Origin: Amphiscolops sp. MND2022
Taxonomy: Eukaryota
Direction of reading: 5' to 3'
DNA: 64,000 bases
Assembly (NCBI GenBank): GCA_964187785.1
Contig: OZ076409.1
Span: 31,870,001 to 31,934,000, forward strand
Of this stretch, positions 1-64,000 are shown piece by piece. How positions within the stretch are numbered: the first letter of the stretch is position 1; the number at the start of each line of letters is the position of its first letter. The position numbers were made by a program, and so were the translations under genes. Below the pieces are notes generated by a model. It made no database searches, was not told where the DNA came from, and saw only the letters and a list, made by a program, of their open reading frames with translations.

Positions 1-415
1 AGAGCTCCAACTGCTTAAAAAGGAAGAATCTTATTCTTTCTGGAAAACACAGTTCGGAAAAAAATATTTCGCTCTGAAACCACAGTGGCTTCCTTTTGGA
101 CTAAAATTGTATTGAGGTTATTTCCAGATGATGAAGCATTATAATCTACATTCTTTCACAATGCGTTTGTTTTCACGTGCAAAATTCAGTCAAGCATTCC
201 TCAACCACATTGCGTTTCTTTTCACATGATTAAACTTAACAATTCTAAAAAAAATTTTTAACAGCATGATTTTGAAATCCTGTGGCACTTCAATGAATGC
301 CGTGCATGAAAGCCATCAGATTGCTTTCACTTTGAGGTGCAAACGCAACCAAAAAAATTTTCAAAAAGTCAGTAATTTCAAGTCTTAAACGGGTAAGTAA
401 TGAAATTGTGCTTAC

Positions 416-3052
416 CTTCTGAGGTATTATACATTCGTTTTTGGCTTCGAAAGGTGTTTTCGGATTTCTTTCTTCTAGTTTAGTCAATTTGGCATACGAT
501 GCTTCAATGCTTCTAGTTACATTCTTCGGTTTCCGTGGTTGTTTAGGAGCTTTCGCTTCTATGTCAGTAGTTTTGTTTTTCTCAACTTTGCTAGATTGGA
601 TTTGCGATGATTTTGTTGAGATCCTCGGTTCCGTGTCCCCGTCTTTGCGTAACGGGTTAGAAGCTTTCTCTTCTGTGTCAGTAGGTTTGTTTTTCTCAAC
701 TTTGCTAGATTGGTTTTGCGATGATTTTGTTGAGATTCTCGGTTCCGTGTCCCCGTCTTTGCGTAACGGGTTAGGAGCCTTCTCTTCTGTGTCAGTCGTT
801 TTGTTTTTCTCAACTTTGCTAGATTGGTTTTGCGATGATTTTGTTGAGATCCTCGGTTCCGTGTCCCCGTCTTTGCGTAACGGGTTAGGAGCCTTCTCTT
901 CTGTGTCAGTAGTTTTGTTTTTCTCATTTTTGCTAGATTGGTTTTGCGATGATTTTGTTGAGATCCTCTGTTCCGTGTCCCCCGCAACGTTGTGTAATGG
1001 GTTAGGAGCCTTCTCTTTTGTGTCAGTAGTTTTGTTTTTCTCAACTTTGCTAGATTGGTTTTGCGATGATTTTGTTGAGATCCTCGGTTCCGTGTCCCCG
1101 TCTTTGCGTAACGGGTTAGGAGCCTTCTCTTCTGTGTCAGTAGTTTTGTTTTTCTCAACTTTGCTAGATTGGATTTGCGATGATTTTGTTGAGATCCTCG
1201 GTTCCGTGTCCCCGTCTTTGCGCAACGGGCTAGGAGCCTTCTCTTCTGTGTCAGTAGGTTTGTTTTTCTCAACTTTGCTAGATCGTTTTTGCGATGATTT
1301 TGTTGAGATCCTCGGTTCCGTGTCCCCGTCTTTGCGTAACGGGTTAGGAGCCTTCTCTTCTGTGTCAGTAGTTTTGTTTTTCTCAACTTTGCTAGATTGG
1401 TTCTGCGATGATTTTGTTGAGATCCTCGGTTCCGTGTCCCCGTCTTTGCGTAACGGGTTAGGAGCTTTCTCTTCTGTGTCAGTAGTTTTATTTTTCTCAT
1501 TTTTGCTAGATTGGTTTTGCGATGATTTTGTTGAGATCCTCGGTTCCGTGTCCCCGTCTTTGCGTAACGGGTTAGGAGCCTTCTCTTCTGTGTCAGTAGT
1601 TTTGTTTTTCTCATTTTTGCTAGATTGGTTTTGCGATGATTTTGTTGAGATCCTCGGTTCCGTGTCCCCGTCTTTGCGTAACGGGTTAAGAGCCTTCTCT
1701 TCTGTGTCAGTAGTTTTGTTTTTCTCTTTTTTGCTAGATTGGTTTTGCGATGATTTTGTTGAGATCCTCTGTTCTGTGTCCCCCGCAACGTTGTGTAATG
1801 GGTTAGGAGCTTTTTCTACTGTGTCCACTGCGTTTTGTATCTCAATGTTGATAGATTCGTTGCATGATTGCAATGACACAGGCTGAAGTGGAATTGTGAG
1901 GTTCTTCGCACTAAGATTGGGATACAAATTGGAAACCTCTTTCGCTGGAACTTCAGATTCTTTTCCTTTTCTTTGCGTTGTTGATGCAACTCTTTTTTCT
2001 GAATCACCGGGTTTTTCTTTTTCAGGTCCAGACTGTTTGAAGAGAGTTTCCAGTTTCTTCTTCCTTGTCACTGTTATGAAGGGCTCGTCCACCTTACGAG
2101 ATATTTTGTTTTTGGAATCAGCGGCCTCAATATTATCTATATTATTTTTTGTTCCCGAAGCTTGTGGGTTTCGTCTCCATTCTGCATGAGGAAAACCATA
2201 ATCATAACGCAACTCCTCACCTGTGAATATGAACGGATACACAAGAATGATCAATTGATATTTTTTCTTTTAATTGTCTTACAAAAATGACTTTTTGGTG
2301 AAAACTTCGGCAATAGGTAGTGTTTTTCAATTTTCAGATGCCCCGTTAAGGCCGTGTAAAATTAAGGCCGTTTACGATACCAGAGTTGGTGGGACATACA
2401 TTCCACTTTTTACTGAGCATTGGTGGTACCTCATACAAAACACAGTGCAAAATGCCTGGAATTTGCTAAGAAACCGTTACGGCCGTGTAAAATGATAACT
2501 TGGTACTTCCAAGTGTGTATTACTGAAAACCGTTCAATATATCGTTACGCTTTGATCAACACTTGCTGGGACACTGATACCTTTTTCACTGGAACTTGGT
2601 GGGACTCACACTCAGTGCCTTAAATGGCCTTCTGTCTTGTAAAAAAAATCAAACTAACCAGACTGAATCGGGCGAGTTGCCAGGAAGATGCAATGGTTTC
2701 TACCTTGGTCATCAGTGACCTTCTTCATCCGACAGTTAGCAGCCACTGCTCTGTCCTTGTCGTTGATGAATCGAGCCATTCCTGAATTCTTTTCGTCAGA
2801 AGTGTCAATGAATACCGCTTGTTTCCCTTCTTGCAGTTCCATCACATAGTCGAAGTTGGACGTTTTTGTTGTACTTCTCGGTCCCCAGTAAGTGAGCAAA
2901 AATTCTTTGTCGTCAAAACTTCTGTTAGCGAAAAGCCCTCGCCCCGTGGCCCCGTTTGCAAACTGTACAGTTTTCACTTGGAAGCCTTCTGGGTCTGAGT
3001 AAAGAAAAGAGCTCCAGGGCTCTGCTTTCCGGGCAGCACTTCTTGTTGACAT
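416..3052 (-). CDS. SET-domain lysine methyltransferase, SETD8/PR-Set7-like, with long repetitive C-terminal tail; exons 3052-2659 and 2220-416 (may read through to the stop at 290 or continue left of the window)
   Basis: Exon 1 has GRGLFA..F...EFLLTYWG and ARFIND..ANCRMK..HCIFLATRPIQS. A phase-1 GTTAGT donor at 2658 joins a TTCACAG acceptor at 2221 to rebuild the C-terminal SET motif GEELRYDYG..W. A GTAAG donor lies at 415. Confidence 0.85.
560..1815 (-). repeat. Coding tandem repeat, 11 x 114 bp (38 aa; two 117-bp variants)
   Basis: Unit KNKTTDTEEKAPNPLRKDGDTEPRISTKSSQNQSSKVE; ISTKSS occurs 11 times. Confidence 0.95.
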
Positions 3053-3419
3053 TCAAGTCCTAGAAAGTTACGTTTAAAGAAGTCCTGACAGACAAGAAAT
3101 CGTTTCTAACCCCATCTCACTAGTGAACTCGATGTACATTTGTAAGCTTACAAAACATTGAATTAAAAAACCACTCCGAAGAAATGCTTTAATTACGAAA
3201 GACCATTAGTACAACTGATACTTCCAGATTCTGTAAGGTAGTAACAATTGATTTAAGCAAAAACAAAGTTACACGTAGCCTACAAGTCGGAAGAATCATT
3301 GAGCAAATTCAGAGTTGAGGCTGAATTTTTTGCCTCACTTGTTCTCTTGAATTCTCAAAATCCACAACATTTGTACATTCATCATAAGAAACTTTCGATT
3401 TTTTTCTATACCTTGTATA

Positions 3420-3818
3420 CAGAGGTATGACAGCGATAGCGACAATTCAGCATGAATTAGCGATAGCGATAGTTAGCGACAAATTAAAGCGTTAGCGAAC
3501 ATTTTTTCAACTAGAAATTCAAAATTAACTAATGCAAAAAATTATTGCGAATAACTTGACACATCATTTTGGCTTTTTCCTTTCGAACAGTTATTCGATG
3601 AGCCCGGCTTTGTAGGCGAAGTACAATTTGCCCAAAACTTCAAAATTTATTAATTTTAAAGTACATTCTGAAATTTTCATATGATCTTTCTGAAAATCAG
3701 GTTTTTAAAATAGTGATAGCGTTAGCGAACCACCCATTTTGTTGTAGCGATAGCGATGAAATCAAGCCATTAGCGATGTTAGCGATTTGCGATAAAATTG
3801 TTAGCGATCACACCTCTG
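3420..3818. mobile_element. hAT-type MITE
   Basis: Ends CAGAGGT...ACCTCTG, subterminal TAGCGA repeats, 8-bp TSD cttgtata/ctggtata. Confidence 0.75.
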
Positions 3819-4008
3819 CTGGTATAGTATTTACTACGTAAGTGAAAAAAGTAAGAAAAAGTGCTCAGTAAGTAAAAAACACATGACACTAAATAAAGAA
3901 AGCAAACTGTTTGCATGTTCATCAGTCAATAAAGAGCCGAAAATCAAGTTTTGAAACTGAAATTGAAGACTTCCTCAAGCTGCACTTTCTGGACTCTGTT
4001 GTTTCTCC

Positions 4009-7000
4009 TCAACGTTGTAGCCACTCCTCAATTACATCCCAATGCAAGTCGCTGACAGTTGCTGCATAGCGATACAAGAACTCTGCCCAGGGATTTTCCA
4101 GCGGAAATTCTTTACCAGTTGGTCGCTCATCAGCTTTTATGATCTGCAGCATCTCACGCATGGCGGCTTTCGTGATAGGACTCACGCGGTTTTTATTAGC
4201 CCATTCCATGTAGAGCTGCATCACTATCAAACCTGGGAAGTTTGGGAACAAGAAACGTCTTGCCAAACCTGCGTCTAGCTCCTTCTTGAAGGCTAGGGCA
4301 CTCTGGTGGAGGTGAGTTTCCATAATGAAGTTACACGCATAAGCAATGCTATCAACAGGGGTGTGAACAAAGTGAATCCACTGGCTTGGTAAGAAGATAG
4401 CGTCTCCTTCTTCTACCACAATATGATAGCATGTGACATCTCGATGGAAACCGAAGAAAGTGGAGCTGAAAACAACATTAATCAAAGTTGAGAGAACTAA
4501 CTTCTACTTTAAACATCGGAAATTTTCTAAGAAGTTTCAGCCCCTTGAAGGTATCTTGTAACTCGTGAAAAGCAAACCCTTTTTTGGAAATATCTTCAGT
4601 CATAACCTTCAGCTTTTAACAGTTGATGACAACAATCACATAACCAATTACAACTTAACAATAAGGAAAAAGATCACAATTATTAATCTAAACTGAAGTA
4701 AAAACTGAGTTTTCCTTTTTACAAACCTTTTCCATTCACTCTCTCGCCATTCGTCAAAACGCTGTTGGGCTTTCTGGGTTGGCTCCACGATGAAAAATTC
4801 TTTCCTTCCCTTCAACAAAAAGTAAAAAACAGAAGTTCCGGTGAAATCCTGATGCCAATCCGTCTGTGCTTCCTGTTCAGTCATCAAGAGGTAATTGCTG
4901 ATGCCAGCAGTGAAGTCAAACTCTTCTCGGATTGAGGGATCCATTCTTGAGGTGTAAGTATGACCCAGAGAATATTCTTTTATCAAGTTTGGAATCGAAA
5001 ATGTGTGTTTCATTGTCCTCTGATGCGGACCAATGTCAAGGTCGATGATGTTCATTGGATGAAGATCTTGCTCGCGGAATGAGTCTTCATGATGCCCCAA
5101 AAAACTTGCCAAGGTCATATTGTTCTCCACTTCCTGGAGTGCTGAAAAACACACATTTACTTTCCTGCTGCAAGGGATTCCCTCAGTTATTTTACGGAAG
5201 GTACCGTGTATGGCACTAGGAACAACAAGACCAGGAAGTTTGCCCCTAGCTTGTCTCAAAACTACAGGACATGGTGTACTTCTCGTCATTCGGTTCTTGA
5301 AATCCTGGCGGTTGTTGACAGTGAAACTTTGGGTGACTGGTACTTTCCCTCGAATTAAATCCAAAAACTTTTTTGAACCAACTTTGGAACGATTGTGTGA
5401 ACCCCATTTGAAGGAATCTAAATACGGCAGTTCAATTTCCGGTATCTTTTGTTTTTCTTCAAGAGCAGTCTCTTCAAGAGCAATCTCTCCTCCGGGAGCA
5501 GTCTCTTCTTCAGGAGCAGTCTCTTCTTCAAGAGCAATCTCTCCTCCGGGAGCAGTCTCTTCTTCAGTAGCAGTCTCTTCTTCACGAGCAGTCTCTTCAC
5601 GAGCAGTCTCTTCTTCACGAGCAGTCACTTCACGAGCAGTCTCTTCTTCACGAGCAGTTTCTCTTTCTCTAGGAGGGGTTACTAATTCGGGAGGAAACAC
5701 TTCACCAGAAGCAATTACTTCTTCAAAAGTAACTGTTTCACCGAAAAGTTCTCCTAGGGGAGGAACAGACTGTTGCCTTTCAGGGCTAACTCTGGGTGTC
5801 CTGTCGAGAGAAGTTGTTGCAGCATCGGATTCGGGAGAAGGTACATCATCTCCGGTTACATCAACAGGAACATCTACTGGAGTTGTAATACACGATGTGG
5901 TTCTAGTTTGCAGAGCTCTACATTGTTTGTTTGTTTGTCGATGACGGAGCAAATCGAAATGTCTCGTTAGTATCTTCCCACAAGAATTGCATTCGAATGA
6001 GCCCTTCTGACGTTCTGAAACAAGTTTTAGTTGATACGTTATTAAAGACTTTCATCTATATATTTATCTGAATTTGTTTTCCCGTAGAATTTTTTAGGTT
6101 TGTGATTTGTTTATATCACTTTAAATGCGTTTGATTCTTTCATTGGTATGAGTCTTCAATGTATTCAATTCATCAATATCTTGATAATTCTGGCATGACT
6201 GGGTGTTAGGCCGTGCTTCAATAGTTACAATACCGTGGGGACCAAAACGCACTTGGTGGGACATGGACCTGCTTTTTTACAACATGTCACTCAATCAACC
6301 ATCAGTACAAAAACCTATAAACGGTAATCAGTGAATACCAATAAGACTTTTTGTTCCGGTGATCAATATAAATACATATCATTTCCAGGAAACTTCTTCA
6401 CTTGTTTATGCAAAGCCGGCTTAGTGGGACATAGACCCCTTTTTTAAAAGGCCTTGGTGGGACATAAAAGTTGAGAGCCGCTATGAAACATTTTTACGCC
6501 ATTATAAACAGCCCCGTTATAAACAGCTGACCGTGTTTGTTCACTAAACTGTTTGAGTCGAAAAATAATTATATCTGTTTAAAAATATTTATTTAAAAAT
6601 ACTTATTTTTACAACCTTGCATAGACCCCACTTTTTACTAGGCCTTGGTGGGACATAAAATGTATATTCATGTACTTCTTTATTGGATTTATTATATGAT
6701 TATCAATTGTAAGTGTTTTCCACGTATTGAATGATTTTGTACTCATGTTTTTTATTTCAAACACTTTATCAGGATCTTTTCTGTTTACCAAAGCCAACCC
6801 CCCTCACAGTAAGAGCGAAAATTGTAATTTTCCCCAGAATCAACGATGAGTTTTATTCAGGTGCAGTTAGAGTTACAATAGTGTAAGAAAAGAACTGAAC
6901 CCTTATTTGTGAGAAATAATTTGGACTGCATGTAAACATAGCAAGGATAAATTGAATATTTAAGATAATGGGCATAATCGCCTTAGTTAGCAGATTCTCG

Positions 7001-10000
7001 TGATTATAATTTTATCGGTTAAAAATCTAAAACCGAAAGCATAATTCCCAATCTTTGCGAAAAATAGCTGTGTCCCACGTATTAAGATAGTAAATAAAAT
7101 GTAATAGAAGAGAACCCCTTTCAAAAACTATAAAATACCAATTACATTAATGTAAAAAAATGAATGGCTTCAGTAAATGAAGAAGTGTCTGCCAAATAAA
7201 TAAAAGTTCCAAATTAGGTGCCAAATGTTACAAAATTGTCCAAAATGATGTCCCCTATGCCAATTCAGTAGTAAATACAATCAATCAAAAATGAAATTAA
7301 GAAGTTTCTTCATTATTTGCAAACTTACATTTCAAGTGCCCAACAAAATTTCAGAATGTTTGTTTATTTGATTTTCAAATAACTTGGATGATAGCAGAAA
7401 TCAGAGCTAGTTTTGTTTTGGTCCAATTCTTTTTTTACAAATAAGGGTTCAGTTTATTTCTTACACTATTGTATAAATATTTTTTATTACAAATATTATT
7501 ATTAATACTACTATTTCAATGATAATTTCACTTGACCTCTTAACTGGGGGTATTAAATTGGTGGGGGAACCAGGGGTTGGTAATTTTGTATTGCAATGCA
7601 ATACAAGCCTACCAATTAATAATTTTTGTGCTAACAGAAAAGATCCCTTCATCATTTTCAAATGTCAATTATCACGTTCAAGCGCCACTTCATTCGTAAC
7701 AGTGTGGTATGAGGCGCGGCGCGGAATGTATACATGTACTGTGTATATATATTCCAATTACTTTACTGTGAATAGGGGACTATGGCTCAGAGCAACAGCT
7801 TCCGCTTGTCAGATCACCAAAGTTAAACACTTGGCAGGCGGAGGCGTTTGATATGTGTAACATATCTGTAGATATCTATGGATAGGTCTCAGATATCAAC
7901 TATATCAACGGCTGGCTCTGAGCAAATGTCCCCATTTTGAAAAATGTTGAAAATCATTTTTGAAATGAAACACTGTACTATTTCAATAAGCGCCAAGAAT
8001 GACCAAGAATGGTTCACTCTGTAACCGAGAAAGTGTGCAAAAAGTGCTCAACGGCGAGAAAAAAATGAAAACTCGGCAATTTATTGTACAATAAATGTAT
8101 TAATTAATGTTGTTTGAAAGTTAGAGTATTTAATGAAAATGCCAGTCAAAGTAATGCATTTATTGAATGTAGGATATCCATTAATAATGTATTCTTTTAA
8201 TGCAAATCCCTGATCGCAACTCCATTGCTCAAAATAGCGAATTTGAAACTCAAATATCTTTAAAATTGTCAGCTACAAAAGTTTCTTAGACTTTTATCTA
8301 ATTTACAAAAATGTTTGTTTGAAAATTCTGCGAGAAAAATTACAAAAGTTAGAAATACGAAAATTTGACAAAATTTCAGGATCTTTACTGGTAATCCCCC
8401 CACCACGTTAAGCAGCCAAGAGAAATTATCATTGAATAAATATTAACAACCAATGGAATTGCAGTATTTTATAGCTCTAACTGCAACTGAAACTCATCAC
8501 TGATAGTGGTGGGGAATTAAACTTCCGAGCTTACTTTGGGGGAGGGGGGAATAACAGAAAAGATACAATTTTCATCAAATTTGCACTTTTTCTTGATTTT
8601 CACAAAGTTAAAAATATTTTTGGAAAAATTTCTATCCATCGTTTGCCCGCAAGTCTCCTGCGGATGCTGATATGGTTTCATTGAAAATTTTTTCTATTTA
8701 AAATAAAAATCGGTACTTTCCTAATGGACCGGACAATTGAAAAACCATTCCTAATAGACCGGACGCACTCTATAGAGACCGTACAATCAGTTCATTGACT
8801 TAAAGACTCCGGTTTCAGGAAAGTACCTAAAAATCATCAATTCTCTAAATACAATTCAAACTTTCATTGAAATAGCAACGCGGTGTGATTTTGTGTAATT
8901 TCTTGTGAAATAGCAACGCAGTGTGATTTTGAGCAGTTTCTTATGAAATAGCAACGCGGTGTGATTTTGAGTAATTTCATCTGAAATAGCAACGCGGTGT
9001 GATTTTCGAGTAACTTCGGTGAAATAGCAACGCGATGTGATTTTCGAGTAACTTCGGTGAAATAGCAACGCGATGTGATTTTCGACTACCTTCGGTGAAA
9101 TAGCAACGCGATGTGATTTTCGAGTAACTTATTGAAATAGCAACGCGATGTGATTTTCGAGTAACTTTGTTGAAGCAATAAGATTAAAAGCAAATTTTAG
9201 TTGTTCATTTTCAAGGCGCTATGGCCAAATAGTTAGTGCGCTAGCTTTCGAACCATAAGGTCTTGGGTGCGATTCCCGGACAGGTAAAATATTTCCTATT
9301 TCGGAAATAAGATCTAAATATTTTTCTTGATTTCAGTAAAATAACTTCGAGAAAAGGCCTTGCTATTTGTGTTACTGTTGTTTGCAATTAATTGTTGTCA
9401 AATATTATTTAATTATTTCGTTCTTTTTGCCGCTTTACATTTAATAATTTGATTGCTTTGTCATCATTGTGGGTTCGAAACTTGGCCTCGAATAATCAAG
9501 TATTTACTGCTTCTATTTTTGACTCTCAAAACGATCTATAGAGCAGCTTTTCCTATAGCTAATTTCAAACTTCGGTGAAATAGCAACGCGATGTGATTTT
9601 CGAGTAACTTCGGTGAAATAGCAACGCGATGTGATTTTCGAGTAACTTCATTGAAATAGCAACGCGATGTGGTTTTCCCCAGTGAATTTCATTGAAATAG
9701 TAATGCGGCGTGATTTTCAGTCAATTAAAGTGAAATAGCAACGCGATGTGATTTCGAGTTTTTTCTAATGGGGGCCTATTCATACAGCAGAAAATAAAGC
9801 AGCATAAAGAAGCATCCTGATGGGAATGAATATAAAAACTATTGTTGCGTTTGCAATACGATTGAAATAATCTAGACGGGGAGACATTTTTGTGTTGTCT
9901 TTTGTTGTTTAAGGGTTCAAAGACGCCACTAAAGACGCCCTGTACTGTATTATAATGATTTATAACATCGATATTTTAACAAGATAACAAGATATATTGA

Positions 10001-11594
10001 AGAAAAAGGATCTATTTTTAGCTCAACGTAGTTCATCTAGACACTATCATGAGTCTTATATGTACTGCATTTTATATAAACCTCAGGAAAGTGCTAGTCG
10101 AAATATGTCAAATCAAGTTTAATTTGGATATTGTTTGCTAATGGCTCCCGCGAACTTATTTCCCTTTTCTCACTTAAAAGTTTTGGATTTTCAGCGTAGT
10201 CGTTTTTTCACTGTTTTGTCAGAGGAATTATCCCAGCTTACTGATAAAGGGCCACAGTATCCCATTTAGTTTTGGTAATGGTCACGAGTTTGCTTAAATT
10301 CATTTTGGATAGAGCCATTTTACGTGTTGACCGGGATTTTAGAAGTGAAAGTCAAGTTGTTCATGCAGCGTGACAACCTTCATTTTCCAATCAATGATCA
10401 CCTTTTCTTGTTCACACAAGCGTGGAACGAACCTGACTTCATAGTTTTTGTTTGAAACATTCGAAAGCTTAGATTCAATAATTGATTAATTTCCGTGAAG
10501 GTGGCAATTTTCTGCAAACACTCTGGGGACAGATAAATTTTCCTGTGAGTGGGGTGGGGGGGGGGTATTAGCAAACAAGATCCGTTAATTTATATCAATA
10601 ATCAGAAATTCTTCAATTGTAACACGACGAATTTCGTCTCGGTGCAAAACTGGGGCTATACTGTAGTGTTCATATCGTTTTCATATAGTACCAGTGCGGC
10701 GCCGAGCAACATCACCGTCCAAGTTAATAAACCACTTGACTTGAAATATTTCACTTGAAAGGAAAGTATTCGATGCCTATTCTGATTGAGTGAGACAGTA
10801 CCAAGTTCATTCAGTTTTATACTGTTATGTTTTATTTTCTTTTTCAAATATTACATTATTTTCTCACTCAAAATGCTCCTGATTTTAATTTACCCAACGT
10901 TTACGAAACCAGAGTTGGTGGGACATAGACCCCACTTTTTACTAGGCCTTGGTGGGACGGAAATAAGGTAAAGTCACTAGTTAAAAAAATAAACTAGTAA
11001 AAATTACATTGTCAAGAATTCACAAGAAAAGAACTCACTGGGTTCTGGTGAATACAAGTCGGATGCCTCAATTCCTCGCTCTCTGATTTCTTGCTGACGT
11101 CTCAAACAAGTGTTTTTTGACAGGTGTTGCTTGAGTTTTCCAGTGCTGGCGCAAATCAGACCGCATTCAGGACAAGTACAGCGATGAATACTCAAAGTTT
11201 TCCGTTGTTGATGAGCTAAAACAGAATGAAGTTAATATCTCTAGATCTTCAAATAACATAAGATCAAAGAGCATAAAAATGGAATTAGTTCAAATTTTAA
11301 ATGGCAAAGCATGAGTTACATAGAAAACACTACTTTGGGCCTCACCTATGATAGCATGAAAAAGGAAAACAATAGTCAACAACGTTTTCTTTTTGTTTGT
11401 TTCATTCGGGGTTTAAACTAAAACTTTTCCCCAAAACTTGGCTTCAAAAAATTTCGAAATTTCTCATTTTGAAAATATTTTTCAAATCCAACATAATATC
11501 TGAACTCACCAAGGCATGTAGATTGATGACGCGTGTAGAACCATTGCTTGTTGGAATCAAACTCTTTGAAGCAGTGGATACAAGTGAAGGTCAT
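4009..11594 (-). CDS. Three C2HC zinc fingers + acidic repeat + KDM2/KDM7(PHF8)-type JmjC demethylase; exons 11594-11510, 11215-11039, 6014-4727, 4465-4009 (668 aa)
   Basis: JmjC motifs TDWHQDFTGTSVFY..LKGRKEF and GDAIFLPSQWIHFVHTPVDS (HxD..H triad). All three introns are GT-AG and phase-compatible (1,1,2). Each of the first three exons carries a Cx2C..H..C finger. The link across the 5-kb intron is inferred. Confidence 0.75.
5455..5665 (-). repeat. Coding 15/18-bp repeat (EETAR/EETAP, acidic)
   Basis: GAGCAGTCTCTTC units repeated. Confidence 0.85.
7775..7933 (+). repeat. 5S rRNA-derived repeat with GGGGAC...GTCCCC ends (other copies 22304-22444, 32105-32265, 36321-36454, all minus)
   Basis: Core CTYGTYAGATCACCRAAGTTAAACA resembles 5S CTCGTCCGATCACCGAAGTTAAGCA; ends are inverted. 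Confidence 0.55.
8868..9170 (+). repeat. 37-38 bp minisatellite GAAATAGCAACGCGRTGTGATTTTCGAGTAACTTCGGT (also 9575-9758, 22990-23125, 27497-27630, 35147-35270, 46626-46773, 49007-49110)
   Basis: Direct tandem copies at seven loci, in both orientations. Confidence 0.9.
9215..9285 (+). pseudogene. tRNA-derived SINE head / tRNA pseudogene
   Basis: GGCGCTATGGCCAAATAGTTA A-box-like, GGGTGCGATTCCC B-box-like; acceptor stem does not pair. Confidence 0.55.
10898..10965 (+). repeat. GGTGGGAC-cluster dispersed element (representative copy; more than 12 copies in the window)
   Basis: Consensus CGTTTACGAAACCAGAGTTGGTGGGACATAGACCCC..TTTTACTAGGCCTTGGTGGGAC(GGGCATTARGTGGGACATAAAAGGTGGGAC). Confidence 0.85.
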
Positions 11595-11727
11595 TCTGGA
11601 ATCTGCAATCTAGGTCTTTTATTGAAGGTGGTAGAAAGTTTACCAAATGTCTACTACTGCACGGGACAAATGTTCAACACAAACTGAACCTGAAACTGTA
11701 ACTTGACTTCGTCTCAGCAGCTCAAGA

Positions 11728-11795
11728 TCGACCAATCACGTTAGCCGGATTTTGGTTGATCAACCAATCACAATAGCCGAAATTTGGCAGATTGG
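11728..11795 (-). promoter_or_regulatory. CCAAT-box cluster upstream of the ZnF-JmjC gene
   Basis: Two CCAATCAC..TAGCCG units plus an ATTGG, 130-200 bp upstream of ATG 11594. Confidence 0.45.
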
Positions 11796-12824
11796 AAAAA
11801 GATGATGTATGCTGGTGTTTGATGAGCAGGGCGACCAAATAATAACGTAAAAATTACAAAAGTTGATTTGACGATTTGTAGAAAAAAAAAGACTTTATAT
11901 TGACTTTGTGAAAAACATTTGTCGAATCATGCGGTCGCAGGGGGGATAAGACACATGGTTCAAATACCATTGTCGACATCGTTTGCGTTGAAACTTTGAT
12001 CAAGAAAACAATTGATGTCGACATAATTGTATACATTACATTGATTGTCAAAATAATGATTTAAAAATAATTTTTGCCTAAATAATTCCAATAAATACAA
12101 TCAAAGTATTTTAATGGAACGCGAAAAAAAATACAAATAACTTACTTTCTCTCTGATAAAATACAAATAATTTATTTTTAGTGTCAAATAATTTTACCAG
12201 AAGAACAGTGTGCATAGGAAATATTTTTTGGCATCCCTCGGAGTTAAACAGATGGTCCCATTTGACTATGAGCCAAAAATCATTTACTGAGTACAATGAT
12301 TAAACATAGGATTGAAATAGTTAGAGAGATTTTCAGGCGAAAAGTTTCAATCATTTGCCAAGAGAGGGTGGGTTTATCTTTTAATTCCTTAGAATGTTTG
12401 TCACACTCATAATTCCCGTTTTTTACTTGATGATACTTCAAATTGATTTCAAAGATAATTTATTGAGGGAATGTATTTCATTGATATATTCAAACTTCTA
12501 ATGAATACAAGACGATTTCAATTCTTGAGCTGTTTTGATGAATGAACTGGGTTTCAATTTTGAAAACACATATTATAAAGATATTGAGAGTCGCGAGGAT
12601 CGGTTAAAGGAGATAGGGCAAGAATGTATTGTAATTTGCAATTTTTAGTCCCAATAAATGATTATAGCGTATTCAAAATCATAGCAACATCGACTGAAAA
12701 AAAGATCAACTTTAATTATTAAAAACAAATAGCTATATACAAAGTTTTGAAAACGAAGTGTTCTTTTGAATAATGTTTGCAAAAGTGCATGTATAACCAA
12801 TTGGTGTTTTTGCAAAGATCGACT

Positions 12825-12893
12825 AATACCGAGTTTCGAACCCTTGACCTTGCGTTTATAATTCAAGCACTGTACCGATTAGGCTATAGTGTC
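12825..12893 (-). pseudogene. tRNA-derived SINE head
   Basis: Minus strand reads GACACTATAGCCTAATCGGTA...GGGTTCGAAACTC (A and B boxes). Confidence 0.5.
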
Positions 12894-13245
12894 TGAAATA
12901 ATGTACAATTTAAGTTTCATTTATTTGCTACGCAACAAATAGGGACATCAATAAAATTCAATAAATTCCATTTGAATACAATACAAGATTATTTATTGTA
13001 GAGGATAATTGTTAATCGTGTTAATCAAGGTTAATTTCACGAATCAAATACCAGAACTCCTGTAAACTCCAGCTGTTTGCGCCATGAGAAAATTTGAGCC
13101 ATCAATAGCCATTATTGCCATTATCGATGTAAACATTTGTAAACTTTATGGATTTTCTGTTTCGAACAATTAAAAAATAATAGTTTCCATTAATTTTTGA
13201 GCACCTGTGTTACCACCACTTTGTCATTGACGAACCCCCACTTCG

Positions 13246-13413
13246 TCATTGCGTTGCTTGTTTTTTATCCTACTTCCATTATGGAAATAAGATAAAAAAG
13301 CAACGCAATGTGATTTGCGCGCTGATAAGTCGTCAACGCACAATCACATTGCGTTGCTTTTTTTATTTTATTTCCATTATGGAAGTAAAATAAAAAAGCA
13401 ACGCAATGTGATT
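13246..13413. repeat. Nested palindromes (two ~65-bp hairpins forming a larger inverted repeat)
   Basis: CATTGCGTTGCTT..TTCCATTATGGAA..AAGCAACGCAATG occurs twice. Confidence 0.8.
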
Positions 13414-14144
13414 CTGAGAAAATCCATTCTTTGCCCCCATGGCCAAGCTAGAGTATTTTTTCAATTCTCACCAAGTATGTATAGTACAAAAGGGGTCTAA
13501 ATCCCGCTGAGTGCGGATTCGTCAACGGACAAACACTCAGTCACATCGTTTCTTTACATCTTTTATTCAGTCACATCTTTTATTCTCTTGCCATATACTA
13601 TATTTTCATTTGGTGGATTACCAAATAACAAGAGCAAATGAGGTGGATTGATAATGCAGGGTTGTCAAAAAATTCGCACCAATTTAAATCGCAATTCAAT
13701 TCGGGAATTAGTTCGCCGGTTTTTTCATTGATATTTTTTGTCGAAGGCCGCGTGTTGAATTGTACAAATTGTCTCACGAGAAAGCTCAGAAACGTGAGCT
13801 TATGCCAAAAAAGGCTGAAAAATTGAAATTTTTGATGCGTTTTGTTGAAATATTTAACATCCCTCGTTTTGAAAGAAATTTTCGAGAAACGGTTTTGGAA
13901 AAAAATCGATTTAAATCGCTATTTTGATTGAAAAAAAACATTAAAAACGACGTTTTTCTAGAAAGAACGTTTTTTTAACCATGTGATTATTTAATAATAC
14001 TAGTATTCTCGAAAGTATGCTCCAAAAAATTCAATAAAAAATTCATTGTAAAAATTTTTGACGCAGTGGGACAATCCTTTAAATTTACCAATTACAGCAG
14101 GAGAGTCATCCACTTCGGTCATCCACCCATGTCAGTCATCCCGG

Positions 14145-14790
14145 TTTTGGGTGGTGAATGAACCAAGTTGAGAGCTTGACATACAAGCTGTTGGTTTGGA
14201 TTCAATCAAGAGGGGGCAATCACTAATTTACTTGGTGAATAGAAACAAACAAGATTGCGGTAAAAGTCCCATCAATGCTTAGTAAATTACAGTTTCAGGT
14301 CCCACCAAGTGCTTTTTCGAAAACGTCCTATTTGTTTTTCAAACATTAACAACAGAAGCGTCAAGAAACCCTGCCAGCCCCATGAGGTGTTTGGTGGTGA
14401 ATGAACCAAGTTGAGAGCTTGGCATCCAAGCTGGCAATCAAGAGAGAGCAATCACTAATTTACATGGTAAATGGAAGCAAACACGACTGTGTTAAAAAGT
14501 CCCATCAATGCTTAATAAATTAAAGTATCAGGTCCCACCAAGTGCTTTTTCGAAAACGTCCTATTTGTTTTTCAAATATTAACAACAGAAGCGTCAAGAA
14601 ACCCCGCCAGTCCCATAAGGTGTTTGGTGGTGAATGAACCAAGTTGAAAGCTTGGCATCCAAGCTGGCAATCAAGAGAGAGCAATCACTGATTTACTTGG
14701 TGAATGAAAACAAACAACTGCGTTAAAATATCCCATCAATGCTTAGTAAAGTAGTGACAGGTCCCACCAAGTGCAACAACCAATCAAATT
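14145..14790 (+). repeat. Tandem ~240-bp repeat, about 2.7 copies, each with CAGGTCCCACCAAGTGC; ends in a CCAAT box
   Basis: GGTGGTGAATGAACCAAGTTGA recurs near 14150, 14393 and 14626. Confidence 0.85.
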
Positions 14791-15069
14791 CAAACTTTTA
14801 TCCAATTTTTTTCAACGTCATTTCTCATTCCATGAGTTAGTATTGCGTTGTTTTGTCGCCTAAGAAGGAAGAAGATTTCCAAGGCTTACAAAATACAATC
14901 AAATTCATAAGTTCATAGCAACACAAAAGTATTGATATAGCTAGTTCAAACGACACTAGCGTTGCAGATTATACTGCATAGAGCTGAAAGGATTCCAAGG
15001 AAGTCTACATTCATCAGCTGGTCAAAGAGCACATAGCAAGCCCAGTTCCGAGCTGACATCAACCCTATC

Positions 15070-15474
15070 ATGTTCAATCCCTCAGCAATGCCAATCAGGT
15101 CGTGTATTCGTCCGATAGATGAACTGCTCTCAAATTATGGACCACCACACAGAAAAAACGTGCATTTTGCCGACTCAACCACCAATCAAACCTCTCCGAC
15201 ACATCCGAGAGCTTGGAGGATCAAAAGAAGCAAACCCATTCCTGAGACAACCCCAACAACCTCGCTCACTCTAATCTCTTCTCTACGGAGTGAAAATACA
15301 AAAAGGAACAAAAAAGCAGTAACAGTCAAGTTCTCTTTCATAGAAAGAGCTATACTACCAAATGGACAAGTAATGGAGTCCGTGATATGTTTCAATGCAC
15401 CCAATGAATACTGGGAACCTGGGGCTCTGGACGACGAGCCGTGTTATATATTGAACTGCCGAACAACAAGATAG
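15070..15474 (+). CDS. 134-aa small protein with two RVxF-like motifs (RKNVHF, VTVKF); putative PP1 interactor
   Basis: ATG ORF with higher GC than the flanks; shares VxF-x8-PNG with the 76-aa ORFs at 47-48 kb. Confidence 0.55.
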   Translation: MFNPSAMPIRSCIRPIDELLSNYGPPHRKNVHFADSTTNQTSPTHPRAWRIKRSKPIPETTPTTSLTLISSLRSENTKRNKKAVTVKFSFIERAILPNGQVMESVICFNAPNEYWEPGALDDEPCYILNCRTTR

Positions 15475-16099
15475 AATTTCATGATACTATTTATCGTTTC
15501 TTGTTTACATTTTTTAAAATCAATTGACCTTTTTCATCTGATTCTCTATTTCATATTTTAAAAGCAAGCTAGCTTTGAAAGGTAGAAAGAAGAGTGGCCA
15601 CAAACAAAAACTGGAAACGGATGTTCTGCGCTCACATTTTACAAAAAATTTTGTTCCCGTTTTCTTGATTTCGGAAAAATGATGTCAATAATCCGTAATA
15701 AAAAACCATTTGAACCAAAATTCGACCCAGTGCTTAACATTTCACAACTACACCGAGTCCACGCAACTATTCCACACTAGCGGCGAAAAGTTGTCTTCGA
15801 TGAAACAGGCATTTTTGAGAAAAAGTGCAAGTTATGAGTTTGTAAAACTGTAAAGTAAGCTCACAGTTCGTAAAAAAGACAGGTTATCCAATAACGTATT
15901 GTTCGCATAACAAAGGTCCTTTTCGCTTCTCAAAACGTTTTCATATGAAATCAGGCAACAGTGATATAAAAGGAACAAACTGCAAAAATAGCAAAAGTTG
16001 TTTACTAACAAAGACAAACAAATTAAAGTTTCGAGATAGCAAAATATCAAAGGTATTATTTTTGTAGAAAACGTTTTTTTAGTATTTTTATCAAAGGAT

Positions 16100-16173
16100 C
16101 CGCCGATGCCGGGAATCGAACTCGAGACCTCATGGTTCGAAAGCTAGCACTTTTATGATTAAGCTATAGCGCC
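16100..16173 (-). pseudogene. tRNA-derived SINE head, same family as 9215
   Basis: Minus strand reads GGCGCTATAGCTTAATC...GCTAGCTTTCGAACCATGAGGTCTCGAGTTCGATTCCCGG. Confidence 0.55.
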
Positions 16174-16439
16174 TTAATATCTGTTTATTTTAATTCAATC
16201 ATATTGTGTACACGACAGAGTTCATTAAATTGAAATCCGTGAAGTCCAGTGTCTTCTGTAGTCAAGTTCGACAAGTCGTATCTCTTTCACTATTAAAGCA
16301 AGAGCAATCGAGTGGTGACTTTTCAATTCGTCGAACATTCAATTCGTCGAACACGTATTAATTTAGCGAGCATGGTATGACGTAATGGAATGAATTGATT
16401 TCGACCGATCAAATTCGAGCATTCAAAATTACGATAACG

Positions 16440-16580
16440 TAGTCAGCTATGTTCACATACTCCTAGTGCCCTAAATGCAGGAGCGAAGCGAAGTGGAGCG
16501 ACGTGCCATATTACCATGCCTCAATATTGCTACTTGGCGAAGGGAGCGAAGCGACCGAGCCATACAACAAATATGACAAT
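16440..16580 (+). repeat. Dispersed repeat with GAGCGAAGCGA motifs (also 37410-37545; partial near 27365, 43690/44250, 44560)
   Basis: Near-identical copies. Confidence 0.7.
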
Positions 16581-17484
16581 TTTTTTATCCACACGAATTG
16601 ACCAAAATAAATGTACAAAGTTCTACGAAACTTTAAGCTGCAAACTTTCGAAAAGTTCATGTTTTTTGTTTTTTATTGTTTTTTTCAAATAAATGCAAAA
16701 AAACTACAGACTCGTCAAATAAAAGCATACAACACAGTCAAATTTCAGCCATTTGATAATATGACTTCATTAAACTTCCGCCAAATCTCGTCCTTCTGTC
16801 GGGGCCTTTCAATCAAATCCGAAAGAAAGAAAAACACTTGTTCAGTAATCACTAAAACTATTATTAATAACAGAAGACACAGAAGACATTAGGTTTGTGT
16901 CATAATGATAGTGGAAAAAAAAGCAAATTGTTTTTTTCAATGCTGTTTGGAACATGTTTTTATACTTGTTTAAAACACCTGTTTAAAACAATGCCAACCT
17001 TGCTTAGAGCTGTCTTTTTCGGCACCTGTTCTTTCCAGAAAATCCCACAAGATCCCAAGAACGCAAGTTTTTTGGTTTCAGGGTTCATCTCCAACTTATG
17101 AAAAAAATACTTGGACATTTTTAAGGAAAAGTGAAATTGTTTCTCAAGCAACATGTAACTTATCATCCGGTTTTGATCTCGGATATCCGAAGAATGTTAA
17201 ACACCTGCTTTCCAGAAACATAACAGAAATTGGTATATAGCGCTTTACTCTGGATATTACGAGGGGGGATATCAATAAAATCGAAGGGGTCCTTCGGAAA
17301 CAAAAACAATTTTCAAAAAACCTGATAGCGCCTAAACAAATTGAAAGGGGGCTTCTTTAGTCTCATCTGATTTGTATGATACGTTTAAAAACTATAAAAT
17401 GAAAAAGGGGGCCTTTTCCTAAAACTTAGATTCGTTTCAAATCGGGCAGTGTATTCGGGATGAAAATCCTAGCAGTGTATATGT

Positions 17485-18015
17485 CAGGGGTTTTCAAAAA
17501 TTAATTGATGAAAAATTAATTGCAATTAATTGAGTAAATAATTGATTTGAAAGCCCCAATTAATTAAAAAGCGGATTTACTCAATAGCAATTAATTGCAA
17601 TAATTGGCCAATTTTTGACTACCTAAAATAAGACTAAGTCGCGTGCCATATTGAAAATCTCTCGTATTGGTGAGGCACCGGCAAGAGCAGCCTCTATATA
17701 TCTCCCAACTTCATTTTACCAACTTCTGATATGGTAGAACGATTTTTCAGCAATGCCGGATTTGCTTTTTCTGATTTTCGCCAAGCATTACTGCCAATAA
17801 ACTTGGAAATGCAACTCTTTTTAAAGGTTAATCACCGATTTTGGGACGATCATACTGTCGATACTGTGAAAAACTCAGTGAATATCAATGCCGAACAATT
17901 GACCAATTAATTGCAATTAATTGGTTTTAAGCCAATTATATTGGTATTAATTTTTGATTTAACAATTAATTGAAATTTAATTTTTTGTTTGAAAATTAAT
18001 TTTTCAAAATCCCTG
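17485..18015. mobile_element. hAT-type MITE, young (near-identical copy at 43716-44248)
   Basis: TIR CAGGGGTTTTCAAAAATTAA; perfect 8-bp TSD gtatatgt. Confidence 0.9.
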
Positions 18016-20215
18016 GTATATGTATTGGCGAAAATCGATGCTGTGGCACTAACAGTAACGTTTAGCTTCAAGCTAAATGTGACTGTTAGTGCCACAGCAT
18101 CGATCCCCGCATACCCACGGACTCACAACGGACGAAAGTTCGCATACCCACGGACTTATCGACTGCGCCACCATCCCCAACTTCCGCTGCTTTGCACACA
18201 TTCATAAACTTTGTAAGCAAGTACGTTATTCAATTCTTAGGAGTACATGTATTAATCAAGAGACTAACATTTGTATACATATGTACAATATTCATTTTTT
18301 GAAAGTATCAGTTTAATGAAGTTTGTTAATTCCATCGACTTTGTAAACATACATATGTACGTCAGTCAATTCTGTAAAGTATTAATTGATTCATTTTTGA
18401 AATCATAATTGATTTCATGTTCAACGCGTTTCCTCTCCTGTTGAACTGGGAAGAACCGACAGAAAGCCCCTGTAACCTCTTTTTTCCCACGGTTGGATCT
18501 TTTAGGTGATATGTCTAACAAAACAATACACATCAAATCTCAACCCAATCACATTGCGTTTCCTTCGCTCAGTCCTATTCCAATTTTTGTCAATTTTCAC
18601 TGTCTCATAGGAGGTCCCACCTTTTATGTCCCACCTATTGCCTGTTCCACCAAAGTTTATTTAAAAAGGGGTCAATGTCCCACTAAGTCTGCTTTCCTCA
18701 GAACACACACAATCCTCTAAGAGTTTTCACTCAGATTCAATTCTCAGTTGTTTTCGTTGAGAAACATTTCTCAGGAACCCTGATCACATTGTAATTATTT
18801 TAGAACATATTTCAAAAGAAACGATACAAAGATAACCAGCACTTGAAACCATACCGTATATATTGCCAGACAATTCAATTGGCAGACGACGCAATAGGTT
18901 ATGGCAGAATGTTTTTGGCTGGTGGAAAATTTGTATTTCGAGATTCGAAAATAAAATATTATTCCATCATCCTAAAAAGAAATAGTTTTATTTTACATTT
19001 ACATAATAGCCTCTTACAATGGGACAAAATGAGGACAGTTGCTGAGAGCCAGCAGTTGATACACCAAGACCCACCAGGGCCTAGTAAAAATATCCTTTAT
19101 AACAATATTTTTTATATCATATTTATTTTCCATAATATTGTTACATACTTGGTACCCTTAGTATCTCACTGCGCATGAGCGTCGTATTTTAAATACTCAA
19201 TGGGTTCGAGAAGCAATGGAAAGTCTTTATCAACCGCATTGTAGACAGACGCTTCAACTATTTTTTTTTCTAAACGAACTGTCACTTTCTATTTTAGCCT
19301 CGGTGGTGTCCTTAAAATGTTCCAAACCCTTTTGAATTTCTGAGGCTGGTGTTCTTATAAAAGTATTTTTATAAAAACTAGGTGAAGTCGATTCACTGTA
19401 GTGTATGTTATAATCAATCAATAACAGTATTTTAAAATAGTTCTATCAACAAAACACATGTAGAATCAAATAAATAATTATGATAAAACGCAAATAGTTG
19501 ATAAATAATTTCTACTTGTATTTTAAAACGCAATTCTACTACATTTCCATTATACATGCTACTTTATTTCCACTACATACATAGACAATTTACCAAATTG
19601 ACCCACTATATGAATCAATCATAACAAAAACAACAACATGTTAGAATGACGCTTTATGGACAAAACGAGGTCAATCACCGAAGAAATGTATCTTTCTTAG
19701 TGGGACATACAACGATGATATCAACTTCTCCGTCTCATTCCGAGGATCTTGTTCATACCTGATCAAAAACCTGTTCAAATCATGGTACTTGGTGGAGCAT
19801 AAGGTGGGGATATGCAGTAGTGATTCTAGAAGAAGCAACATAGCACGCGGAAAGAAAGCAAATAAACATATCTCATTGGCCGATCAAGGTCTCACGCGCT
19901 CATTTCATTGGTCGAGAGCAACTTGCAAAACATCATGTTTTAGTTTTTTGAAATTTTGACCCACTTACAATTTTTTGATTTCAAATAGTTTTCGACTTTG
20001 CTGTTCCTAATTACTTGATTATCTATTGCCGGTTAGGTTACCAAAGTAATTCACTTTGAACTATATCACAACTGAACATCGAATAATTACTCGCGAGTAA
20101 TTTTAACACAATTGTGGCTAGCACGCTTTTGGAAGGGGTGCTGTGGGATTCCAGTTCTTTCTCATTCTCTTTGAACTCAGTCTGTTTAGTCTAGTCTGTA
20201 ACACCTAATCTACTG

Positions 20216-20560
20216 ATGCCTTGCCACAAATTATTTTTGAACTTACAGTGGGTAGTTCCACAAGAGCTTAAAAACCTCGATATTGAGGTAGTTACAATCA
20301 CAAAAATATATTGGACCTTCAGAGAAAAAGTCATCAGAGTTTGTTTCTTTGGAATCCAATTCAACCGCTCTCATCCGCTACCCGTGAAAAAGACCCCAAC
20401 CAAATTCAACATACACCTTCACCCACAGTCAAAAAGTTTCAAGGACTTGTACGACGTGCGGGGCTACCATGCTCTGGACAACAAGGATCCACTACTGGAA
20501 GAACTGCTGTGCTTTATGTCCAGCATCAAGGAGATTTCTTTCGAAAAACTCTTTGACTAG
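20216..20560 (+). CDS. Possible small protein or exon of unknown function (~114 aa)
   Basis: Open frame with protein-like composition, TTACAG acceptor near 20248, upstream GTGGGA and ATTGG motifs. Confidence 0.3.
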   Translation: MPCHKLFLNLQWVVPQELKNLDIEVVTITKIYWTFREKVIRVCFFGIQFNRSHPLPVKKTPTKFNIHLHPQSKSFKDLYDVRGYHALDNKDPLLEELLCFMSSIKEISFEKLFD

Positions 20561-21225
20561 TCTTTGGACGAATCATTCTTTAACATAAAACTCTAATTGC
20601 ACGCACACTTTGTGTTTTTTTTGTTTCCATTTAAAAAAATGGTGTAATTGTTTCATATATTTGTTCAGTTGATTTTCTGTTTTAGTAGAAACTTTTTGAA
20701 ACAAATGGTATTGATTATTTGATTATTGACATTTAACAAAATATTGTAATAATTTATTCAGCAGGCCAAAAAATATTAAATTATTGCTGCGTAAAAGCAA
20801 TAGTATTGCAATATTTTATTGCGTATCCCAGTTCGTGACACCCTACCACATGGTTCAAGGTAATTTAAGTTTTGAAATCAAAATATGCTCTTTTCTGTTA
20901 CTTCCCCCATAGTAAGCGCAAAAATTTTAATTCAATTTTTAAAGAGATGCAGTTACTAGATATATACCTACCTCATGAACCTCGATTACCTATAAAACTG
21001 GACCCTATCCGAACGCAGCAGCAAAGCAGCATTTTGTGGTAGTTATAATCAGATCCAGGAAAGAAATTATAAAGAAACGCAATGTGGTTGAGCATGAAAA
21101 GGTGTTATATTGACCGAAAAAATCACTTCAATGAAAATAACTGCAAGCAATCAATAACAATAATTTATTTTTGAGATCGTGGAATAAAGATCATTCGCCC
21201 CCTCGATTAGAAGCCGCATTAAGCA

Positions 21226-21705
21226 CAGGGGCTCCAAAAAAATAATTTTTCATCGAAATTATTTTAATAAATTATTTTTTTTTGATTTTTTCATAAAAAT
21301 CGTTTATTTTTTGAAGTTAGAAATAAAAATAATTTATTTCTTTCAGATCCATTATTGAAATTTGTCGTGACCACCGCCATTTGAGTGCAGCCATTGTGTC
21401 TGTGACCGCGGAGAGGACGAATTAACAAGCGAAAGACTTTTCAGCAGTTCACACCTGACGCAGGGGTATCTGAGACAAAACATGACCCCCATGCATCTTG
21501 AAGGATCTGTTTTTCTATTTGTAAATAGATCATTCTGGGATGTGCAAACTGTCGAAAAAACAATTTAATTTTTCTGCATTTTGCCATAATGGCCATTATT
21601 TATTTTTAATGCTGAGAAATCAAAATTATTTTTTTCCGTACGAGAAATAAAAATTATTCATTTTTGGAGTGCCATATTATGACCATTATTTTTTCGGAGC
21701 CCCTG
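21226..21705. mobile_element. hAT-type MITE
   Basis: TIR CAGGGGCTCC; TSD attaagca/actaagca; empty sites in paralogous modules near 33965 and 41047. Confidence 0.85.
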
Positions 21706-22514
21706 ACTAAGCATGAAAATTGTATCATAAAAGCCATAGCTTACTGTATTTCTTCGAATATAAGCAGCGAAATCACTGCAGAAAAAGGTAAAAAATACGG
21801 TAAAAATAATTTGGTTCGTTGTGATGGGAATTGAACTGATAAAGAAACGCCATGTGACTGAGCATGAAAATTTCATTCATTCATTCTCAACCTACAGCTA
21901 GCTTGTTGCAAAGCTGGAGGATTGAACGAATGAAAAGAAACGCAATGTGATTGAGCATGCTTTTGTGATTAGCGTACGTGTAATGGGTCTGCCTTGTTTT
22001 ATTTATTTAATTTATTTACTTCTAATTTTGAACTGACGAGTTGCATCAAAGTCTAGCTGCTTCTAAAACTGTTGTTTACTGAACACGCCTGCTTTGGTGG
22101 AATAAGACACATGGTCCTAAAGTTTAACCGCATGTTCCTTTAAATATTCTGTTCTCCAGGGTTGGAAATGTAACTGAAAGTAATTTGAACATCCAAAAGA
22201 TCAGATACTTTTGTTTCTCCGCCTGATGTTTTGATACGTCTTTCTCGTAATAAAGTATTTCATTTCAAAAATGAACCGTTTTTGTTTCAATGTTATACCA
22301 AAAGGGGACATTGGCTCAGATATCTACAGATAGACGACAGGAGATACCTACCTCATGAACTTAGATTTTATTGAAAAATTCTGCCAGAGTGTTTAACTTT
22401 GGTGATCTGACAAGCGGAAGCTGTTGCACTGAGCCATATTCCCCTACATAAGGTAAACTAAATTCAATATTAATAGCTTAGCTCATACCATACTGTTATA
22501 TTGATGATGTAGTA

Positions 22515-22968
22515 CAGTAGCGTTCTAAAATATCGCTGCTCCAATGCTCAAAATTGCAAATTTCAAATCGAAATTTCTTTGAAACTGTCACAAATACAAA
22601 AAAGTGTCAGCTAGGGAAGTTTCTTAGAATTTTATCTAGTTTACGAAAATGTTTGTTTGAAATTTTTGCGACAAAAATTACAAAAGTTAGGAAATGGAAA
22701 TTTTGACAAAATTTAATCAAATTTGTACTTTTTCTGTACAAAGTTTGTACACAAAATTGAAAATATATTTTTGAAAAATTTTCAGTCAATCGTTTGCAGA
22801 TTCAGTTAACTTTTTCTCGCAGAACTTTCAAACAAACATTTTTGTTAAATAGATAAAATTCTAACAAACTTTCCTAGCCGGCAAAATTTCGTCTTCGTGG
22901 CAGTTTGTGAGATATTTGATTTTGAATTTTGCCATTTTATGCTATGAGGTTGCGATATTTTAGAACTG
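22515..22968. mobile_element. Tc1/mariner-type MITE of the CAGTAGCGTTCTAAAATATCGC family
   Basis: Inverted ends flanked by TA; same ends as 41375-42635 and 46774-49006. Confidence 0.65.
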
Positions 22969-25895
22969 TACTCGAAAAGAAGAAGAACTCGAAATCACAT
23001 CGCGTTGCTATTTCACCGAAGTTACGCGAAATCACATCGCGTTGCTATTTCACCGAAGTTACGCGAAATCACATCGCGTTGCTATTTCACCGAAGTTACG
23101 CGAAATCACATCGCGTTGCTATTTCAATTGGGAATTACACACCCCTCAACACGAAATTACATTTTGTTCTTGAATAAAAACATTTCACTAATGAGCAAAT
23201 AACAAAAACTAAATTAGTTTCAAAAACCATAAAAATGAAACCAGTTCCAAATAAAAACGTTTACAAGAAAGTTTTCAGAACCATGTGTCTTTTTCAATCC
23301 CCCTTCTATACACCTTGCTTCGAAACGGCCCCAACAACAAAAAACAAAGTTTTTTCTTGAAAAAATATATTGCACTATTAGGAGAATAATATATATGAAC
23401 GTAAATACTTAGAGGATTGACGTGACAGAGGCTTTTCGACAAATTAGTGTTTGAAACTTGTGTCTTAACCCGCGGTCGCTTCGGGGGAAATAGGACAAAT
23501 GGTCTAGTTTTAGTTGCCTAAAGCATTCACAATTCAAAAGATTTGCTGAAAAAATGAAAATTACAGATAAAATTTAGTGATTTTCTCGGAATTCCAAAAA
23601 CCTGGAATTTGGTTTTATTTTTATGCTAAATGAATTTAATTTCATTTTGTAAATGGTAAGTGGGACTAATTTTGTTGTGATGAGAACTGAACTGATAAAG
23701 AAACACAATCTGTACCTGAGATTTGAAAATTGAATTTATACCAAGGAAGTTCATTCAATTTACACTTATTGAACTTTTACTTCTTTTATTGTTCTTGATA
23801 TAGGGGGGGCTTATATGACGAACATACCGTAAATCAACAATTTCCCTTTCAAAATTGGCGAGGCGGGCTTATACGGAGGGGGGGCTTATTTGCCGGGATA
23901 TACGGTATGATCTAAAAGAAACGCAATGTGGTTGATATTGAATGCAAACTTTTGGGATATCAAACATGTTGCGTCTCTGTGCCAATAATTTTATTTTGTG
24001 AAAAATAGTTTAACTTCGTCATCGAAAAATTTTCGTTGAGGTGAAAATGTGATAGAGAATTGATTTGTATTGTTTCACTAGAAGTTCTACTGAAACAATA
24101 CAAATCAAATCTATCACATTGCGTTTCTTCAAGATCATACGTCTAGTGAAACAATACACATCTAATCTCAATCATATCGCGTTTCTCTCTCTACGTTAAC
24201 TCAAACAAGATCCCACCTTTTTTGTCCCACCAAATGCCCGTCCCACCAAGGCATAATAAAAAGGGGTCTATGTCCCACTAAGTCTGGTTTCCTCAACACA
24301 ATCCACTAAGTATTTACAACAGTGTTGGCATGTTTTAAAACAGACTGTTTTAAAACAGTTTTAAAACACTGTTTTAAAACGTTTTAAAACGTTTAAAGTG
24401 TATTAGAATACTTTTAAACGTTTTTTATCCAACCTTGATTTACAATCATGTAATAGTCTCTTTTATGTCAAATAACTTGACCAATAAGGGACCTTTATAT
24501 GAATGACTTTTCTTGTTTGGGGAAAAATTATCTTCAAAGAAATCAAGTTCCATACATATTGGCTGTACCAGCACTAAACGTTGGTAGTTTGAACTCTGCT
24601 GTATGAGACTTAGGTATGAAAGTGTATGAATAGGTTGTACTTCAAAAAGCCTGGTTGGAGTAATCATACTACGCGAGGAAGTGGAGAGGAACATTGCTCT
24701 CAACATCGCTGCATTTTTTCCACCGTGGAGGCGATTGAAACATCAACAATCACAGTGGTATCTATTCCATGAACCATGTCGGTTGCTCCTACCGTGGTTC
24801 GAACCACCATTTCACTATGCAGCTAGTGTGAGAGCAATCTTTCGCGCAACCGACTACTCCAACAAGACCTTGAAGCATCTGCTCGTGTTGCAGCTCATAT
24901 AGCAATTTTATTGCGAAATAATAAATATATAAGAACGCTGCAGCCAACAGCATTTTGTGGTAGTTCTAATCAGGGGTGCGCAATTTTACATTTATATTCT
25001 TCATACTGCATTGTTTCTTTTAGATCATATTTCCACAGTAGTGTTCTGACGTTCTAAAATATCGCAACTTTATTGCTTATAATGTCAAAATTCAAACCCA
25101 AATATCTGGTAAACTGTCACGAAAATTAAGTAACGTAGAATCAAAATTTTCAGATTTTTTTTCATCCGGACACTCGCTATATTTTCCCCAACCTACTGAT
25201 GTTTTCATCGGGAATTTGTTTCGAAATACAATATATTTTGTGTCTATGAGCACTGAAGTACATGTATTAAGTTAGGGTATAAGAATTGTTTTTAGAAAGC
25301 TGACAATTTTGATTTGAAATCGAAGAAGCTTTTCAATCCATCTATATCAGCATCCTGACGATACTTGGCGGCAACTTATCCACAAAAATTTGCACTTTTT
25401 TTGTCGCAGAAAATTCAGATAATTTTGTAAACTAGATAAATTTCAAAGAAACTTTCCTTGCTGACATTTTTTGTATTTGTGGCAATTTTCAAGAAAATTG
25501 CCTTTCATTTTTAACAACCGTGACTTACATTTATTTAGATCATATTTCTAGTGAAACAATAAACATCGGACCATGTCATCTATCCCCCCAGGTACACCTT
25601 GTTGGAAATTTCCCACCCAACACGAAAGCAAATTTTCTTCTGGAATAAGAATATTTCACTAATAATATTTCACTTATGCTTATACTTAAAGGATTGTCTC
25701 TACAACTAATTGGACACTTCAGGTAAAAAAATCCATAATTTTTTTGATATTATTGTCCAAAATAGCATAAATTCCGACTCCTAAAAATTGTAAAAAATGC
25801 CGGAAATAAGTTCATCAAAACTGAATTTTAACTCAAATCAGTATTATAGCAGCAACGTGCTAATTAAAGAAGTCACTGTGGCAACTAAGGTCATT

Positions 25896-26046
25896 GACAG
25901 TTCGGGGAAGGTGCGAATTTGTTGAAGCAAAAGTTGTGACATTATGCTCGGTTGCCAAAATGCGAAGCGAGTCGCTTCGCATAGCAGCAACCGAGCATAA
26001 CGTCACAACTTTTGCTTAAACAAATTCGCACCTTCCCCGAACTGTC
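25896..26046. repeat. Near-perfect 151-bp hairpin (relative with a different core at 44764-44899)
   Basis: GACAGTTCGGGGAAGGTGCGAATTTG...CAAATTCGCACCTTCCCCGAACTGTC. Confidence 0.9.
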
Positions 26047-26342
26047 GCTTCAGGCGACCGAGCCACACTACAAGTTTGCTATTCTTCCAAAGTTCCATGC
26101 ATATTAGCTGTAACAGCACTAAAAGCTAATTTGATTTTCTGCTGTAGTTGAATCCTGCTGTATGGGACCAAACTTTCATTTTCTGCTGCCCCCACACGGC
26201 ACGTTGTTAAACATTACGTTGTATAACTGTAGGAAACGCAAAGTTTCATGTGAATGAGAACATATTGTGTCGGGCACAAATAACAGCTGAGATTACAAAT
26301 CTAAACGAAAAGTTACTTTTGCCCAGTAAAATTAAGTTTTAG

Positions 26343-26420
26343 AGAGGCTCTCAGTTAGGGGATCACATAGTGTCGCCCATAACAAGACCCACGCCGAGAA
26401 CGTGGCCTCTGAAGGGTCTC
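26343..26420 (-). ncRNA. HDV-like self-cleaving ribozyme, copy 1
   Basis: P1 GAGACCC/GGGUCUU with G1-U wobble, P2 AGAGGCC/G(A)GCCUCU, P3 ACG/CGU, L3 UUCUCGG, P4 hairpin, J4/2 CUGA. Confidence 0.75.
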
Positions 26421-26963
26421 AAAAAACTAGGTTTACAAATTCTAGTACAAAAATATGCTAACTACCAGAGCTTCCGAAATTTTCTTTGGGATCAAATATT
26501 TCAAACAAATTGAACCAAAATCAATGAATTGATCAGAGAAACTTGCAAATTCTTTATCACTTTTTCGCAAGAGCTGAAGCATTAATTTCGGTAATAAGAC
26601 TTTCATCCCAAGATAGTCTATTCATCTTCAAAAATTTCAAGGGTTCATTTGAAAATAACTTATCTAAAACCATCTATGGCCTAATCCGCGGTAGTAAAGA
26701 AGTTTTTCATATAATTAGAGGTCTATGAAATCAAAATCAATATAATTAGGCATTTTTGTGTTTTCCGTTTTTTCATCATTATTTCTAGTGTGCGTCACAT
26801 TTTATTGCATCATTCCAGGCAAAAAATAACAATTAATTGTAAAAGTTTCAGTCAATTGATTGCCATTGACCTGTCTAAATCAATTAATTGCATCCTAATA
26901 ATTACAGTTGAATAACTGCGAGTTAAAACTCGGAAGCCCTGATAACTACACTTTTACAAAGTT

Positions 26964-27182
26964 TTAATTGTACAAAATACTATTTACGGGTAATCTACAG
27001 TAAGGACATGTAACAACTGCAATTGCTAAACTATCTAAATAATGTTTTATACAATCTCTACAGGCTAAATGTAAACTATGTTCTTGATGAAAACTTTGTA
27101 AGTCTTCTACTCTAACGTTTTCGAAGCAGATATGGCAATCTTTTCTGCTTTTTATAGCTTGAGGCTTCTTCTTCACCCTCAT
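26964..27182 (-). CDS. 72-aa RING-variant micro-protein (putative E3 ligase)
   Basis: CHIC...HQEHSLHLACRDC...CPYC; start MRVK is shared by the paralogues; TTTCTAG acceptor 11 nt upstream. Confidence 0.75.
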   Translation of the reverse strand: MRVKKKPQAIKSRKDCHICFENVRVEDLQSFHQEHSLHLACRDCIKHYLDSLAIAVVTCPYCRLPVNSILYN

Positions 27183-30100
27183 CGTAGTGACACCTAGAAA
27201 CTCGATACTAATAAACATTGTGCACGGACATACAAAGGATATGCGTTTGCGACTGCGTTCTTCATTAACATTGGGGGAAAATTTTGTATTAGAGGGCAGG
27301 AATGTTCAAAATGAGAACGTTACTAATAACTGATCTTGTTTTTCAGTTACTAGTATAATTACTAGTGCAATAAATGCAGGAGCGGAGTGGCGTGCCATAT
27401 GGTCATGCCTCAATGTTCACGGCCCCTAGAAAGTTGCGGAATTGAAATTAAACAAATCGCGGGAACATTTGCGTTAAAAAGTCTTGAAATACTTCGATGA
27501 AAGAGCAACGCGATGTGATTTCGAGTACTTCGATGAAATAGCAACGCGATGTGATTTTGAGTAACTTCGGTGAAATAGCAACGCGATGTGATTTTCGAGT
27601 AACTTCTTTGAATATAGCAACGCGATGTGGTATCGAAACTCTTCAAAGTAATCTGTAAGCTATGCTTGAAACCCTTTTCGACAAAAGAATTGAGATGTAA
27701 CGATCATGGAAATACTTTGTATTTAAAAAGTTTTAACAATACACCATATTTGTTTAGTTGTGAAGTTATGCTTGGCTATCACACGTCTATCGCACGTTGT
27801 TAACTGTGTAACATTGTAGTAGGAAACGCAATGTGATGACTCATCACTGATGAGCATTCTACTGTGACAGGGACTCTAGTTTTCTGCTAGCCTCTAGTTT
27901 CCTCTAGTTTCTGAGCAGAAACGAGCAGAACTGGCAGAATTGGACGTAGCTGGCAGAACTTTTTAAAACTTGAGCAAAGAAGGAAAAGTCAGTGAATTTT
28001 TGTTTACTCTACTATTTTGCCACCCCGTGTTCTTAGCCATCAAGCCCTCCCCCCATTCAAAAATTCTAAGTAGCCTCGTTGAGAAACTTGAACTAAGAGC
28101 AGATTTGGCATATCATCATTTATTTCAAAATCAATATTTATTTGAAATTTGTAGTTGAAGCTGATGATGTTTTTCACTTCAAAAGTTTCCCAAGTTTTCA
28201 CTTGCGAAAATCCAAAAGCACCCGACATTTCAAAGATTTGTATTTTGATGCCATGAAATTATTACTCTTCTGTTATTCTTGATACGTTGTGCAAAGCAGA
28301 CTTAGTGGGACATAGACCCCTCTTTTTCACTCGGCCCCGGTGGAACGGGCATTAGGTGGGACATAAAAGGTGGGACCTCCTTTGAGGCATTGTGAAAAAT
28401 GACTGAAAGTGGCTAAGAAACCATTTGCACCAAAGTTCCATTGAGTGCCTTAACACTGGCACATTATCTTCGTTTTCAAACAACACCAGTGAATGCAGAA
28501 TAGTGGGAGGCGGCTGCACATGTGCACGTGCGCAGGTGCACTGGCACTGACGAACCCCCGTGTACTCAGGTCCAGGTACCAGTCACTTTATATGTTATTC
28601 CCTTTATATCTTATTCCCTTTTTGATTCTAGATCTCATTCTTTAGATCTTATTCCCCCCTCTAATTCAATCTCACCATCAACGTTTACATCGAAGTCAAA
28701 ATTGCTTTGGCGGATCGATATCTTCCGAAGTTCGTCATTCGAGCCGTGCAACTGGCCGACTGTTCAATTGGACGAATGTGCCACTAGCCGACAAAACCTT
28801 GATTTTAAATTAGGGATGTACAAGTTGATGTACAACACGTCACTCTTCGTTCACGGCTGCCGCGTTCAGATGACGTCACAGCAGTTCTTCGGTGAAACTT
28901 TCGTTCAGTCCTGGCATGGTTCATAAACGGATTTTTAAAATTCTAATATCTTCGTTTGCATTTTCATTTTGATCGCCATTGCTAATTGTTTGAATTTTTG
29001 CCAATTAATTGCAAGTTTGAATCAAAAACAATTGAAAAGGATCGTTTCTATTTATTTTTTCGGGGATTTAGTAGCCATGGGGAGAGATGACTCTGAGGGC
29101 TGCTGTGCTGTTACTTGCACTTCTCGCACCCTCCGACAAAATGCTTTCTATAGTAATCTCTAAAGTCTATTGTCTGTTTCTAAAGTCTATAGTCACATAC
29201 TGCAAAACTTCAACCTTAATCTCCCATAATCTCCCATAATGTACAGGGCTGGGTAATGTAGCCATAGAGAGAGAGATGACTTTGAGAGGGCAGTTATTTT
29301 GCCATGAACTACGTTTTTACATCCCTTCCACTAATACCCCAAAACCAAATGATGGTAAATTTATGTGACACTAGACTTGCAGTTGTTTTTTAATAAAAAT
29401 TATTTTCAACAAAACGAATTGTTGAGCATTATCCATTCTGATGCTTGGAAAAGATTTGCTTGTCAAGATTCTGAATTGCCGCTTTGGTTTAAAATTTGTG
29501 GAAATTTTTGAGTTATTTTGAAAATATGAGAAATTTTTGAATTTGAATATTCACACCAATTTCAAAAGTATGACCATTTCTCTCAAGTTATTTGTGAATC
29601 CACAATTTTTAATTTTATTATTTTAGGCAACAGGGATACTTCAGAGAAATAGAGAAACCAACTAATTAGGAGCAACAAGTACTCAATTTCAATTATCTAC
29701 GTTAATCACAGCGCGTACAAATATTGTGAAAATTTCGTTCAGTCCCGGCATGGTTGGTAAACGGATTTCCAATTGCTTCGTTCGCCTTGCAGTTGTCTGA
29801 ATAGTAAATCGCAAATAGCAAACACCTTCACAGCAAACGACAATTCGAATTCAAAATTCTCTCCACTATTGAATTATCTACATTTTTATGATGACCAAAT
29901 AACAATAGCGAACACAGTTCAGTGAACAAGTTTAAATCTCAGGTTTTGTGAAACTCATTTCAGTTAATTGAAACAAATTCACCATTCCGAAACGAATTTA
30001 GTTTTATAAAATATTGGTTTTCTGAAATGAGTTTCACAGATCCTAAAAATTAACTTTGTCCTTAAATGAAATGTCCTTTGAAGATTAAATCAACTTTCAT

Positions 30101-30861
30101 TTGTCAATGAATTTGTCAATAAATGAAATGTCATTTGAAAATGAAATCCAGCGTCATTCGTCAATGAAACTGTCATAAAATGAATGCCATTAAATGAAAT
30201 GTCCTTAAATCTGTCATTAAATTAAACTATAATTTGCCCTTATGTTATTTGGTCTACATTTGCGTGAAACAGAATTGGTTCAATTCTTATCAGAATTACC
30301 TGTCAGAATTGCGTTTCGGAAAGTTTATTTACTTGGTTGTTTTAACTTTTATATTGTTGATATTCTGTTTAACAGGTAAGAACGTTAAAATGGTAACTCC
30401 GATATAAAAGATGTTGCAATAGTTGAAAATTGTATTGTCGAAGATTTCCGGGGTGGGGAATAATCGGTAGGGGTGAGAGGGCGATAAACGTTACAGGAAA
30501 ATTCTTTTCAAGTAACTACTACTTAAATTTCAAAATTTTGAGGTACTTCGACCAATATACTAAAATATTAAGATACGTCGACGAATTGAATACTACTACA
30601 GTAGTGATATTAGCGAAAGCAACAAAACATATAATATATATACATAAAATAGTATTTTCATTAAAATATAATTTAATAAATAGTATTAATACTATTATAT
30701 CGTCTAAGAATAATAAAAATTTAATAATTCAATAATTATTACTATTTACTAAATAGTATTTAGGATAAAATATTTATAAACATATCTTATAAGTAAAAAA
30801 AACGGATGTTCGATACAGAGTGCTCAACTAATTTTTTCACGAGGTTTCAGGAGTCAAGAGC

Positions 30862-31071
30862 ATGAGGGTCAAGCGAATGCCCCAGAAGATCTACAGTAGT
30901 TGCTTAATTTGCTTAGATGATTATAGATCAGTAGAATTACAGAGTTTGCATGAAAAACATAGATTACATTTAGTATGTAGAGACTGTTTAGATACCCTTT
31001 TAGTTAGTTTTGTAAATGTACTTAAATGTCCTTTATGTAGAATACCTGTAGATAATGTTTTATATTCTTAG
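30862..31071 (+). CDS. 69-aa RING-variant micro-protein
   Basis: CLIC...HEKHRLHLVCRDC...CPLC; TTTCAG acceptor 11 nt upstream; candidate GTAAG donor at 30376. Confidence 0.75.
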   Translation: MRVKRMPQKIYSSCLICLDDYRSVELQSLHEKHRLHLVCRDCLDTLLVSFVNVLKCPLCRIPVDNVLYS

Positions 31072-31123
31072 TTCTGTAAATTTTGTAGATTTTCTAAATT
31101 CATTGTACTATTTAGTTTACGGA

Positions 31124-31675
31124 CAGTGGTGTTAAAAGAAAAAATATCTCATTTCAACGAAAATACGTATTGACGAATGCGACAGCCAATCAAATGTGAG
31201 CAAAAACTTTTTGTGTTACAAGTTTTATAAAAATTGAAATAAAATTGAAACATGTTATAACATGGGCCAATCAGATGCAAATACAAACGGAATGTTATTC
31301 AGTTGATGAGGAATGTTGCGATTTGTTCGGACTTTTACCCTTCCCCATTTTTGCTGAATTTGCATTTTCATAATGAACAGAATTAATGATAGAATTGAAG
31401 AGTGAGTGTGAATAAAAGAATTCAGCGACGCAGTTATCTCGAAGACGGCAAAGCCCGTGAAAATGGTAGACGCAAATCTGTATGTACATTTGTTGTCCCA
31501 TTTTACATCAGCAGTTTTGTTGTATCAGCAGTTTTCACAACAAATGTACTTACAAATTTGCGTCTACCATTTTCACGGGCTTTGCCGTCTTCGAGGTAAC
31601 TGTGATTATTCATACGTTTATATTGTGGAAAAATAATTGTAAAAGTTGACAACTAATTGATTTTTAACACCACTG
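31124..31675. mobile_element. MITE-like element (CAGTGGTGTTAAAA ends) with a nested foldback at 31431-31602
   Basis: 14-bp perfect inverted ends; inner ~65-bp-arm hairpin; TSD not clear. Confidence 0.6.
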
Positions 31676-31678
31676 TTT

Positions 31679-31756
31679 GAGATCCTTCAGAGGCCACGTT
31701 CTCGGCGTGGGTCTTGTTATGGGCGACACTATGTGATCCCCTAACTGAGAGCCTCT
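31679..31756 (+). ncRNA. HDV-like self-cleaving ribozyme, copy 2 (predicted cut 5' of G31679; catalytic C31745)
   Basis: GAGATCC-TTC-AGAGGCC-ACG-TTCTCGG-CGT-GGGTCTT-G-TTATGGGCGACACTATGTGATCCCCTAA-CTGA-GAGCCTCT fits the nested double-pseudoknot order. Confidence 0.75.
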
Positions 31757-33417
31757 TTAAAATCACAGAATACTGGGCTAGCGTGCGTGTATATGTTGTG
31801 ATTTCTGATCACAACATTAACAAAGGCCCGACATTTTTGAAAAGACGTCATTATTGAATTCAGTAGTAAAGCAGAAATATAACCCAGCTTAGATGGCATG
31901 AACTTGCCTTTCTGGTTCCCCTCCAACACCAGCTACTCTCTGGCTACTATTGATTCAATCTATATTAATTGGTGATTGGAAAAACGTTAAATAATAAAAA
32001 TAATAACAAATAAACACCGTACATGTATAACAGTAGTAAGGTAAGCGAACCATTCTCATCACAAGGCGTTTTTTTTCTAAAATAGTTTCAATCTTTTACA
32101 AAATGGGGACAGGTGCTCAGATATCTAGAGATAGGCGACAACAGATACTTACCTAATGAATCTGGATTTCATGGAGCAAGTTACTATTCTGCCCCGGTGG
32201 AGCATCAGAGTGTTTAACTTCGGTGATCTAACGAGCGGATGCTGTTGCTCCGAGCCATAGTCCCCTATTTACGGTAAACTAATTTGAATATATATACGCA
32301 ATACATGTAAAAACTCCACGCTGCGTTCCATCACATTTCGTTTGTTTTAGCTCACACCATACTGTTATAAACAAAAATACATTATATAAAAGACGGTAGG
32401 TGGTGTTCTTAATAAAAAACTGGGTGCAATTCTTGTCACTTTTAATTTGTCGCAATTATTCTTTTCTGCAATTTAAATTATAAAAAATATTTATAATAAG
32501 AGAACGCACATCGCTGTAAAAGAGCCTGAGAGAGATTAGGTTAGTCACATGCGCAGGGATGATATGTATCTTCAGCTGTGGATTCCCAAATAACTTATGA
32601 GCAAATAACAAAATCTAATTTAGTTTCAAATAACAGAAATGAAATCACTTCCAAATAAAATTGTTTACAAGAAAGTTTTGCTGAAAACAATGAAAATTAC
32701 ACATAAAGTTTCGTGTTTCCTGGAATTCCAAAAACCTGGAATTTGGTTTTATTTTTATGCTAAATAATTAAATCTCATTTTGTAAATGGTAAGTGGGACT
32801 AATTTTGTTGTGATGAGAACTGAACTGATAAAGAAACACAATGTGATTGAGTCTGAAAAAAGGGCTTTCATATCGAGCATGAAAACACGCCTTATTTTCA
32901 CCTCAAACAAAATTTTTTGATTGCAAAGTTAAACTCTTTTTTTTGCAAAATAAAATTATTGCCACAGAGACGCAACATGTTTGATATCCCAAAGTGTTTG
33001 CAATCAATATCAATCACATTGCGTTTCTTTTAGATCATACGTCTAGTGAAACATTACACATCTAATCTCAATCATATTGCGTTTCTTTCTCTACGTTAAT
33101 TCAAACAAAATCCCACCTTTTATGTCCCACTAATTGCCCGTCCCACCAAGGCATAGTAAAAAGGGGTCTATGTCCCACTAAGTCTGGTTTCCTCAACACA
33201 ATCCACTAAGTTTTTACAATCATATAATAGACTAAATAATAAGGGTAATATATAGAAAACTAATACAATAACTTGACCAATAAGGGACTTTTATATGAAT
33301 GTTTTCTTGTTTGGAGAAAAAATTTCTTCAAAGAAATCAAGTTCCGTACATATTGGCTGTGACAGCACTAAAAGTTGGTAGTTTGAATTCTGCGGTATGG
33401 GACCGAATTTACATTTC

Positions 33418-33474
33418 TGGGTGAAGTGCCCTCAATGTAGAAAAGAAGATTGTGTGCTTAGATTGTGGGTCTAA
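33418..33474 (+). pseudogene. Orphan 3' exon of the spliced micro-RING gene (WVKCPQCRKEDCVLRLWV*)
   Basis: Homologous to exon 2 at 39561-39636. Confidence 0.5.
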
Positions 33475-35456
33475 AATGACAATTTTTGTTCACTGTGTTT
33501 CCTTTTTATCAAACTTACTTTGAGGTTGCAGGTGTCAAGAAGAAAGTCAATTCCAAAGTCAATTCTAAAGAAGAAAGTCATGAGAAAAAATGCCCCCCCC
33601 CAAAAAAAAACGAACAAAATGTTTGTTGGTATTTGTTTCATGTAACACACAAATAAAACAGAAAGTAGAACAAAAGCTGAATCTTCTGAATTATTTTTGC
33701 TTTTGACCGTAAACAAATTTAATTTATTAATCATATAAGTACGCAGCAACCAACAGCATTTTGTGGTATTTCTAATCAGGGGTGCGCAATATTGCATTTA
33801 TATTTCTTTCACTGTATTTACATCACAGAAATTTGTGTGTATTAACCGACTACGACTACTGGCGAATAAAATGATTACGTACCAAATAACATACAGGGTT
33901 ACCGAAAAAATCATTCCAATGGAAATAACTGCAATCAATCAATAATAACAATCGATTAGAAGCCGCATTAGGCATGAAAAGTTAATCATAAAAGCCACAG
34001 CTTACTGTATTTCTTCGAATATAAGCAGCCAAATCTAAGCAAAAAAGCCTGGTTGGAGTAATCATACTGCGCGAGGAAGTGGAGAAGGACATTGCTCTCA
34101 ACACTGCTGCATTTCGACGTAATTACGGTGTAAATTGATGTTATTCATTCGATATGCCATAGAACAACATCAACAATAACAGTGGTATCTATTCCATAAA
34201 CCCTGTCGGTGGCTCCTACCGAGGCTCGAACCACTGTTTCACTATGCAGCTAGTGTGAGAGCAATCTTTCGCGCAACCGACTACTCCAACAAGACCTTGA
34301 AGCATCCGGTAGTGTTGCAGTTCATATACCATATTTACTGCGAACCAACGAATATATGACAACGCGGGAGCCAACAGCCCTTTTAAATAATTCTTGATAC
34401 GCCAGCTTCACGTACCTGCGTTGTCAGGTTTGACAAGAGCTTAAAATTGTTTGAAGTGCAGTCGAATCTCACTTTCATATTGTATACCCTCATTGAGAGG
34501 TAAAACTCATTATCGTTGGTCATTTTGAATCTCCGTCCTCCCAAGTTATAAATATAACATCCTCCTATTAAAATGCAACTTTCGATATGAGGTCTCTTCC
34601 CATTCTTCCCGATAAATGTTAAAAGTCAGGTGTTAAGTGTTAAGTTAAAATGGAGCAAATCCGGTTTGAGCCAATCAAATTTCAGAAAAATGGATGGACC
34701 GGAACGAAGTCCTCACGCAAAATTGAGTTGTGAATTAAAAAGTTCATTTTTCTCTGAAGTTTCCCGGGCTTTCGTTCCGGTCCGCATGCTTTCAGCCAAT
34801 CAGATTGCAGAGAAATCGCAGTACGCTCTTTCTGAAGAGGATAAACAAAAGTATAAACAAGTAAGGCAGCATAAGGACGGAAAGATGCAAAAGGCTCAAA
34901 ATAGACCGGTACCACCAAGGTTGTAAAATATTGTATTTCAATATATTTTTGCATGAAATTAAACTATTTATATTTATTTTTCATTTGGTTTTTGAAGTTT
35001 GCTATACCTACAGCTAGCTTGTTTGCCTTGAAGTACACTGAACGACAGAAAAGTAACGCAATGTGATTGAGCATATTTGTGATTAGCGTACGTGTAACTT
35101 AATTAATTGTTAAGTGTGTGGAATTCCGTGTGGAATTAATTAACTGAACATCACACCGCGTAGTTAATTCATATGATATTACCTGGAAATCACACCGTGT
35201 TGCTAATTCTTCATTGAATATTACTGAAAATCACACCGCGTTGCTATTTCATTGAATATTACTCAAAATCACAGAAATTTCAAACAATTATTTTTGTAAA
35301 CTAGATGAAAGTCTAAAAAACTTTGGTAGCTGACAATTTTTTTTGTATTCGTGACTGTAGCATGGTATCTCTAGAAACTAGCTCAAGATTTCTGTATTAT
35401 CGAATTTAATCATTGAATTCAGTATGACATTCCTTATTGCCTTTTTCTACAACTGT

Positions 35457-36235
35457 AAGGGGTACCGCAAAATTAATTGCCATAAAATTTCCTAGCTTCC
35501 ATAAATAATTTTCATGGATGACAGCTGTCCATAAATTATTTCCATAATCTTCTCAGAAAAATAAATAATGGCAATTATTTTTTGAATTACAAGAAATAAT
35601 ACTTAAGTCAGAACATGGAGACAAAAAGTACATGTACAATTATACCAGCGTAGAAATCAACTCAGCGTCCCAAAATTTTTGTTGACGATTAGAAAAGTTC
35701 GGCTTGAAGATGCATTGACGACAACTGTTGACAACTAACCGCTAACAGCCAGACTGGATGCTGTGAAAATAATGGCTGCCATAATTCTCAGAAATCCATA
35801 AATTATGGCAATACTCCTTTGTCCAAAAATAAATTATTTTTATAGATTACGTACCAAATAACAAAAGTGCAAATAACATTAAAACAAAATTAGTGTCAAA
35901 TAACATAAAAATAAAACCGAATACCCGGTTAAACAATCGAACTCAGAAAATGTTATCTGTAATTTCCACACTTTTTTCAGTGAATCGTTTGATTTGTGAA
36001 TGCTTTTGACCACTAAAACTTTCTCGTAAACAATTTTGTTTTTCTGTTTAGTGAAACCCATTTCATTTTTATGTTATTTGAAACTAATTTCATTTTTATG
36101 TTATTTGAAACTAATTTTGTTTTTATGTTATTTGCTTTTATGCTATTTGGGAATTCACCATTTTTATGGAAGACCCAAAAAATTAATTATTTATGGCCAT
36201 TATTTCCACAATGAATTATTTTTGCGGTACCCCTG
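35457..36235. mobile_element. hAT-type MITE
   Basis: TIR AGGGGTACCGCAAAA; 8-bp TSD acaactgt. Confidence 0.85.
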
Positions 36236-36639
36236 ACAACTGTTCACATTCAACAGTGACAGTTTTAAAGATATTTGGATTTTAAAAATGAACTCTTTTT
36301 GTTTCAAAATTTTTCAAAATGGGGACAGTTGCTCAGAGCCAGCTATGATATCTACAGATATGATCACAAAGATGCCAATGAACCCTCCTCCTAAGTGTTG
36401 TTTAACTTCGGTGATACCAACAAGCGGAAGCTGTTGCTCTGAGCTATAGTCCCCTATTTACAGTGAAATAATTAGAATTTATATACACAGCAGGCCTGCT
36501 GGTTAATCGTGGCGCGAATTACCGCGAATTTCCCGCGAATAACCAGCAGCCTTTTACAGAGTCAATGGTGTCCGTTCAATTACTTTCTGCATATGAGCTC
36601 ACCGATGACGTCACTAGATCACTCAGTGCTGCAAAATAA

Positions 36640-37110
36640 AGATAAATTTTCGAACGTTTTGAACTTCTACTTGAACAAAATGAAATCTATATTTTCCAGT
36701 CAATATGAGTTATTCAAAACTCGTTTACGGAGCTCTCTCAAAAACCTTAGCATTCAAGTTAAGCGAGAGAGAAATGAACATGAGAAGAGTTTGTTCTCGA
36801 AAGTAACCCAATTGGAGAATATTATTTTGTCTGACGTGAATGAAGGTGATCCGAAGGCTTTGAAAAATATGTTAGCTTCTAGACGTAATAAAAACAACAT
36901 CAAATTGCTGAAAATTGATAAAGGCGAAATACTTACAGAACAAACACAAATCTTGAATGAGTTTCAAAAATGGTATGGAAAAACATTGAAAGAAGACCTT
37001 TCTGATGAAACAACACCTGAAAAAATTGCGGATATTCAATCTTCCTACATAGAAAAGCATTTATATGTACCTTCTCGAAATTCATCTGACGATAATGAAA
37101 ACATATCCGA
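36640..37110 (+). pseudogene. Fragment resembling the L1/Tx1 LINE ORF2 linker region
   Basis: IKLLKIDKGEILTEQTQILNEFQKWY resembles the segment preceding the RT domain; no RT present. Confidence 0.45.
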
Positions 37111-37781
37111 AAGATTGTTGAGATGTTTTATATTTATTTTTTCTTATTTTGCTTCATCGAGGTATTTAATTAAAATTAACTATTCTGCGTGTCGAAAGAA
37201 CAAGTCCCACGGAAAATTAAATTGAAATAACTAGTAGTAGCAAAAAATCAATAATATTAAAGTCGACATTATTTAATTACTTTGGGTCAGATGAGACATG
37301 GCGTTACATTATAATGGTCCGATTGCCAAGTAGCAAACTTTCTCCCTAATTCAGCTTTTTTATTGTAAAAATGTTTATTTTGTGCAAGAATAATTTTCGG
37401 ACTCGAGATCGTATGTTCACATACCCCTAGTGCCCTATATACAGGAGCGAAGCGAAGCGGAGCGACGTGCCATATGGCCATGCCTCAATGTTGCTACTTG
37501 GCGAAGGAAGCGAAGCGACCGAGCCATACAACAAATATGCAAACTTTTTCAAATAAATCAATATTAGCTGAAATGTGGCGAAAATAAACGTGGCGATCTT
37601 ATATGGTGGCTAACTTAAACGTGGCTAAGTTTTACGGGCTAACTTATACGTGGCGAACTTAAATATGGCGAACTTACAACGGCACCATTTTTGTCAATTT
37701 TCACTGTCTCATAGGAGGTCCCACCTTTTATGTCCCACCTATTGCCCGCTCCACCAAAGTTCAATAGAAAGGGGGTCAATG

Positions 37782-38290
37782 CAGGGCTGGGTCATCCGCA
37801 ATTATTGTGTACAATTATTGCAATTATATTGCGTACAATTATTGTGGGAGGCGAAATTAAATATTGCAATAATTGTGTCACCACTGAAAAATATTGTACC
37901 CAATTTCACTATTCGTGGTATTCGCCAATTTTTCTTAAAATCTGCCTGAAAATTTAACAGTTTCCGTATTTTACTTCAAAACATGCTTTTGAAACTATTT
38001 TTGTCGTGTGGTAAAATCATTGCTACCTGTTAATCTGGAAGCTCAAATTTTTTTTTGCGCTAATAAAAACATTTGGAACGTTAAAACCATCGACAACCTA
38101 ATCAATAACCAAGTACCTTGATTTAATACTCCCAAAAAACATAATAAATTGTTTTAATGTTATCGTTTTTTCCAAAAAATATTGTACAATAATTGCAATA
38201 ATTGCAAGTATTGTGGGATGCCGTCTTGAAAATTGCAATAATTGAGGATTGGAACGTTATTGTATTGCAATTTAATTGAATCCAGCCCTG
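37782..38290. mobile_element. hAT-type MITE inserted into a GGTGGGAC element
   Basis: TIR CAGGGCTGG; perfect TSD ggtcaatg splits the GGGGTCAATGTCCCAC motif. Confidence 0.9.
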
Positions 38291-38985
38291 GGTCAATGTC
38301 CCACTAAGTCTGGTTTCCTCAAAACACAGACATTTTTTCTCAATGAATGAGTTCAATGAATTTTTTCTCTCGTAAATGATGTTTTACATTTGAGAGTTCT
38401 TTGTTGTTTCTACATTTTTGAATTATTTCATTTATCATTCTGAATAATGCTTAATCATTATACAAAGTAATTAAATTTTTCAAATCAAATCGTTTTAGCT
38501 CATACCAATGATTATTTTAGGATTTTGACAGAATAACAGACAATAAATTAAATTAAACAAAACGAATTAACAAAAAAAGCCCCAGACAATATATCAAGAG
38601 GGATCCTTATATTTAAAGAGTGATTCTGGATGTGAATCTTTATTCACTGTATTTCGAAACTTAAACTAACAGCAGTTTTCGCATATCATCTTTTATTTCA
38701 AAACTTGGTGGTAATTAACTTGATTCACTAATATCACTAACATAGAAAATTGTGCAAATACAAGACGTTATTTCAAATATTCAAGTAGATGGTTACTTGT
38801 GTGAAAGGACAAAACAAACTTTTACTAAACAAAGCAAGGTATAGATAAAAGATAGAGTTAAATAACGATGTTTTTCGTCAATGATTTGACTCCATTGATC
38901 ATTCAAGCTCCTAACACTGATCGCAAAACACTATCAAAACACCTTAATCTTCAAAATTTCGTCACTTTTCCTACGAAGTATCCAA

Positions 38986-39636
38986 ATGCTGCTCTGTGCC
39001 GTTTGTGGGGAGGAACTGTACAACCTTATTTGGTGGCTTGATGAGAAACACGCAATATGCCGGGAGTGCCGTAAGGCTTGGATCAAAAGCCTAGAGAGGT
39101 GAGTTTTACAGAACTTTGCTTTTGAAGTTTGTAGTTGAAGCTGACAATGTTTTTTACTTCAAAAGTTTCCCATATTTCCATGAACAAAATTCCAAAAACT
39201 TTCGTTATTTCAAAGATAGTTTTTTGATGCCATGAAATTATTACTTTTGAGTAATTCTTGATACGTTGAGTAAAGTAGAATTAGTGGGACATATACCCCC
39301 TTCTTCACTAGACCTTGGTAGGACGGGCATTAGGTGGGTCATGAAAGGTGGGACATGAAAGGTGGGACGTCCAATTAGACGTTCAAAAATTATTGAAATT
39401 GGCAAAAAAAATTGTTGGAGCTAACATTCTACAAAGTGTCTAATCCCCTGCACATTGACTCCGTTTCCAGATCAAGAATTAATAAAACGGAACAAAAAGT
39501 TTGAAATGAACTAACTTATTCATGATTGTGTTCATAAATTATCCATACTGTGATTTACAGGCAAACGACCACTGACAGCATCATTTGGGTGAAGTGCCCT
39601 CAGTGCAGGAGAGAGAGCGTGCTTAAATGGAAGTGA
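38986..39636 (+). CDS. Spliced 62-aa RING-variant micro-protein (exons 38986-39098 and 39561-39636); not in the ORF track
   Basis: MLLCAVCGEELYNLIWWLDEKHAICRECRKAWIKSLERQTTTDSIIWVKCPQCRRESVLKWK; GTGAG donor and TTTACAG acceptor, phase 2. Confidence 0.7.
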
Positions 39637-41374
39637 GAGGTTGATCCAATTTCAGAAATTATAAAACTTTTTCAAATAAACTGATTTTATTTTTATTTAC
39701 ATTGACTTTGTATAAAAAAAACAATAAACGGACCATGTTATCTATTTCCCCCCCAGGTACACCTTGTTAGGAATATCCCCCCCAACACGAAAGCACATTT
39801 TGTTCTTGAATAAAAATATTTCGCTAATAAGAGAATATTATATGAATGTAAATACTTAGAGGATTGTCTCCACAACTGTTTGGACACTTCAGGCAAAAAA
39901 ATATCATATATTTTTTTGATATTATTGTCCAAAATAGCAGAAATTCATGTTGGGAACATGCTAAAATTGTATAAAAAGGCCCTTATTTAGCGCAAATTTT
40001 GTCCGCTATAAAATCTAAAGAGCAACTTTTAACTGACAGTCAATGTAATTGATAGGATTATGTCGACATCAATTATTTTATTGGACTAAAATTTCAACGC
40101 AACGATGTCGACATAATGGTATTTGAACCTTGTGTCTTATTTCCCCCCGCCGCAGTTTGGGGGGGAAATAGATCACATGGTCCCAATAAACTTGTTCAAT
40201 CACATTTTTTCATTAGTAAACTCAATTCTTTTTTTCCTTTTTCTACGCCAGGTCTTCCACATTTGTATTGCAATATCATTGCGGCTCTCAATAACTTATT
40301 TCTATTGCGCGCTGAGGAAAAACAATTTTCTAGACAAAATATACAAATACGTCCAAAAACGCCCGGTTTGAGTAATTATACTGCGCGAGGAAGTGGAGAA
40401 GGACATTGCTTTCAATACCGCTGCATTATTGCCACGGTGGAGGCGATTGGAACATCAACAATCACAGTTGTATCTATTCCATGCAATATCTGGTGGTATC
40501 TATTGCAATAATTTCACAATATATTTTACAGTCAAATGAGTTATACAATTATATAACTTTTGAAACATTTTCTGCCGACCCGAGTTCCCTGTTATTATGG
40601 AGAAATTGAATGGCCTCCGCATGCAGTGGTGACAATGCATGTCGCAAATGAGTTTGTGTCAACCAATGCGACACAATTCTATTGGCTGACGACACAATTC
40701 GTCATTGCAGAATTATTTTGGCGATTAGATACATAATTTTTATTTCAAGATCCAAAAATGAATCATTTTTCTTCCATGATCTCAAAAATAAATTTTTAAT
40801 ATATATTTGTTGCAGGTATTTCCATTGAAGTAATTTTTTCGGTAACCCTGGTCAATATAAAATTATTTTTTAGAAATAGTGAAGTCATTTGTTTTTGAAT
40901 TATTACGTCAATATTTGGTCGCCCTGAAGATCACGAACCAAATAATATGAGCAAATAACACAAATATCTCAAATAGAAGTTGTTTCAAATATAATTTTTC
41001 AAATAGAAGTCGCCCCCGAATATAAGCCGCCCCCGATTAGAGCCACATTAAGCATGAAAAATTTATCCTAAATGCCATTGCGCACCGTATTTCTTCGAAT
41101 ATAAGCAGCAAAATTACTGCAGAAAGAAAAACGGTAAAAGAATTAAGGTAATAATAATGATAACGTTCCAACTAACATAATTTAGTTCGTTGTGATGGGA
41201 ATTGAACTGATAAAGAAACGCAATGTGATTGAGCATGAAAATTGCATTCATCATTCACAACCTACAGCTAGCTTGTTGCATAGACTGGAGTTCATTGAAC
41301 GACGGACGGAAAAGAAACGCAATGTGATTGAGCATGCTTTTGTGATTAGCGTACATGTAACGAGGAACGTTCTA

Positions 41375-42635
41375 CAGTAGCCTTCTAACATATCGCAACT
41401 CAATTGTGCAAAAATGCAAGTTTCAAATCAAACTATCTTAAAAACTATCAGAAATACGAAAAATTGTCAGGTAAGAAAGTTTCTAAGAAATTTATCTAGT
41501 TTACAAAAATGTCGATTTGAAATTTCTGTGACAAAAAATACATTAGTTAGAAATTGCACTTTTGACAAAATTTAATCAAATTTGTATTTTTTTTCTGGAT
41601 TTCCATAAAGTTGAAAGAATTATTTGAAAAACTCAGGGGTTGGACAGGGGTTGGCAATAAATAATTATTGAAAAAATTTTGTCAATAAATAAATAAGAAT
41701 TATTTATTTCGAGATCGAAGAAATAAAAATAAATTATTTTCCTTGGTAAATAAATTTTACAGTAAACTGAAACGTATTGTTGCGGGATAATTGAATTGTT
41801 AGTAGAATTTGAGTGGACGCCGAGAGCTGTGATTTGCTAACCGAGCAGTATTCACAAATTATAGAAAGGAGACATCTCCAATCAAACCTAGAGGCGCAGA
41901 TATTCCTCCAGTTCAATAAAGAATACATATTGGAATGTCAGGACTGTAGCAGATTTGATTGAGTTTTTTTATTGATTTTATTTTAAATAAGTTCAATAAT
42001 TTATTTCTTCCCAAGCACAATAAAAATTATTTATTGCTAGGCTTGTATTGTATTGCAATACATTATTACCAACCCCTGCCTGAGGATGCTGATATAAGTT
42101 TATCGGAACACTTTTTTGATTTCAAAGAAAAATCATCAATTTTCTAAATACAATTCTTATAGCCAATCTTAATACAGGTCCCACCTTTTATGTCCCACTT
42201 AATGCCCGTCCCACCAAGGCCTAGTAAAAAAGGGGGTCTATGTCCCACCAACTCTGGTTTCGTACACGTAGTTCAGTGCTCATAGACACAAAATAAAGTG
42301 TATTTTTTTTCGAACAAATTTCTCAATCAAAACAATTCAGTAGGTTCGGGAGATTAAAAAGTCTCCGAATCAAATAAAAGAATATATTTAAAAAATCAAT
42401 TCTAAGCTACTCAATTTTCGAAAAACTCCAATTTTAACTAAAATTTTCTAAAAATTGCAATTTTCAACTTTTTTGGTAACGGTTGTAGAAAAACAAACAT
42501 TTTTGTAAACTAGATAAAGTTTTCAGAAACTTTCCTAGCTGGCAAAAGTTTGTATTTGTGACAGTTTGAGAAATTTGGTTTTGAATTTTGCCATTTTATG
42601 CTATGAGGTTGCGATATTAACAGAGAACGCTACTG
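41375..42635. mobile_element. Tc1-type non-autonomous element (CAGTAGC ends) containing a hAT-like MITE (41645-42078) and a GGTGGGAC element
   Basis: TA|CAGTAGC...GCTACTG|TA. Confidence 0.6.
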
Positions 42636-43098
42636 TACAGTATATCTAAATCTTAATACCTTGAAAACTGTCACAAATTCAAAAAACTGTCAGCTGAGAA
42701 AGTTTGAGAATTTAATCTAGTATAAAATACTTGCCAAAATTGCTATTGTTTTTTTTAAGTTACAGAAAATTAAATGCATTCAGTTTGGTTTCGTAAGCGT
42801 TGGTGGGACATGTACACTTTTTTGCATGCCCTTGTTGGGACAGGCATTAAGTGGGACATCGCAAGATGGATGAGTTTTAAACTGAAAAAATTTATAACGA
42901 GTTCAATTTAACAAAAATGAAATTCATTTTACTAAACATAAATAGGAACCGGAAAATAGTTGATTTTTTGGGGGGCAAAATAGTTGATAAAATAGTTGGT
43001 AAAAAACGGAATTGGTAAAAAAAAGTTGAATTTGTCATGTCTTACAAATGGAGAAACTCTACAAACTACAGAAAGTTTTAGTTGGCAAAATCCACCAC

Positions 43099-43555
43099 CA
43101 GGGATTGGTAAAGATTAATTGCATTGCAATTAATTGCATTCATCTCTCACAACTGATTGATTGTCAGCCGTCGATAAAACCAATTCATCGATTGCAAAAC
43201 ATGCAATTAACTGCAATTATAAACTATACTTTTCGTTTCAATTCACTTTATATTTTGCCTACATCGAATCTAGCCGTTTTTTCAGCATGGCGGGATTTGT
43301 CTGATAAGATTTGTGTCAGAGAATAATCCCACGTAAACTGGAATCTCAATTATTTCTCAAAGTGAACTTTCATTTGTGGAGTAAATACACTTGTGGAGAC
43401 AGCTATCTTTTAAAAAGTTAAACTTTGTCTAGCTGCTTTTTTGTTTGAATTTTGCAATTAAATTCAGTGATTGATTGCAAAAACGACCAATTGAAATTAA
43501 TTGTTTCCAAAAAAACAGCTACCATATAATTGCAATTAACTTTTACCAACCCCTG
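43099..43555. mobile_element. hAT-type MITE
   Basis: TIR CAGGGRTTGGTAAA; TSD tccaccac/tcaaccac. Confidence 0.8.
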
Positions 43556-43715
43556 TCAACCACTATTTGGTTAAGTAAAATTTAAGGTGGTTTCCCAAAT
43601 GACATAAATGCAAATAACAAAAATAAATTTATTCCCAGAAAACATAAAAGTACATTGAATTCCCATTTAACATAAAAACAAAATAATATTATAACGTAGT
43701 CAGATATGTTCACAA

Positions 43716-44248
43716 CAGGGGTTTTCAAAAATTAAATGATGAAAAATTAATTGCAATTAATTGAGTAAATAATTGATTTGAAAGCCCCAATTAATTAAAA
43801 AGCGGATTTACTCAATAGCAATTTTAATTGCAATAATTGGCCAATTTTTGACTACCTAAAATAAGACTAAGTCGCGTGCCATATTGAAAATCTCTCGTAT
43901 TGGTGAGGCACCGGCAAGAGCAGCCTCTATATATCTCCCAACTTCATTTTACCAACTTCTGATATGGTAGAACGATTTTTCAGCAATGCCGGATTTGCTT
44001 TTTCTGATTTTCGCCAAGCATTACTGCCAATAAACTTGGAAATGCAACTCTTTTTAAAGGTTAATCACCGATTTTGGGACGATCATACTGTCGATACTGT
44101 GAAAAACTCAGTAAATATCAATGCCGAACAATTGACCAATTAATTGCAATTAATTGGTTTTAAGCCAATTATATTGGTATTAATTTTTGATTTAACAATT
44201 AATTGAAATTTAATTTTTTGTTTGAAAATTAATTTTTCAAAACCCCTG
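43716..44248. mobile_element. hAT-type MITE, second copy of 17485-18015
   Basis: Perfect TSD gttcacaa, different from that of the first copy. Confidence 0.9.
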
Positions 44249-45341
44249 GTTCACAAACCCCTAGTGCCCTTTAAAACAATGCTGTGGAAATGTGAATGAT
44301 TTTAATCAAAAAACCAACTAACCAACATGAAACGAGTTAGGTCACCAATAAGTTAGGCTTTGTATAACATAGTAAAACAGAACTAAAGGAAAAAGATAGA
44401 AGTAGTTCCAGGAATCCTCGAAACTCTTCACGGTAATCTGTAAGCTAAGATTGAAACCGACAAAAGTTTTGAGATAATTGGTCTTGGAAAGACAAGAAAA
44501 TCAGAGGAATTAGGCGGGGGAAAATAAGTTCATCAAAACTGAATTTTAACTCAAATCGATGTTGCTACTTGGCGAAGGGAGCGTATGCAAACCTTTTCAA
44601 ATAAATCAAGTTCCAACATATTGGCTGTAACAGCACTAAAAGCTAGTATTTTGAATTCTGCTGTATGGGTCCAAGTTTTCATTTTCTGCTGTATGAATAG
44701 GCACCTTACAATACCTTCACAGTACATGTATTCAGTGCCGCAACGTGCTACTTAAAGGGCATTGACAATTCGGGCAAGGTGCGAATTTGCTGAAGCAAAA
44801 TAGTTTTGTGGCGTTATGCTCGGCTGCTATCACACAATCATCGCACGTTGTACACCGTTGTACAACGTGCGATTGTGATAGCAGCCGAGCATAACGTCAT
44901 CACAGTTCGTTTCCATCACATTATACATGTAACTGTAGGAAAAGAAATGTGATGATTAGGGCAACCGCGATTTGCCCTTTATTTTTTTTAAATTTTGCCC
45001 TTTATTTGCCGCCCTTTATTTTAAATTTAGATTCTATTTGCCCTTTATCAGCACGCGTTTGAAAGCGAGGATTTAACAAAAAAGTCAAATTCGTTTATTA
45101 ATTTCAAAGTTCTACCCATTCATTTGAAAAAGAATATTTGAATTGATCTCAATTGAACTCAATGATTGTAATCAGAATGACAAAACTCAACCTAACGTAA
45201 ACCGCTAAACTTTTGTGTGCATGTTCTACCAATGCTCGTATTCAGAAACTTTGATGTCAGAAAAAATGTCGGGCTGAAGTGAAAGTTATGATCAAAAATC
45301 ACAACCTTGAAACACTGACACCCATTATCATGTATTTTCAA

Positions 45342-45419
45342 AGAGGCTCTCAGTTAGGGGATCACACGGTGTCGCCCATAACAAGACCCACGCCGAGAAC
45401 GTGGCCTCTAAGGGGTCTC
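45342..45419 (-). ncRNA. HDV-like self-cleaving ribozyme, copy 3
   Basis: Same fold; differs from copy 1 only in J1/2 (CUU) and the P4 loop (CGU). Confidence 0.75.
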
Positions 45420-45962
45420 AAAAATCTAAGTTTACAAATTCTAGTACAAAAATATGCTAACTGCCAGAGCTTCCGAAATTTTATTTGGGATCAAATATTT
45501 CAAACAAATTGAACCAAAATCAATGAATTGATCAGAGAAACTTGCAAATTCTTTATCACTTTTTCGCAAGAGCTGAAGCATTAATTTCGGTAATAAGACT
45601 TTCATCCCAAGATAGTCTATTCATCTTCAAAAATTTCAAGGGTTCATTTGAAAATAACTTATCTAAAACCATCTATGGCCTAACCCGCGGTAGTAAAGAA
45701 GTTTTTCATATAATTAGAGGTCTATGAAATCAAAATCAATATAATTAGGCATTTTTGTGTTTTCCGTTTTTTCATCATTATTTCTAGTGTGCGTCACATT
45801 TTATTGCATCATTCCAGGCAAAAATTAACAATTAATTGTAAAAGTTTCAGTCAATTGATTGCCATTGACCTGTCTAAATCAATTAATTGCATCCTAATAA
45901 TTACAGTTGAATAACTGCGAGTTAAAACTCGGAAGCCCTGATAACTACACTTTTACAAAGTT

Positions 45963-46181
45963 TTAATTGTACAAAATACTATTTACGGGTAATCTACAGT
46001 AAGGACATGTAACAACTGCACTTGCGAAACTATCTAAATAATGTTTTATACAATCTCTACAGGCTAAATGTAGACTATGTTCTAGATGGAAGCTTTGAAG
46101 GTCTTCTACTCTAAAGTTTTCGAAGCAGATGAGGCAATCTTTTGTGCATTTTATAGCTTGAGGCTTCTTTTTCACCCTCAT
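45963..46181 (-). CDS. 72-aa RING-variant micro-protein (paralogue of 26964-27182)
   Basis: CLIC...HLEHSLHLACRDC...CPYC, within a ~900-bp duplication of 26343-27240. Confidence 0.75.
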   Translation of the reverse strand: MRVKKKPQAIKCTKDCLICFENFRVEDLQSFHLEHSLHLACRDCIKHYLDSFASAVVTCPYCRLPVNSILYN

Positions 46182-47401
46182 CGTTGTGACACCTAGAAAC
46201 TCGAAACTAATAAACATTGTGCACGGACATACAAAGGATTTGCGACGGGGGTCCTTCATTTACAGGGTGAGGTGTCACGAAGCAGAAAATTCACTAAGCC
46301 GAAAAATGAAATTTTGCGAAAGTGAATTGGTTTCCTCAAGCCTTCGAACAATAAACCTACAATAACTTAAATTATTTATTTTCTTGATTATTCCCTTGGC
46401 CATACATTAATGGGAAACATATGTGTTCCATACATTAATGGAAAATAAAATAAACCATTAATGGTCATTATTTAAACATTATTAACCGGTCAAAATTAAA
46501 GCATTGTGTGCAAAATACTTAAAAATTCGTACATCAAATGCGATTTCCATTAATTACACCACGTTCCATTAATTTTTGACAGTCCCTGCGAACCTTACAC
46601 CCTTGGCTGGAATTAATTAACTGAACATCACACCGCGTAGTTAATTCATATAATATTACCTGGAAATCACACCGCGTTGCTATTTCATTGAATATTACTC
46701 AAAATCACACCGCGTTGCTATTTCATTGAATATTACTCAAAATCACACCGCGTTGCTATTTCATTGAATATTACAGTAGCGTTCTAAAATATCGCAACCT
46801 CATTGCATAAAATAGCAAATTTCAAATCCAAATATCTCGTAAACTGTCACAAATACGAAAAACTGTCAGCTAGGAAAGTTTCTTAGAATTCTATCTAGAT
46901 TACAAAAATGTTTGTTTGAAATTTCTACGACCCTTACTGAAAAAGTTAGAATTTTCAATGTTTTGTTTTCATTAGATTAGGACTTCGTTAGCCGAATTTA
47001 CTGGCTCTAGTTTTACTTCTTGTCCGCTTCCAAAGCTTCTCTGTTGGCTAATACCCTCTTTTTGAAAAACAACGAATATTTGTGTAATATATAATTCATT
47101 TTCCTCTCTCTGCGCGTTTCGCGGCGTTTACGAAACCAGAGTTGGTGGGACCTAGACCCTCTTTTTTACTAGGCCTTGGTGGGACGGTCTACGTTAACTC
47201 AAACAATTTAGAGCTTTGTACAGAAAATGACTGTATATGAAAAAATTAATTGATCATCTAAATACAAAAATATATATGAAAAGGTCAAATCAACAAGTTT
47301 CTTCTGTTGAAGCAGTAGTGAAAGAGTGGCTCGAGAGGGCTTATAATTTCTTCTTTGGATTTCTGCTGTACTGGATTTGATTTGAGGGGTACTGGTTGTG
47401 T

Positions 47402-47632
47402 TTAGAGCTGAGCCCTAAAAGGCTTAACGTGAAGATTATTGTTCGGTCTCCAGATGTCATCGAAAATGATCTCTTCATCGTACGTGTTTTTTTGTGTAAC
47501 TTCGTACTTTGTTTTCCCGTTGGGGTAGAACACTTTGCAGTAGTAGCAAAACCCAACTTTGCGTGGGGTATTCGACTTTCCATGTAATTTAATAACTGCG
47601 TTTTCGCTGTTTTTTGAGATGAGTTTATCCAT
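47402..47632 (-). CDS. 76-aa RVxF-motif (RKVGF) micro-protein, left arm
   Basis: ATG ORF intact in both arms; VGF-x8-PNG aligns with the 15070 protein. Confidence 0.5.
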   Translation of the reverse strand: MDKLISKNSENAVIKLHGKSNTPRKVGFCYYCKVFYPNGKTKYEVTQKNTYDEEIIFDDIWRPNNNLHVKPFRAQL

Positions 47633-48258
47633 TGACCTGGTAAGAGAGGCTGATTGATGGCAGAATGAGAACAGAAGGAGGCGAGAGATTGAATGATGAC
47701 AAAAAAGAATAGAGACTGGATCGTTTGAGTTTGTTTGGCAACAATGAAAGAAATGTAATTGAACGCCAAACTTTTTGGTTAACCCTTATTGGTTGAAATA
47801 CTGCTTTGATGTCAGAATAAAGTTATAATAAAGTGTTTGGTTCTAATTATTTAATTGTAAATGGCTTTTACCATGCCGTCTTTTTCAAAGGTAATTGTAT
47901 TTTGTCATTATTTGCGCAAAATGCCCCCTCCCCAAGCGACCGCAAGGGAAAATAAGACACATGGTTTACTTCTGACTGTATTGTAGTACGTCAAATTTTA
48001 GTACGAAAAAGACGGCATGGTAAAAGCCATTTACAAATAAATAATTAGAACCAAACACTTTATTATAACTTTATTCTGACATCAAAGCAGTATTTCAACC
48101 AATGAGGGTTAACCAAAAAGTTTGGCTTTCAATTACATTTCTTTAATTGTTACCAAACAAACTCAAACGATCCAGTCTCTATTCTTTTTTGTCATCATTC
48201 AGTATCTCGCCTCCTTCTGTTCTCATTCTGCCATCAATCAGCCTCTCTTACCAGGTCA

Positions 48259-48489
48259 ATGGATAAACTCATCTCACAAAACAGCGAAAACGCAGTTATT
48301 AAATTACATGGAAAGTCGAATACCCCACGCAAAGTTGGGTTTTGCTACTACTGCAAAGTGTTCTACCCCAACGGGAAAACAAAGTACGAAGTTGCACAAA
48401 AAAACACGTACGATGAAGAGATCATTTTCGATGACATCTGGAGACCGAACAATAATCTTCACGTTAAGCCTTTTAGGGCTCAGCTCTAA
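48259..48489 (+). CDS. 76-aa RVxF-motif micro-protein, right arm
   Basis: Two amino-acid differences from the left-arm copy. Confidence 0.5.
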   Translation: MDKLISQNSENAVIKLHGKSNTPRKVGFCYYCKVFYPNGKTKYEVAQKNTYDEEIIFDDIWRPNNNLHVKPFRAQL

Positions 48490-49176
48490 ACACAACCAGT
48501 ACCCCTCAAATCAAATCCAGTACAGCAGAAATCCAAAGAAGAAATTATAAGCCCTCTCGAGCCACTCTTTCACTACTGCTTCAACAGAAGAAACTTGTTG
48601 ATTTGACCTTTTCATATATATTTTTGTATTTAGATGATCAATTAATTTTTTCATATACAGTCATTTTCTGTACAAAGCTCTAAATTGTTTAACGTAGACC
48701 GAGAAACGCGCAGATAGAGGAAAATGAATTATATATTAGAGAAGCTTTGGAAGCGGACAAGAAGTAAAACTAGAGCCAGTAAATTCGGCTAACGAAGTCC
48801 TAATCTAATGAAAACAAAACATTGAAAATTCTAACTTTTTCAGTAAGGGTCGTAGAAATTTCAAACAAACATTTTTGTAATCTAGATAGAATTCTAAGAA
48901 ACTTTCCTAGCTGACAGTTTTTCGTATTTGTGACAGTTTACGAGATATTTGGATTTGAAATTTGCTATTTTATGCAATGAGGTTGCGATATTTTAGAACG
49001 CTACTGTACTCAAAATCACACCGCGTTGCTATTTCATTGAATATTACTGAAAATCACACCGCGTTGCTATTTCATTGAATATTACTAAAAATCACACCGC
49101 GTTGCTATTTTAATGGAAGTACGTGTACGTTTTAAAATACCATACTGTAATAAATGAGCGAAAGCTGTAGTAAATA

Positions 49177-49852
49177 CAGTGGTGTGAAAAAAGAATGCGA
49201 CTTAGCTGCTCAAAAAGGCTAATTTTACAGTCACATATCTCCAAAACTATTCGAAATGGTTCAATTATGTAAAAACGAAAGTTTCTTGAATTTTTGCTAT
49301 GATTACAATGGTTTTTGTTTGAAATTTCAACTATCATTATTTCCGAAGTTAGAAACATGTGATTTTGGGAGGAAAATAATTAAAATTGCTAATTTTTGAG
49401 AAAATATCAGTGATCCAATGAACATTTTTTGATAAATTTTGCCTTGCAGATACACTCAAATCTCTCGAAAACGAAGATGAAATTTGATTTTGGATATATT
49501 TGGAAAACGTATATTGGTGGGAATTTTACCAAGTGTAAGTCTGAAATTCCTATCTTAATACATGTATTTAGAATTTTACTGAACGAAAAAGTGCTCCCAT
49601 TTTCGTTTTCTTGGTGATTTCCACAAACAAAAACTATCATGGGATTGAGAAAAATCAGAGAAATTTTTTGGTATAATTTTCATGTAAAAATTATCCCCGA
49701 AAGACGGTAAAATATTGAAAATACTGATTTTTGCGAGCGATCGAGGCTCGTTAAACCAATGAGATTTGAGCAGCGAGGCTTTGTGAACCAATCAGATTAG
49801 GGAATTCTTTGCATTCTGAGCAACTAAGTCGCATTCTTTCTTCACACCACTG
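49177..49852. mobile_element. Tc1/mariner-type MITE
   Basis: ~36-bp TIR CAGTGGTGTGAA..AAGAATGCGACTTAG; TA TSD. Confidence 0.85.
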
Positions 49853-49946
49853 TAAAGCGAACTTTTTTCAAATGTCAATGATTGCAAAATTTGAACTGAA
49901 ATAGGTTAGAAATGATTAGAATATAGGGATTCCATTCGTTTATCAC

Positions 49947-50321
49947 CAGGGATGTAAAATATTGTATTTAAATATTTATCCTAAAAAAATAAATATATTT
50001 AATAGTTGCTGACTAACAATGAATATATTAAATATATTGTCCAATATTGTGCGAGGAGAAAATATATTGTTTTTATAACCCTCAATAATTTTAACGAAAC
50101 TTCCTGAAATGGCTCTTCGCGTATTTCGCGTGAAAGATCAAAATTCTACATTTCTTTTAATACTTGCAAACTTTAAAATGAATATCAAAATATAATGGCC
50201 CAAAACACAAATACATTGGATCAAAAAAAAAATAAATTGCATTGTACAAAACCACAAATAACTATATTTTGTTTATTCATTGTCAATATATTTAAATACA
50301 ATATAATTTTTCACATCCTTG
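49947..50321. mobile_element. hAT-type MITE
   Basis: TIR CARGGATGT; TSD tttatcac/tttatccc. Confidence 0.7.
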
Positions 50322-51519
50322 TTTATCCCCGGACTATGTTATTTGGAAATTCACCATTACAAAATTACGTATTGAATCAAAAATTACGTACTGAATCAAA
50401 GACTTTAACAGATGATGAAAATCAATGATGGATTTCTAACACAAAAGTTTCATTTCTAACGTTAGAAACATATTGATAACACTTTTGTTGAAAAAGATTT
50501 CTCACTAATTTCAATGGAAAAATTAACTGATTTCGTGCAGCATTTTTGGATCTTTTCTGTTAATTCCCCCCCCCCACCAGTTTAATTCCCCCCAGTTAAA
50601 CAGTCAAGTGAAATTATCACTGAATTAATAGGAACAAACAATCAAATTGCAGTATTTTATAGCTCTAACTGCAACTGAAACTCATCGCTGACAGTGGTGG
50701 GGAATTAACAGAAAAGATCCTCATTTTTTTAATGGTAACGACATTCGGCCGTAAAGTTTCTCTATGAAATGTTTAAAATGGGAATTTTCCGCAACTGCAA
50801 AGTTTGTATTCGATGATAGGAATGTTATTAACGATTAGGTATCAAATAACATAAGAACAAATAGCACAAAATTAGGTTCAATTAAAATAAAAATGAAATT
50901 AATTTCGACCAACATAAAAATAAAACCTAATACCAGGTTAAGTAATCGAACTCACGAAACTTTATTTGTAATTTTCATACTTTTTTGAGTGAATCTTTTG
51001 AATTGTGAATGCTTTTGACAGCTAAAACTTTCTCGTAAACAAGCTTTCTTTCTGTTTATGTTTAGTCAAACTGATTTCAGTTTCATGTTATTTGAAACTA
51101 ATTTCGTTTTATGTTATTTGCTCTTATGTTATTTGGGAATTCACCCGTTATTAACATGAACGCGCTTGTTAAAATTAATCCATCACTGATGAATGTTGAG
51201 AGAGTTGACAAATAATCCGCTTAAAGTAATCCAAAATGAAGACAGGAAGTTGCGGATAATGCAAACAAATGCAAAGCGATTCAAATGATGCAAACAAAAT
51301 GACGATGATGAGGATCAATCGGAGAAGAATTCTGAGAAATCTGAGAATTCTCAATTGTCAACGAAACTGAAATTTTGTAAATCCGTTTACGAACCATGCT
51401 GGGACTGAACGAAATTTTCACCGAATGTCAGGACTGCTGTGACGTCATGATTAATATGATTTGTAGTTGATTACGTAATATGATTTGAACATGTAGTTGT
51501 GGTCAAATATAATTTCTCC

Positions 51520-52420
51520 TTTCTGAAGCGTTTGTAAGAAAGCTTATTCCAAAAATTAAACTGAAATAACAAATTAGGACCTTCAAATTTTTGTGCTCAG
51601 TATTTCATTTCTGTTTCATTTAACTCGTTTGCGTGGGGGGTTTATTGAATAAATTAATATTTAAATGCTAGAATTTCGCTGTGGCATATTTAATTTCTCT
51701 ATTCAGTAGCCCATGTAAAATTAATGAAATAACTAATTAGGACCTTCAAATCTTTGTGTTCTGTTCTTCTTTTTGTTTCAATTAGCTTGTTTGCGTGGGG
51801 AGGGGGGGGGGTGAGTTATTGAACAAAAAATAATGTAATAGTTTATAAATGCTAGAAATTTCGCTAAGACATATATACTTTCTCAATTCTGAAGCCCTTT
51901 TAAAAAACGTATTCCAAAAAATAAACTGAAAGAACTAAATAACTAATTAGGACCTTCAAATCTTCGTGTTCTGTTCTTCTTTTTGTTTCAATTAGCTTGT
52001 TTGCGTGGGGAGGGGGGGGGGGGTGAGTTATTGAACAAAAAATAATGTAATAGTTTATAAATGCTAGAAATTTCGCTAAGACATATATACTTTCTCAATT
52101 CTGAAGCCCTTTTAAAAAACGTATTCCAAAAAATAAACTGAAAGAACTAAATAACTAATTAGGACCTTCAAATCTTTGTGTTCTGTTCTTCTTTTTGTTT
52201 CAATTAGCTTGTTTGCGTGGGGAGGGGGGGGGTGAGTTATTGAACAAAAATCAATGTAATAGTTTATAAATGCTAGAAATTTCGCTAAGACATATATACT
52301 TTCTCAATTCTGAAGCCCTTTTAAAAAACGTATTCCAAAAAATAAACTGAAAGAACTAAATAACTAATTAGGACCTTCAAATCATTGTGTTCAGTATTTC
52401 TCTTTCTCTTGTTTCAGTTT
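51520..52420 (+). repeat. Tandem ~210-bp repeat (three near-identical copies plus degenerate ones) with a variable poly-G tract
   Basis: GACCTTCAAA at 51578, 51741, 51951, 52163 and 52372. Confidence 0.9.
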
Positions 52421-52892
52421 ACTCGGGGGGATGGGCAAAATTATGCCAAATTTGAGACATTGAAGACAGTTTTTGTTGTAATAAACCAAAAATAAATAAT
52501 TTAATAGAATTTTTTGAAAGTTATTGATCAAATAATTTTTTATTATATCAAATTAATAATCAAATCAATTGATAAATTTTAATTATCAAATAGTTTTTTA
52601 TTTTGCACCCCTCATGGTGGGGATGGTGAGGGTCTTTAAATAAATGGGTCTGTTGGGGGACTTCATTATCTTTTTGTTATTTATTTTGTTGGGGGATTTT
52701 TCATCAGAAAACTCAATTCTACTAATTGTCATTACTGTTAAATCTCAGTATTATTCTTGGTGGAACGTTTTTAGCGACTGCACTTTGGGGCATACCCTGT
52801 CGGACATATCATAAATGAATCATAGTAATGCGGTGTTACAAATGAAGCAACATGAACGTTTAAAGAGGTCATTGACCAAAAGAAAATTATCA

Positions 52893-53150
52893 TACTTGGT
52901 GGGACTTACACCGATAAAAACGACTTGAAAATCCGAGGTCGGCGTTCGTTCTTTTTCAAAAACCCATCACTTGGTGGGACATACACTCGACATGTCGTCG
53001 ACCAATCAGAAGCCGATGTTTACAACCCGCGTTGGTGGGACATACACACAGCATTCTCGCCGACCAATCAGAGGCCGAGACGCATGGGGCCATTTCACGC
53101 ATTGTTGGTGGGACATACACACAATCCGTTTAACCAATCAAAAACGCCGA
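52893..53150 (+). promoter_or_regulatory. Tandem TTGGTGGGACATACAC + CCAATCA modules (three complete)
   Basis: Fixed motif pairing repeated near 52970, 53032 and 53105. Confidence 0.55.
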
Positions 53151-53609
53151 TTTCATCGATGACAACTTTTCGCCGCTAGTCGGCGCTGTAAAAATGTGTA
53201 GGTGTGGAGTGTAAGGCACTTGGTGGAACATTTTCTCAAATGGTTTCTTTGTCAATTTTAGGCATTTTGCACTATGTGAAAAATGACGTCCCACTTATTA
53301 TGTCCCACCTTGTGCCCGTCCCACCAAGGTCTAGTAAAAAGTGGGGTCTATGTCCCACCAACTCTGGTTTCGTACACGCACACAGTTTTGCATACAAAAT
53401 CACAAGTAGCTTCCCGCGCGACAGCTAACGCAGCTTTGCACGCAGCTTCGCACACACCACCAACAATACCACTTAAACCACACAATTTTTTATAATAATT
53501 TTATTCAATTTTAACATAAAAAAAAGTAAATAAAAATTAACACTAATAATTGAAAAATATACTATTGAAAAATTTGCTGCTGTTAAATTTGTAATTTTAT
53601 TATAAATAA

Positions 53610-56600
53610 ATGGAGAACTGCAGTATTTGCAATTCTGATTATAAAAAAGCTCACAAGTCTGATCATCTAAAATCAATAAAACATTTACAAAAATTAAATC
53701 AATATTATTGTAAAAAATGTAATACATTTCTGCCATTGTCTGACAAGTCTAATCATCTAAATTCAGATGAACATAAAAACAAAACCAAACAACAACACAG
53801 TTGGTGTGAAGATTGTGGTAAATATATAAGTAATTCAAGACATTTCCAAAGTGAAATTCAAACGTTAAGAAGTCAAAACAACGCTACACAAAATGCGACA
53901 GCTCTCGCACAAGCTGTCGCTTTCAGTACGCAGTCTGGTGTAGAAATAATTGTGAATGAAAAAACATACATTAAACTGAGAGTAAATCCAACCAATCATC
54001 TTGAAGAACAGATTAATGATTTCGAAATACATCAACGGAGAAGAAGTTGTATCTCACAAATGGGTTAAATCAGATTTTAATTACAATCACACGCAGATTG
54101 CCTTCGGCACAAACCCAAATGTTCACAACATATTAATGCAGAAATTAGATGATGAACAATTAGAAGGATCAGGTTTTGTGTTAAACGGTATTGTCAATGT
54201 TATAATGGAGGTATATAAAGTCAATGATATTCAAGCTTCTTCGTGTGTTGAGTTGCCAGAAAAGTATAAGAATAATAAATCAACTATAAATATAAAAATT
54301 GATGATCAATTTTGCTTTTTGTGGTGCATCCTAGCACACCTTTTTCCCGTTGAGGATCATAAAAATAGAACATCAAGTTATTCAATGTACACGAACAAAC
54401 GCATTTTAAATGGTTTAGAATTCCCCATGAAAATTAAAGATATTCCCAAGTTCGAAAACTTAAATAATTTAAACGTAAATGTTTTTGAACTTACAAAAAC
54501 AGTTTTAACACCAATTCATATTAACAAAAATTACTTACAATCACAAATTGACTTGCTGCTATTTGAAAATCATTATTGCCTAATAACAAAGTTGCATTGT
54601 TTATTGAATAAGGATTCACACATGAAATGGGTGTGTAGAAGATGTCTAACTGCATTTAGTTCTGAGGATATTCTCAGTCAACACATTGGCCGTTGTCAAA
54701 AACAACAACCAACTAATATCACATTTAGTTGGAAGGATCACTTAAAGTTTGATGATTATCATATGAAAGTTCCCGTACCAATAAGAGTATATGCAGATTT
54801 CGAATGCATTAATCAACCAACAGATGACCCCAAAGTATTATTTAAACAAATTCCAATTGCAGTAGGATTTTATATAATTTCACCATTTGGCAATATTTAC
54901 AGCTCATACTTTGGTGAATCGTGTGTAACATGGTTTGTAAATGAAATGTTGACTTTAGAAGAACTGGCATCGGAATATTTCGAAACTAATATTCCTCTTG
55001 AAATAACCCCCGAAGAAGAAGAATCATTTCAACAATCCAAAGTGTGTTGGCTTTGCGAACGAGAGTTACACGGTGATACTGAAGGTGCTTTGCAAAAAGT
55101 TAGAGACCACGATCACCTTACAGGTAAGTACCGAGGAGCGGCCCACAACAGGTGTAATTTAAATTTTAAAAAAAGGCAAGTTCATTTATTCCCATATTTT
55201 TGAGTGGTTATGATTGTCATCTCATATTTGAAGAACTCTTAACACAAGCTTACAAAATGGGGTGTGAACCAAAAAAAATCCCAAAGTCAATAGAAAATTA
55301 TGTAAGTGTGGAAGTAGGTTGTTTAAGGTTTTTAGTCTCATACCGTTTTCTAAATAGTGGTTTGGACAAACTAGTTAAGAGTATGCAAAGCTCTGCAAAC
55401 AGTTTCCCAATAATGGATGAAAATGGTCTTGATGGTGATTTATTTGAAAAGAAATTGGCATATCCTTACGAATACCTTAATCTAAGTAATATCCAAGAAC
55501 CGTTAAATCTAAGTCCAGAAGACTTTTGGTCAACACTAAAACAAACAATTGCAAGTCTTGAAGAAATTAACACAAGAAATTATTAAAAAATATGATTTAA
55601 AGAACGGACAAGATTTAACGGAATTGTACCTAAAAATGGATGTTCTACAACTCACTGATGTATTCGAAAACTTTGTTGAGAAGTCTACACTTGAATACGG
55701 CATCAATCCTTTGTACAGTTACTCTTTACCTGGTTGTACATGGAAAGCTGGTTTAAAACTCACTAATATTAAATTAGATTTCATAAAAGACAAACAGTTA
55801 TTATTACTACTTGAAAATAATATTCGCGGAGGAATTTCAAGTGTTAGGAGGACCTCGTTACATTGAGTCAAATGAAAATACTAAACTTTTGTACATTGAT
55901 GCAAATAATCTTTATGGATGGGCAATGAGTCAATACCTTCCTACTGGAGACTTTAAAAAGATGCGGTTGTCCGGTTGTGGTGAAGCTTCGCTATGCACAA
56001 TGATGAATTACGCGGAGCTGCGCTAATAGATGGAATTAAAGAAGACATTTTGAATACACCAGATGACATTGAATTTGGATACTTTATAGAATGTGATTAA
56101 GAATATCCAGCAGAAATTAAAGAAAAAACTGAAAACTTTCCACTTTGTCCTTATCAAACAAAAGCAGATCCAGAGTGTTTCTCAGAATACATGAACAGTG
56201 TAAAACAACCCAACTACAAACCAACCGAGAAACTTATGTGTGACCTAACAAACAAATATAATTATATGATGCACTACAGGATGTTCAAGTTTTACACGAA
56301 TTTGGGGATGAAAGTAACAAAGATTCACATGACTTACAGATTCAAACAATCTCTTTGGTTAGAAAAATATATTAATCAAAACACCCAAAAACGCGCCAAA
56401 GCAAAAACAAACTTTGAAAAAGACTTAAACAAATTAATGAACAACGCTTTCTTCGGTAAGACAATGGAAATTGTAAGAGAAAGAGTTAACATACAAATAC
56501 TCCCCCACACCAATATTGATCAAATAATAAAAAGACAATCCAAGTTAAACTTTAAAGGTATTGTAAATCATTACTCCGATTTCAGCGTTTATAAATATGA

Positions 56601-57432
56601 CAAAGAAAAGACAGTCTTTGATAAACCAATTTACTTGGGATTCTCTGTTTTAGAACTGAGTAAATTGTTAATGTATGAGTTTTATTATCACAAATTACAA
56701 CCATACAGTTCGCGAAGCGATGCAAGTGTCAAACTGCATTACATGGATACAGACTCATTCATTCTAAGTATTAAAACTGGAGACCTTATAAATGATTTGG
56801 AATAGTTCAAAGACGATTTTGATTTCAGCGAGCTCGATGAAAATCATGAGTTGTATGACACTATTAACAAGAAAGTTATAGGTAAAATTAAAATAGAAAC
56901 ATCAGCAATTATTGAATTAGACAACTTCGTAGCTTTGAGATCTAAATCATATTCTTTTAGCTATGGGGCAACGCAGAAGACAGTTCAGAGTTCAGAAGGC
57001 AACGCAAAAAGCAAAACAAAAAGGAATACAACATACACCAATTTATTCACAATTTATAAATTCATTATTTAATTCTGAAACAACAACTGCAACTAATTAT
57101 TCTATTCGTTCAAATGCTCACAACCTAACTGTTCAGAAACAAGATAAGCTAGCTTTGAATCCTTTTGATGACAAGCGCGTGTACTTAAATCCAATACAAA
57201 GTTTATCATGGGACAAACACGTACAAAGTGGTGATTGTCCTTGTATATACTGTTTGAAATTAGTTGGGTTGTATTATAAAGAATTGAGCACTAGTGAAAC
57301 GGATGATGGGTGCCCTGCCCTGCAAAACCCCTCCCAAATGAAGAAATGTACTATAACATTTGGACTCTGAAAGAAAAATTGAATCATCAACAGCTTTTGA
57401 ATCTGATAAGTGATCGGGCCCATTTATTGTGA
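53610..57432 (+). pseudogene. polB: Protein-primed family B DNA polymerase with N-terminal zinc fingers and an endonuclease-VII-like domain; multiple frameshifts and stops
   Basis: VYADFEC, GYDCHL, YLKMDV, YIDANNLYGWAM, KLMNNAFFGKT, YMDTDS, LNPFDDKR; CWLC..RDHDHLTGKYRGAAHNRCN. Confidence 0.95.
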
Positions 57433-57494
57433 TAACTGGCGTGACATACACCTTTTATATTTGCGCGAAAGCTATCACGAAGCTACACGAAGCT

Positions 57495-57705
57495 AATTAT
57501 ACTATGATCATTTATTATCATCCTTTATTATCATCATTTACTATCATCATTTATTATCATCATTTATTATCATCATTTATTATCATCATTCATTATCATC
57601 ATTTATTATCATTATTTATTATCATTATTTATTATCATAATCTGGTATATTATTATAACATTACGTTAGTTATCACGTTAGTTATCACATTATAATTCAT
57701 CATTC
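57495..57705 (+). repeat. (TTATTATCATCAT)n low-complexity repeat between the convergent polB and capsid genes
   Basis: Direct reading. Confidence 0.9.
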
Positions 57706-57708
57706 CTC

Positions 57709-58975
57709 TCATATCAAATCAAAATGCCTTTGCCCATCACTACTAATACTTATTAATTTTGGGGTTAATACAAGTGCATAAACTATATAGTCTGCTACAT
57801 CAATGGCAGCATTAAATTTAAATTCTAAACGGATTGGTTGACTCGCAATGTGATCCTTTTGTTTGCTGAAGTCAAATACATAAAAATTATAATTTGTTCT
57901 GAATTTGTGCAAATCAATGAAGGGATTGAGTCAGTTGGTTTCACTTTTTAAGTGATAAAAGTTTTCAATTTCACTGTATGCTTGATCATATTTGTCGCGG
58001 TCGTAATCACATTCTATTCCATCATCAGGACATTTTTCTGATCCTATTTTACAAACAGCATTACTAATTGGCAACCGGTCAAACACTGCATTATCATGAA
58101 CCTGAGAATCAGTTTTATTTCTAGCTTGAAATCCAACGATCACAAAAGTTGGACAGGACTCGCGATAGCTTCCGCCATTGTTGCTATTTCCACCTGCGTT
58201 GCCTAATTCAAATGTCCAATTCGAATTCGTGTTAACATCTTTTCTAAAGACTGTACGTTCGGTAAAGTACAACTCGGTTGGGTCTTTATTTAGAATTTGG
58301 TTCATTACAAGTTGTTGGTTTTCTATGCTAGGAACATAGTGTGGAATATACCAAGAAATATTTTTTATATCTATTTTTGCAGCATCCACTGCATTACCCC
58401 CTTAAAATCTCGTCATTGTTAGTGTTCCGTTTTAAAGTAAGAGTGTAGCCCAATCCATAAGTTATTTTTTCTTGATCAGCAAATCCAAACAAGTCTTTTA
58501 ATTTTATTCTCACAAAAAAGGTTCCTTTCTCATCTTTGTTGTTTGTTAGTTCTTGTCTTCTGACAACAGTACTTTCTTCAAACCCATACAATAACTGCAA
58601 AGTTTGACTAGTGCTTGTCAAAAGTTCAACCATTAAAGAGATGGGGTGCAAGTTGTCAACTTTTTCCAAGTGTTTCCCACTAGAAGTTGTTAATTTGGCT
58701 TCACTAAACAGTGAGATTGGCCCAAAGTTAACCAAGTTTATTTCATCACCGTTGGTATATCTTGTAATATCGTTTTTAGGTGCTTCAAATTCTAGACTTA
58801 TGAAACTATTTTGTAAACATATGTATGCATCTTCTCTTGGCAAACTGATACTTATATTCGAGTTAGCGGTATTGACTGTCGCTAAACTATTCGGTGAGTA
58901 TTTAATGAAATCAATTTTATGAATAGGTTTTTCAAGAGTGTATTGGTTTTTTAAAGAAAACATATCTGTGTTCAT
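57709..58975 (-). pseudogene. Double-jelly-roll major capsid protein, frameshifted into three pieces
   Basis: ISWYIPHYVPS, PTFVIVGFQ and YVFDFSKQ..IRLEFKF motifs of Polinton capsids; ~420 aa in total; genomic context. Confidence 0.75.
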
Positions 58976-59020
58976 TTATAATAAAAATTTAATGGAAAAA
59001 TGTGGGCACAGCTTCGCAAA

Positions 59021-59905
59021 TTACTCAAATTTGTGAAAAATATTCATACTTTCTAATGTTTTGTTGTTAGAGTCAAAGTTGAATATGCTTCTCAAAAGTT
59101 CTTCTTCATAGTATTTTCCTTGAATAATTTCTCCGTTTTCATCATTTAGAGTGTATGTTACTGGGTTTGTTTTGTTGATGCTGTGTAGTTTAAAAAGTTC
59201 TCTATTCCAATTTGTTGTATAACCTTTTGAATAAATGTTCCGTTTGTCAGGAACTCTTACAAAATCTCCCACTTGGAACTTGGGCAATTTATGCGAAGAC
59301 TGCGTTGCAACCAGCTTTGCTGCATTGTTATTATTGGGTATTGCTGTCTTAAAACTCATTTCAAAAGGTGTCATTTTTGTTGTACCATGCACCCTAATAT
59401 TACACTTATCCAAAGCATTAATAATGTGATTCAATCAGTTACCTTTACCCTCAATGTACAATGGTTCTTTGATTAAGTTCAGAAGTGTTCTATTGAAACG
59501 TTCAACAAAAACAGCCTTCAAATCTGAATTAGTTGAATAAATTTGAATGTTTTGCTCGTTTAAGTAGTGTAAAAATGTTGTGTTGTAAAACTCTTTACCT
59601 CTATCCGACCAAATTTTATGAGGTTTTCTTTTACTAGTTTCCAATAAACACTTGAATGCAGTTGTTGTACTTTTTCCTGATTTATCTTTGAGGGGAATCG
59701 CCCATGCAAATTTAGTATGATTGTCAATTATTGTGAAAATAAACTTGTAGTTTTTGTTGTATTTGCTTGAGCGATCAATTAAATCAATATTCCAACATCC
59801 ATCTTCGTAGTGAGTTTGTAATTTAATTCTTTGAAACTTCTTGATTACAGGAGAGAATATTTCTTTAGTGATTGCTATAGCAATTTCTTTCTTATTTTGA
59901 TTCAT
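59021..59905 (-). pseudogene. int: Retroviral-like (rve) integrase with one in-frame stop at 59435-59437
   Basis: DLID, IWSDRGKEF, VERFNRTL, KFQVGDFVRV..KGYTTNW; the two ORFs are contiguous in one frame. Confidence 0.92.
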
Positions 59906-60289
59906 TTATAACAGTTTTTTTATAAATAAAAGAATATTGATTATTGCTTGCAGAGCTATAGAAATAATTATCAAGGTGGTGAAAGCTGGCGCGATAGCTA
60001 TCGCGAAAGCTGGCGCGAAGCTGAAACTGGAGCTGGTGTGAAAACTATCACGCCCAATTAGTATCAGAAAACACGAATCTATAAAGTAATCACAAATCCT
60101 ATGTTGATTGTATGTTTAATTTAATTTATACGTATTATTGTTGTATTATATTGGAATTATATTCGCCCTAGGCAGTTTAAAACAATATTAGAAAAACTAC
60201 TACAATTTGCAGGGTTTAAATACTCTCATCTGACAAACAAGGAACGCGAACAAGAAATAAAAGAATCTCCAAAAAAACCCCACACAACA

Positions 60290-61144
60290 ACTCACATAAC
60301 AATTCTCATTTCATAATCTATGGTAGTAGTGGCTCTGGGAAGACATCCTTCCTAAAGCATTATTTAACACACACTCCTCGCGACAGCTCCCGCACTTACG
60401 TAGTTTTCGTGCGAGTTTCCCTCTCAAAATTTTGCACCGCTACTGCAGTTGGAGAATGTTAATATTGAACAACTTGCTAATAAGATTGTTATACTGGATG
60501 ATGCAGGTGCATACAAGAGTCTTAGATTGAAAGTAGAAGACTTATTTAGATATGGTAGACATCACCAGATTCAAGTAATTTATCTCGCTCACTATGCAAA
60601 GGATGTTCTTCCAATCGTGAGGGAAAACTGTCACAAAATATTTCTAACAATTAATTACCCAGATACTTTCTTCGAGTCGATTGTACAAACTTATGCAATC
60701 AAAGACGCAGTTAATGGGCTTAATTGGAAATACTACCGGGATCAGTTAGAATATGGCATAATTGAATTGGACACAAGGAGTCAGAAATACAAGGTATTAA
60801 ACAATAAGTATATTATAATTTATGATTCGAGCAAACGAAGTAAGTGGGGTCCAGAACAACTTGTTGCTTATGAAAGTTACTTTTTCACTGGTGATGAATA
60901 CAACAGACTCAAAATTTTCTTAGAGGAAATGTCCGACCAGACAATTGAAATAACACCACTCAACATAGCTTATTATTATAAAGCATATTGCAAACAAAAT
61001 AATATTAAAGTGAATGAATCCAAAATAGACAACTACGTTGAGCGTATGCAACAACCACTAATTAGTGATTCAGTTAAAGAAGACTTCAAGAAGTTAATTT
61101 ATGATCATGCAAAAAGTTTTACTAAAAATAAACTGAGGAATTAG
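60290..61144 (+). pseudogene. A32/FtsK-like P-loop ATPase 1 (frameshifted)
   Basis: FIIYGSSGSGKT Walker A near 60320 in another frame; IVILDD, YGRHH, VRENC. Confidence 0.8.
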
Positions 61145-61199
61145 CGGAAGCTATCGCAAGAAATTAACAAGAAATTAACAAGAAATTAACAAAAAATAT

Positions 61200-61560
61200 A
61201 GTGATTTTCAAAGAAGTTTAGAGAAGTTTAGAGATTCTGAGAGGAATTTAGTGATGATAAATTTAGAGATGTTTAGAGATATTTAGAGATACTTAGAGAT
61301 ATTTAGAGATTCACTAATTTCTCTAAACTTCTCGAAACTTCTTTAAACTTCTCCAAGAGTCCTTTATTTAGAGAATTTAGAGATATTTAGAGATATTTAG
61401 AGATTCTAGAGCTCTTAGAGAAGTTTAGAGGATATTAGAGATTCTGAGAGATTTAACTTAGTAATGCCTTAGAGAAATTTAGAGATTCTCTTAGTGATTC
61501 TCTTAGCGACACTGAGAGGAATTTAGAGATTCTTAGAGATTTTCTTAGGAATTTAGTGAT
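61200..61560. repeat. TTAGAGA-rich low-complexity array inside the Polinton
   Basis: TTTAGAGATA units with a short inverted patch. Confidence 0.8.
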
Positions 61561-61669
61561 TTTTTTCTGAATAAATGATGGGAATGAGATGCTTAATTTG
61601 CAATGGAAGTTGTGAAAAAATTTTGTGTAATGATTGTAGTAATAAAAAAAATGTAAAGAGTGTAATAAA

Positions 61670-62990
61670 ATGAAAACTATTTCTAAATCAGATTTCTACA
61701 TCTACAAAAATAGTAAAATGTATAGTACATGTATAGAATATTTTAATAAAAAGATGAGGTGTGAATTTTGTGATAAGGAATTGAATAAAAGTCATTTAAA
61801 ATCTCATATTAAGAAGCAGCATATGCGCGAAAGCTATCGCGAAGCTACGCAGCAAGGCCCCGCGCAACAGTTTTCACAGAGCTATCCACAGAACTATCCA
61901 CAGAACTATCCACAGAGCTATTCACAGAGCTATCCGACAGCTACCACGAATGCTCCTGTGATAACTCCCATGAATAGTCCTGCGACAGCTACCGCGGCAG
62001 CTACCGCGGCAGCTACCGCGACAGCTTCCACAAATACTCCAATACAAAGCTTTGCACAACTTCATGCAGGGCTCGGTGCAGGGCTTAGTGCACAAGGACT
62101 TCGCGTAGCTTCGCAAGGACATCAAGGGCATCGCGTAGCTTCGCAAGGACTTAATTATGAACAACATATTAATATAAAAGATTCTTTCAAATCCATTCCT
62201 AAATGCCCTGTGCGTAGCTCCGTGAAAGCTACTGCGAAAGCTACCACGAAAGCTACCGCGAATGGTATCGTGCAAGGCCCCAATCAAGACCCTGATCAAG
62301 ACCCCGTTAGCTTCCGCGATAGCTTCCGCGATAGCTCCCACGCAAGACCCCGAGCATTATAGTACATTAATAGTTGGTCCATCATTTTGTGGTAAAACTC
62401 ATTTGTTATTAAACAAATTACAATTAATTCAATTGAGTGATGCGGATCGTTGCGCAGAGCGTTGTGCAGAGCGTTGCAGTGAAAAACAAATACATATCTT
62501 TACGAGAAGTCCTGAACAATATAAAGATGTGGGGATAAAACTGGATGTTTGGGATTCAGTAGTGGAAGAAGATTTAGGTGATAAAAGTGTTCAAGGTTTT
62601 CAAAATTGTTGTGTTGTGTTTGATGACATGTTAGACTCCAATCAGAAATTAATAGATCCATTTTTTACTAGAGAAAGACACAAATCTTGTGATGTTTATT
62701 ATTTAAGTCAGAGTTACTTTGAGGTACCCAAAAGAACAATCAGAAACAATTCAAATATAATAATCCTATTTCAACAAACCTTGAAAGATGTTGAACACAT
62801 TTATAGAGATATTGCTGGTTTTGATATGTCTTATGATGAATTCAAAAGTTTGTGTAGAGAGGCATGGAAAGAAAAATACAACTACTTAATAATAAATAGG
62901 TTAGAAGATAAAAATGGGAGTAAACACCAGGTGTGTAATGAATCTAATCCAAATTACATGATCTTCAATCCACAAACGGATCCATTTTAA
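61670..62990 (+). pseudogene. C2H2 finger + low-complexity linker + A32-like packaging ATPase 2 (probable frameshift near 62300)
   Basis: CEFC..HIKKQH; LIVGPSFCGKT, VVFDDM, TRERH..YLSQSYF..RTIRNN. Confidence 0.85.
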
Positions 62991-63064
62991 ACTGAGGTGG
63001 AATCGCGCAAAGCGTGTGTGGGAGGGACTTCTGCAACTACCGCGCGATAGCTACCGCAACTTCG

Positions 63065-64000
63065 CCTTCGGTAAAATTGCTTAGTATGTTGCTACGTATA
63101 TTTTGGTGTTGAGAAGGTGTTATGCATTCATACTCCAGGAGTTTATCTATAATTGCAATAATTTGTTCATTAATCAGAAAACTAAACTATCATTTCCTCC
63201 AACTTTTTCAAAATAAAGTAGTTTCAATTGATCCACTAATTCCTCTGGATCAGATGGGAGGAAAATGTATTGTTGTGTGGAACTTCGCGCGTAGCTTCGC
63301 GAAGTTTCACCATTCAATCCACTTTCTGTGAAACCCTGTGTATCGTGTGTCTGTAATTGATAGCGAGAGTATAATTCTTTAATAAATTGGTATCTGATTG
63401 ATTTTTTATCTCTATAATTTCGATCATATTTCATATCATTTAGGAAAGTTTAAATTGTGTCCAGGTTATTTATTTGTTTGTCAAATTGTGTATTTGTTAT
63501 AAAATATTGAAGATCTGGGTCACTAAGATCATATGAATTCCCACTCTCAAAAGTCATTGTTGAACCTTTGATTAGTACTTGTTGTGGGTTATGGGGATTA
63601 ATTGTGAATAAATTAGGATTGTCTTGTGCGAAGCTCTGCGTAATTGGTTCTAAACTAAATTGACTTTTGTTTTTGTCATTAAGTAAATTGGAAACTGTTT
63701 TTACAAAACTAGAATCAACCTGGTTGGAATTAACAAGACTTGTAAGAAGTTGGTTGTTATGATTTGTAATTTCATTATATTGTTTTATTCCTTCTTTAAG
63801 AGAATTTTGCATGGCTACGTGAAGAGTATTATTATTGTGTTCTATTGCTCTTGTCTGATTTTCAATTGCTTGTGTAACCCCTTGGGTTTGTTTGTCAATG
63901 GCTTGTAGTTGTTTTTCATTTGATTCCACCTGCTTTGTAGTAACAGGTTCAAAAACTTCTTCAAGGTCGTAGTGGAAGTCTTGCTTCCCTAATTTCTCTT
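63065..64000 (-). pseudogene. Conserved Polinton accessory protein, frameshifted, 5' part outside the window
   Basis: VFEPVT near the window edge and C-terminal LPSDPEELVDQLKLL...GGN...EQIIAIIDKLLE. Confidence 0.65.

Follow-up and report, generated by a model that had tools for sequence, protein, structure and literature searches.

The stretch of DNA analysed here (the window) comprises 64,000 nt of Amphiscolops sp. MND2022 (OZ076409.1, positions 31,870,001–31,934,000; assembly GCA_964187785.1). It contains three RING micro-ORFs: copy 1 (W1; 26964..27182, minus strand, 72 aa, type r1), copy 2 (W2; 30862..31071, plus strand, 69 aa, type r2), and copy 3 (W3; 45963..46181, minus strand, 72 aa, r1-like). 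All three passed the Pfam zf-C3HC4 cut-off of 21 bits (24.0 bits for copy 1, 22.3 and 23.6 bits for the others), and copy 2 also matched zf-C3HC4_3 at 27.2 bits (cut-off 27). The ligand pattern of copy 1, as read from its sequence, is C-x2-C ... H-x2-H-x2-C-x2-C ... C-x2-C. In both subtypes His takes the place of Cys as the third ligand, and the alignment of W1 with W2 retains the eight zinc-ligand positions of the cross-brace. The predicted products thus qualify as RING fingers of the C3HC4 type.

Each micro-ORF is followed on its own sense strand by the same 78-nt sequence, located at 26343..26420 (copy 1, minus strand; identical to the genome-wide consensus), 31679..31756 (copy 2, plus strand), and 45342..45419 (copy 3, minus strand). 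The gaps between stop codon and element are 543, 607, and 543 nt, respectively, as the original prediction had it. A 25-nt core of the element has three exact matches in the window, with none expected from 100 shuffles.

The 78-nt element as a candidate HDV-type ribozyme

The 78 nt can be parsed as a nested double pseudoknot of the HDV type, which makes them a candidate ribozyme. Read from the sequence, the helices are P1 (nt 1–7 with 31–37), P2 (11–16 with 73–78), and P3 (18–20 with 28–30); the 3' strand of P1 starts directly after that of P3, and a G1-U37 pair lies at the base of P1. The fold further includes the L3 sequence UUCUCGG, a C23-G38 pair, P4 (39–66), and C67 directly after P4; P1.1 amounts to one base pair only and J1/2 to 3 nt. 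We take the numbering of P1, the P3 closing a 7–8-nt L3, and G1-U37 to match the genomic HDV ribozyme, and the short P1.1 presumably resembles that of CPEB3. The differences among the window copies were as originally described: in copy 2, where the putative catalytic C67 is position 31745, C5 is changed to T, turning a C-G pair of P1 into U-G, and copy 3 is altered only in J1/2 (UUC to CUU) and at two bases of the P4 loop.

HDV-like ribozymes are described as having the strand order P1-P2-P3-P3'-P1'-P1.1-P4-P2', with P1/P1.1/P4 and P2/P3 as the two stacks (PMC4908430), and a P1 of about 7 bp that anneals to the 7 nt just 3' of L3/P3 and whose first nucleotide marks the cleavage site (PMC4908430; PMC3774820). 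A catalytic C is located in J4/2 and the conserved L3 residues include a G (PMC3774820), and a J1/2 of 3 nt or more gave activity (PMC4908430). As far as primary sequence can tell, the 78 nt agree with these descriptions in topology, position of P1, the C in J4/2, L3, and J1/2. The residue C17, which lies between P2 and P3, departs from the classical descriptor's zero-length junction (PMC5640933); in an alternative register, drawn by the nested minimum free energy (MFE) fold, it pairs with G31 to give a 6-bp P1 and a 4-bp P3.

Of 50,000 dinucleotide shuffles, 21 produced such a nested fold with its anchors at nt 1 and the 3' terminus. Across 24 copies, 98% of 544 pair cells were paired, as compared with 23–53% in slid controls. 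C67 was invariant in all 24 copies, most core positions were likewise unchanged, and a U preceded G1 in every context seen. The HDV-type parse put forward originally is supported.

A further, improbable explanation is that the 78 nt form a non-catalytic look-alike fold, and that the identity of the copies is due to gene conversion between repeats or to a role at the DNA level, such as a promoter or a protein-binding site. This would fit with the outcome of the database check that had been proposed: the HDV-type models of Rfam, which are narrow and cannot score pseudoknots, gave no match at the gathering score or at E up to 10 (in 501 nt and 181 nt), which sets the element apart from the genomic and antigenomic HDV and CPEB3 ribozymes that those models represent. 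It would also fit with a nested MFE fold no better than that of shuffles (z = -1.09), and with two-sided changes in none of the 26 base pairs in the 24 copies, although these copies average 98% identity, so that nothing varies. Hundreds of identical copies would offer ample template for conversion, and the Pr77 hallmark of trypanosomatids is described as a DNA-level promoter besides being a ribozyme (PMC4035085). Against a look-alike speak the core features, all of which are at canonical positions, the invariance of C67 and most of the core, the match of the conserved block to both ends of the fold in several subfamilies, and the strand-specific, RNA-level covariation in the adjoining tail (see below).

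Constraint, decay, and copy number

When W1 and W2 were compared, the identity was 69% in the leader, 75% in the ORF, 67–70% in the spacers, and 62% in the tail, but 77 of 78 nt in the element, bearing out the claim that copy 2 combines a diverged RING protein with a ribozyme one base off that of copy 1. The near-identity block and the fold cover the same stretch: subfamilies become homologous to each other at -2 to -5, and in several of them the ends of the block match both ends of the fold to within a few bases. This comparison indicates that the 78 nt have been strongly constrained while the subtypes diverged. Between W1 and W2, the ORF has a dS of 0.83 and a dN of 0.36, and its dN/dS of approximately 0.3–0.4 indicates purifying selection between subtypes. 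Within the young family 2, both parts decay neutrally (26 changes in 1638 nt of ribozyme and 47 in 3312 nt of ORF), and the RING ORF contains stops at four of 15 loci. The proposed selection is supported for the ribozyme between subtypes, where it is 99% identical; within family 2, the ribozyme is no better preserved than the ORF.

Genome-wide (1.07 Gb), there are 322 exact matches to the 25-nt core and at least 150 strong matches to the RING ORF. A single score, that of the copy 3 type, is common to 34 of the 150 matches listed, consistent with many near-identical copies of this type. Of 42 RING ORFs cross-checked by coordinates, 31 had a perfect core 486–566 nt downstream, and both of the two fetched from the other 11 had a decayed ribozyme instead; the r2 ORF was upstream at all 15 family-2 loci. 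The linkage to RING ORFs on the same strand is borne out across the genome. It is not complete: ribozyme-tail units without an upstream RING were found at two loci (L046 and L047) and as second copies in family-2 blocks, some copies are cut short towards the RING (L049 at -138 and L050 at -207), and an intact ribozyme was missing at eight of 29 flank-selected loci. Copies with broken P1 or P3 and copies unlinked to RING genes had been named in advance as evidence against the module; some copies do have a broken P1, P3, or L3 and some lack the RING, but most are linked.

These numbers bear on the narrow version of the original prediction, according to which a host-selected self-cleavage device in the 3' UTR adjusts the abundance of a few E3-ligase mRNAs. 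Rodent Clec2 genes, which carry a hammerhead ribozyme in the 3' UTR, are comparable. The position of the 78 nt downstream of a stop codon on the sense strand fits such a device, as do the purifying selection seen when the ORF is compared across subtypes and the 133 of 150 scored RING ORFs, among the matches listed, that have no stop; SIDER2 in Leishmania 3' UTRs provides a precedent (PMC4035085). However, the perfect cores and RING ORFs are carried by large, nearly identical dispersed repeats, copies within a family decay neutrally, and the protein family has only six close clusters among 5.8 billion proteins. We therefore regard the host device as the least probable of the explanations considered here, and the view of a special host module present three times gives way to one of hundreds of copies, many of them decaying. 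As a whole, the original interpretation is partly supported.

Spacers, tails, and carrier repeats

The conserved unit consists of the RING ORF, a short spacer, the ribozyme, and a structured tail of about 75 nt. In the window, the spacers are enlarged. Approximately 475 nt of the copy 1 spacer (26421..26963, minus strand; relative positions -519 to -44) are missing from compact copies elsewhere, and the copy 2 spacer, which had been called unrelated, owes its appearance to an insertion at 31124..31675 (plus strand), whose 14-nt termini are perfect inverted repeats and which contains a long hairpin; compact spacers are found elsewhere. An AATAAA is present in the W1 and W3 spacers upstream of the ribozyme, so the RING message may already end before it.

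The tail directly follows the ribozyme and is of type A in copy 1 (26268..26342, minus strand), type B in copy 2 (31757..31833, plus strand), and type C in copy 3 (45267..45341, minus strand). Type A has an outer stem, a 9-bp hairpin, and GCCCGACA at the end, the sequence in which the tail terminates. There are 17 consensus pairs, with compensatory changes in three and several G-U pairs that exist on this strand only; of the roles originally proposed for cleavage (forming the mRNA 3' end, destabilising the mRNA, or releasing a downstream RNA), this covariation favours a functional RNA downstream of the putative cleavage site. The tail motif was found only beside the ribozyme, in the window (three of three, 0.02 expected) and likewise at the other loci.

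All three copies in the window sit within large dispersed repeats. Copy 2 is carried by a family-2 repeat, whose share in the window is 28940..33215 (plus strand) and whose other copies are homologous over >10 kb. The carrier of copy 3 is a repeat of ~17.6 kb (35754..53382, minus strand; colinear with, for example, C4:19232559-19249238), which is 97–99% identical at many loci and whose ends recur at many loci. It has no terminal inverted repeat, and no Pfam transposon domain was found among its ORFs of at least 70 aa.

A possible, though somewhat unlikely, reading of this arrangement is that ribozyme and tail make up a non-autonomous retroelement headed by the ribozyme, comparable to NARTc or to the SIDEs derived from R2. 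The RING gene would then lie outside the element, serving it as a favoured site of insertion or as the donor of a promoter; the ribozyme would trim the element out of read-through transcripts from that gene, and the tail would be the 3' handle for the reverse transcriptase of a LINE. HDV-like ribozymes are reported to free retroelement RNA from co-transcripts (PMC4035085, PMC3774820, PMC3414825). The pairing of ribozyme and tail is universal while the RING is sometimes missing, one RING type occurs with tail A in W1 and with tail C in W3, homology ending at +84, and the RING-side truncations at L049 and L050 point the same way. On the other hand, homology runs at least 10–30 nt upstream of G1 in eight of eight distinct contexts, and therefore no copy begins at the cleavage site; a 5'-terminal ribozyme with unrelated upstream DNA was not found, as homology of spacer and RING ORF continues in every subfamily examined. 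Nor was there a target-site duplication or an A-tail after GCCCGACA, a partner LINE 3' end (i.e. a ribozyme-free tail) in the window or in ~300 kb of loci (a sample of ~360 kb), a reverse-transcriptase domain among the ORFs of at least 70 aa in 20–53.5 kb, or an empty RING gene among those checked.

Proposed function and relation to known ribozymes

We favour, with a probability of slightly below one half (roughly 0.45), the explanation that the 78 nt are a real HDV-type ribozyme, which cuts the RING transcript from a ribozyme-plus-tail RNA within an amplified repeat unit. The 78 nt would be the part that stays constant in a small transcription unit made up of a short leader, an ORF of ~70 codons for a RING variant, a short spacer (ancestrally ~55–75 nt, and longer in the window copies owing to insertions), the ribozyme, and the 75-nt tail; carried along by the very large repeats, this unit would have reached hundreds of copies. 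On transcription, the ribozyme would cut between U(-1) and G1, leaving the RING message with a U-rich 2',3'-cyclic-phosphate end, parted from the further product of the polymerase, and setting free a 5'-OH ribozyme-plus-tail RNA of ~153 nt or more. The sequence and its compatibility with the fold, the copy number, the linkage, the constraint between subtypes, the covariation of the tail, and the neutral decay of young copies are observations; transcription of the unit, catalysis by the 78 nt, and the importance of one or the other cleavage product are what we infer. Weighing against this explanation are the absence of an Rfam match and of covariation in the ribozyme fold, the one-pair P1.1, C17 at the P2-P3 junction, the decay within family 2, the flank-selected loci that lack an intact ribozyme, the ribozyme-tail units with no RING, and the AATAAA ahead of the ribozyme. 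It is also conceivable, if rather unlikely, that the unit represents a self-contained, ribozyme-dependent selfish cassette of an undescribed kind. In such a cassette, a virus-like micro-RING gene would have its message ended by the HDV-type ribozyme rather than, or besides, by polyadenylation, ribozyme plus tail would be a functional small RNA, and spread to hundreds of copies would have taken place on giant (~17 kb) repeats with no recognisable transposase or reverse transcriptase.

Eukaryotic HDV-like ribozymes are mostly understood as processors of the 5' ends of non-LTR retrotransposons. The candidate found here is locked behind a micro-gene and before a covarying structured RNA, and is near-invariant amid diverging surroundings. 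If it cleaves, it would offer a natural and very abundant test of the role of a ribozyme 3' of an ORF (end formation, insulation, decay, or release of a small RNA) and of whether ribozyme-bearing repeats spread without an obvious retroelement body.

The Pr77/SIDER and R2/SIDE ribozymes come closest as precedents. The R2, L1Tc, and SIDE ribozymes resemble the 78 nt in fold class, size (77 nt for L1TcRz), high copy number, and proposed excision from a longer co-transcript by cleavage at nucleotide 1 of P1, and SIDEs, described as just a ribozyme and a 3' handle, resemble the ribozyme and tail (PMC4908430, PMC3774820, PMC4035085, PMC3414825). Unlike in those elements, the RING ORF upstream of the putative cleavage site belongs to the repeated unit, and their hallmarks (a copy starting at G1, reverse transcriptase, A-tail, target duplication, LINE tail) were not found in the material analysed. 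The Pr77 hallmark of SIDER2 is likewise ~77–79 nt, HDV-like in fold, and common to several diverged repeat families (PMC4035085), and it is often located in the 3' UTRs of Leishmania protein genes, where it is tied to site-specific endonucleolytic mRNA cleavage (PMC4035085; PMC2323293). This likeness is one of description, and none is expected in sequence; the genome here is large and unrelated and carries Maverick-type elements, a conserved covarying tail follows the ribozyme, and, in place of a general scatter over 3' UTRs, the upstream gene is always of one micro-RING family co-amplified with it.

In fungal HDV variants, P2 and P3 are separated by an additional nucleotide, most often C, which runs counter to the older descriptors yet allows fast self-cleavage in vitro (PMC5640933); C17 would occupy that position in the register with a 7-bp P1. 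In those variants, whose gene associations vary widely (Li and Breaker 2017, PMC5640933), a loop-E motif replaces part of P4, whereas P4 is an ordinary interrupted helix here. In that register, the element adds an example with an extra C that searches with the older descriptor would miss. Since there are hundreds of copies in the genome, we are dealing with a new setting, the RING-plus-ribozyme repeat module, rather than three special genes, and with a kind of ribozyme, HDV-like, that is already known.

Fold of the 78-nt sequences and their RING partners

When the three 78-nt candidates for HDV-like ribozymes were re-examined, all were found at the positions of the original prediction, namely copy 1 at 26343–26420 (−), copy 2 at 31679–31756 (+) and copy 3 at 45342–45419 (−), each in sense orientation downstream of a small ORF (26964–27182 (−), 30862–31071 (+) and 45963–46181 (−)), with gaps of 543, 607 and 543 nt, respectively. 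The ORFs score as RING fingers, weakly but over the zf-C3HC4 cut-off of 21 bits (24.0, 22.3 and 23.6 bits). Zinc ligand no. 3 is His, and alignment showed that eight of eight ligand positions are retained between the two diverged RING subtypes (r1 and r2). The search for protein relatives found only six close clusters, none of them named; the nearest neighbours in the protein atlas were small viral RING proteins (scores 0.90–0.91), which we treat as a lead only. The exact 22-nt core pattern of the ribozyme had no match in viral contigs or metagenome contigs, and a single viral-contig match to the RING protein (22 residues) was rejected, as it was not a RING and was without a ribozyme nearby.

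As had been parsed previously, a complete HDV-type nested double pseudoknot can be drawn on the 78 nt. It consists of P1 (1–7/31–37, closing pair G1–U37), a 3-nt J1/2, P2 (11–16/73–78), P3 (18–20/28–30) enclosing L3 UUCUCGG, a single-pair P1.1 (C23–G38), and P4 (39–66), an interrupted helix immediately followed by C67 (window position 31745). The HDV-like class is defined by these features in PMC4908430 and PMC3774820. The fold deviates by C17 between P2 and P3; an extra C at this junction is typical of fungal HDV variants active in vitro, according to PMC5640933. In an alternative register, a 6-bp P1 is combined with a 4-bp P3, as in the nested MFE fold, the energy of which is unremarkable (z = −1.09). 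Of 50,000 dinucleotide shuffles, 21 yielded the same topology with both ends of the 78-mer as anchors.

The Rfam check that had been proposed for the ribozyme was negative: no HDV-type family appeared at E up to 10 in 31500–32000 or in 31670–31850 (181 nt), and zero families reached the gathering score in the whole window. The sole notable weak match, c-di-GMP-I (E 0.008, 31524–31596 (−)), lies inside an inverted repeat of the copy-2 spacer, within the insertion described below, and was read as chance. Across the ribozyme copies, 98% of 544 pair cells are paired and two-sided changes were found in 0 of 26 pairs; since the copies hardly vary, covariation is uninformative for the ribozyme. The negative Rfam result, the unremarkable MFE energy and the lack of two-sided changes speak against membership of the HDV-like class. 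Single-sided changes preserve a pair in about half of the cases, a suggestive excess, the events being few and some of them common by descent or located at CpG sites. RING paralogues of greater divergence (75–80% identity) might bear covarying ribozymes.

The common unit and its tail

As judged from the comparison of subfamilies, the long spacers of the window copies are secondary. In copy 2, a MITE-like insertion (31124–31675; 552 nt, with 14-nt perfect inverted termini and a long internal hairpin at ~31395–31600) separates the RING stop codon from the ribozyme, and the spacers of copies 1 and 3, which include an AATAAA, contain ~475 nt absent from compact copies elsewhere in the genome (loci L048–L050), in which the stop codon lies ~55–75 nt from G1. 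The common unit reads, from 5′ to 3′, leader, RING ORF, short spacer, ribozyme and 75-nt tail. The leader is ~60 nt long with a splice-acceptor-like 3′ end (tttctag), and the short spacer terminates in a U run, position −1 being U in every context.

The tails are of three types (A, B and C) with the same length and a mutual identity of only 62–79%. Kept in all three are UUAAAA, an outer stem (UGGGY/GCCCG), a 9-bp hairpin and the terminal GCCCGACA. RNAalifold gave 17 consensus pairs for the tail, three of which show compensatory changes (for example, U–A versus A–U in six and five sequences), and several G–U pairs are possible on this strand only. The tail motif was found only immediately 3′ of the ribozyme, in the window (3 of 3, versus 0.02 expected) as at ribozyme-adjacent positions in the loci taken from the genome.

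Copy number, linkage and carrier repeats

The pairing of RING gene and ribozyme had been described as present three times, a figure that does not hold for the genome: the exact 25-nt core of the ribozyme has 322 occurrences in the 1.07-Gb assembly (162 forward, 160 reverse), versus 0 for the reversed core used as a control. With the 78-mer, 1088 first-look candidates were obtained; identity was 99–100% in each of the 40 scored. The RING-protein search of the assembly gave 633 candidates; E was below 1e-31 for 150 of 150 scored, among which 17 had in-frame stops and 34 had one identical score in common.

Counts of co-occurrence supported the linkage to RING ORFs. When the coordinates of 42 RING ORFs on contigs C1–C6 were cross-matched with the listed cores, 31 had a perfect core 486–566 nt downstream on the same strand, and both of the two inspected among the remaining 11 had the ribozyme in place, mutated or partly deleted. 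At ten-kb loci of family 2, the dispersed repeat carrying copy 2, an r2-type RING ORF lies ~880 nt upstream of the ribozyme in 15 of 15, with stops in four. Seen from the ribozyme side, a RING ORF is upstream of at least 46 among the 100 cores listed (31 by coordinate match and 15 from family-2 loci and the window). Ribozyme units devoid of a RING ORF also occur (for example L046, L047, inverted second copies within family-2 blocks), and these second copies are truncated at −137 relative to G1.

The repeat carrying copy 2 is homologous across all 10 kb taken at each of the 14 other loci of family 2, and no long ORF was found in these 10 kb per locus. Copy 3 is carried by a repeat of ~17.6 kb (about 35754–53382), parts of which are seen again on at least 11 large contigs, with 97–99% identity at 11 to ~28 scored loci; its colinearity with C4:19232559–19249238 is complete, and its ends recur. 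A terminal inverted repeat was not found, and the ends, judged by eye, are unlike Helitron termini. Pfam transposon domains were absent from ORFs of ≥70 aa in the 20–53.5 kb part of the window. The window segment spanning all three copies is duplicated at ~99% on four other contigs.

Other features were observed in the same stretch. A large, near-perfect palindrome at 46772–49008, which lies ~600 nt 5′ of the RING gene of copy 3, has arms 46772–47042/49008–48738 (100%) and 47185–47886/48701–48005 (98%) with mirrored 145-aa ORFs, and belongs to the 17.6-kb repeat at other loci. A 535-nt element occurs at 43716–44250 and 17485–18017 (99% identity); the former is an insertion that other copies of the 17.6-kb repeat lack. 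An element at 53382–64000 has its terminus directly against one end of the 17.6-kb repeat, a junction also present at two loci on contig C9. This element, Maverick/Polinton-like by its gene set, extends past the right end of the window; it encodes an integrase core (rve, E 1.4e-10) together with large ORFs of polymerase-like and capsid-like type, and an A32-like packaging ATPase was recognised below the cut-off. A 659-aa open frame at 290–2269 (−) is built from about ten tandem copies of a 38-residue repeat with a high content of Ser, Thr, Lys and Glu; the repeat is open in each of its three frames. At 2654–6051 (−), exon-like ORFs encode a SET domain (E 7e-8) and, below the cut-off, a C-terminal JmjC/cupin part; they probably represent a host chromatin-modifier gene or genes.

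Constraint, decay and interpretation

As had been claimed, the ribozymes of copies 1 and 2 are nearly the same (77 of 78 identical) though their RING subtypes are deeply diverged: identity is 69% in the leader, 75% in the ORF, 67–70% at the spacer ends and 62% in the tail. For the ORF, dS is 0.83 and dN 0.36, versus 0.17 and 0.047 between copies 1 and 3. Thus, the ribozyme stands out as a nearly identical island, the edges of which match the fold, in a unit old enough for near-saturated synonymous sites.

The young family 2 is without a comparable signal of ribozyme constraint. Among 29 further family-2 loci picked by their downstream flank, independently of the ribozyme, the ribozyme was present at 21, where the changes numbered 26 over 1638 nt (1.6%), and an intact one was missing at eight. 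In 16 family-2 copies, the RING ORF was changed at 47 positions out of 3312 nt (1.4%), comprising three synonymous changes, 39 non-synonymous changes and five stops. Unselected second copies carry fold-breaking changes, the 5′ strand of P3 being replaced in six and a C of L3 changed to G in one. We read this as constraint operating on source copies, most genomic copies being dead offspring.

In some family-2 copies (L065 and L077, and also L057–L059 and L061), unrelated AT-rich sequence substitutes for the ribozyme exactly to its 3′ edge and likewise terminates in TTTAAAA; it may represent either a recombinant or another kind of head. At two family-2 loci (L068 and L070), the last ~18 nt of the ribozyme are left, preceded by a different, GC-richer stretch of ~90 nt in which no ribozyme parse was found.

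Heads and tails have been shuffled, as r1 occurs with tail A in copy 1 and with tail C in copy 3, homology stopping at +84. The main rival explanation, a SIDE/NARTc-like retroelement with the ribozyme at its head, is therefore attractive, but copies beginning at G1, as in a SINE-like reading, were not seen in the contexts examined, nor was there an A-tail or target duplication as expected of such an element, a partner LINE tail or an empty RING gene. The most economical reading is that the 78 nt are a genuine HDV-like ribozyme, integral to an amplified RING–ribozyme–tail transcription unit, with catalysis and transcription both presumed. Cleavage between U(−1) and G1 would separate the RING transcript from the downstream RNA and release a structured ribozyme–tail RNA; the covariation of the tail argues that this downstream product matters. 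In the literature searched, no report was found joining HDV-like ribozymes with RING-finger genes. The nearest published parallel is Pr77/SIDER2 of Leishmania, in which, according to PMC4035085, the ribozyme hallmark lies within the 3′ UTRs of genes.
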